From Hydrurus foetidus (Eukaryota), in NCBI GenBank assembly GCA_900617105.1, contig UYFQ01000008.1:1-53600 (forward strand): a stretch of DNA of 53,600 nucleotides, read 5' to 3'. Each line of letters opens with the position of its first letter. Positions within the stretch are counted from its first letter, which is position 1. Below, piece after piece: positions 1 through 53,600 of the stretch. The notes below the pieces were generated by a model, which saw only the letters and a program-made list of their open reading frames with translations, made no database searches and was not told where the DNA came from. The translations under genes were made by a program, and so were the position numbers.

Positions 1-570
1 TACAGTATAAGGTAACATACCACTTCTATAACCATTATTAAAACATGACATTTTATCATCTTCTACATACAACCCCATGGCATGATCTACCATCTTCTTT
101 GACACCTTATCCGACGTCTTTGCATACAGCGTCAATTCAATATCCTCCTCTTTCGCCTTCTTCAAACGCTTCATAAGTCTCACCCAATCATCATTCTTTT
201 CCTTGGTCTTCCCTAGTAAAACATATCTCCCTTTCCTCGATAGCAAAAACTCATTCAAACGGCTCACTTCAAATCCTCCATCCGGCTGAATCCTTCTCCA
301 TACAAATCCTAGCTTGATGCCCCTCTTCTCATTCTCCAATACAATATAAGTGAACACCCTGTAAATATCCTGGGCAGAAATGCCGTGCTCAAAAATCTCT
401 TCAGACTTCAATCCCAGCGCTTTCTTCACAACCTCTCTCACATCCATAGTATTTCCCATAGTAAACCAATCCCACTGCTCTTCACTCATCATAGGCATCA
501 GTGCTGCCAACATACACAAGTTTTCACTGATTCCCCACGACTTCATTTCCGTCAATCCTCTTTTTGACAT
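1..570 (-). CDS. Hypothetical protein (>=190 aa, runs off the window edge), antisense ORF in the 3' region of an LTR element; possible papain-like fold
   Basis: Manual translation from ATG at 570 is open to position 1 (MSKRGLTEMKSWGISENLCMLAALMP...DHAMGLYVEDDKMSCFNNGY...). Absent from the ORF track, probably because it has no stop in the window. Confidence 0.6.
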   Translation of the reverse strand, partial: MSKRGLTEMKSWGISENLCMLAALMPMMSEEQWDWFTMGNTMDVREVVKKALGLKSEEIFEHGISAQDIYRVFTYIVLENEKRGIKLGFVWRRIQPDGGFEVSRLNEFLLSRKGRYVLLGKTKEKNDDWVRLMKRLKKAKEEDIELTLYAKTSDKVSKKMVDHAMGLYVEDDKMSCFNNGYRSGMLPYTV

Positions 571-1005
571 TTCTCAAATTCGGCTAAGACAATAAAAAAA
601 TCGAAGTTCGAATAAATTGTGCTGAGAGGTGGATTCTAAACCGCAATTTAAAACTACACGCAACCACAATTCAACATTTACAAAATAACTTCGACTTCAA
701 CTTCAAGTGTAACTTCAACTCACCTTTCTAACAATTTCTAACAAAAAATATACACTTCGCTCAATACAGTTTGTGATTCCGGAACAGTGGCAGAGCATTG
801 TCATCGCACCACGCGTCCCGGGGTTGAGGCCCTCTTGCGTGCACCACACATCCATGCAACATCTCTCATATTTCAGTCTTCATGTTATAATTTAGCTTTT
901 ATAGCAGTACATTTTCTTCAACGAACTCAATGAGATGTAATTAAAGACTTGTATTTCTTAATTTACTTTAAATCATAGGCTAATACTTCACCTGGAAAGG
1001 GGTGG

Positions 1006-1142
1006 TGTGATAGTCTACGCTATACATCACACACACGTATGTACAGTCACACCGCACGCTGCTTGTACCCACTAGTTTTCCGTACCAGCTTTTAGGTTTC
1101 TGTGTATTTAACAGAACTGAACGTAATAATAAACAAACTACA
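1006..1142 (+). mobile_element. Putative 3' LTR (137 bp) of an LTR retrotransposon extending left of the window
   Basis: Purine tract GGAAAGGGGTGG (~994-1005) precedes TGTGA...ACTACA (TG..CA ends, AATAAA near the end). Copia RT coding sequence resumes directly at 1143. The partner LTR is not in the window. Confidence 0.6.
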
Positions 1143-2114
1143 TTAATAATTCATGTTGATGATATGATGATAAGCTGTTGTGACGAAATACATATTGAGA
1201 AAGTAATTGATGAAATTGAAACACTATATCCTGGACTAACAAAACATAGAGGAAAAGTACTTAATTACATAGGTATGACCTATAGGTATTTAGAGACAGC
1301 TGGAAAAGTAAAGATAACAATGGATGGATTTGTAAAAGAGCTGCTTGAAGACTGCAGAGAGATTATAGGGGTGTCACTGACATCGGCTAAGCCAGATATA
1401 TTCTTCGTGAAGCCTAATGCACTTCATCCCCTGATATCCTCTTCCTCTCGTGAATACTTCCATTCTATTACAGCAAAACTACTATATTTGAGCAAGAGAT
1501 GTAGACCCGACATTCTGATATCCGTCGCCTTCCTGACCAAGCGGGTGACAAAACCCCAAAGGGACAACATGAAGAAGCTGGAACATACAATCCAGTACGT
1601 GCGTGGTTCAAAAGATTTTGCATTAACCTTGGAAGCACACGATCCCATCATCGTGACTTGCTACATTGACGCTTCATATGGAGTACATGCCGACAGGAAA
1701 AGCCATACAGGATGCGCCATCACTGTGGGAGATGGAACCATCTATGCTAAGAGTGCAACCCAGAAACTTAATACTAAATCAAGCACTGAGGCTGAGTTAG
1801 TAGGACTGAGTGACGCATCAAATCAAGCTATATGGACAAGACACTTCCTCATTGACCAAGAATATCAAGACAACCCCGCCATCTTTTACCAAGATAACAA
1901 ATCAACTATACAACTAATCAGCAACGGACAATCCAACAGCGGACGTACAAGACACGTCGATATCCGGTACTTCTACTCACACGACCGGATAAAATTAGGA
2001 GAAGTGAAAATTGAATATAAATTAACCAACGAGATGTTAGCAGTTATGCTGACTAAGCCATTACAAGGAGAGCAGTTCAGAGCTCAGAGAAATAAATTAC
2101 TCAACATCAACTGA
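1143..2114 (+). pseudogene. Ty1/copia pol C-terminal part (RT from the YVDD-equivalent motif, plus RNase H), interrupted at its 5' side
   Basis: The frame extends upstream of the ORF as LIIHVDDMM. Copia motifs follow: LLYLSKRCRPDI, YIDASYG, STEAELVG, YQDNKSTI, RTRHVDIRYF, MLTKPL. Confidence 0.92.
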
Positions 2115-2513
2115 GTATTCCCTTCTGTAATTATTCTTCTACCTACGCTTTTCCAAAATCTTACCTACTACTCTGGCCGACATCAACCCCATGTTTTTTA
2201 TGCATTGTTTTGTTTCAATCTATTTTTCCGTCTAACACCTTCTATCCTACAAAATCATCCTCCAAGACACGAACACTCAAGACGCGTATGTTCGGACCAA
2301 GACCAAGATTCGAAAACCTCAACACTTTCTATTTCTACTACAATTCTACCAACCCATTCATTATGAAAAAGTACAAGACGCCGATGACAAATCCCGGAGA
2401 CAATAAGTTAAATATTAAGATTGCATGAACCTGTTTGAATTGAATGAATTGATAAATTACCAGGAAATATAGCAACACACACACTTAATAACGTTATAAC
2501 CCTCATAGGGGTG

Positions 2514-2672
2514 TGTAGTAATATCAGTATAATAACTGTATTCTGTATTCTGAATTCTGTATTCTGTATTCTGTATTCTGTATTCTGTATTTGAATGAAT
2601 GATGATCACAATGATATACGAACCTAAGTATGCGACTCAACTTCAACATTGAACCGTCTATGATACTATACA
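2514..2672 (+). mobile_element. Putative copia 3' LTR
   Basis: PPT-like ATAGGGGTG, then TGTAGTA...TACTATACA with imperfect inverted termini. The right end is tentative. Confidence 0.5.
2534..2592. repeat. Heptamer tandem repeat (TTCTGTA)n inside the copia LTR
   Basis: About 7-8 copies visible directly. Confidence 0.85.
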
Positions 2673-3154
2673 ACTGACAACTACTGCGTTGCAACAGTGC
2701 TAATTAACCCAAACTCGTAGCCACTCGTATGACATTGTGGCCTTGCTAGGTCTCAGGGCAACGGGAGCGGAGGTCTGAGGGCGCGTGGACAAAGGGAAGA
2801 TGCTGTGGGGCTAAAGCTGTGATAGCAATGTGGTTAGCTTACAGGTAAACACAGCAGATATCATGGCAATGAATCGTGTGGATCGGATCGTCCTCGATCC
2901 GAACCGGACGTACGCCTGTACCCGTACAGCCCGTACGGGTGTTCGGGTCACAGTGCCCCTCTCTCTCTAAAGGGGTGTACTAATTAACAAAATTCATCAT
3001 CAAAATACTAACTATGAATAACTAACTAACCAATTGAATAACTATTTCAGACTAAGAACTGAAAGTTCCTTACTGAATAAACCTCCCGAAAATCCTTGAG
3101 GATCAAATTTAGGAGGAATCTTTATGATTTAGTTAATCAATTTGATTTTACCGG

Positions 3155-3355
3155 TTAACGGTAGTTCGCGATGAATTCGCGTGGTATCAAGTGTTTGAGG
3201 TTCTTTTTTATTAAGAACTCATGTACTTTTTGCGATTTACGCATGTGTTTCCATGGTTCCCATGTGTTGTGTTCATGAGTATAGTTGAGCCATTTCACAT
3301 GAAATGTGAGTGATTTGTATGCTCTTATGTTTCCTTTCATGTCTAGGATATCTAT
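3155..3355 (-). pseudogene. Gypsy-1 chromodomain remnant, out of frame after the integrase deletion
   Basis: FHVKWLNYTHEHNTWEPWKHM, homologous to Gypsy-2 FKVKWLNYDDTHNSWEPWKNL. Confidence 0.9.
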
Positions 3356-6300
3356 CTTTCATGTTTTTATCCTTTTCGAGGAACGTAAGATTTTTGTGGT
3401 CTGTTAGGATTGTGAATTTACGATCTCGCAGCAGTGCGTCGAGATAAGTACAGCAATAATATATCGCGAAGGCTTCTTTTTGTATTACTGACCATTTCAG
3501 TTGAGTCTTGGTAAGAGACTTGCTGACAAGAGCGACGAGTTGTTTTTCTCCGTCGACTTCTTGATACAAATAGCCGCCTATACCGTAATCCGACGCATCG
3601 GTCATAAGGGTTATGGGCGCTGTATCGTGTATAAAATATAATAAAGGACTCCTTGCAATTAGATCTTTTATCTTTTGAAAAGAATTTGCGGCGTCATCTG
3701 TCCAGATTAGCATTGACTGCTTTTTCGCGGCGTGATCTATCATTTTATGCAGTGGTGCCACCACGTTGGAGTGATTTGGTACATGATCCCGAAAATAATT
3801 GGTGAGTCCGAGAAACGATCTTAGTTCGGTCGTCTTTCTTGGCATAGGAAAGTCGGTCACACCTCTTATCTTTTTGGAACTCATAGTTATACCTTCTTTA
3901 GATATTTGTTTACCAACATATTCAACTATTCGCACATTTAGCTTAAGCTTTGCGGCTTTTAGTGAAATGTTTTTATCTTCGAGACGTTGAAATAGAATTT
4001 CTAATCGTTCGCAGAATTGTTCAAATCCATTACCATAAACGATGATATCGTCGAGGTATACTTCACAGATTTGGTATATTAGTCCCAGAAGGACTATCGA
4101 GGCCATCATTTCTTGGAAATATGAGGGGGCTCTTTTTGGTCCGAAAGGTAGTCGGGTAAAGTGGTAAATGCCCATAAATGTTATGAAAGCGGTATACACA
4201 CGTGTGCTTAGCGTTAACGGTGCTTGGTGATATCCTGCAGTGAGGTCTATTACACCGAATGTGTCTGCTTTTTGTGAACCTAATCTTGCTAACATTTGTT
4301 TAATATTAGGGATTGGCCAACTTGCTGATTCCGTTGCGTCGTTGAGGTGACGATAGTCAATACAGAATCGGTATGAACCGTCTGGCTTTGCCGCAAGTGT
4401 TACTTGCGAATAGTATGATGCCTCTGATTTGACTATTATACCCTGTTCAAGCATACTGTCAACTTGTTTGCGGATTTCGACCTGTTTTCGTATAGACGTT
4501 GGTCTGGGTGCCACGCGGTTTTTGAAAACTTTCCACTCTGGATCCCGTACGGGTAGTCCAAAGGGAGGAATTCGCGCGGGCTCTGGTCCTAGTTTGTTGT
4601 TGAATAGCTTTATGTGTTTAACACAAATTGCTTTAATTTTTGCTTGTTGTTCAGGGGTACCATCGATTTGTATTAAATCGATGAGGTACATTTTGTCCTC
4701 TGTTGGATTGTCTTGGAAAGGAGCGAAGGTATCCTTCGACTTGTAGTCAATCTCTTCGGGTCCGAAGGGTTGAACCTCTGGGAGTTCTTCACGCTCCCGG
4801 AGTAGAGCAGCAACTAAACCACGTGTTTGGGCTGGTGCCTTGGATGAGGGAGTAGGAGTAGCTAATTCCGGACTCCTGTCGGTTGTTACACCTAAATCAT
4901 TTTGTCGGGGAGGTGACAACAAAACTGCTGCCTCGACCGTAGAGTGCAAAATGAACTCATCAGAATCTAGCCTAGCCGCTGCCGCAGCTAAGCTAGTGGG
5001 ACACCCACATGAAGGAGTGCATGTCTTGCTTGTACAAGCACCTCGAGCCACCAGGTCGTCTTGCCATCGACTGTCTGCGTCTGAGGGTTTTGTCCCCTCC
5101 AGGCTAGTTATAACCGGAGGTATGGTTGGATCTGTAATGCTCGTGACTGTGTCCGACTCTGCTTCTAGCAGGAGTGGAACGTCCACTTGGTTTATCACCA
5201 TGTTTGTGGACTGGTCGAGTCTTTGCATTTTTGACATGTGTGTCATTGTTTTATCTGTTACTATATTTTCCGGATTTTGGAAGAATTCCGGAATAAGTTT
5301 GACTAAATTTAATGTTTTAATAGTCTGTAATCCTAAGATTAAGTCGACTTTTGAATCTTCTGCAATTCGCACCGGAAGAGAAAAAGTGTGTTGAAAAGAG
5401 TTCTTTTTAAATGATACAATAATATCAAGCACACGTGTTGATTCAATACATTGGTTGTTTAAACCCGAGCACATCCATAAGGGAGTGTCTGTTGGGCGCA
5501 GGTGGGGTTCGCCCCGTAGGTCCCGGAGGACTCTACGGTTGATTACGTCCCCGACCTGGCATCCGGTGTCGATTTGGGCGAGTGCGTCGATTCCCTCACT
5601 TTGGAGCGTACTTTGAGGACGACGAGGATGAGGAGGAGCTGGCATTGGAGTCTCGGTCGCGGTTGGAGAAATCTCTGTCGCGGTTGGAGACGTCTTTCTC
5701 TTTTTCCGTGTTGCGCGAGTCGTCTTTGCGGCTAGAGTCGCGGTCGCGACTGTCGGAGTGACTGTCGTTGCGATGGTTGGGCCGGAAGTTTGCGATCGGG
5801 TCTGTGGAAGAGATATGTGTACTTGTAAGTAATCCTCTATATTTTCAGGCAGTACTGCGGAAAGTAACATTTGCATGGTGGGTGTACTGCGACTTTCGTC
5901 GAGTTTTTGTACATGCGTAGCTGTAAGGTGTAACTTACTTTTGCCTTTGTAGTTTGAGCTCGCGTGGGAACCACTTGGCTTGTTGCCACGCTCGCTGTTG
6001 CGATCGTCTGACTGACGATCGTTGTTGCGGTTGTTGGACTTATTGTTGTTGTTCTTGTTATTGTTGTTGTTTGGGCGGCGTGGGTCTTGGGTCTTAGGTG
6101 GTCCCATGTCCATCTCAACCTCGTCGACTGGGTAGACGTACGTCGACGCACCTGGGTAGTTGGTGAGGTGGGTTTTCTCGTTGTTGACGTAGATGTCGGG
6201 TTTAAAGTGGGAATGCCCGATGCGTTTGAAATCCTGCCCAATGGAAGAAGCGTTCCATGTGGCGTGGGAGTTGTTGCAGTGCGGGTTCATAAAGAGCGGA

Positions 6301-8054
6301 CAATTGTACCGATTATGAGTTGTCATTCCGCACGTGTGACATACGTCTGTTGTTCGGCTAATGCCTTCGTTGTCGGGACGACGTTTGGGAATGGTCTTGT
6401 ATGATGCGGATGGGCCAGTGGACGCGGATGTGGACAGTTGGGTGTCGGGATCTTCTTCAGGGGTAAGCTTGGTGGTGAAGGTATAGCTTAGTCCCCCCAT
6501 CTTGTCAGCGTCCGTAACTGTCTCGCGTGACGCTTGGAGACAGATGACAAGACGGGCGAGCATTTCCCTGATGTTGTCCTTTTTCCTTTCTTTGGCTGCC
6601 ACTTTGGTCAAGTCCATGAAATTTTCAGTGAACTTGTTGCCTGGTGGGAGCTTTTTGTAGAATATCTTGCAGATATCGTCCTGGCGATCACTATCGATGT
6701 TGTCATACTTGTTGTAGAACCCCAGGATAATGTCGCGGAACGCGGCGATGGAAGTGTGTTCCAGTGCACCGTTCAGCCAACTGAATTTGAACTGAAATCT
6801 CCTCAGTTTGAGGTCGAAGTCGTATGTGGATTGCGTACGTCTGTTAATGAAGTAGATTGTTTTAAGATCTTCTGCCATTTCTTTCAGAGTGAGCTCACCA
6901 TCCGGTAATTCCGGCCACGCCATACATTGCGCGGGGGTGTACCCGACGAGCTTCGTGTTTTGCAAGAGTCCATCACGAATGGTGTCGAGTGCCTCATCCT
7001 CTATCAGCGACTGCCAACCCGCGCTGAAACCAGGTCGGTGTGCCTGTTGGTAGAACAGGCGGGCGGACCCGTCCATGTCCTTCAACAGTACGTCCCTACC
7101 CATGTAGAACGCCTCCTTCATGTTAAAAAGGGAGGTCGTCATGTTTTGGTGACGCGGGATTTGGTTGCGTTGGGGTTGTTCGATGCCCGCATCTTCTGTT
7201 TTGCGTTTGCGTATAGGGTTCTCCACGGCCTTCGGTTTCGAAGCCGGGACCTTTTTCGCTGGTGCTTTAGCAGTGCGTTTGGCAGGTTTGGCCGTGCTGT
7301 TTGAGGGTGGTTGTTCTGGTGTGGGTTTGACTACTCGGGGGGAGCGTCTTTTCGCAGGTGGTTTGGCCTCTGCGGGCTTGTGGGTGTCGAGTTTGGCTGT
7401 GAACGGATCTTCGGAGTCGGACGGGACTTGACTGCCTTCATCCGATGAGAGTTCGATGTAGTTTTCATCGTCCTCGTCCTCGTCTTCCTCACCGGTTTCA
7501 TCCTCCCCGTCCTCCTTGTCTGATTCAGGGTGGGAGTCCGATGTCACTTTGCCGTCGGCTGTTTGATCGTCCTTATTGCCATCTCCCTCCTCGTCATTCT
7601 GTTGGGTCGGATTGCCACCTTGGTTTTCCTCCTTGTCGATGTTGTCGAGGTTGTCTGGTGATAAGGTGGCGGGTTCACTATGTGAAACGACCTCGCCCAT
7701 GATCGACATGAATTCGGAAAGACTTTGATCATCGTCTGCTTTTTCCTTTTCTTCTGTCTCGCCCTCCAATATGGAGAGACGTTTGCGCTCTGCCATGCGC
7801 GTGTTATGCCTCTCGGCTTGTTTTGCCTTGTGGGCTTTTTGTTCGTCTTCGATGCGGCTTTCAGTGTCTGTAGCCTTGATGGCTTTTTGACTGAGCGCCG
7901 CCGTCGAAGCGACGATATTTGCCTCGCGCCGCTTGGCGATTGCTTTGAGGCGTTCCTTTTCCCATTTGAGGGTTAAGCGTTCATCTTCTAGGAGCGAAGA
8001 GCTGAAGATGATTGGGTTAGAGCTCTGTCTCTTGTCTTTTTGGCTCTTTGTCAT
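3273..8054 (-). CDS. Gypsy-1 Gag-Pol single ORF (Gag, zinc knuckle, protease, RT, RNase H), truncated before integrase
   Basis: CHTCGMTTHNRYNC knuckle, IDTG protease, RFCIDYR/LPFG/YLDD RT motifs, TDASDYGIGG and TDHKNL RNase H motifs. Confidence 0.95.
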   Translation of the reverse strand: MTKSQKDKRQSSNPIIFSSSLLEDERLTLKWEKERLKAIAKRREANIVASTAALSQKAIKATDTESRIEDEQKAHKAKQAERHNTRMAERKRLSILEGETEEKEKADDDQSLSEFMSIMGEVVSHSEPATLSPDNLDNIDKEENQGGNPTQQNDEEGDGNKDDQTADGKVTSDSHPESDKEDGEDETGEEDEDEDDENYIELSSDEGSQVPSDSEDPFTAKLDTHKPAEAKPPAKRRSPRVVKPTPEQPPSNSTAKPAKRTAKAPAKKVPASKPKAVENPIRKRKTEDAGIEQPQRNQIPRHQNMTTSLFNMKEAFYMGRDVLLKDMDGSARLFYQQAHRPGFSAGWQSLIEDEALDTIRDGLLQNTKLVGYTPAQCMAWPELPDGELTLKEMAEDLKTIYFINRRTQSTYDFDLKLRRFQFKFSWLNGALEHTSIAAFRDIILGFYNKYDNIDSDRQDDICKIFYKKLPPGNKFTENFMDLTKVAAKERKKDNIREMLARLVICLQASRETVTDADKMGGLSYTFTTKLTPEEDPDTQLSTSASTGPSASYKTIPKRRPDNEGISRTTDVCHTCGMTTHNRYNCPLFMNPHCNNSHATWNASSIGQDFKRIGHSHFKPDIYVNNEKTHLTNYPGASTYVYPVDEVEMDMGPPKTQDPRRPNNNNNKNNNNKSNNRNNDRQSDDRNSERGNKPSGSHASSNYKGKSKLHLTATHVQKLDESRSTPTMQMLLSAVLPENIEDYLQVHISLPQTRSQTSGPTIATTVTPTVATATLAAKTTRATRKKRKTSPTATEISPTATETPMPAPPHPRRPQSTLQSEGIDALAQIDTGCQVGDVINRRVLRDLRGEPHLRPTDTPLWMCSGLNNQCIESTRVLDIIVSFKKNSFQHTFSLPVRIAEDSKVDLILGLQTIKTLNLVKLIPEFFQNPENIVTDKTMTHMSKMQRLDQSTNMVINQVDVPLLLEAESDTVTSITDPTIPPVITSLEGTKPSDADSRWQDDLVARGACTSKTCTPSCGCPTSLAAAAARLDSDEFILHSTVEAAVLLSPPRQNDLGVTTDRSPELATPTPSSKAPAQTRGLVAALLREREELPEVQPFGPEEIDYKSKDTFAPFQDNPTEDKMYLIDLIQIDGTPEQQAKIKAICVKHIKLFNNKLGPEPARIPPFGLPVRDPEWKVFKNRVAPRPTSIRKQVEIRKQVDSMLEQGIIVKSEASYYSQVTLAAKPDGSYRFCIDYRHLNDATESASWPIPNIKQMLARLGSQKADTFGVIDLTAGYHQAPLTLSTRVYTAFITFMGIYHFTRLPFGPKRAPSYFQEMMASIVLLGLIYQICEVYLDDIIVYGNGFEQFCERLEILFQRLEDKNISLKAAKLKLNVRIVEYVGKQISKEGITMSSKKIRGVTDFPMPRKTTELRSFLGLTNYFRDHVPNHSNVVAPLHKMIDHAAKKQSMLIWTDDAANSFQKIKDLIARSPLLYFIHDTAPITLMTDASDYGIGGYLYQEVDGEKQLVALVSKSLTKTQLKWSVIQKEAFAIYYCCTYLDALLRDRKFTILTDHKNLTFLEKDKNMKDRYPRHERKHKSIQITHISCEMAQLYS

Positions 8055-8872
8055 CGTGAATTTGGGTCGGGGCTTATTTGGATGGAACTGAGCGTCTTCG
8101 ACAGCGACGGAACTCGGACGCGGTGATTTAGGGAAATGAGGAGTAGGTTCGTCGAGGATGGAGACTGGTAGGTTAGGGGTGTGGCAGTAGAAGTCAGGGG
8201 GATTGGGTTACTTTCGTGCGATTTCGGGAGGAAATCGCGTCGGACGTTGGGGGCGTTGGACGGCTTCGTGGGCAACGAAGTTGGGCGTGCTCGTTGGAGC
8301 TTTCGTTTTAGAAACGATTTGTTTGGTTTCACTTGCTTGCAAGTTACTCTCTTTCGTCGGCCTTCGTTTTCTGAAGAGCTCGAGGAGATGTCGTTAAAAG
8401 TCGTCGGAACGAACTTCTAAACGAGGGCGTTCTGGAGGCTGTCGATTTAACAGAGCCTTTGTAGTGTCGTTAGACGTTGTTTTCACTTAAAAAAGTTACT
8501 CGCTTTTGTTTGGCACGACTGTTTGACGGTCGCGGCAAGATTTTTCTGTTGATTTTGGAAACTGGTCTCTGAAGGAGATCCTAGTTGGTTCCAAATACCG
8601 GTATTGTGGCCTTGCTAGGTCTCAGGGCAACGGGAGCGGAGGTCTGAGGGCGCGTGGACAAAGGGAAGATGCTGTGGGGCTAAAGCTGTGATAGCAATGT
8701 GGTTAGCTTACAGGTAAACACAGCAGATATCATGGCAATGAATCGTGTGGATCGGATCGTCCTCGATCCGAACCGGACGTACGCCTGTACCCGTACAGCC
8801 CGTACGGGTGTTCGGGTCACAACATCTCTTTCGTCAGAGAAGCGAACAAACCTTACCTGCGAGTGCAGTGGG

Positions 8873-9175
8873 TATTGTAGTTTGCATATTAATGTGCAGC
8901 CACCCCACCCTGCACTTGAACTCGAAACGGGAATTTACATCGTTTCTGATTATGGAACGTCGATTCTAGGCCGAAAATACCGAGATTTCGAGGATTGTTC
9001 TTCTGTTGAGGGGTAAAAAACTGCAGCCCTATATAAAAGCTGCATTCGGTAAAATGCAGCCCTGTATAGGGTAGAGGGGAAAATAAAAAAAGCCTATGGG
9101 CGAACGCAGGTAAAAAAGGCTTCAAGTACATGTCCAGGGTGGGGTGCTGCTGCAAGTTAATATGCAAAGCACAAT
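8873..9175. mobile_element. MITE-like element with ~50-bp imperfect inverted termini
   Basis: TATTGTAGTTTGCATATTAATGTGCAGCCACCCCACCCTG matches the reverse complement of ~9121-9175. The Harbinger element inserted at its right tip. Confidence 0.6.
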
Positions 9176-9468
9176 AGAGTGTTTGCGTTTTCGACTTTGA
9201 AACTTTTTACTTAAGAAATCACTCGATTCTGGACTCGATTCTTCATTTGCAGTTTTGAAATTCGAGTCGAAAGTCGGTTTTTGGACTATCGACTCGACAA
9301 TCGTTTTGAACTTTTTACTCGAAATCAAGACTAAATTGAACCCGGATTTGAGTCAAACTTCGCATGAAAATGAAAATTTGCATGAAGATGAAGATGATGT
9401 CTCAGTTATCTCATCCAATTGCAGCTATATAGTAGATACAACCAAGCACAGTTACAACGACTACGACG

Positions 9469-10752
9469 ATGGTCAATGGGAGACCGAATAGACGCAATCT
9501 GGCAATTAGACGCCGATGGCAAGAAAGAAATGCTCAGGATCGTATGAACCTGTCATATCTGAATAAAGTATGCAGATTTTTCCTGTTGACGGCGATCATG
9601 CTGCCTGCTGGAGAGATGCAGCGAGCGATGAGAGCAATATCATACATTGTTTTCATCAAAATTCTGTCGATTGACGAATGGAATAACCTACCAGCCGACA
9701 GAGTAAAGGCGACAGACGTTAAAATCGACAACTGCAGCGAAGAATCATGTTATGCACAGTTTCGCTTCCTGAAACGTGACTTGCGTCCTCTATTCATAGC
9801 GCCACGATTTCCTGCGCAGATTCTACGGGATAATAAGTCGGTTGTTCCTGGTGAAAAGGCCTTCCTCATGATGCTTCATCGAATGGCGTATCCGCGTAGA
9901 CTTATCATGGAGGAATTTTTTGGCTGAGAATGCTCAACGATTTCTCGTTGTTTCAGCCACGTCGTTGATTTCACGGACGAGCAACGTATTCATCTCCTAG
10001 TCGGTAATTTGGAGTTTTTCCTTCCTCGATTCCCTGAATATAATCGAGTAATCATTGCGCGCATTGCACAGTCGAACGATGATCTAGTTCCAGATCGGGA
10101 GTCCATGACAGCATTTTTTATCGACAGGACTAAGAGAGAAATTTGCCGACCGCTAGGTAACGACAATATGCAAAGAGCTGTCAATGATGGCCAGCTTAAA
10201 GAGCACAATCTCGGATTTCAAGGTACGTTGTGTTCTAAGCTTGCCATCGCAATAACAATTATAGATTGACATCAATTAGCTCTAATTATTGTGATAGGAT
10301 TGTCTGCGCCCGATGGACTTATTATGGATTTATTCGAACCATTTGCTGGTCGCCATCATGAAATGAGAATGGTTAGGGAGAGCGATATCATGCAGCTAGG
10401 TAATGAAAATCAATACTGCATGTATGCAGACAAAGGGTATGCTGACATGTCTCATTTGGTAGCTGCATACCATGGAGCAAATCTCACCCAACCACAGATA
10501 CAAATTAATAGTGTTCTAACGTTAGTAAGAGTGTCTGTCGAATGGTGTTTTGGAAAAATTAGTGAAAATAAAATGTACGTAAATTTCCCGCGTTACCAGC
10601 AATTGCAGCTGCAACCTGTTGGAAAATACTATCGATTAGCTGTTCTCTTGATGAATGCGAATACTTGCTTGTATGGTAGTCAGACAAGCATAAATTTCAA
10701 TCTAAAAGCTCCATCTCTTGGAGATAACTTTGACTGCGCGGACGACATTTAA
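9469..10752 (+). pseudogene. Harbinger-type DDE transposase (HARBI1/DDE_Tnp_4-like), disrupted
   Basis: Motifs FRF..DL, LHRMAYPRR, FIDRT..ICRP, PDGLI..FAGRHHE, YADKGY, RVSVEWCFG. In-frame TGA at 9925-9927; probable intron ~10224-10298. Confidence 0.88.
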
Positions 10753-10928
10753 GTGTAATATTTCCTAAGACAATATCGATCGATGAAAGCTTCTTCAGAT
10801 CGTCCTTGCCAATCTATCAGATTAGCATTCAAAAATGCTTGCTAAGAAATTACTGTGATATCGAAAACATCACTATAGTATGCTATAATTATCGTCGATA
10901 CTATTAGCTTGGCGGTATAAATAAAGTA

Positions 10929-12133
10929 TCACGCATCATTCTTTTGCTGCAACATCAATACTTGATGCTGAAGTTGCAAGTTTCTACCCTTCAGCTCTTC
11001 GAGAGCGATTGTTTCCTGGAATGTGAAATTGTTACCGTTGCTGTTGTTAGAAGAGTTATTGCTACTACTACTACTACTACTACCGCTGATGCTGTTGATA
11101 GAGGCTTCATCCTGGCGCTCAAAGAAGCGAGTGGCGGTAGCCATCATTGCGTTGAGTCCACTATCAAAAGACTTTGATGAAACGAGTGGTGTCACTGCAG
11201 GTGGCTTCTGAGCTGCACGTGCAACGGAGTTATGCGCTCTGCCACTGCCACGGCGGTCGTGCTTCGCTCTTTTAGGTTTCGACACGTCCTCTCTGTCAGT
11301 TTGCTCAGGTTGAGAGTCTGCTGCCTTTACATCGACAACAGCAGTGCTTCTCCTCTCCTCATCTTCGCTGTCACTTGTATCGGAGTCTCCTCTTGTTCCA
11401 CTGGCAAGATCCATGACTCTATCATTGCTTTGTTTAGCTGCTTCTACAAATTTGTCGGGAACGTGAGATAATATTAAGCGATGTATAGGAATTCAAGGGC
11501 GATTATTCATGTTGGAATTTACCTGATAGTTTACACTTCCCGTAAGCTGCGCAAGTGCTCAAAATCTTCACATTATGAGTCGCCATCTTATCCTCTTCTT
11601 GCTTTGCATTGTTCTTTAGGATAGCTGGTGTTAAGTCCTTTTTTATCTCTCGTCCACTGGGATCCCTTCTGCAAGGTCTGACCTCGTCTTTGCCAATAGT
11701 AACTAAGAGATCATAAGCTGTATTCAAATCTTCGTCGCTTACGATACCCTGGGAGGTCACTCCCACACTCATTTTAGTCATCATCTTTTTCCCGTCTTCT
11801 GCCGTAGAATTAATCTATATTGTATAGAATGATGCTTAACAACGAATCCAACATAACTCGCAGTTGAATCCAGTTATGTACCTGCTCTGCAAGTATGTTC
11901 TCTCACAGCGATTTCAAGATGCCTTACTTTTTGATGATTGTTGATGATCTAACAATCTTATCAGTATTGGTCGATTCAAAAACAACTTGATGTCCAAATA
12001 GCATCATGAGTGTGTTAATGAAGCTGACACTCTCGCCGTATGGTGCATTATGATATCGCTCTACTCGCTCTTGGTTTGAAAGAAGCTCGAGGAGGGCAAT
12101 CACTTGCTGCACGTCAAACATTTTGGACGCCAT
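10929..12133 (-). pseudogene. Harbinger accessory ORF2 (putative DNA-binding partner), multi-exon or degenerate
   Basis: Three minus-strand ORF pieces inside the TIRs, convergent on the transposase, matching the two-gene PIF/Harbinger layout. No domain clearly recognised. Confidence 0.55.
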
Positions 12134-12811
12134 GATATCAATACTGCAAGTAACGATGATCTATTTATTGCCATAGCTAACAACATTCTGTAAAAAAACT
12201 CTTGAAAAAATGTAACGCAAACACTTATTTTCAGGTGTTTTCATGGAACTTTCCAGTCCAGAATCGACTCAATTTTCCACTCATTTTTCAACGAAAAAAC
12301 GTTTCAAAATCGAAAACGCGAATACTCTAATAGCTTGGGAACGCAACCGTATAGCCGCATGGGCCACCTTTGTGTCCGCATTTTCCAACAGAGGGTGTGT
12401 GGTTTGTAGGGCTGGTGGCCGGGCCGAGCTCAGCTCGACCAGCTCGGCCAACTCGGCGAGCTCGGCCAGCTCGGCCAAAGTACTCAGTCAACTACGTCAA
12501 CTCTACACCTACACCTACACCCTACACCACTACCTCTTACCCACTACTAACTTCTGCATATCATTCCATTGCTGAAGGGCAGGTCATGATGACAGAAGAT
12601 GGACTTAGGTATCAGTGGATTCTGTGATGCCACTAATTTTCGCTCAGGTGCCGGAAATTTCATGTTGGACAGTGAGCAGTTCTGCAGTTCTTGCTTTCTT
12701 CTGAGAAATGGAGAAATTTTATGAACTGCATTCAAGACGGAACTCAAATTGCTGGAAGAGCCACGACAAATTGCGTGAAGCCCACTTGGGAGGGGGTTCC
12801 ATAGAACGCAT

Positions 12812-13445
12812 AAGTCTGGTGTATAGAACTGGGCAGCGATTCGACTCCTACTTGTTGCGACCCACTTAAATTTGTAGGAACTGATCAGCCTCAGCTCCGA
12901 GATGATTTGGTCAGTCGTTTTCAAAGTCTGGTGCGTTGAACTGAGCAGCGATTTGACTCGTATATTTGATGGCTCATGAAACATTACGTAAGGGCCACTT
13001 GTAAAACTCAAAGTCTGGTGTGCACAACGGGGCAGCGATTCAACTCCTTCTTGTTCCGACACTCGGGGTACTGCTGGCGATTGATTAGCAGCAGCTGCTA
13101 GATGACACAGTCAATGGCAATAATGGGCGCAATGTAGGACTTAAAGTCTTGTGCGCAGAACCCTAACCGATCCAACTCCTACATGTATTGACTCCGACTA
13201 TAGCTCAAGTGGGCGCGATGTTTAATTCAAAGTTTGGTGCGCAGAACTCGACAGCGATCCGACTCCTACATGTGTTGACTCCGACAGTTGCTGTTGTAGG
13301 CGCGATGTAAAATTCGAAGTCTGGTGCGCAGAACTCGACAGCGATCCGACTTCTACATTTGTTGAATCCGACAGTTGTCTAAATAGGCGCGATGTAAAAT
13401 TCGAAGTCTGGTGCGCCGAAATGGGCTGCGATTCGACTCATCCAT
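12812..13445. repeat. Degenerate ~87-bp minisatellite (about 7 units) inside the hAT
   Basis: Core AAGTCTGGTGCGCAGAACT..CAGCGATCCGACTCC at ~12812, 12923, 13010, 13143, 13229, 13316 and 13403. Confidence 0.85.
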
Positions 13446-13851
13446 TGTTTATTAATTCTTAAATACTATCGTTTTGTGTACAAGGGTGATGTATGAAATG
13501 TAAATAATGCGAGTTCCATGAATACTTTTTTCCGTATACGATTTTTTGACTGTTTTATCGTACTCCGAACGAAAAATCCTCAGTTTTGAATTTTGAATTC
13601 CTGTTGTCCGCAGCTTTCAATTCTCATCGCTCAACTCTCCACCTATCCTCACAAAACCAACCGCAGACAGAAACTGATAGGGTCGTACTGGAGACGAAAG
13701 GTCCTCAATCCTCAATTTTGAATTCCTGTTGACCGTCACTTTCAACTTAAATCTTTCGACTCTCAACTTTCAACCAATCTTCACATTATCGATCGCAGAC
13801 GGCAGAAGTATTCGTCGAGATTCCATCCATTTGTTGCCTTCAATTGCCCAA

Positions 13852-16466
13852 ATGTCCGTAAGTTTCAAATGCGAGTACTCTGCATGTACGGCGAATTTTT
13901 TCGAAGACTGCGATCTCTGTCACAAATGCTTCTGTGAGTATCAGATACCTGCCAGCAAGCACAAATGCGGAGAATCAAATGTGGCCGAATTGTCTTCCAT
14001 CGAGCCACTTGCTTCTCGGAGGTTCTCAGATCTTTCTTCTGACAGTTCTTTCATCGCAAGTCCACTTGAATTATCGTTTGCATCGGCATGGGAGACCCCC
14101 TCAACAAGTAGCTCAAGTAGCTCCAGTAGCTCAAGTAGCTCCAGTAGCTCGAGTAGCTCAAGTAGCTCAAGTAGTTCCCAAATTGTCGCCACACCAACGA
14201 ACGCACTCAGAGTTGCCCCAATCTTTTCACAAGTTCCTCAAAGCGTTAAAAGAAGGAACATATCAGGTGCAGCACCTCTGGAGACAGTTCCTGTGAGAGT
14301 GAAGTGGGGCGCCGGTGAAGAAAAGCGTTGCGCACTAACCACCGATGTAGAAGCATTCAAAGGCTCTACTTGGCTTTGGGATCACTTCAAGAGGTTTACC
14401 AAAGAGGACTCATACCTCCAGCAGCAGAACTACGAGGTGTCCTGCAACATCTGTAAAGAGGAGGCAAAAAATGATCCAACTATTCGATGGGTTGTATTCT
14501 ACGACAAATCAACGACCAAGTTGGAGAGACATTTAGCGAAATGCCACCCTTCTATTGTGAAAGAGTGGCAGAAAGATGTCGCGACGAAACTGATCAATAA
14601 TGGGGAGTCGAAAACGATGGTCGAATATTTGAAGACTGGCGCAAGAGATGATAACCTTTACAGATATTTGAAAATGTGTGTTATGAACTATCTTCCACTC
14701 GCACTTTGCTCGTACCCAGAATTCAACGGCGAGTCTTCCAAATTTATGACTCGTTTTTTGACTGTCGCACAATTCAATACTTACAATTTCATGCCAAACG
14801 GCATCTAACCGTATTTTTATGTTCCTTTAGATTACAGTGTAGGACTTAAGGGCGATTATGTTCCGCTAGATAGACATTACGTCACCAAGAAACTAACTCA
14901 AGTTGAGAATATCGTTATTGAAATACTCAAAAATATGCTAGCGGGAGAAAAATTCGCTTTGACATCGGACCATTGGACCAGCAATGCTAAGACGCATTTC
15001 ATAGCAGTCACATGTCACTTTATAAATAAAGACTGGGAACTTGTATCTATGACTTTTTGCAAGGAGCATCCAGGCAAGATTACAGCAGTCGAGTGCAAAA
15101 AGGAAATCAATAAAGCCCTTACGTTATACGACCTTGAAATGAACGATGCAGTTGCCCTGGTGACGGATACCGAGAGCACCATGACCTTACCGAGGCGATC
15201 ATCATTACTGTATAGCACATGTACTGGAGCTGACGACGGTAAGATATTGAATTCAACTGTTGCGCATGAATTGTGTTTCTGATGTTTGCCTAACTCCATA
15301 TCAACGCAGAAACAGTGCTTCGATGGACACTCGGATGCATGCAAACGTGCAAGACATTTGATTGGTACATTTTCAAACTCTACACAGCTCTCCGACCTTC
15401 TCAAGAAGGTTCAGCTGGTGAATAAGGTCGCAGTACCACTTAAATTTGTTCAGGATGTCTGCACAAGATGGTGGTCAACGTATCAGATGATACAACGGTT
15501 CTTGTCTTTACTGACGTACTTGGATATGCTAGTCGCCCGGGGTTCCTTGATGCAAAGGGAGATGTTAACCGTCGTAGAAATCAGCGAGCTCCGTCAGTTG
15601 GAAAGCATTCTACAACCATTCATGGCCGCACAAAGGGCATTAGAGGGTCAAAAGTATGTCTCTAACAGTCTAGTCGCCTACATCATTCACACAATAAGAG
15701 GTGGACTGGGGAATATCCTCGAAGCAACAGAAGTTGATAGTATAAAACGTCTTATCGATAAGTTGCTTGCAGATGTTACAAACGGTTTTAATATCTACTG
15801 TGGATCGGGCGATACTGGAACAATATTCACAGAGAATGAAACGTACGGTTCAAGACAGAGGCAGAAGGGGATTCCCAAGAAAACTTTAATGGCTTCCTTC
15901 CTAGATCCTAGAACGAAATATATGTCATGTATTCCATAGGCGGATGTGGAACAAATAGTCAATCACATTCGAGGAGAGGTGCTGAGGATAGCAAAAGAAT
16001 GTGACACTTCCGTAGATGAGATCCCGGAGGATGAAGCTAATAAAACGAATACTGATAATGAACTCTATGGGGGTCTCTTTTCTAACTTAAGGAACTTCAT
16101 CCGCAGACCAACTGTTCGTGTCCATTCCGAGGCTATCCTTCAAAGTAAGATAGATGCAGAGATTCAGAACTATATAGACAATATGGAGTCAATAGCTTTA
16201 TCCTGTAAAGTGGACGGTGTAAGGGTATTATAATCCACTAATTTGGTGGAAGAAAAAAGAAAAAACTTTGCCTCTTTTAAGCAGCTTAGCTAGACGTGTC
16301 TTGTGTATTCCTGCGACTTCGGCCTCGTCAGAGAGAGTTTTCTCAATGGCAGGTCTAACTATCACAAAACTTCGATCGTCACTTATCTCAGATAATGCAA
16401 GCGCCCTGATTTTTCTCCATGACACTTGAAATATTGCTGAAACCTGTCAAAATAAAAGAGCAGAAC
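13852..16466 (+). pseudogene. hAT transposase (AN1-like zinc finger, Ser tract, BED finger, DDE core, dimerisation domain), disrupted
   Basis: WDHF...CNIC...LERHLAKCH BED finger; TSDHWTS, VTDTES, CIAHVLEL, TRWWST, LDPR, PATSASSERVFS. Two introns, several stops and frameshifts. The last codons lie beyond Gypsy-2 at ~23049-23095. Confidence 0.93.
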
Positions 16467-16996
16467 TGTAGTCCGGATGGAGAAGAAGATGGGTAGAAGA
16501 GCGGGTTGTGCTTAGGTTACAGTCTGGCTAGAAGCTAGGTAACTTCTACGAGTAGGCTGCAGCTAGCTAGCTAGTCGTGGTAGGGCTGTATATGTACTGT
16601 AGGCGGAAGGATCGGGTGGATCGTGACAAGGTCCGGTACGGCCCGTAGGCCCGGTATACCCGGTACGACCACATTTCCCCCACTTATCTCTTTTTTTTGA
16701 AGAAATCTAATCTATGACGCGACCACCACGTTTAAAAAAACTAAATAACTAATAATAACTAAGAAAGGAAAAGAAAATTTAACGAAAACTAAAATGAAAA
16801 ATATAATAAGAATATTTACAAAATGTAAACTGTGGTGGGTCGGTCGACGAGAAAAGTGGTGCCAAGTACGTAAGTACGTGTGCCCGAGGCCTCGATACGT
16901 AATTATGTCAGATTTTTACTGACTAAAACCATAAAACCTCATCGAGGGAAAATTAGGAAAAATCTTCAAAAGATAATACGTTCGAGATCAGTCTTC

Positions 16997-19900
16997 TTAG
17001 ACTGATGCCTCAAGATTCTTGGGGATAAAATGTTTCATTTTATTGTCCCTCAAGTATTCATGGAGTGCTTCACAAAGCCGTAGGTTTTTCCACGGCTCCC
17101 ATGAATTATGAGTGTCATCATAATTAAGCCATTTGACTTTGAATGACATTGTCGTAGGCTTCTTTTTGTCACCTGAGTGACTAAGAACCTTTTCCACTAC
17201 AAATTCCATGTAGTCACGACGAGCAGTGTCAGCAGGTACATCGACCTCTGAATCATAATTAAAAATTTTTAAATTTTTAATATGTACACTTCGCTCTTTG
17301 TGTGTGACAAGGTTAGCGAGGATATACTCGGATCCTTTGTAGGAAATAACACGGTACGGGCCATGCCACGTAGTGTGTAACCGAGTAGGCGGTCGATCCG
17401 TGTAACGACATAGAACATATGTCCCTATAGGGAACACTGTCGCACACTTAGCTGATGCCGCGTGTTTAGCGTCTGCTGACACCAAAGCTTGAACAGCTGA
17501 CTCAAGGACCTTGTCCTGAACACTGATCAAGTCCTCAATGTATGTTGATCTAGAATGTGTATTCACACTTAAGTGTGGTGTTAAAATACCACGATTCAAG
17601 TCAAGCTTGTTTCCGAACAGTAAATGTGCGGGCGCAACTTTAGTGCGTCTATTAACTGAACTGTTAATGATGCGTTGCACGAATGGGATTGACTTGGCAT
17701 ATCCCTCAAGGGTCTGTTTATCAAAAACAAGACCTCTTAGGTGTCTATTTACCTCTTTGTTGACTCTCTCAACAATCGCATTTTCCTCTTTCGAGTATGC
17801 GAGGGTTAAATTATGTGGCGTACCACAAAGATCTAAAAAGTCTTTAATTAAATCGTTTGCGAAATGGGATCCTCGATCCGATCGTATCATGTTTGGCGAG
17901 CCGAAACGGCCAAAATGAGAGAGTAGGCAGTCGGCCGCTGATTTTGCGTCTGCATTTGCACACCAAAATAGTTCAGTCCAACGTGTGAACGTGTCGATAA
18001 TGACAAGGATATAACCTTTGTCTGGGAATGGACCGATATAGTCAACATTCAGCGTATCAAAGATAGCATAATTCGACGTTGCAAAGTGAGACGCATTGAT
18101 CTTAGGATCTTTTGCGCTCAACTTTTGACAACACGGACAGTTCTGTATGAACGTACGTACATGTTGTTTCATGTTTTTCCAAACTTGTTGTAGACTGAAC
18201 AACCGAGTAAGGGTACGATCTACACCGTTGTGACCAACAAACGCATTGTGGCACATTTGGATGTATTCTAACTGATCGTCTGACGCTGGGTCAATAGCTG
18301 TCAAAGCAGACACAGTGACCGACGACGACGAAGTTGGAAGTAATTCCAATTCCGTTGTTCGTAACGGTAATGCGATTTCTGTCAAGTTAGGACATAATCG
18401 CGACAATGCGTCGGCTAAGGCATTTGACGTGCCAGGTACGAAGACAACCGTAAAATGAAGTTCTTGCATAGCAATGAACCATCTTGCTACCATTGAGGTA
18501 GGGTTTTGTTTCATATACGTGATATTCAAATGATCAGTATAGATTGTGAATGTACGATCTCTGATTAGGTAATCGAGTTGTGTACAACAGTAGAATATAG
18601 CATACGCTTCTTTCTGTATAGTTGACCACCTTATTTGTGTTGGTGTCAATGATTTGCTTATAAAAGCTATTGGTTGCCAAATGGTATCAACCACTTGGAA
18701 AAGGACACCGCCGATTCCAAAATCAGACGCGTCTGTATATAATCGGATATCCAATTTATTGTCATCAATGAAGTACATTAATGGACAACGAGATATCGCG
18801 ATCTGTGTATCGTGAAAGCTGTTGGTACTTGTTTGAGTCCATACAACGGCCGAACGTTTCGGTGCAGAATGATCTATCATATCTTGCATTGGTTTAACCA
18901 AAGTCGAATGCATAGGTACAAACTGTCGAAAATAATTCGCCAATCCTAAGAATGATCTTAACATAGTTAAGTTCTTAGGTATAGAAAAGTTTAACACTGT
19001 TTCTATTTTCTCTTTTGACATGGATAAACCATCTTTGTCAACCACTCTGCCAACGTATTCAATACGAGGTAGACCAAAGCGGCATTTCTTTGCCTTGAGT
19101 CGAAGACCCTTAAGTCTAAATCTTTCAAAGACTTTATTCAAGTTCTTAAGAAACTCTGCTTCACCCTTGCCATATACTATGCAATCGTCGAGATACATCT
19201 CACAACAATGATAGATAAGGCCATAGAGGACCGCCGTTACCATCTGCTCTTGAAAGTAAGAGGGGGCACGACACGGACCAAAGGGTAGTCTCGTGAACTG
19301 AAAAACCCCCGCAAAGCATATAAACGCTGTGAATATGCGGTGTGCGGGGTGTAACGGTGCCTGATGGTAACCCGCGGTTAAATCCATCACACCAAAGATA
19401 TCCGGTTTTTTATTACCGATCCTCTCAAAAAGATGTTTGATATTCGGCAGGGGAAAAGAGGCGGGAGTCAGGCACTTATTAAGTGGCCGGTAATCGATGC
19501 AGGTTCGAAATTTACCGGGTGACTTAGTTACTATTACAGGATGACTGTAATAAGCAGCATCTGACCGCTCTATAACCCCCGACGCAAGCATCTCATCGAG
19601 ATTCTCCTTAAGAGCAACCTCCTTAGTCGATGACTGGGGACGTACCGGCGTACGGTTTTCGTCTTTTTCCCACAACTCAAGTGGGATGTTAATCTCAAAA
19701 GGTTTGAGTGACGCTGGTTTCTCAGCTAACTGATCACTAAAGATGTCTGAATATTCAGAACAGAGCTCTCGGAGCTTCCTCTGAAAGCTTTCATCTCCCT
19801 CAAAGGTAATCTCGTTGAGGAAATCCTCTGGCCCCTTGGGCAAGTCATCTTGACTAGGTTTCTCAGCTAAGAAGGGTGCGAACGTGTCTATCTTGCCATC

Positions 19901-21088
19901 GTCAATCTCGTCAACTGAGAGTGCGACACCACTGGGCCATAAAGGCTCAGTGACATAGTCGGGGGTATCAGAATCCCCAAAGGTATGTGTAAGGGTGGGA
20001 ATCTGGTCGCCACCTAGGTGCGGTGTATCACCCGTACGTTTTGCGAGAATAGGAGTGACACTATTCAGTCGCTCACAACTTACATCACCACAGGAATTTT
20101 GGGTCGCGACTCCCTCAATATCCTTTTGGGGATCGTTACATGTCGACATTGAATGGACACAGGAGACGTTGCTCTTCGAAGAAGATTGACCAAGCAAAAC
20201 GCTCTTCTTATATGGGTACTCTTGTACACCATATGTAACCCTCTTTTTAGAGGCAGGTTTACCGCCTGGATATTTCAACTTGTCATAATGAGGCGTTATA
20301 GACTCGACTTCAGCTGTATCTGGTTCGGCACCCAACGCTATCATTTGACGCGTATACTTATGTTGATACATGGGATCAAGTTTCAACAAAGCTTCCTTCT
20401 TATCGAAGTCGCGTTTGCGCGCATCGCTTTTCTTTTTGTTCTCCGCGCTAAGTTCTGGCGATATGCCGAAAGCAAACGGAGTCAAAGACCAAAAATCATA
20501 CTTATTTACCGTCTTACGGCTAAACAGAATTTCAATTTCGGTTTTTCTATTAACCCTCATGGGTAAGCTGATGCTCTGGCATTCGCCATCGTAAGAATGA
20601 AAAAGGATTTTTAAATCGCAAATTTCGTTATTTACATAACATTGACCATCGAGGCCGCTACAAACAGTGATAGCTGTAGGAGCGGGGTAACAAAGGTGAG
20701 TGGCATTTAATTTTTCTAACATAGTAAAAGAAATAAAATCCTCCGAGTAATTCGCGGTGTCCAGCACGGCTCTTCCAACGGCACGCAGCTCGCTTGCTGG
20801 GCCAGTCCTATCCTTATCCTGCACGATAACAGTTACGTTGAGGTGATGAGAAGGAAGGACAGATGGATTATGCAAAAATTCTTCACGAATAGTTACATGT
20901 GGCTGTTCTTCAACATGACTATCCATCAGATTATGGGAATCATTGTCAAAGACAGCAGCCACGTCATCAGAATAAAGGTTCTTACCTTGATCCTGACCTG
21001 AACTTGAGGAGGAGGGAGGGTTGTTTCCTGTGGGGGTTGTATTTGTTTCCCCTGCCACCGGATCCACGACCCTGGTTTTGGTTTGCAT
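16997..21088 (-). CDS. Gypsy-2 Pol (protease, RT, RNase H, integrase, chromodomain)
   Basis: LDTA protease; YLDD; TDASDFGIGG; H-x5-H...CPCC; DYIGP/SDRG/VERVN integrase triad; WHGPY; C-terminal chromodomain. Confidence 0.97.
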   Translation of the reverse strand: MQTKTRVVDPVAGETNTTPTGNNPPSSSSSGQDQGKNLYSDDVAAVFDNDSHNLMDSHVEEQPHVTIREEFLHNPSVLPSHHLNVTVIVQDKDRTGPASELRAVGRAVLDTANYSEDFISFTMLEKLNATHLCYPAPTAITVCSGLDGQCYVNNEICDLKILFHSYDGECQSISLPMRVNRKTEIEILFSRKTVNKYDFWSLTPFAFGISPELSAENKKKSDARKRDFDKKEALLKLDPMYQHKYTRQMIALGAEPDTAEVESITPHYDKLKYPGGKPASKKRVTYGVQEYPYKKSVLLGQSSSKSNVSCVHSMSTCNDPQKDIEGVATQNSCGDVSCERLNSVTPILAKRTGDTPHLGGDQIPTLTHTFGDSDTPDYVTEPLWPSGVALSVDEIDDGKIDTFAPFLAEKPSQDDLPKGPEDFLNEITFEGDESFQRKLRELCSEYSDIFSDQLAEKPASLKPFEINIPLELWEKDENRTPVRPQSSTKEVALKENLDEMLASGVIERSDAAYYSHPVIVTKSPGKFRTCIDYRPLNKCLTPASFPLPNIKHLFERIGNKKPDIFGVMDLTAGYHQAPLHPAHRIFTAFICFAGVFQFTRLPFGPCRAPSYFQEQMVTAVLYGLIYHCCEMYLDDCIVYGKGEAEFLKNLNKVFERFRLKGLRLKAKKCRFGLPRIEYVGRVVDKDGLSMSKEKIETVLNFSIPKNLTMLRSFLGLANYFRQFVPMHSTLVKPMQDMIDHSAPKRSAVVWTQTSTNSFHDTQIAISRCPLMYFIDDNKLDIRLYTDASDFGIGGVLFQVVDTIWQPIAFISKSLTPTQIRWSTIQKEAYAIFYCCTQLDYLIRDRTFTIYTDHLNITYMKQNPTSMVARWFIAMQELHFTVVFVPGTSNALADALSRLCPNLTEIALPLRTTELELLPTSSSSVTVSALTAIDPASDDQLEYIQMCHNAFVGHNGVDRTLTRLFSLQQVWKNMKQHVRTFIQNCPCCQKLSAKDPKINASHFATSNYAIFDTLNVDYIGPFPDKGYILVIIDTFTRWTELFWCANADAKSAADCLLSHFGRFGSPNMIRSDRGSHFANDLIKDFLDLCGTPHNLTLAYSKEENAIVERVNKEVNRHLRGLVFDKQTLEGYAKSIPFVQRIINSSVNRRTKVAPAHLLFGNKLDLNRGILTPHLSVNTHSRSTYIEDLISVQDKVLESAVQALVSADAKHAASAKCATVFPIGTYVLCRYTDRPPTRLHTTWHGPYRVISYKGSEYILANLVTHKERSVHIKNLKIFNYDSEVDVPADTARRDYMEFVVEKVLSHSGDKKKPTTMSFKVKWLNYDDTHNSWEPWKNLRLCEALHEYLRDNKMKHFIPKNLEASV

Positions 21089-22280
21089 GGGGTTGTATCC
21101 TCCCTCTGCTTACCTCTACCCCCTCCATGCCATGGTAACCACCATGGTTCACCCTGGAGGCCTTGTCCCTGGCTCACCAGAGGCAGAACACCATGGCTGT
21201 TTTGGGGCGCTTGTTGTCACATCTTAGCACTGGGAGTACGAGATGTTGCCATTCTGCAACCCTACCGCTGCCCAAGCCCCCAATGTAGCAGCCAGTCTGT
21301 CTCTGGATGGGAGTGATGTGCGACTTACGGCACGCTAGAAGTTCACGAACGGCACTTCCGTCGACGCACGGACAGCGAGTCCGTGCTGAGTCGGAATGTA
21401 CGAGCCTGTTGTACGCACAGTCGCTGTAAGTGACTTAGACGTCCCGGATGGAGTAGGTGAGGGTGCCTTAACACTTGCTCTGCTTGTCTCTTTTTACCAA
21501 CCTCAGGCGGAATAGCCGATGAAGGGAACGAGTACACTACCTCCGGGTTGCCGTAGCTTTGATGAGGTTCGTCATCGACCTAGCCTCAGCCAGAACCTGA
21601 CCAATGCGTAGCATAGTCTTCAACCATGTCCCCGTGTTGGGTGGTGAGGTGTCAGCCGCTTTCGCTCTCAGGTAGTCTTGTTGAATTTGACTACCCTTAG
21701 CTAGGCGCTTCTCCAAGATCTGAATAAGCTCAGCATGCTGAGTCATAGTCAGAGGGCCCTTGGACCTCTCATAGTTGCTCACAAGTTCATTGTAACGAAT
21801 GAATGTGGCATTCTCATGATCGTGATTAGCGATCTGGTAGTGGAAGGGAATCTGGCTGAAACTCTCTGCCAAAGTACACTCCCCCAAACCGTTTGGGCAG
21901 AAGTACTTCACTACTAGAGTGGCTACCTGAGTCACCGTTAATATGGTGAACCAATCATGACGTTGTCGACGGTCAATGATGTTGAATTCAGGGTCGACTA
22001 AGATTTTGAAGTTCAATAGTTCGATTGCCTGCTTCTGCATACAGTCCGTCAACTTCATGTTGGGATTGCGTTGAGCCTGTTCGTAGAACTCAATGGCATC
22101 AGCTTCATCAATGAAGTTGTGTCTGAGCACGAAGACCTCACTCTGGAGTTGCATCGTCAGCGAGCTGTTACCAAACAATGAGCTGTTGATTGGAATAGTC
22201 TCATTGAGGGCAGCCAACGCTGCGAGACGAGCAATCTCCTCCTCATCAGGAGGTGGTGGAGATGGAGGTGCGGCGGACAT
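21089..22280 (-). pseudogene. Gypsy-2 gag, frameshifted
   Basis: Homologous to Gypsy-3 gag (FYEQAQR vs FFEQAQR; YSFPSSAIPP vs NSFPSTAIPP). Frameshift at ~21558 and a corrupted zinc-knuckle region. Confidence 0.8.
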
Positions 22281-23110
22281 ATCGCTACTAGATATGTATC
22301 TCGCTTAAACACAGCAGAGATCAATCCCCCGTTGTCAAAAAAAATTTGCAAGGGGTTTGCCTTGTTCGCTAACGGGTACTGTTTCGTCAGTAACAACGCG
22401 TTAGAGAATTCTAACCAACTCTTGAACTGAAAAGTCCAATGGCGTAAGAGCCAAATTTTGAGTGGTAGAAAAATTGGGTACCTTTAAAGGTATATGCTGC
22501 TGCTTTCCAGCGACAAGAAGACGTCTCTTGACTAATCTTATGTCAGCGGTGATGAATCCGTGATTCAATCGACCGTCAGAGCAGGTCTTTAATGAATCTC
22601 GGGAAGGATCTTTCGACTTCGACCGGAAACTTAAAGGATGGAAGAGCCCAAGCTTAGGGATTCCAAGAAAGCAGGTATGCTGACTTTCTCTAACTTAAAC
22701 TAAAGTTCTCTGAGCTCAAAGCTGCAAGAGAAGTCGGCCGTGGCGGACTATAGAACGCTCAGAGGTCTTATCTAAAAGTTCTGGACAAGTAGATGGACTG
22801 AGAGGTAGTAGAAGAAAGATTGGACGAATAGCGCTATTGTAGTCCGGATGGAGAAGAAGATGGGTAGAAGAGCGGGTTGTGCTTAGGTTACAGTCTGGCT
22901 AGAAGCTAGGTAACTTCTACGAGTAGGCTGCAGCTAGCTAGCTAGTCGTGGTAGGGCTGTATATGTACTGTAGGCGGAAGGATCGGGTGGATCGTGACAA
23001 GGTCCGGTACGGCCCGTAGGCCCGGTATACCCGGTACGACCACAGAACGCACAGCAAAAGGGGTCGTAAAACATGATGAAAAGAGATTGTTTTAGACTTT
23101 ATATTAATAC

Positions 23111-25246
23111 TGTGGTAGTTCCGGGTCCAAGGTCCCGATCCTACGGGATAGTACTACGGTAAACTACTCACTGTACACTACAGTCTGTTGTATCGTCGTA
23201 GCCACTTACAGCCTCCACGTAGAAGTTCACCCTAGTTTCTAGCTTTCCTACTGTAACTAACTACCGCTTCTAGACATCTCCTCCTACCTTCCCATCCCGA
23301 GCCACAATAGCGCTATTCCCGCTCATCATTCTTCGCTTCTTTCTCTAAAATCTACTCGGCCAATCTTTAGATAGACTTCCAACGGAGTACGACATACTCC
23401 ACGACTTCCGAGTAGTTGTTTTCTCGCTGAGCCCACAGCTCCGAGAACTTAGCTTTAAGTTAACGGAAGCGGGCATATTCTTCCCAATTTGGAACCTTTG
23501 AAAGGTGTTTCCAAAAAGTTTGTTTTGGTCGAAGTCGCGAGAGCCTTCCCAACTCGAAATTAAGGAGTTCCCCGCTTGCAATTTGGATACCGATTCCATT
23601 GCTAGAGACATCAAATTAGCCTAAGGACGTCTTTTGGTCGACAGGAAGTTCTTCCTTCATCCTCAAGAGGACCCAAAATTTTCACCACTCAAAATTCGGC
23701 TCTCGTGCTATAGAATTTTTCTCGACAAGAGTTGGTTGAAATCCAATTATTCGCTGTTACTTGCGTAAAGTACTCAATAAGCGAACGAGGCGAAGCTCTC
23801 GCATTATTTTTTGACGAAGAACGCTCGTCCTTGCTTCGATATAACTCGATTTATATCTACTGCTCATCCTTCGATAAGAGATGGCAGAGAATTCTCTCGA
23901 TCCTGAGCCCAGCCCAAATCCAAGGGATAATGAGTCTGATAATGAGGAAGTAGTTGATGAGGAAGGAAACATCCTTAACCTCTCACAAAACTCATAATCG
24001 TCAAATATGGGTTTCCCACAGACGCTACAGATCCAGCGAGAGATATTCATCCTGTGGTAGTTCCGGGTCTAAGGTCCCGATTACCGGATAGCACTCCGCA
24101 AGATGCTGAGAGCTTCTTTGAGCAAGCTCAACGGATGCCTCACTTACGCATTAATTAATGCATGCAACGTCAAGCATTCGATTTGCTTCATGTTAAATTC
24201 ATGACTGATCAGGCGACGCTGTCAGTAGTTACCAACGAGCAGAGGCTTAATTGGCAAAACCTTCTCCCGATAGAAAGCGTTGCCACGTTGATAATGCAAT
24301 ACTTTTGCAAAAACAAGAAAGGGGATCATACCTTAGCAGAACTGTTTGCTAAGGTCCCGTTCCACTATTCTCTTTCCTCTGATGAGGAAGAGTTAGTAAC
24401 GAACATGGCGTACAAAGAGATCGCTACCGATCACGAGCGTGTCCGTCGTATCACTGCATCACAGCATGTCTAGTTGATTTCGATTCTGAGAAACGACTCC
24501 CTCGAGGGAGTCGCATCCAAGCGGATTACGTAATTCACAAATCGAGGGACAACGAGTCCCCTAAGATGTGGGAAATCGCTATGATGCGCATTATCGCAGT
24601 CGTTACTGCGGCACGTGAGACAATCCACATGAGCAGGAGTAATGGCAACCCTGACATTGTCAACTCGTTTCCGAGTACAGCAATACCTCCTCCCCGCTCT
24701 ACTAAAAAGCGGGCGAGCACACTGGCTATAAGTGAGGTAGATATCCCAAGTGGTAGTAGCAACCTAGCGGTACGATCTACACCGATGAACCGTTAGTGTC
24801 CGATGCCCGGGTTTGTCGCTCATGCGGGAACCCTGCACATATTCTAAACGAGTATCCAGTCTTGTACTATTCCGACACCAACAACAATCACGGCTGTAAC
24901 TGGCCTGATTCGTTTGTAGGTAAGGCATGGCTGGCACAGGGTGAAGTTACGTGACAGGAGAGACTCATCTTACCTGTGTACGAAACCAGGGAAAGATACC
25001 ACCCTGCGGGTTCGCCACCGTACTTGATGTGCAACAGCAAAAAGCTGCAAGGCAACCAGGGGAAAACAACCCAAACCAGGGGAACCAAAACCAAGGTTTC
25101 GGAAACCGCGGAAATCAAAACCAAGGTAACCAGAACCAAGGTTATGGTAATCAGAACTACCAAAACCGCAACCAAGGAAACCCCGGCCCTGGGGGTAACC
25201 AAGGTGGTGGTAGAGGGTACCAGGGGAAGACTAGGGGTTAGCCACA
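23111..25246 (+). mobile_element. Gypsy-3: deleted relative of Gypsy-2 (5' LTR, degenerate gag, last ~7 bp of the 3' LTR)
   Basis: 5' LTR 23111-23306 (TGTGG...GAGCCACA). gag remnants with CRSCGNPAH and NQG repeats. AGCCACA at 25240-25246 is followed by ATAC, matching ATAC at 23107-23110 (4-bp TSD). Confidence 0.88.
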
Positions 25247-25364
25247 ATACTAACATTTTTTGTTATTTCGATGAAGAAGATACACTTCTTGTCTCAGTGG
25301 GAAGTCCTCGGTGTGATCTCAAAATACGTCTTTCGGTCATACATTGTACCATGATGCCCAGGCT

Positions 25365-25535
25365 AGGCCAGAACGAAATGGCTCGGCCAGATCCGAATGA
25401 CTCGGCCAGACCCAAATGACTCGGCCAGACCCAAATGACTCGGCCAGACCGAACTAGCTCGGCCAGGCCGAAATGGCTCGGCCAGCTTCGGCCAAGAAAT
25501 GTGGCCGAGTTGCGCCTCGCCCGTGGCCGAGCTGA
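25365..25535. repeat. hAT subterminal repeats (CTCGGCCAG-containing ~19-bp units)
   Basis: Tandem CTCGGCCAGACCCAAATGA-like units; the same motif occurs at 12415-12480 and 26185-26220. Confidence 0.85.
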
Positions 25536-25546
25536 TCATGAACTAA

Positions 25547-26181
25547 GGCCACAATTCACCGTCACGTGATAACGCGATACGTGATAGTATCACGTGCAGA
25601 TTATCACGTAAAACTTTGATTCGCCGGACACGCGAAGTCATTTCCAACGTGATAGTATCGCGGATCCTCCAATATTCAACGCGAAAAACAGATTTATCGC
25701 GTCCTCGATTTTATCAAAACGCGATACATTATAGGACTACGTTGCCACCTTGGAAACCATACAATTTATTCAGACAGATGGCAGACGAGGCATCAATTCG
25801 AATGAATAGGGCAACTCGAGGACTGGGTGAAGCCTACATACTACTACTGTTGCTAGCATGGAACGATGTAGTTACGAACGGTTCGAAGCAGAGCACCGCC
25901 CAGATTGAGCAATCTATTAAAGTGAGAGCAGCAGATTGGGTCAAGGAGCTGTTTGATAGTTACAAATACATTCCAATCAAAGATGCCACGGCTGAGTCTA
26001 TCATCTGGTAGATAGCTTGAAACGGTCATCTTGGGTAAAAAATTCTTAAAAATTTGAATATTTGAATTATCACGTGCAGATTATCACGAAAAACGGTGAA
26101 ACGTGGAAAAGTTCGTATACGTGATAATCTGCACTTGATACTATCGCGTATCGCGTTATCACGTGACGGTGAATTGTGGCC
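25547..26181. mobile_element. Non-autonomous PIF/Harbinger (Tourist-like) MITE
   Basis: ~64-bp TIRs starting GGCCACAATTCACCGTCACGTGATAACGCGATACG; TAA TSD at 25544-25546 and 26182-26184. Confidence 0.93.
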
Positions 26182-26382
26182 TAAGCTCGGCCTGGCCGAG
26201 GAGGGTCGGCAAGCTCGGCCACCACCCCTAGTGGTTTGTCGTTCAATTCGGGGGGCGGGGAAAAATTTTCCATTGGATCTCTTCTTCAATAAGAAAGTCA
26301 CATGTCCCTTCTCACATTGCAACCATCCTGCTATCCCTGCTGCGGAAATGTTCAGAGATTATAACACTTAGAACTAGACATC

Positions 26383-27123
26383 ATGATGCTCAATTCGGTA
26401 GTTCTTGTCGCAATCATTGCCGCTGCGTCGGCATTCATGCCAACTAATGTCCTGAAATCATCAAGGTACCTTTTCTTGAGATCTCTTTGTCATCTTCAAC
26501 ACAAATTTTAATCGTTACGACACCGCAACTCCGGTCCCTTTCCACTCATATTTAGAATGACACTGGCCATGAAATCGAATGTAAGTTATCTCATCATGTC
26601 GTCTGATTCTTGTTTGAATTTCTGGATCCCAACAGACTTGTAATGTTAAGCAATCATGAACATGTTCTGTTGTAGGATCTCCAAAAGGCCATCGCCGCAT
26701 CAATGATCGGCGCCTCTCTTTTCCTTGGAGGATCAGTCAAGGCTGAGGTCGACTACCAAGGCATTGCCTACCTCGGAGGCGGAGACAAGATCGATCTGAA
26801 CAACGCCAACATCCGCGCTTACCTTAAAGTCCCCGGATTCTACCCCTCCATCGCCTCCAAAATCGTTGTAAACGGCCCTTTCAAGACTGTTGCCGACGTC
26901 TACAACATCCCTGGACTCACATCCGTTCAGAAGGACATCATCAAGAAGTCTGAATCCAGATTTCTTGCCCTTGACGTAAAGCCTGAATACGAGATTGACA
27001 AGATCAACAACGGGTAAGCTCTAGACAATTGCATTCCACCACCTCATCGCAACCCCAACAATCGCGTCTGCGACACTACTCCTAATCAAATCCCTCTCTT
27101 TTTCTTGCAGCCTTTACCGTTAA
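26383..27123 (+). CDS. psbU: Photosystem II 12-kDa extrinsic protein PsbU precursor (4 exons: 26383-26465, 26556-26580, 26676-27013, 27111-27123)
   Basis: KIDLNNANIRAY..PGFYPSIA.KIV.NGP...DKINNGLYR; signal peptide ending ASA-F, transit peptide, lumenal VKA cleavage site; GT-AG introns. Confidence 0.95.
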
Positions 27124-28613
27124 ACAGTGGTCTGGTCTCCCGACGCCAACGTAGATACTAGCCCATTTCATTACCTTGTTTAAATTTTGCCTCAGCTGCC
27201 TGTTTATTTTTCGAACTTATAACCAAAGAGATATTTTCTTGAAACTTCTACTTCAGTCCATTCATTCAGGGGGCGGCGCCGTCCACGCATATCCATGTTG
27301 CGAAGCCGTAAATGCCTCTGAAGCAGAGCCTGTTGCTGGGGCCAGCAAAACTTTTTTGAATTACTTCTTGTCGCGACCCACAGACGGAACGATAAGTAAA
27401 CGCGTGAGAGTAGTGCATCGGAACAACGCCTACACGTCCTCCGCATGACAATCAGCTACTACAATGACGACAGGTATCATCCCATGGTTCGTAAAACTTC
27501 ACCCCAAACAATGTAGGGCCAAATAGCCTCCGGATATGAACTGCTGCGTCGATGCCTTTTAAGCGAACAATTTTGTTTAGTATAGCTAACATGAGATATA
27601 GGTCTATCCTCTAGATCATTTCTCGAAGGTAACTCATGTTTTTGCTGTAGGCATATTCTATGATGTCGTGAATACCTAAACACCCCCACTTACTCATCAC
27701 ACGGTGACCTGCTAACCACAGAGCAACAGTCGATGTGAAAAAACCAATCTATTCGATTGTTGTATCAGTATCATACAATGCGCAACAACGGCCACGAAAT
27801 AAAGTGTGCCAATAAGTCATGGACGAGTACAGAACTGCACTCTACTCCACTATACTGCATTGCACTGCACATAACTATACTGTACAACAGAGCGTTGGAC
27901 CGTTTCATGAATGCAGGATCCTGTGCGAATTGAGGACTTCCCTTCCCGTGTGCCTCATTCATCTTCGTTCCTTCCGTTTCCTTCGTTGAAGAGCAATTGG
28001 GTAAATAATTCCACTTCATCATCAAAAACCATAGTTCGCCATTGCTTTGTACTGACAATGAACCTGAACGCGCAAGGTTGTGATTTGAATAAATTTCAGA
28101 CAGATATTTCCCAAACAAACATCCGAGGCAACTTCTCTCACTAACCAATCGTTAGACAAGGAAACTTATTGAGAGATCATCAAGAGAACATATTTTGATT
28201 TTTCTGGAGTTTTTTTGGTGTTGGAGATAGGGCAGATAGATATCAGTGTCGCACCCAGTTACGCACAAAAAAAATATGTATTACAGGGATTAAAATTTAA
28301 AATGAGTAAATATAGAATGGATAAGAATCTCAGATGGAAATGGTCATTTCAACATTTCTCAAACCTGATTTCAGTCTGTGCTACGTTCATTTTATTCTGT
28401 ACCAGTGATAGTAAGCCCACTACTCTAATCTAAAATAAGCAATCTTCACTGGAAAAAAATTTCACCACAATTTTTGATCCGTTTAATCAAGATGTAACAG
28501 GTATTTCCCATTTTTCAAATCAGCCATTTGCTGTCTCAGTTGTTACAAATTGAAGTAAAATAAGAAATCAGATGAAGAACAGGAAATGAAGGAGTCTTGG
28601 GGATGTAGATTAC

Positions 28614-29008
28614 AAGGCTCCTTTTTTATTCCAGGTCCACGTTTAATTTGGACCCACCCCTATATTACAACAGCAGAATAAATTGGCACCTTTTTTCGGA
28701 TATAAATATCAGATGGAGTGATGATAGTCAGCCCCACACCATACCGTACTAAAAAATGAAAAAGGGAACGTTTCCCGGATTTTTCATTTTTTAGTATGTA
28801 TGGTGTAGGGTGATCGATGTATCATAAGTCCATCTGAGATTTACGCGGAAAAGGTGCCACTCTATTCTCTATTCTGCTGTTGTAATACAAGATACAAGAC
28901 AATTAACTTTCCCGTACTGTAAACTGAAAACAGTACGGTCAGTTACTTGCCGTGTATAGGGGTGGGTCCAGATTAAACGCGTGGACCCTGGAATAAAAGA
29001 GCAGCCTT
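28614..29008. mobile_element. ~395-bp foldback (palindromic) element
   Basis: Arms pair along their length around the centre GGGAACGTTTCCC (~28770); ~65-bp extra segment in the right arm. Confidence 0.8.
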
Positions 29009-29192
29009 TATTAGGTACCAGATTTTACCGTGTTATTGGACGTACTGTAAGTACTTCGTACTGTGTGATGTGCAGTGTGCAGTGCGCAGTATGTTTACCA
29101 AGGAGTAGCGAGGCAAGGACAGCTTCAACCCGTATATTGAGCAACGTATTGGCCAGAAGAAATTTTGATCGATTCGCTTCAAGACTGGAACG

Positions 29193-32078
29193 ATGCAAAT
29201 AGACTTATCAGCGAAAAACGCGAGGAATCTTTCCGTTTTAAAGAAAATTGATGGCAACGTCTCGGAGATAATTTCTGAGGCTTCGGACACAGCGATTTAT
29301 AAATTCGATGCCGCGAACAAAAAATGGGACAGATTTGGTGTACAAGGCGCAGTTTTTGTCACTCAGAACGTGTCTGCGCCATTTCATAGTCTCATAGTCC
29401 TTAACAAACTCGGTAATGTTGGACATACTAAATAATGAACGAGTTCTTAAGGAGCGACCCATCAACAACATCTAATTTCATTCGCATGTCATCTATTTAG
29501 GACCCGATGACTTCTTGCTTGACTTAAGCGTCGTTAGGAACGCAAAAATACAAGATCTCTTCATTATGATAAAGTACGCAACGTCGGTAAGATATCATTT
29601 CCTAAGGGCACGTCACCAACTCAGTGACTGAGAAATCAGGTTGATATCGGACACCATAATCATTAATATTATACCTTACTACCATTCACAGGGGGCACCG
29701 TTAATAATTGGTCTCTGGTTGCGAGATAATGGAGAAAGAGAAGCCCTGCTCGAAGCTATTTTAAGGTGAAACAGATATCAAGAATCAAACATATTCTCAA
29801 CACTACTCGAACAAATTCACTGAATTTACGCCCTGCTATCTATTGTTCTTCGTACGTTCTAAAGTCAGCTTGTCGGCAGCGGTATTCAATGAGTTAAAAA
29901 TCTATATGTTGCATGATTTATCCTTCTACCGACATTTCTTAATCGAATAGGCTATCCGGAGAGACGGATGGTGGAGCGACTAAGAGAGCAACTAGTGGCC
30001 CTAAAAGTTCATTGATACAACAAAGCACGTCCACACCTGTCAAAGCTAAAGTACCAGACACACTTGTATCAACAGGAGCAACAACAACTACGACGGTTAA
30101 TACAACGGTCAATACAAATGGTGCACTTCTCATGCGCATTCTCTCTGGCAACCAAACAGGCAATCAGAATGCAAATACAGACAGTCCGAGTCGTGTAGTC
30201 ACTGATTTCTTGACGGATAAGGAAATATCAGCGAAATCGACTGCAGCATCATCAAAAAATAATGTACATACTTCCAATAACACAACAACCTCAACTTCAT
30301 CTGAGGACAAAAAAGCGAGTGAAATCTCCACAGTAACCTCTCCATCTTCATCGTCATCATTGTTGAAATCGATTTTAAATGTGCAAGTTGCTCAAGTCGC
30401 CCCACCCGTCACCCCTATAGCAAGACGACTATCTCGTGACGCTCCTCCTCCTCTCTCAGCTCTACAAAAAAACGGTCACAACAGTAGTCCACTAGGTGGT
30501 GCATCAAGAGAAAAAGAAAAAACTGAAAATAACGAAGTAGTAGGAAAAGCACAGCAGGAAAATAAATTTAGTGCTAATGTCACGGAATCCAGTCCAGGAT
30601 CTGTGCAAAAAATAATTCCTTTAGGGAATTCTGGAAATACTGGAGGAGGCCTGATTCCTAGCTCAGTACGAATTCATTTTATCGGGAAGAAAAACGAGAT
30701 TCCAGAAAAAGTTCGAGGTCCGGAATGTTTAGAGAATTCTGAGAAGAAGATTTATCTTTCTTCCCCGGTTTCATCGATGACATCAGTACCAAATCCCACT
30801 TCTGTGCCATCCAAAACGGAGAATAATACTTCCTTTTTCACGCCCTCTTCTTCTTCCCTCTCCGCTTCCGCTTCTCTTTTAGAGGCTTTGTCGATTGTTC
30901 CGAAATGTTCGTCACCCTTTCCTGTTGCAAAGCAGAATGTATCGGTGCAGGGTCCCGTCTCAATTCCTGTTTCTGTTCCAGTTCCAGTTCCGGTCGTAGA
31001 TGTGGCAGTGCCGAGGAGAATGTCAGTTTCTCAATTGTTTCAAACGCAACCAACAGCAGCAACAACTGCAAGGACACCAACAGGAAATCAAGTTCAAAAT
31101 AAATCTATTCAACAAGTTCAACAAGTGCAGTCTAGTGGAGGGGGAGGAATGGCAACAATTGAAACAAATACAAATACGAATAATAGGTTGATAAATCGTA
31201 TTCCTATCGAGCAAGTTTTTCAATCATCATCTGTCGTCAGTGAAGTCGCAATCTCTATGAGTCAAAGCAAAGAGAACATGACAAAAAGTGAATCTCTATT
31301 TACTATGCTAAAACTTCGACCAAACGAAACTGAGCAATCCGATCCTGTAAAATTTGCCGACTCAAAACAATCCAAAGCGATTCCAGGCGTGGAGTCATTC
31401 TTTGTCCCTCCCTCTGTATCTTCTCTCTCTGCTTCTGTTTCCGCTGGCACGGAGACAGCTGGCTCAAAGCCGTTTCGAAATACAGCTACTACAGAGTACA
31501 CCTCATCAGTTAAATCATCAGCAACGCCCCCTGCACTGGGAAGTAAAACAGACAGAGTGGACTCAAATCACACAAACTCGAACACAAACTCGAACACTCA
31601 GCACTCCGCATTACCCCTCTCAACCCGCTCTTCCCCCGCTTCTTTCTTCGCCTCATCTTCCAGCAGTGTAACACCCAAACCTCCCCTCTCCACCTCCCCC
31701 CCTACCTTCCCTCAACGCGTTCCCTCCTCCCTCACAGCACCTCTCACAGCCAGTGCATCTCAAGCACCACACACAGACACACTCCCCGCACATCGCCTCC
31801 CCCTTGGCCTGACCTCACGCGTGTCTCTCAATACTACTGGAGACCGAAGCCGCAGCACACCTTCTCCCCCATCACTCATCAAATCCGCCCCATCTCAACA
31901 CGAACACATCACACCCTCATCTAGAGTCTCCTTACACGGTTCCCTAGGGCAAAACGGTAAAAACGAATTGTCGCATATTACGCCTCAGAAGATTCCAGAC
32001 CAGGTCCAGGTTCCTCTCCCCACACCGTTGAAATTTTTGAGTCCGTCTGATCTTACTGGATATATTCGAAAATTTTAA
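29193..32078 (+). CDS. DCP1: mRNA decapping factor DCP1 (EVH1 domain plus long S/T/P-rich tail), 4 exons
   Basis: NLSVLKKID...AIYKFD...WDRFGVQGAVFV...PFHSLIVLNKL...IIGLWLRD fits the Dcp1 EVH1 pattern. GT-AG introns join it in frame to the 30012-32078 ORF. Confidence 0.85.
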
Positions 32079-33684
32079 GGTTTACCTAGAATTTACCGGC
32101 ATGCCCGTAGCACACAGTGACTAAAAGTAAAAGTGAAAGTTTTGTTATATTTATTGAGAAATTGCGTCAATTGGTGAATCTTCTTCTTCTCTTCTTTTTC
32201 TTGACTGAAAGAAAGTGGTAGGGTAAGTATGGGTTTACGATAAGGTGTACGTGCGATATGAATTCTTGCAGTCACAGTGCAGTGCATAAAGTCCAATGCT
32301 TAAGTAAGAGTGAGTTATCGCCAGATTTGACTGTGTAACGTAAATTGTAATTCCCCTTTCCTAAATACAGATTTTTCGTTTTAGTACGACTGTGTGCTAA
32401 TTTAGTAGATGATAGAGCTGGTGTACTTGATTTCATCAATTCAATTTGACCCAATTTTTTTCAAATTTGCTGAAGTTGTTTTTGATATCTGACATTTTTC
32501 ACACCTATTTTCTGCTATATTTATCAACACTCGCGATCTTTCTTCATATCTTATCGCATTGCATCGCATCGCATCGCATCTTACCGTATGAAGTTTACCG
32601 CATCAAAATACAAAATGCTGTTTTTTTTCTAAGCTTAATTAAATTCGAAATATCACCGTCAAACACTACAATATCGTCAAACACTATTTTTTGATATTTT
32701 ACTCTCAGTGATGTGATAATGGGGTAAGGGTTGGGATCGGGTTACAAAAACGTCAGGATAGTTGGTCCATGATGTACTGGCAGAATAATGGGAGTTAAGG
32801 ATTAAGAGGGAGAAATATGCACACAGACAAGTTTTTGTAACTTCAAACCAGATGAAATCACCTCGCCTTCAGACCCTGATGCATAGCAGAAAGATGAGGA
32901 GAAGGGAGAGTTCTATGTAGGAACAGTCACAGCAGGAAGCACAGGCATAGGGCAGAAGTTTCGTGAGTGAATTCTGACGTCAGCAGGAGGCCGATTGCAT
33001 AGCATTTAGTGATTTTCTTCTAAACAGCTTTTGACGATTTCGGCAATATTCACAAATAGTTTTACTGTAGATCGGCTATTAAGATTGAATGGGGGCGAAA
33101 TAGTTTTCCTGTATAGACTGATCATACAAATGTCATGATGTAGCATACGTACGCAGTAAAGCATGGTGGTGTTCGGGTGAGGAAATGCTATGCTGCTCGT
33201 GATAACTTGTACATATTATGTTGCAACAAAAGACAGCAGTCCTAGTTCTTGTGCAGGACCGGTCCTTTGTCCTTCCATGCACTTCGTACTACATTCAATT
33301 AGTTACGTTTTAAATTACTAACGACTACAAATACAATCTCGTGACCCTCATCGTTTGATAAAATCGCTACTCATAGGATGATTAACACTATGACTTGATA
33401 TTGTTGTTGCGAAATGGAGTTGCATTAGTTACTGGCCACCGCGTGGAGGAAAAACTACAATCCCAATCTCCAGACAGTACAATGAACAGAACACAAAATA
33501 CGAAGTACAAAATACAAGGCGCAAAGTACGAAATTTTTCGTTTTCCGTCTTTGGCGCACTCATGTTTTGAAGGCATCTCTCGCAATGTTCTTCGCACTGT
33601 TAAAATAAGGTATAAGGTATAAGGTGTTATCTGTGCCAGTACCAGCATCTCAGAGTTATAGTAGAAGATAGCAGCAGTCAGACC

Positions 33685-35522
33685 ATGAACTTCCTATTCG
33701 GTAAGAAAGCTCCAACAATTAGAGAGGAGAAGAAGGACCCGTCGGTCTTAGCGAAAGAATGGAGACGAAATCTCGCGAAAGAGGCCAGATCAATCGACAG
33801 AGACGTACGAGTTAACTGAAAATTCCTGAAGCTTCCACAGAACCCTATTCCTCAACAAAAATGCAATGATTCAGGTCGAGAACTTGCGTCGTGAGGAGAA
33901 GAAAGCCTTACTCGAATGTAAGAAGTTGGCAAAGGAGGGTAGAGTGGGCGCCGCGAAAATTTTGGCTAAGGAGGTTGTCGGCACTCGTAAAGCTGTCGAG
34001 AGAATGCTGGTATGATAGGACTTGCATTGATGACTCTACTGTCACTGAAGTCGACTCTGTTGATTGGATTCTAGCAATATTAACTCGTCCTATTTCTTTC
34101 AGGTCGCCAAAGCGCAGATGAACTCTGTCTCCATGGTATTGCAGACATCAGTATGTAAGTCTCAAACGAAATCATTTGACACGCTGAATAGGTTTATTGC
34201 AATTCCTACTTATTTATATTTCTTAACATTTAATTTGATAAATTTCTTTCATCCATTTCTTGATTACTTACTCGAGTTACTTCTGTCAAATTACCCCTCT
34301 TCTACTACCTCCTTTCACTAGTCTAACTTTTTCTGCTCTATCCTGCATGCACTGTTCTGACGTTATCCGTGTTATTCTATTCTGCATGCAGCCATGATAA
34401 AGATGCAGGGATGCATGCAGAAGAGTGCAGAAATAATGACGTCCATGAACAGGTATCGCTGACATATTAACTTCTTCTTCATAAGAATTAAACATGATTA
34501 CTAAGTTGTCTATACAATTATATTATTTGGTGGTGACCTCGTATTACAGTTGTGTAGAAACGAATAAAAACGGTTGGAATTGCTTTGATGTAAATTTGTA
34601 GCATAGATTGAATCCCTTTTCATGACATGACTATGAGGCACATCACAACACACTCAAACTCACTAAATGGTTTATATAACATTCTTTTTTTAAAATAACA
34701 CTCAAAATGCAACATTCCTAACACACATTATGAATGAAAACTCATTAACCACTGGAATAATTGTTAAACGTAAATAAAAATTGCCGCACAGTTTGGTAAA
34801 ATTACCCGAAGTCCGCGAAACTATGAATGCAATGGCAAGAGAAATGATGAAAGCTGGAATGATAGAGGAAATGATAGAAGAAACAATGTCTTCTATGGAG
34901 GTACGTACGTGCGGATGTTGTTTACTTTTTGTTCATATTTGTACTTTATTACATAATTTATAATTGCAATGCGCATTTAATACGCGCCATTTTTATTTTT
35001 ATTTCGTATTATTTATTCAAATATTTTGCCTGTTTAAAGTAGAAAAACAAAACACTAAAGATTCTTCCCATCTACTTTTTATTGATTTCCTCTTAGTATT
35101 GGAATATACTTTTATTCCGATTCTAACACTAAATTAAATTCAACCCACTTTTAATTTATCTTTAATAAAAATTCTCAGCCGGAAAGCTTAGAAGGAGATG
35201 CAGATAAAGAAGTCGACAAAATAATAAATGAACTAACAGCTAATTTACTGGGTCCATCATCAGCACCCACTGGAAAAATTGCGGGCAAAGTTTCAGCTGT
35301 TCAGGTTGCTAAAAATAAAATAAAATAGAATTGATTGAATTGCTGTAGTATGTGACAGTGACCAGCTTTTATTTTATTTTATTGTTTGATTCGTGAATGA
35401 GTAAATTTGATGCTGAATCCATTTATTTGATGTAGCAGGAAGATGATAGCGAGCGGGTGGCGAGGGACGAGGCGGAAGCGGCCGAGTTGGTGGCGATGCA
35501 AGAGAGGTTGCAGGGGCTGTAA
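33685..35522 (+). CDS. VPS24: ESCRT-III subunit VPS24/CHMP3, 7 exons
   Basis: Spliced translation MNFLFGKK..EWRRNLAKEARSIDRD..AKILAKEVV..AKAQMNSVSM..GCMQKSAEIM..LVKLPEV..MAREMMKAGMIEEMIEET..MQERLQGL*. Confidence 0.9.
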
Positions 35523-35728
35523 AGATTTGAGAGGATTGGAAGGGGGAGGGGAGGAGGGATGGCGTGGGAAGTTGATGATGCGCCTGGGAAATGAGATAGA
35601 GTGATGCACAGAGAAGATGAGGAGAACAGAGGAGAGAGGCAGAACAAAAGGAAAGAGAACAGACGGGAAAAGAGGTGTTGAATCACCAGATGATAGGTTT
35701 GAAAGAGATCAATTGAGAAAAGAGATGA

Positions 35729-35778
35729 AAGGAGAGGAGAGGAGAGGAGATGAGAGGAGAGGAGAGGAGAGGAGAGGG
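35729..35778. repeat. (GGAGA)n microsatellite
   Basis: About 9-10 pentamer copies. Confidence 0.85.
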
Positions 35779-38522
35779 AAGATGATTAATTTGAATATCA
35801 GTGACAAGGATCAGTGAGTTGACGGATGTGATGAAACTGACGTTTGAGAGAAGAACGGCGTTGTCTACAACAGTATCTAGAAGAATTCAAATTTGATGAC
35901 GTCACACTCTTCTTTTTCTTTTCGTCTCAGTAAAGACCTTTCTCTTCACACACACATTTGTCACGTGTCACGAATATACGTAGGTACATTCGTCCTTTTC
36001 ATTGATTGTGCATACTTTCTGTTGACTCTTGCAATTCCTCTATTCTTCAACAAAGAATATGTGGCGCTTTGTTTTTCACATTTTCTCCATAGATTCCTTC
36101 TCAGTCAGTATCAACTCTATCCATCCCATTCTTCTTCCCTTTCATAGATGATAATCCTCCCACCCCTCTCTCCGCCCCCGTTCTCTATCCCCTTGAATGA
36201 TCTGTCTCTTCCTGTCCCATACTAACTCGACATCAATTTTCAATCTCAGTCATCGGTGCATATATATTATTATTTGTAATGTCTCATTTGTTTTCTTCGT
36301 ATTTTGATTCCACATTGTCGTTATTCATGGACTAGTATGTGTCAATTGTTACTGTGTGTACCTAAATGTAAACGCTGCTATATTTCCTTCATTTGACTTA
36401 TTTTGACATACCCGCCCATTTATTGATTTCCGTCCGGTCAGGATTTTAGAAGATAATGATTCAAAAAATAAACTGAAGAGATTTTTATATTAAGTATTTT
36501 ATATTGAACTGAACTAAAATTTGGCATTCCATTTGAAATTCAATTTGAAAACTTGATTTGGATAGATGCGGTACAGGGCAGGGCAGTGCAGAAGGAAAGA
36601 GGCTATTTTTCACAAAAACAAAATAAAGTACATTGCTCACTGCCATTGTCTCTGAGAGTCGTGTTGAAAAAGCAGTAAGGAAATGCGATCATACAAGAGA
36701 TGAGAAAATCACACTGAACTTTATCGGAGACAAAAACTAAGTTAAGACGTCAACTGCAATATAACTCGTTCGCTTAAAATGATCTGTAATACGTCGTATT
36801 CAAGATTGCAAGATAGCTTTCACCCCGGAAGGAAGGTGCTCGAAAAGATGTACAGAAAAGATCAGCAAAAAAGATATTATCATTCTGTGGCTTGAATAAC
36901 TGATGGAATGTTTTATTGGAAATTAGATTTACTTGTGTAATCGACAATCTTAATCGAATCACCATCGGTGGATTACGAAAAGTGGTGTGCAACGAAACGT
37001 GATTTTTGACTCCAAAAACACTCATAACTCGCTGGACACTATTCTTTTATCTCTTGACGTGCTGGGAGAGGCAAGAATTGGATTTGAATCTTGAATTGTG
37101 ATCTTAAATGAGATGCAACGATTTATGTGGCAAAATTCTCGTGAGAATTTCGGTTTTATGAATATTTTACGTTTTCTTGACGGAAATCACTGAAATTCTG
37201 CCGCGTAAATTGCTGCATCTCGTTGCTTATCGGTTACTTGCCTCCCCCAGCTCGTCATTGAATATAAAATATGGTGTTCTCTTCGCAATGCCTTTTCAGA
37301 ATAATTTTCGAAATTCGCTGGAAAATGAAACTTGAGAAGTGCCATTCCCAAAATATGTCGATTCCAGAGTATAGCACGCAATTTAATCATTTTCAGAATC
37401 GAAATTTGGATGTGAATTTGTTGGTCTGGTTGCTAGGATTTTTCCAAAACTGTATTTGGATCATTTTTCTGAAATACGTTCATGGGATCAAGAACCACAC
37501 CATGTTCCCTATTGATACTGTAAAGATAAAATGTTTGCAGTTCATCATAAAATCACCCCGCGTGGAACTAGTAAACGTATAATATCAGTAATCTTCTATC
37601 TATTTAACTTAAAGTGCTATAATTTTGTGATTTTCAGAAGTGGTCCTCTCTTATATCGCTGTGGACATCTTACGCATCAACTCAGAAATTTGTCTTAGAT
37701 GGTAAACTATACTTACCATGAAAGACGTACTATTTTAGTCTTTTCCATGCGGTATTTTGTGAGGTAGGTTTGCAGCTGAATACCACTTGTTCAATATGTT
37801 AACATCACAATCATTGTGTGACTGTTGCCACTGAGAGAAAAACTTCGTTGAACTTCAGGTGATTGTTTTCTTAGTACAGTAGCAGGTGCCACGTTGCCCA
37901 ATAACTCGATTTTATCCCGTGCATTTTGAGTGATATCCGATGAAAGGGTTGTTCGTAGTTCGCAGCATAAAATAAAAAATATATTATAGTACCAAAGCAT
38001 AAGCGGAAAAAATTGAACTATTTGTTCAATTTCGATCGATGAGTTGAAAAAATAGTTCAATTTTGAGGAAATTATGTCGGAAATTATGTAGTGCAAAATC
38101 GAAAGTATGTACATAATTTCAAAAAAATTCAACTGTGATTCGATTCCAGACTACGGTCTGGGTCCAGAAATTTTCAAGCCGATGTCGAAGTGTCTTCCGT
38201 CTTCGAGTTTCAAGCTTGGGAGTCCATCAGATATATCTCTCGACAACAAGTACTCTATCGATAAGTCTCACAGTAAAATATGCATGGTTCGGCCTGAAAC
38301 TTCGCGAGTCGTCCTCAGATGGCATCAAATCACTACCATGAAAGCGGCAGCTCACGATGTTGTCTGGAAGAAAAGGCGTGCTTAGCCGATATCGATATCT
38401 CTCGCCAGAAGTCCGCGGCGCATATTTGAGTCATCATGTGGGGTCCTCAATATCTCTATTGGCGCTCAAATTGCTGTCTATTGCTCGATCCGGGAATCTC
38501 CAACCATCTAATCATCATCTAA

Positions 38523-38772
38523 TCTCTTTCCGACTTGGCTCCCCGCAAGGAAACAGGGAAAACTCTGGAAAAATTGTTTTCGCGTCGCCGCCATCACAGT
38601 CCGATGTCAAGAACTGAACTATGCCTGTCTGACTTGTTTTCTCCGCTGTATTCGAGGGTGGCCAACCGATTCTTCGTGCGCTATTCTCTTTTCAACTTGG
38701 CTCCCCGCAAGAAAACAGGTAAAACTCTGGAAAAATTGCTTTCGCATCGCCGCCATCACATTCTAACGTCAA
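38523..38772. repeat. Direct repeat of ~88 bp (38523-38610 and 38685-38772) downstream of the Crypton gene
   Basis: ACTTGGCTCCCCGCAAG.AAACAGG.AAAACTCTGGAAAAATTG.TTTCGC.TCGCCGCCATCACA occurs twice. Confidence 0.9.
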
Positions 38773-38901
38773 TAATTGATCTATCGAATTCACAATCGTA
38801 GGCTTAGCAACTTAGGACAGCCACCAATTGTCCAATCGTAGTGAATTAAGTAGTCAGCAATTTTAAAACTTGACTTGATTAATTTTATTAAATCAATTTA
38901 T

Positions 38902-41016
38902 CTACACTAGGGTAGCCGCAGGAGTAGAACTTCTCTTCTTTTTAGTGGGTAAATAATAAGTTGTGTATAATGTTGTGTAAGAAAAGTTTTCGAGAGGTTT
39001 ACGTTTCAAATTGCCTTCGGACTCATTATCCTGAAATGATGTCGCCATCGAACTGAATGCCACTTTGAATGCGGCATCTCTGTCTGATGAGCTTAAATTG
39101 AGGAAATCTGAGGGTAGGAACTTATCGATCTCAACCACGAGAGCTTTAGCTGAGGAAAGATGCTTTCTGTCGTCTTTATGGACATCTTGTCCGTCGAGAT
39201 ACTTGAACGGTCCGATTCTCTCAGACTTCATGCCCTCATGCCAGAGCTGATACAAGGTTTGCAGCGACATCTTCGTGACCAGTCGGAAACCCTCAGGTAC
39301 TCTTCGCAGCTTTCCGCCGTACGTCCAGGTTAGAGGCAAATCCCTCGTCACTTCTCGTTCATCTGAAGTAGATGAAGCTGAGCTTGCAGCACTCGAGCTG
39401 ACTGTGGCTGAGTTGAGCGACGCTTGCAATATTTCTTGCATGAGAGACTCGAGCTTGTCAAAACGGATGTCTAATACAACAAAATCATACGTCAATAAAT
39501 CAAAGATTGTTATGATTAAGGAGTAGGAGAAATTCTTTAAACAAATATGCTACTAACCTACGGCACTTCTTGGTTCTGCAGCTCTGCTGTTGTTCGTAAT
39601 CGCGGACATGATAGCCAAGCTGCTGTTTTCATGTTGGTTCATGAAGATATGAATAGGTGGCACACCCGTGGCAACCATTCCTGAATGTATGCATCTCATT
39701 CTACAAGGCTCGAGCACAAGGGACTTCAAGCTAACTTGGGCGCCGGATCTCCAACAGCGGCCAAGGAATACTGGATGGTTTGTCGGTAGATTTTCGCTAA
39801 CCCACATGGCATGATGAACGACAGCAGCCACTAGATAAGGTATAACGAGCTGGAAATCGACCGGGTACAAGTCATAATTGGCCACAATGTCAGACCAAAT
39901 AACGTTGGCATCCAGCCTAAATCTTGCTGGTAAAAGTGTGAAATCTAGATCCCCAGGTGGTAGTCCGCATACTGACCTTCCAACCGTCTGATCACCTCCT
40001 GATTCGACAGCGATGTACGCCGGTAAGACTCCACCAAGCTGCCATCCTGCGCGAAGCCAACACGCAATTACGTTACTCAACCCCGGTAGAGATACAACGT
40101 AAGAGGTAGAACCCTTCCTTGTGCAGTGTGACGTTAGATGAGAACCATTTACTCCAACAATAGCGCCACTCGCACCAGCAACTGCTGCTGCACTTCTCAG
40201 CCAAATGTTGATGTTCTCGTCGGTCTTCTTCCCAAGTATGATACTGTCGCAATCTTTGTAAATCTCCCTTGATAACAGGACAATACCAAGTGCTAAGAAC
40301 GGACAAATCTGGGGGCTCGTCGGATTGGAGTACAGTGACTTTTCTGTCGGTTTCTCTCCACTGCGGTCACCCTTGTGTCTAGGGATAACGACGATTATGT
40401 GATCGCCATTCATTCTCAAGTGCTCGTACTTGACATCTCCTGTACTTCCTAGATTAAGAATAAAGGACATTAATCAAATGCTGCTATTTGCAAGCAAGAA
40501 TGAGCGTATACCTGATCTTGTCATCAGATTCCATGCAAGCACCAAAAAACTGTGAGCGTAGAATTTTTCTGATTGTAATGCGAACAATGTCAACTTCTTG
40601 TAATCTTCAAAAGTAACCCTATCGGTTCCAGCTGCAGGCATCAAACCGGCTGAAATATTCTCCGCGATTTTATTTTTATAACCCTTTGCAAATTCGTTCC
40701 ACTCTTCCTCGAAACTTTCTGGAAAAGGACTCTTTAGTCTCGAGAACAAGTTTACGAGCATGGAGTGGTGGCCCTCCGGTGTCGAGTAACTTTTCATATT
40801 GCGCGTGATTGCGTGAATAGATTGTACTGATATGAATTTGCACATGATTTCTGTCGTCACCCGAGAAAGACTTGGAAGGATATCAGTATTTTTATCCCAG
40901 CAGCCAGGACTGTCAGTCTTCAACCAAAGAAAGAACTTTTTTTCCCTTCTTTTGTAATTGTCGATTGTCGCCTTCGACTTACTGCCTGCCTGAATTTCAC
41001 CGAAGAAGTTGTCCAT
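38902..41016 (-). CDS. Crypton-type tyrosine recombinase with GCR1_C-like C-terminus (exons 41016-40512, 40448-39558, 39470-38902; 654 aa)
   Basis: WNLMTRS (catalytic R), HKGDRSG (K), YSNPTSPQICPFLAL, SHCTRKG (HxxR), RAGWQLGGVLPAY (W..Y); C-terminal TWTYGGKLRRVPEGF..LYQLWHEG..GPFKYL. Two GT-AG introns restore one open frame. Confidence 0.88.
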
Positions 41017-41228
41017 AGCAGCAGTATAAGAGGTTCTTCTTCACAAAGTTTGAAATGAGATTACATGACATGATTGTATACTACGCAACGTAGGCTAGAT
41101 CGAGATGTAATTTGATAGGAATATTCCAATTGAAGCTCAACATGCGCAGCACGAACACAAAAGTACTGAGTATGCACGTTTTCAACAGTTGAATTATATT
41201 TTCAATTTTCACTGGAGTAGGTATGCAT

Positions 41229-41430
41229 AATAAAATGTCCGCTTTTCGTGCCCAAAACTTAAAACACCTCGGATCACGTTCAAATTACCCCACACCATAC
41301 TAAAACAACAAAAAATCTGAGGAACCTTCCTCTCTTTTATTTTTAGTATGGTGTGGGGGCAGCTTTCAACCATGCCACACGGACGTTTGAGTTGGATTTT
41401 GGGCATGAAATGAAAAGCAGACATTTTATT
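41229..41430. mobile_element. ~200-bp foldback element
   Basis: AATAAAATGTC.GCTTTTC..GCCCAAAA pairs with ~41396-41430. Inner perfect 18-bp arms CCCCACACCATACTAAAA at 41288-41305 and 41341-41358. Confidence 0.75.
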
Positions 41431-41799
41431 TTTTATTCGACTTCGGTAATACGTGAATTTTGAATTTTCTTGCGTGCTGTTTGTAAGATGTCCGTTGTCC
41501 GTTTCACCGACGGACAAAACCCAAAATTTGAGTTTCGTAAAACTGCCAGAAACCACACGAGTTCGTCCGTTGCACATTTTAAGTTCGAGTTGAAATTTGA
41601 ATGTGATGAGTTATAGTTACACGGATGAGATGAGAGTGTGTTGACGGTTGACGGAGGAGCATTCGGCGTCATCTGTCATCTGTAGTATCGCATGTGACAT
41701 AGGAAACTTCACAAATATTGAAGCGGTCCATAGGGTAACAGCTACTAGCCCATAAGCTGTTGCTTGTTGTCAATCTTCGAGAAATCTCATTTCTCAACT

Positions 41800-44700
41800 A
41801 TGGCTGCGAAAATCCTGGATGGATTTTTTATTGGGGACTCCGAGACGTCGATGGATGCTGAGTTCCTTGACCTCAACAAAATCACTAGATTGGTCAACTT
41901 AGCCGGAATGGAAGTATCCAATATCTTCTCTGGTCGTGGTTTCGCGTACGATACATACAACTGGGAGGATCAACCCGACTACGTTGTTTTCCCCGCGATG
42001 GAAAGGGATCACGCTCTCCGAGAACTAATTGAATTCATCGATGGTTCTCTGCGGAAGGGAATGTCAGTTCTAGTGTTTTCACTCCGCGGAGTTTCGAGAA
42101 ATGTGTTTGCCGCCTGCGCCTACTTGATGTACAAATACAGTTGGGGCTTTGAGAAATCCTATGATTTCGTTCTGTCGAAGAAGAGTGATGTCCAGGTAAA
42201 TCAGGGCTTTGTTCAGCAGCTATTCGCACTCGAGAAACGGCTGCAAATTAAGAGGCACAAGTATCTTCAGAGTAGTACTACCGATGTCCAACAACGTGAC
42301 GCAGAATTCGTGAAAAGAGAACAAATGAGAAAGAAAGATTGGGATCCAATCTATCTTCAAAAATCAGAGTTATCAATCAAAGCGGAATCACATGAGAGCA
42401 GTACAGCAGGCGCAAATGAATTTGACGCGGATGATGAGGGCGATGAGATTTTACTCGTTTATAGTTTTCTAAACAGCAAAAACACATTGACATCCCTTCC
42501 CGGCCCATATCTAAACGCCTATGATGTTCCTAAGAACTTTAGACTGAGATTTCACAGCGTTCTGCAAGAAGAAGGTGTCCACATGTTTCCTTCTTCTCCT
42601 TCTCCTCCTAACGCAAAAGCAAAATTCGGAATTCTGAAGAAAAAGAAGAGCACGAAACCGATCATACCAATTTCAAAGGAGAATGAGCCAATCTACTTAA
42701 CCCCTACAAAAGTCGCATTTAATCCGTCATCAATGCCACTCACGCCACCACCTTCTCAGAACCGTGTTTTAGTTTCAAATCCGTATAGAGATTCCATCAA
42801 AATTACGAAAGGTTCCGCCGCATTCAAAGGAAATAAAGAAATTAATAAAGATATTAAAGATAAGAATGTAGACGTCAGTAAAGAGAACACAGACGTCAAC
42901 GGCGTTGCTAATCTTCCCGTTCCTGCACCCAAAATTAAAGGTACTTCACGGGAAGTTTTACGGGAAATTACGCCAACATCGGAAGGATTAGCCGTAACAC
43001 CCCGTAACTCGAACCCAAATGTTACCGGAGATTCCACACAATCAGAACGAAGACAATCTCACAGTATTTCACAGCAAAATAGCGAAATAGAAAAAGAAAA
43101 ATCATTGGGTACAACGGATGAGCGGAGGAATAGCATGACACCTGAGGATAGATTACGGCATATTGTACAGGATTTAACCGTAACCGGCCCGGGAGGCGTA
43201 CCCCGGGGGGACGATAAGTATGATTTAAAAGGGAGGCTTGGCTTCAGTAAAAGCCACCACAATAATAACAACAACAACAACTCAAACAACGACAACAATT
43301 GCGACCATCGAACTACCTCTAACAGAAACAACAGTTTCAACGGCAACAACAACGGCAATAACAACGTCCCCTCCAATCTCAACTCAAACACAAACACCAA
43401 TTCAGCCGCAAATACCAGTGCCACGCACACTCCCTCCAAAAGCGAACCCAAGAACAGCGCCAGCGGTGTCTCAGTCTTGTTGCGTAGGGATGTCGCTCCT
43501 GAACCTATTGACAGGGGGCATCAGATCAAAGAACAAACAGTCCGCACAATCGCTGTGAAAGATACTGCACCACTTCAGCCTCACCTCCTGTCTACCACAG
43601 CCTATCATCACTACAATCCTCCTGCACAGGAGCCACTGACACTATACGACATCGCTTCCCTCCCTCTTGTCGAGTATACCGAAGCGCCACCTAGAATCCA
43701 AAGTCGAAGTCCAAGTTCTGCTGACATTTATCGATTCGTTAGACCGTGTCCGCGTGACGTAGACGACTACAGAGAAACGTTGAGGATAGAAAGGGCGTTG
43801 AGGGAGAGGGAGAGAGAGAGGGCTAAATTGGAGAAGGAGTGGGAGAGTCAAAATGGACAGAATAATGGCCAAAATCAGAATCAGAATCAGAGAGGGACAA
43901 CATTTACTGGTCCGCCTAGAAGAGTGCCGAATGCGAATGAAAATAAAAATCCAAGGCAGTATGTAGAAGAAAAAGAAGATGTCAGGACTGTTCATGACGT
44001 GGAGAAAGGCAGTGAAAGGAATAGAGAGGAGGCAGCGAGAGATAGGGAGAGGAGAGAGAGAGAGAGACACGAAGAGACAGAGAATCAGTGAGAGATCCTG
44101 ATCGGGAAGATTTGAGAGCACTGGATAGAGACAGAGATATCGAGTGGGAGAGAGAGAGACAAAGGGAGAGAGGAAGAGAGCGTGCCAGAGCAAGGGAAAA
44201 TGTGAGAGAAAGAGACAGAGCTCAACAACTGTACGAACAGCAAAGAAAACAGTCCGTACCAACAGCATCCAAGTACTCGAACAGAAACTCCCTCAGGAAA
44301 AGTTCCCCTGTAAACGATTTAGAAAAAGACACAAGTGATCTTGAAACGTTCCAGAAAAAAGGAAACGAAGCCGCCGTACGCGTACGTTACAAGGCAGTGT
44401 CTCTACCATATACAGAAATCAACACACCCAATAAAAATGCTCGAAAAGCGTGGCAAGAAGACCCGTATAATTCGCGTGGAAATGCATCAAATGATCTTAA
44501 GGGGAAAGCCGAATATACGGTAAACTTGGCCAAGGCCCCCCTGTCAAGCGGCTACGGTGAACGGTCTATCGACCAGAAGATGGAAGGAGAGAGAGAAAGA
44601 ACAACACCACGTACCTATAGGTGCGTGGCAATGTTATTTCCTTGTTTCGGCTTCCGACCCATGAAACTGAACTGTTGTCACACTTTTATTATTGTTTGAT

Positions 44701-45687
44701 ATGATATAGTGTGTTATATTTTTCGCATGATTTATATCTCTATATGTAGGATTTAGAAAGTGTTACCCGTGTTGCACTCACAATACAGTCAAGCTCATCA
44801 TTGCTTTTTATTCACATATATTAAATGATACGATCTAGAAGTAGTTCATTGCATAAGTCGATAATTTCTCGGTTTTTGAATACATTAATCAGCACCGTAC
44901 AATTTTTAATTAAATCATAATTTTTTCACCCGTCCTTCTTTCTTTTTCCCCCTTATTTTCCTCCACATTACTTCTCGAAATACTTTTCTGAAATTCTTTT
45001 TTTTACATACTTTTGTTTCGTAGACATGGTACTCCTCTTAGAGTTGCCACTCGCTCCAACCCTATTCCCGTAAGACCACACGACATCAACCGTGACGCGC
45101 ATCCCTACTACAAATCAAGTACAGCTTCCGAGAAAAGTAGCGAAAAAGGCGGTGCTGTTGCTGTTGCAGTTGCTATCATTAACAGAGCTGTCAGTCCGTC
45201 CCCTATGGGGTTGAGAAATTCCAGAGATTCCGGTCCAGGGTACGGGTTAACTCGAGGCCAGAGTCTAGGGTGCATCCCCAGGGGGATGATTGGGAGGGAT
45301 TACAGCAACACCAGCGACTGTGTCAGGAGAGGATCAGATTTCGAAATTGCAGACTCACCTCACTCCAATTCACATGGACATGATAATAATAATAATGATA
45401 ATAAAAACAATAACAATAACAGTGGCAATTACAATAATTTTAACAATGACGTAAGTAGCACTAACGGTGGTCGCATGCCTGCACGGTCACAGAGCATGTT
45501 CCTTAACTCAGGTCCAGGGTCCGGTCCAAGTTCCAGGGGGGGGACTCCGGTCCGACCACCAAGTCCCGGGGCCCGAAAAGATCTTTCTTCTGCTTCAACG
45601 TCGATCTTTTCCTCTTCTTTTTCCAATCTGAGAAATAGCATTGGACGATGTTCAACACCGAACAGAGGGACGAGTTGGAGGTGGTAG
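41800..45687 (+). CDS. Dual-specificity phosphatase-like protein (predicted pseudophosphatase) with long low-complexity tail
   Basis: ILDGFFIGD..LNKITRLVNLA..FID..VLVFSLRGVSR..AYLMYKYSW..VNQGFVQQL. Apparent frameshift in a GA tract at ~44050-44070; intron ~44621-45023. Confidence 0.8.
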
Positions 45688-47710
45688 ACAAAGAATGTTC
45701 CGTGGCGATTTTTGCTGCTCCGAGAATATTCCTTGAATTTGTGTTGTCTACTCTGATTTACTGTGGCATTATTTGCTACAACGCGTACAGAAAATAAAAT
45801 ACAAATGATGATAAAGACTGTGACAGTGATGATAGTAAATAAGGCACAGAAGTGTAAAACTGGAAATGAAAACATATGAAAAAAAGAGAAAAAAACGATA
45901 ACGGAATATATGTAATTGGTGAGAAGTAAGAAAGGGGAAAAGGAGAACTGTCCTCTAGGAAAATATAAAGTGGAAAAGTATTGAAAAAAAGACAAACATA
46001 ATAAAAGAAAAAATAATGAAAAAAAGAAAAATGTCTTTACAGGGGGAGGAGCTCTTATTAATGATGTACTAAATTCATTCAAAAGAAATCATTAATAAAA
46101 TAGGAAGAAGAAATTCAATTATGAAAGCATTCGAGCAAAATAATTGTTATCAACATTATCATAACAAAACAGCCTTATTAATTTAATTTATTTTGGTGAA
46201 GGGCAATTCCGTGTACCCAGGCAACACAGTCATCACATTTATAAATGTTTTTTCATTTATTCGTTGAGGCATTTTTTCTTATGATAATCGCACAAGTAAT
46301 TTGTGGCAATGGAAAGTAATGAAATTATCATTAAGTTTATTTTTAAGATTTTATTCAACACAATATACGAATTTCACGCAATTATGATTCGTATTTAACT
46401 TACATTAACCTTTAATTGTTTACTTTTAAATTAACATTTTTCATTATTTTTTATGAAGTCAAGCTAGGCAAGCTTGAAATTTTTTTTACGATTTTATGTA
46501 AGTGTAATAGTAATTTAATTTTAAAAAAATCTTCTTTTTTAATGCTAGCTGAGAATTTTTTGGATGAATCCGAATTTGCTGATGAAAACAATTATAATTA
46601 TCTCAACTGGAATATTTTGGAGCAAATTGCGTAGGACACCAAGGTATTAGGAAACCGATATACATCGAAGCAGCTAGAAGAGAAATAGTTGTTCGGTGGT
46701 AACCCACCGTGTAACAATTAAAATTTGAAATGGTCAGATCGAGGCTAAGTGTAGTGACTGCCGAGGAGGCAAGATGGTGAAGATATTTCTTCTCCTATAA
46801 AGTATCACTTTCGATATGAAGTGTAGTGTAGTGGACAGTGGACAGGATACATTGTAAACGAAATCATATCATCGCTGCGGTGCACATGGTGAGATGATCA
46901 AAGTCATCGGTGGTTAACGTTGACACCGAGTGACCCCCGTGCATACAAGATTCTGAATGACCCTTGGGGGCTCAATAAAAAAGAGGGCCATTCAGGGCAA
47001 ATACGAAGTGCCAAGTCACTTCCAAAAAATAATCGAAACATTCTAATAGCGACAATACTCCTGAACTATTTATCAAACTGTGCGATCACTATGACAGGAT
47101 TTATCGGGATCATTATCTATCAAATAACGTTCTCATAAAATCGAAAAAAAAGACTTCAAATTTTATACGCGAGATTTTAATTTGAAATTAATTAAAATAA
47201 TCAGGTACATTTTGAATAAAAATGGTTATTAGTGCTGCAGTATTTGATTTTAGTTTTCCATTCCTACTTTTCTATCTGTTAAATTTGCTGAAACCAAATA
47301 TCTTAAGATCTGTAAAATAATGTAAATCTGTAAATGGTACTATTTTCCCATATTTCGAAATTTTCGAGTTGAAATCGTTCGCAATTGTTTGATATCAAAT
47401 ATGTTTGTACTGTGTAAAAATACTGTACACGTACGCATGAGTAAATAGGTACGTACGTACAGTTGTGCTGAACCATGTATCGCTGAAATGCAAGATGATT
47501 TCATGAATGCGGAGCGTTGAGTATGAGTGTGAGGAATGCGATGACAGACGGTCAAGAGTATCTTATGTGTTAACGAGAAGTGATCTCAGTAAGATAAACA
47601 ATTATATACAAAACTGCTAAACAATGAAGTAGATAAGCTTGCCCTTATTCCACTACGTGAAGATTGAGGGGAAAGTGAACAAGACTATACTGCAGAAGAG
47701 AAAGCGATCA

Positions 47711-49138
47711 TCAAGTTGAAACTTTCTTGAATTTCCTTTTACTCCTCCATTTGTTTTCACTACCACTACCAATTCCATTTTCAATTCTGGAATTAAATCC
47801 AAGTTCTTCTGGTTGAGATTGCCGGGAGGATTGTTCTGTTTCTTGTTCTTGAGAATTGTCACACTGGGATTGAGACTGAGAGCCTGAGTGTGAGAGAGAG
47901 TGGGGCTGCTGGTCGATTCCATTTCGATTTTCATCCTGATTCTTGCTCCCGTCCGTGTGTTGGCTATCACACTGAGAAGAGCTCACACTCTGCCTCGTAC
48001 GCTGACTGTAACTCTGACTGTTACTCTCGCTGTCTAATTGACTGTCACATTCTATGCTTGACTGACTGCTACTCATCCTTCTCTCCTCCCTTCTTCTTTC
48101 TCTCATTTCTCTTTTTTCTCTCACTTTCAAAGAACATTCTTCGACTTCAATTCCTCCCCAGGAATCGGAAAAATCAAAAGTCCCGAGTTCAAATCTCCCA
48201 TTTGTGTCGATTCCAGAACTAGGTCTTGGATCCACCTTTGGAATTGACGGAAATAATTTGATTTTCGTGTTTTTTATGACACTGTCTTTTGTATGACTTT
48301 TCTTCGAGGATGAATTGTCGCTACTTTGACTTTTACTGCTGCTGCTGCTGCTGCTACAATCATCGTTTTTATTATCATCACTATTACCATTATTGTTGTT
48401 GTTTCGTTTTTCTCCCTTCCTTCTCATTTCACTTCCTTTTTCTCTTTCTCCTCTTCCTCTCCCTCTTTCCTTTTCTTTTGCTTTTTTCTCTCCACTTGCC
48501 TCTCTACCTCTTTCTCCCACCCCTCTTCTTTCACGCCCGAAATTATCACCTGCTCTATAATCGACATTTTCAGAACACCCAGCACCGAGGAAAACATCGG
48601 TCTGTGGATCAACCCATGAGTCATCGGATTCCGCGTGACAAGTAATAGGAGTGCTACGCTTGTAAATAACTTTTGTCACATTTTTTGACATTGTTGAGGT
48701 AGAGAAAGAGGAAGAGGAGGAGGAGGAGGAGGAGGAGGATAATTTGATGACGGTGATATTTTGCGCTTCATTCACACCGAGTGATTCGTTTCCTTTGCTG
48801 TTCATACCTGTTCCTTCGCGACCTTTCACACTCTCTCCGCAATAACTCCTCCTTCTCTTTCTTACGTCCTCCTCTCTCCCTCCCTCTCCCTCTCCTCTCT
48901 TTTCTAGTCCTTCATTTCTCTTCATGCCATTACCTTCCACATTCCTTTCTCTATGTCCATCTCCACTTTCATCTTTACATTCATCCTCATCTTTTTCTTT
49001 TTCTCCCTCTTTAAATTCTTCATCATCATTTTTAGCGTCTTGTACTCTTCGATACAAGTCCCCCTCGCATTCTCCAGAGGATTGAGAGCTCTGAAAATCG
49101 TATTCGTCTCTAGCACTACCTCGTCCTCTACCTCGCAC
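47711..49138 (-). CDS. Low-complexity E/R/S-rich ORF, possibly the terminal exon of the WAPL-like gene
   Basis: 475-aa open frame on the same strand just downstream of the WAPL-like exons; splice connection not resolved. Confidence 0.45.
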   Translation of the reverse strand: MRGRGRGSARDEYDFQSSQSSGECEGDLYRRVQDAKNDDEEFKEGEKEKDEDECKDESGDGHRERNVEGNGMKRNEGLEKRGEGEGGREEDVRKRRRSYCGESVKGREGTGMNSKGNESLGVNEAQNITVIKLSSSSSSSSSSSFSTSTMSKNVTKVIYKRSTPITCHAESDDSWVDPQTDVFLGAGCSENVDYRAGDNFGRERRGVGERGREASGEKKAKEKERGRGRGEREKGSEMRRKGEKRNNNNNGNSDDNKNDDCSSSSSSSKSQSSDNSSSKKSHTKDSVIKNTKIKLFPSIPKVDPRPSSGIDTNGRFELGTFDFSDSWGGIEVEECSLKVREKREMRERRREERRMSSSQSSIECDSQLDSESNSQSYSQRTRQSVSSSQCDSQHTDGSKNQDENRNGIDQQPHSLSHSGSQSQSQCDNSQEQETEQSSRQSQPEELGFNSRIENGIGSGSENKWRSKRKFKKVST

Positions 49139-49385
49139 ATCCGTTCCAGATTTTATCTATATTTATTTTTGAGAGAACGTGCCATTGAGAGAGTGAGGAA
49201 ACGATTTTTGTTGCAGGAATAATCATTTTGGATATCTCTACTCGTACGGATGGTGGTCATTGTTGTTCAGTATTATTGGTATTGTGTCGATCAGATGGTC
49301 CAAGGAGGGGTAGGGAGGAGGGGTTGAGAGGAGGGGTATTTGCAGCGGTACAATGGCAATAGCACACTCCTGACACATGTCACGA

Positions 49386-52300
49386 TTAGTCACACACACT
49401 CACGCACACACACACACACACCTTAGCCGATACATTAATACTCCTCGATTCCATTTTCCATTTCAATGCCGCCACTGCCGCTGCGGTAGACTGAACATTA
49501 CTCGCACCGTACGTACTGGATGACGTATGCACGTACTCCCCATTCTTTATACGGCTTCTCCTACTGGTAGTGGATGTACGCGCGTATGTGTCGTCATTTG
49601 GACTGGAATCTGTAGGTACAGGAATCCTGCCGAATTTTCGGCCCGATTTTAGTATTGCGTTCTGTACCTTTAGATCGCCACTGGATGACGATGAAGGGAG
49701 TGAGTGAATACTACTGAGAGAAAGAGAAGCGATATCGGTGTTTGGAGAGTATGCGGTGTTAGCATCGTTATTATTATTTTTTCCATTGTCGGGTATAGAG
49801 GGGAGGGGATAGGGGTAGGAGAGAGGGACGTTGTCCTCTTCTTCCATGCTTCTGATGGAGGCCACCACAGGTGCGATACTTTCCAGCAACATTACCCCAG
49901 TCTACAAGTAGATAAGTGACGGAGAAAAGAAAAGAAAAAGAGTAAGTGGAGTTCGAGAAAAGAGCAGAGAGAAATTAGACAAGAAGTGATACCATACATA
50001 AAAAGAAAAAAGAAATGGGAGATGAGTTGTGATGTGATGAGGTAAGAGGGGGATAAAGAAAGGAGAGAAGAGAAGATTAACGAAGAATAGAACGTACGGG
50101 AGATTCGAATTACAGTTGAGATAAAAATGACGGAAATGGAAGTTCGGTTATCTTCGATCAGACGCATTGCTGCGAATTACTCGTTTGTGAGATAAAATGC
50201 AAAGAAAACAACGACCATCACCTGTCCTTGCAGAACTAAGAATCCCTTTAAGACTCTAACAGTCAGCCACCACGATCCTCTCGGTAGACCGTTTCTGATA
50301 GAGAATCTGCTGGCTCCAGGTTCTGAAGAGATTTCTATTGCACTTTCTATTTCATTTTTGTCATTACTATTTGTGTATTTTATGTTTGTTTTATTCAGGC
50401 CATCTATATCATCTGAATTTTTCTTTCTTTTGCTGTTTTTATCGATCACAATTATTGCATTTTCTTGTCTATGAATTTCTGATGATGTCACTCGACCTGT
50501 GTCCATTTTTTTTTTCAATTTATCTGCTGGGCAATCGGAACTTTCTACAGAGTAGGTACAGTCTGTACATGTGTTTTCATGCGTACGTTCTACAGGCAAA
50601 CAGGTGTATATGGTGTGGAGTAAAAGTGTGGCATGAGACGCCAAAATTATTTCAGCTACAGGCAATCTTTCATTTTCTTCCAAATTTGATACCAAATTTT
50701 TAGAATCTAGTACTAAATTTTCATTTATTTGTGTCCTGTTTTCTTCGTTTGGATCGTTTTTATTGTTTATTTGTTCTGGCGAATTTTGAGGACAAACATT
50801 ATTATTATCGTTATTTATTATTTTATTTTGGAAATTTTTCTTGTCTTCGGTATTTAATAAAACATTCTGCGGGTGGTTATTATCCGCACTGACTTGGTGT
50901 AATATATTAATTTTAGTCAAATTTTTGTGATCATTGTCGTCAATTATTTCATTTTCAACAGCTTGATTAATTTTTTGTGTATTTTCATTTGCACGAATTT
51001 CGAGCTCTAAATCTGCTTTTTCTATTTCGGCTAAAAATATTTTCGTTTCTTTATTAATTATAAAAAGTAACAGACTGGGTGCAGTAAAATGAGAGGAAGA
51101 AATTGTCGAAAAAAACGTATCTGTAAAATCTTTTTGTAGATATTTATTCAGTTCACTTTTTTCTAATGCGTGAAATAAATTCAATTGAGAAAGTGATTGT
51201 GAGTACTCTTTTTTCGCTTCTGATATGTTACTCAACAGACTGAGCAGAAATAATGTTCCATCAAATAGAAGTCGCTGTCGAGAAATTTGAGATAATTGGA
51301 AAATTGGAAATAACGGATGAGATGTGGGGAAGTGAGGGGAGATAAGATAAATATAATATAGATAAGATGAGATAAGATTAAACGAAATAAAAGATAAGAT
51401 GTGATCAGCAAAAACGACAATAGAGGAGATGAGAGAGCTCGGTGAAACAAACACACGATCAAATGCTCGCAATCAATCGCACATTCTATTGCAATATAGA
51501 TTTTCTTAACAAATCCAACATAGAGTGATATCAGAGTGAAGCAAGTGTCCTCCATCGAAACGACAATTCGCCACAATATGTTTGAAATGAATTTTAAGAA
51601 CAACAGGTAACAAACACTTCGAATATAATACTTCAAAAAATGTGCATGTTTTTGTCCACTTACCTCCTGTGCGGTTTCCCAGGGGGATAAAGTGTTGGAC
51701 AAAAATATGTCCTTGTTTTCCTCAACAGCTGTACAGTACGTACCACGCACGTCTTTCGTGTGTTCATGATGTGGCGTGTCCGTCCGTACTTGTTGTGTAC
51801 GTGCGTGTGAACTGTATCTTTTTGAAAGGCACAGAAAAAGAGCGGAACAGCAAATATCCATTACACTACAATTTTCTCCAGCACGTTCTAAGCCAGCCTT
51901 CTTTATCTCTCTCTCCCCTCCCTTGGTTATCTCTCTCTCCCCTCCCTTCTTTATCTCTCTCTCCCCTCCTATCACACGGTCACTTTTCTCGACACGCTCA
52001 TCACTGTCCATACTCAAATCCACATACGTATCCAATTTCACATTCCCATCTGTTTTCCTGTTCATGAGAATGTCGCTTGCAGGTGTACAGTGATGAGTGA
52101 GGTTTACCAGACACTTTAAACACACGAGCCAGAGGTCGGAACAACCTATTACAAGTGAATTCATCTCATCATTATCATTATTATCATTCTTATTATGTTT
52201 ATCTCGACCATTATCGTTATTTTCTGTTTTCTTTACGTTTTTATTTGTTTTACTATTCCTATTTCTTCTGATATTCTTTTTACTACTTTTATTGTAATTC

Positions 52301-53600
52301 AATTTCATACCGTCATTAATGCCATTACTATCATCACTGCCAAAATAGCTTTTATCCACTTCAAATAAACAATCGGACTCAACTTCAACTTCAACTTCAA
52401 CATGGACATCATTTTCAATATCCATCTCTATCGCCTCATCATCACATTAATTTCTCCTTCTCCTTCTTCATCTTCTCTACCTTTTTTGCTATCTGAAAAA
52501 ATATAAATCTCACTATTATCAGTACGTTGACTATTATTTTTGTAATTTTCATTTTCTGTAGAAGACCTAGTATTTGACCCATTTAAAATTTCATTTTTTT
52601 CATTCCCCCAAGAATCCGATTTGTTCAAATGTCGTATACACGATTCTGCAGATGAGGAAAAGACAGCAGGGAGTTCGGGAAAAAGATTGCGAAGTCGATC
52701 AAATTCTGATACGATTTTCTGTTCTTTTTTCATACGATTCTTGTTCTTCACATTTTTTTCATCTCCGTAAGAATGGTTTTTATTTTTTTGGTCAGAATAT
52801 GCATTCTCTTCGTTTTTAGTAAGAGATTCGATGGATCTTTTTCTTACTAAATCGTTGTCGGAATTTGATTGAAATTGGCACGATGACGTACTTGAAATTG
52901 AAGTTGAAGTTGAGTTAGTAGAGGTAGAGAAAGAGGTAGTGTCACTATTTATTCCACTTGCAATAAATGGGAATAGAGATTCGAGAAAAAAAAGAAGAAG
53001 TTTTAGGAATGGAATTTTAGGTTCAAGATCCTTCCGAACAAATTCCGATGTGATTATTAGCTGCAAATAAATAAAATTAGTCCGTCATTAAATTAGACAA
53101 TCGGTAAAGCAAAAGGGTTCGAGATGATGCGAACGATTAGTGCAATAAAGTTTCTGATGATATTGGTATTGGATTAATACATGAGCCAATTAGAATCGAA
53201 TACATCAAATAAATAAATCGAAAAAACACCAACAAGATAACACTTTAGAAAAATGTACGAAGCATCACGATTGACATACAAAAAATAGATTGATAACAAA
53301 AAAAACACTTGAATGAAAAATATTCAAATAATGTACCTGATTTTCGGAACATCTAAAACAAGCCGCGTCAAGAAGACACAAAACTTGATAAATGAAATTT
53401 ATCCTGGGAACATTCTCTCCCATAAAACTTTTCACTCTATCAAATTTGTCAGATTTATTAGTACAGAAGTGTTTCGAATTCTTCTTCACAATGTTCTTCG
53501 GATTATCAGAAAGAATATTCTCGGAATCTTCCGCAGATTTTAAGAATTCAAAAATTTCTTTACTGAGTTCCTGAACAATTTTTGTAAGAAAAGAATTCTC
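49386..53600 (-). CDS. WAPL: Wings apart-like (WAPL) cohesin-release-factor-like gene, 5' part outside the window
   Basis: Ordered WAPL-domain-like motifs LCLLDAACFRCSENQ, LKCLVNLTHH, LFLLSLLSNISE, IILASHATLLL, LPRGSWWLTVRVLKGFL, separated by N-rich inserts; GT-AG junctions. Confidence 0.65.

Follow-up and report, generated by a model that had tools for sequence, protein, structure and literature searches.

Self-complementary putative primer sites at the 5' LTR edge of Ty3/gypsy elements in Hydrurus foetidus and their relatives

We analyzed a 53,600-nt stretch of Hydrurus foetidus contig UYFQ01000008.1 (the window) and found three LTR retrotransposons, G1, G2 and G3, with the following features.

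2736..2952, minus strand: G1 3' LTR, the counterpart of the G1 5' LTR
2953..2972, minus strand: G1 polypurine tract region
3158..3358, minus strand: G1 chromodomain remnant, in a different frame past an internal deletion (Pfam Chromo, E=1.6e-9)
3273..8207, minus strand: G1 gag-pol ORF, 1644 aa from stop to stop (Pfam RVT_1, RT_RNaseH)
8594..8605, minus strand: G1 putative palindromic primer site, AATACCGGTATT, a perfect 12-bp palindrome
8605..8821, minus strand: G1 5' LTR (217 nt, TG...CA), identical to the 3' LTR (217/217)
16467..16673, minus strand: G2 3' LTR, the counterpart of the G2 5' LTR
16674..16693, minus strand: G2 polypurine tract region
16997..21109, minus strand: G2 pol ORF with RT, RNase H, integrase and chromodomain (Pfam)
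21537..22304, minus strand: G2 gag-like ORF, called from its position and resemblance to G1 and G3
22827..22838, minus strand: G2 putative palindromic primer site, AATAGCGCTATT, a perfect 12-bp palindrome
22838..23044, minus strand: G2 5' LTR (207 nt), identical to the 3' LTR (207/207)
23111..23306, plus strand: G3 5' LTR (196 nt), from a decayed sister family of G2
23306..23317, plus strand: G3 putative palindromic primer site, AATAGCGCTATT, a perfect 12-bp palindrome
24102..24646, plus strand: broken G3 gag remnant (tblastn with G2 Gag: 37%, 161 aa, E=1e-32)

The insertions of G1 and G2 are flanked by 4-bp target site duplications (ACAT at 2732-2735 and 8822-8825; GAAC at 16463-16466 and 23045-23048). 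Together with the TG...CA LTRs, the polypurine tracts and a pol order of RT-RNase H-integrase, these place the elements in Ty3/gypsy (Metaviridae), with the full order seen in G2, no integrase core in G1 (residues 870-1307 of G2 Pol have no counterpart there) and only a fragment in G3. The Pfam chromodomain in G2 and G1, which belongs at the integrase C-terminus, supports their assignment to the chromoviruses. The closest solved structure to G2 pol was Ty3 RT (E=1.9e-62), and the G2 gag-like ORF gave no Pfam match. G3 is a decayed 5' fragment in which neither pol nor a 3' LTR was seen. Its LTR start at 23111 is supported by contigs with loose purine-tract ends at that point, and its LTR end was placed, by inference, from the CA and the alignment to G2. 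No tRNA genes were found in the window.

The first-pass annotation had reported three perfect 12-bp palindromes, each overlapping the last A of a 5' LTR, and all three are present. In G1 and G2 the first A of the palindrome (element sense) is the final LTR base, and these LTR ends were set independently of the palindrome by the identical LTR pairs and the target duplications. The G1 site thus consists of the last A of the LTR, a 10-nt core (+1 to +10, positions 8604 to 8595) and base +11. A 12-bp palindrome beginning at one fixed base has a chance probability of 2.8e-4. Across the window, these sites included, there are 28 perfect palindromes of at least 12 bp and 86 of at least 10 bp.

The three sites had been taken as separate cases, which was not borne out, since G2 and G3 are related in their leaders (72% over 147 nt), their LTRs (71% over 117 nt) and the Gag remnant. 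The window therefore holds two independent sequences that lie one base pair apart. The CCGG/GCGC difference between them is indeed one compensated pair (+4/+7), but for this reason the window alone offers thin evidence of covariation, and that evidence comes from related loci instead. Contigs aligned to 22300-24300 gave 245 rows of letter differences and those aligned to 22800-22870 gave none, the latter stretch being too short to bear on conservation.

We surveyed the reverse-transcriptase clade to which these elements belong. A perfect palindrome of at least 10 nt directly after CA or TA was found in 38 of 42 clade elements, against 4.8 expected from dinucleotide shuffles, which excludes a chance origin; with CA only, the counts were 32 of 42 and 2.4. 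Fourteen further clade loci whose contigs do not reach the LTR junction were not counted, ten after inspection by eye (L006, L015, L017, L019, L022, L023, L025, L029, L037, L057) and four from ORF coordinates (L031, L048, L049, L051). Palindromes in L019, L025, L057 and L058, and one in L040, were rejected as chance occurrences in or beside coding sequence. Among the clade elements, L043 had no clearly placed site and none was found in L046. Scans of viral contigs for relatives returned one 320-nt locus and nothing further.

We then curated 37 sites, chosen partly for being palindromic, and these carry 24 different cores, every one self-complementary through the centre. Their central 4-mers represent 12 of the 16 possible self-complementary forms. 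The core varies in length (8, 10, 12, 14 or 16 nt), yet it always begins right at the LTR end, and the LTR's terminal A is part of the palindrome at 33 of the 37 sites and unpaired at four. The LTR end was set independently only in G1, G2 and L032 (by a contig repeat), and in L005, L016, L020 and L024 by alignment to the flanked 3' LTR of L026; three of the 37 LTRs are present only in part. A chromodomain was matched by tblastn in 34 of the 37 palindrome elements versus 0 of 10 outgroup elements with an ordinary TGG site. The two groups were split by one branch with SH-aLRT support of 100 in a quick IQ-TREE analysis that omitted four loci for short matches.

The first-pass annotation had called for palindrome conservation and covariation to be examined across related elements, and here self-complementarity proved to be conserved through paired changes. 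Of 100 sites chosen solely for their resemblance to an LTR end, 18 carried arms of 3 bp, and in every one of these the centre was self-complementary too. In 18 distinct 12-mers, 98.1% of the cells pair and 31 cells changed on both sides; none of 500 shuffles matched the observed pairing or double-change count, although these statistics are inflated by kinship among the sequences. Sliding the register reduced pairing to 37-50%. On a tree of 28 ten-nucleotide cores we counted at least 28 paired changes, which affect all five core pairs, and all four Watson-Crick forms occur at the two central pairs. These data support self-complementarity, rather than any particular letters, as the feature conserved in this clade.

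The earlier claims that no TGG adjoins the LTR of G1, G2 or G3, and that their LTRs hold no complement of the motif, were both upheld: in G1 a TGG lies at +12, beyond the palindrome, and the longest Watson-Crick match in these LTRs is 4-5 nt, the same as in shuffles. None of the 37 palindrome sites had a TGG starting 0-4 nt from the LTR. The longest LTR complement was 3-7 nt in 34 of 37 elements, again like shuffles; L008 and L010, of one family, have a 9-nt complement within the LTR, and Tf1-type priming could apply there. This supports the view that the site is of neither the tRNA 3'-end type nor the Tf1 type.

By calculation, closing the core into a hairpin was energetically unfavorable for 36 of the 37 cores, at a median of +3.6 kcal/mol, while as a duplex in trans it reached -5.3 to -14.0 kcal/mol, several wholly A/T cores being weak (-6.8 kcal/mol). 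The suggestion that two RNAs could pair through the palindrome thus agrees with the calculation, in which the dimer is far more stable than the fold-back hairpin. In antiparallel geometry, +1 of each RNA faces the partner's +10. A primer ending at +10 therefore lies in an 11-bp duplex, and templated synthesis from it begins at the LTR's last A.

Taken together, these findings suggest, with a probability of about 0.55, that the self-complementary site is the element's own primer, with two genomic RNAs pairing and one priming the other. Under this model, two genomic RNAs would pair antiparallel through the palindrome, and one of them would be cut after base +10, probably by the element's RNase H acting in the RNA duplex by analogy with Tf1. 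From the new 3' end at +10, minus-strand DNA synthesis would start at the LTR edge, with the uncut partner as template. The uncut RNA would serve as a continuous template, giving minus-strand DNA that ends in a copy of the site, and plus-strand strong-stop DNA would copy the primer. Annealing of the two site copies at the second strand transfer would require the palindrome to run through the centre. The same duplex would form the link of the genome dimer. Nick, primer and dimer are all steps proposed from the sequence. Since the duplex is symmetric, both of its strands could be cut, leading to a dead end, and the model has to assume an asymmetry for which it offers no cause.

The palindrome may instead serve only in dimerization or packaging, like Ty3 PAL6 or HIV-1 DIS, with something else as primer, a reading we consider unlikely but serious. 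The covariation and the energies fit a dimer site equally well. Yet the site is fixed, at any length, to the LTR edge where priming must begin, and no alternative primer site was found adjoining the LTR. The palindromes that mediate dimerization in Ty1 (PAL) and HIV-1 (DIS) are separate from the normal tRNA primer site. Ty3 dimer formation is described as driven by short 5' palindromes, but PAL6 is placed at 391-396, inside gag (PMC11381356).

The RNA could also be cut at +10, fold back as a small hairpin and prime in cis, the centre being palindromic for the second strand transfer only. Because that transfer demands a palindrome in any self-primer model, a palindromic centre alone is no proof of a dimer, and folding back accounts for both the anchoring and the centre. 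Flanks also pair slightly more strongly than they do after swapping (at 8 nt, -7.7 against -5.6 kcal/mol), an advantage seen in 20 of 32 elements (Wilcoxon p=0.004, the elements not being independent), and paired flanks could stabilize the hairpin ahead of the cut. However, the 3-bp stem with its 4-nt loop is unstable in all but one of the cores, and an uncut second RNA would still be required as template. For reverse transcriptases, a 3-bp stem is too short as a primer-template. We therefore judge priming in cis to be improbable.

Priming by a half-tRNA or another small RNA of the host, as in Copia and Ty5-type elements, is very improbable here. Priming from the anticodon loop is known (PMC10886601) and the anticodon arm is partly self-complementary, but each of 24 perfect palindromic cores, with sisters switching by paired changes, would need its own RNA, and half-tRNA primers are reported, in the available text of PMC6317226, only from plant Copia lineages. 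Equally hard to credit is Tf1-type self-priming by the transcript 5' end with the palindrome as a side effect: the elements carry a chromodomain, 27 of 37 cores begin with ATA like the Tf1 site, and L008 and L010 hold their 9-nt complement, yet in nearly all other LTRs the complement is no longer than in shuffles. Very little speaks for protein binding at the DNA level (by a dimeric transcription factor, Gag or integrase) or for chance. Binding sites of this kind are typically palindromic and 10-bp palindromes are common in the window, but with all core pairs variable there is no conserved sequence to be read, and the clade-wide count excludes chance.

Several LTR elements (GalEa, Skipper, SM-Tcn1, Tcn2-5) lack both a tRNA site and a Tf1-type complement, and the way they start reverse transcription calls for an explanation. 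The present clade makes this sharply testable, as the primer (the element's own RNA) and the cut (+10/+11) are named and mutants carry opposite predictions. We see an even chance that this is a third general mode of initiation for LTR reverse transcription, next to tRNA priming and Tf1 self-priming, one in which the site primes itself through the partner genome, dimerization and priming are one event, and the arrangement arose separately in Gypsy and Copia. On the same reading, the primer would be copied into plus-strand DNA and both halves could change in a single round, which would explain the fast turnover of the palindrome. If true, genome dimerization would be tied directly to priming, the element would be freed from host tRNAs, and Gypsy and Copia would have converged. 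LTR annotation tools that require a tRNA site overlook a large protist clade, with 1073 related proteins in our search.

Among known systems, the Tf1/Sushi self-priming group includes Tf1, Tf2, Tj1 and Tcn1 (PMC7175516, PMC4600332, PMC11042837, PMC6317226). The Tf1 primer is described as an 11-nt RNA released by an RNase H cut between bases 11 and 12 (PMC7175516); the Tf1 site, which starts with ATAAC, is present as a DNA copy on about half of Tf1 cDNAs (PMC11042837). According to these accounts, our clade shares with Tf1 a tRNA-independent, LTR-adjacent site, the ATA start, the 11-bp length of the (here proposed) primer duplex and the chromodomain Ty3/gypsy background. Tf1, however, primes with the first 11 nt of its transcript, which have their complement in the LTR, whereas the clade site is its own complement; a primer-binding site complementary to the transcript 5' end was not found in G1-G3. 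Ty3 PAL6 (PMC11381356), Ty1 PAL and HIV-1 DIS resemble the clade site as short self-complementary 5' sequences that can join two genomic RNAs, but they are additional to a tRNA site, which the clade palindrome replaces.

Dictyostelid Skipper chromoviruses are likewise described as lacking tRNA sites and Tf1-type complements, but with a polypyrimidine tract (PMC5006619), and SM-Tcn1, a chromodomain Gypsy element that also lacks both, with a T-rich stretch (PMC2864245). Cryptococcus Tcn2-5, compared here through their mention in PMC7175516 alone, likewise have neither site type, and a palindrome is possible there. Bivalve TRIMs have no clear PBS, and the available text of PMC6934838 describes no palindrome at their LTR edge. 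Kojima 2024 (PMC10886601) was considered as a precedent and rejected, as the string "palindrom" is absent from its available text. In the searchable literature, which leaves subscription journals, Repbase Reports and supplements outside, we found no published report of a palindromic primer site in Gypsy elements.

The closest parallel is the Conserved Hairpin Site (CHSeq1/CHSeq2) of fungal GalEa Ty1/copia elements (Donnart et al. 2017, PMC5445492). Like our clade, GalEa elements are described without a tRNA site or LTR complement and with a palindrome directly after the 5' LTR that includes its final A, with variants arising by paired substitutions. The two differ in superfamily and host: the elements here are Ty3/gypsy with a chromodomain, and their domain order is that of Gypsy, not integrase before RT, which sets them outside GalEa. 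The palindrome here is mostly 12 bp (10-18) with 24 cores, whereas that of GalEa is reported to measure 10 bp, two forms accounting for 85% of families. GalEa also has an inverted CHSeq2 copy 12-41 bp downstream, which is absent downstream of G1-G3, where the best contiguous complement in 100 nt is 4 nt. Across the clade this complement is at most 5 nt in 34 of 37 elements and 6 nt in three AT-rich loci, which may hold a mismatched CHSeq2-like copy. A PBS role was proposed for the GalEa site without a mechanistic model, and the authors compared it with the retroviral dimer site; priming across the dimer is not proposed in the available text (PMC5445492). The GalEa precedent lowers the novelty of the palindromic feature, but not that of the proposed mechanism.

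The first-pass annotation had placed a 12-bp palindrome at the 5' LTR edge of three gypsy elements (G1, G2 and G3), where a tRNA primer-binding site (PBS) is expected. We located all three palindromes in the window (8594-8605, 22827-22838, 23306-23317), and found that they represent two independent versions one compensated pair apart, not three, since G3 is a relative of G2.

Elements carrying the site
2736-8821, minus strand: G1, identical LTR pair, flanked by a 4-bp target duplication (2732-2735/8822-8825)
16467-23044, minus strand: G2, identical LTR pair, flanked by a 4-bp target duplication (16463-16466/23045-23048)
from 23111, plus strand: G3, decayed 5' fragment related to G2

Because the LTR pairs are identical and target duplications are present, the 5' LTR ends of G1 and G2 are known independently of the palindrome; in both, the LTR's last A is the palindrome's first base. 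The usual target duplication of plant LTR elements is 5 bp. G2 encodes RT, RNase H, integrase and a chromodomain, and Ty3 RT is the closest solved structure to its RT. G1 encodes RT and RNase H (54% RT-RNase H identity to G2) and keeps a chromodomain remnant. Since its LTRs are identical yet the integrase core is absent (window 3273-3358), G1 probably inserted recently as a non-autonomous copy that was mobilised in trans. Each run yielded thousands of contigs aligning to window 22300-24300, which indicates that the host organism carries the G2/G3 group as a large repeat family of diverse members. A 39-nt copy (92%) of the G3 LTR start and flank (23101-23139) lies at 24043-24081, directly upstream of the G3 gag remnant. 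A psbU gene bearing an ASAF-type presequence points to a photosynthetic stramenopile as host.

Other features of the window
12812-15939: 87-nt tandem repeats, then disrupted ORFs that include a BED zinc finger (13681-14808); probably the remains of a DNA transposon
25363-25495: six 19-nt tandem repeats, adjoining the MITE-like element
25540-26188: MITE-like element of 649 bp with 71-nt terminal inverted repeats (94%)
26380-27123: psbU, an intron-containing gene whose plastid presequence is of the ASAF type
28732-28765 and 41325-41358: 34-nt inverted pair separated by 12.6 kb; these may be DNA transposon ends
41749-44091: ORF encoding a dual-specificity phosphatase domain

Metagenome contigs were searched with a pol alignment, ignoring the palindrome, and the best 78 of 573 confirmed matches in the part covered were used as related loci. 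A tree of 74 loci plus G1 and G2 gave a clade of 51 rows holding both elements, plus an outgroup; in this quick tree, a branch with SH-aLRT 100 split palindrome elements from those with TGG, the start of an ordinary tRNA-type PBS. A fixed rule (palindrome of at least 10 nt immediately following CA or TA) was applied to the 42 clade elements (G1-G3 and 39 loci) with an LTR or leader on the contig, excluding 14 more clade loci whose junction was not on the contig. The rule matched 38/42, against 4.8 expected from shuffles. The misses were three 3' LTRs followed by unrelated sequence (L026, L030, L047) and one locus with no LTR start visible upstream (L046). No TGG site was found in palindrome elements. 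TGG lay within a few bases of CA in 10/24 outgroup loci, picked by eye; L066 alone has two copies that prove where its LTR ends. A chromodomain was present in 34/37 palindrome elements versus 0/10 TGG outgroup loci.

The curated set (n=37), whose curation used palindromicity, comprised 35 rule matches lying at the likely LTR end, together with L018 and L032, in which an 8-nt core lies at that end and the rule match elsewhere; L043 was left out as uncertain. The LTR terminus was CA in 30 sites and TA in 7; LTRs seem to finish with TA, not CA, in L008, L010-L013, L044 and L045. The terminal A is unpaired with +11 (counting from the first base after the LTR) in L011-L013 and L028. The proposed register is supported by a TGTAA motif, possibly a poly(A) signal, 55-108 nt upstream of the proposed LTR end in 24/35 LTRs. 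This motif is often followed by CTAA, and occurs, among others, in the LTRs of G1-G3, L005, L009, L013 and L016. In many LTRs the first 60 nt abound in short GTAC/CGTACG palindromes (window 8799-8808, 23010-23040; L009, L014, L020, L021, L026). Many contigs (L004, L007, L011, L012, L020, L032, L039, L045 and others) are circular or continue from the 3' LTR into the primer site, which would fit circles with one LTR, copies in tandem or collapsed assemblies.

The 37 sites hold 24 different cores (the self-complementary stretch after the LTR's last A) of 8-16 nt, with 12 different self-complementary central 4-mers. Sister loci differ by paired changes, as in L016 ATATTAATAT versus L020 ATATCGATAT and L040 ATAAGCTTAT versus L041 ATAATATTAT. 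Minimum changes on the tree at the five core pairs of 28 ten-nt cores were 2, 1, 4, 10 and 11, all paired. The covariation suspected within the window extends across relatives: in 22 twelve-mers, of which 18 are distinct, pairing holds in 98.1% of cells and 31 carry changes on both sides, neither value being matched in 500 shuffles, and pairing drops to 37-50% in slid registers. Because curation had used palindromicity, we ran a blind test on 100 positions picked solely by LTR-end likeness. 3-bp arms occurred in 18, the centre was self-complementary in 18/18, and none of the 100 had arms without such a centre. The palindromic site is real and clade-wide.

The position of the site is fixed at the LTR edge, and its self-complementarity runs through the centre, which cannot pair in a hairpin. 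Computed energies were -5 to -14 kcal/mol for the trans RNA duplex, and the hairpin was unfavourable in 36/37. From sequence, we consider priming in trans between two genomic RNAs the probable function (roughly 0.55). The two RNAs would pair through the site, a cut after +10 would leave a 3' end paired to the partner's +1 within a duplex of 11 bp, and the LTR's last A would be the first base copied into DNA. Precedents come from Tf1, where RNase H cuts out an RNA primer of 11 nt (PMC7175516) and the site is copied into cDNA (PMC11042837). Pairing between the native flanks is modestly better than with swapped flanks and often bulges out the CAC of the LTR, a faint hint that this CAC may mark the cut site. 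Two difficulties are that the trans model requires cutting of one strand only and that cores of A/T alone are weak. A role in dimerisation or packaging only is possible, though unlikely.

With the site as its own primer, plus-strand DNA would bear its reverse complement, and second-strand transfer would then succeed only with a full palindrome, which would explain the palindromic centre. This demand holds either way, so the centre does not discriminate trans from cis priming; the hairpin energies and primer length favour trans, and fold-back in cis appears improbable. Priming of the Tf1 type was rejected as a general explanation and is very doubtful: in agreement with the earlier reading that the LTRs hold no complement, the longest LTR match was at most 7 nt in 34/37, similar to shuffles. 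L034 has an AT-rich 8-nt complement, and one family (L008/L010) is a real exception, possibly a Tf1-like state or relic.

LTRs that contain, about 105 nt after their start, 9 nt complementary to their own site
L008, 5704-5960
L010, 5805-6060

A small host RNA as primer is highly unlikely, and the 24 palindromic cores make a tRNA half unlikely. A protein site or chance has very little probability, no conserved sequence that a protein could read being found across sites.

The feature is already known in kind, since in fungal GalEa Copia elements the PBS is replaced by a palindrome that takes in the LTR's last A (PMC5445492). In the openly searchable literature, we found neither a palindromic PBS in Gypsy nor a dimer-priming model. 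As a sequence-based proposal, the priming mechanism of this clade would be sharply testable. GalEa and the present elements share a palindrome with the final LTR A in the PBS position. However, GalEa belongs to Copia and the present elements to Gypsy; the second hairpin sequence of GalEa is absent here, with no GalEa-type downstream partner in G1-G3, and the site sequence varies far more in the present elements than in GalEa.
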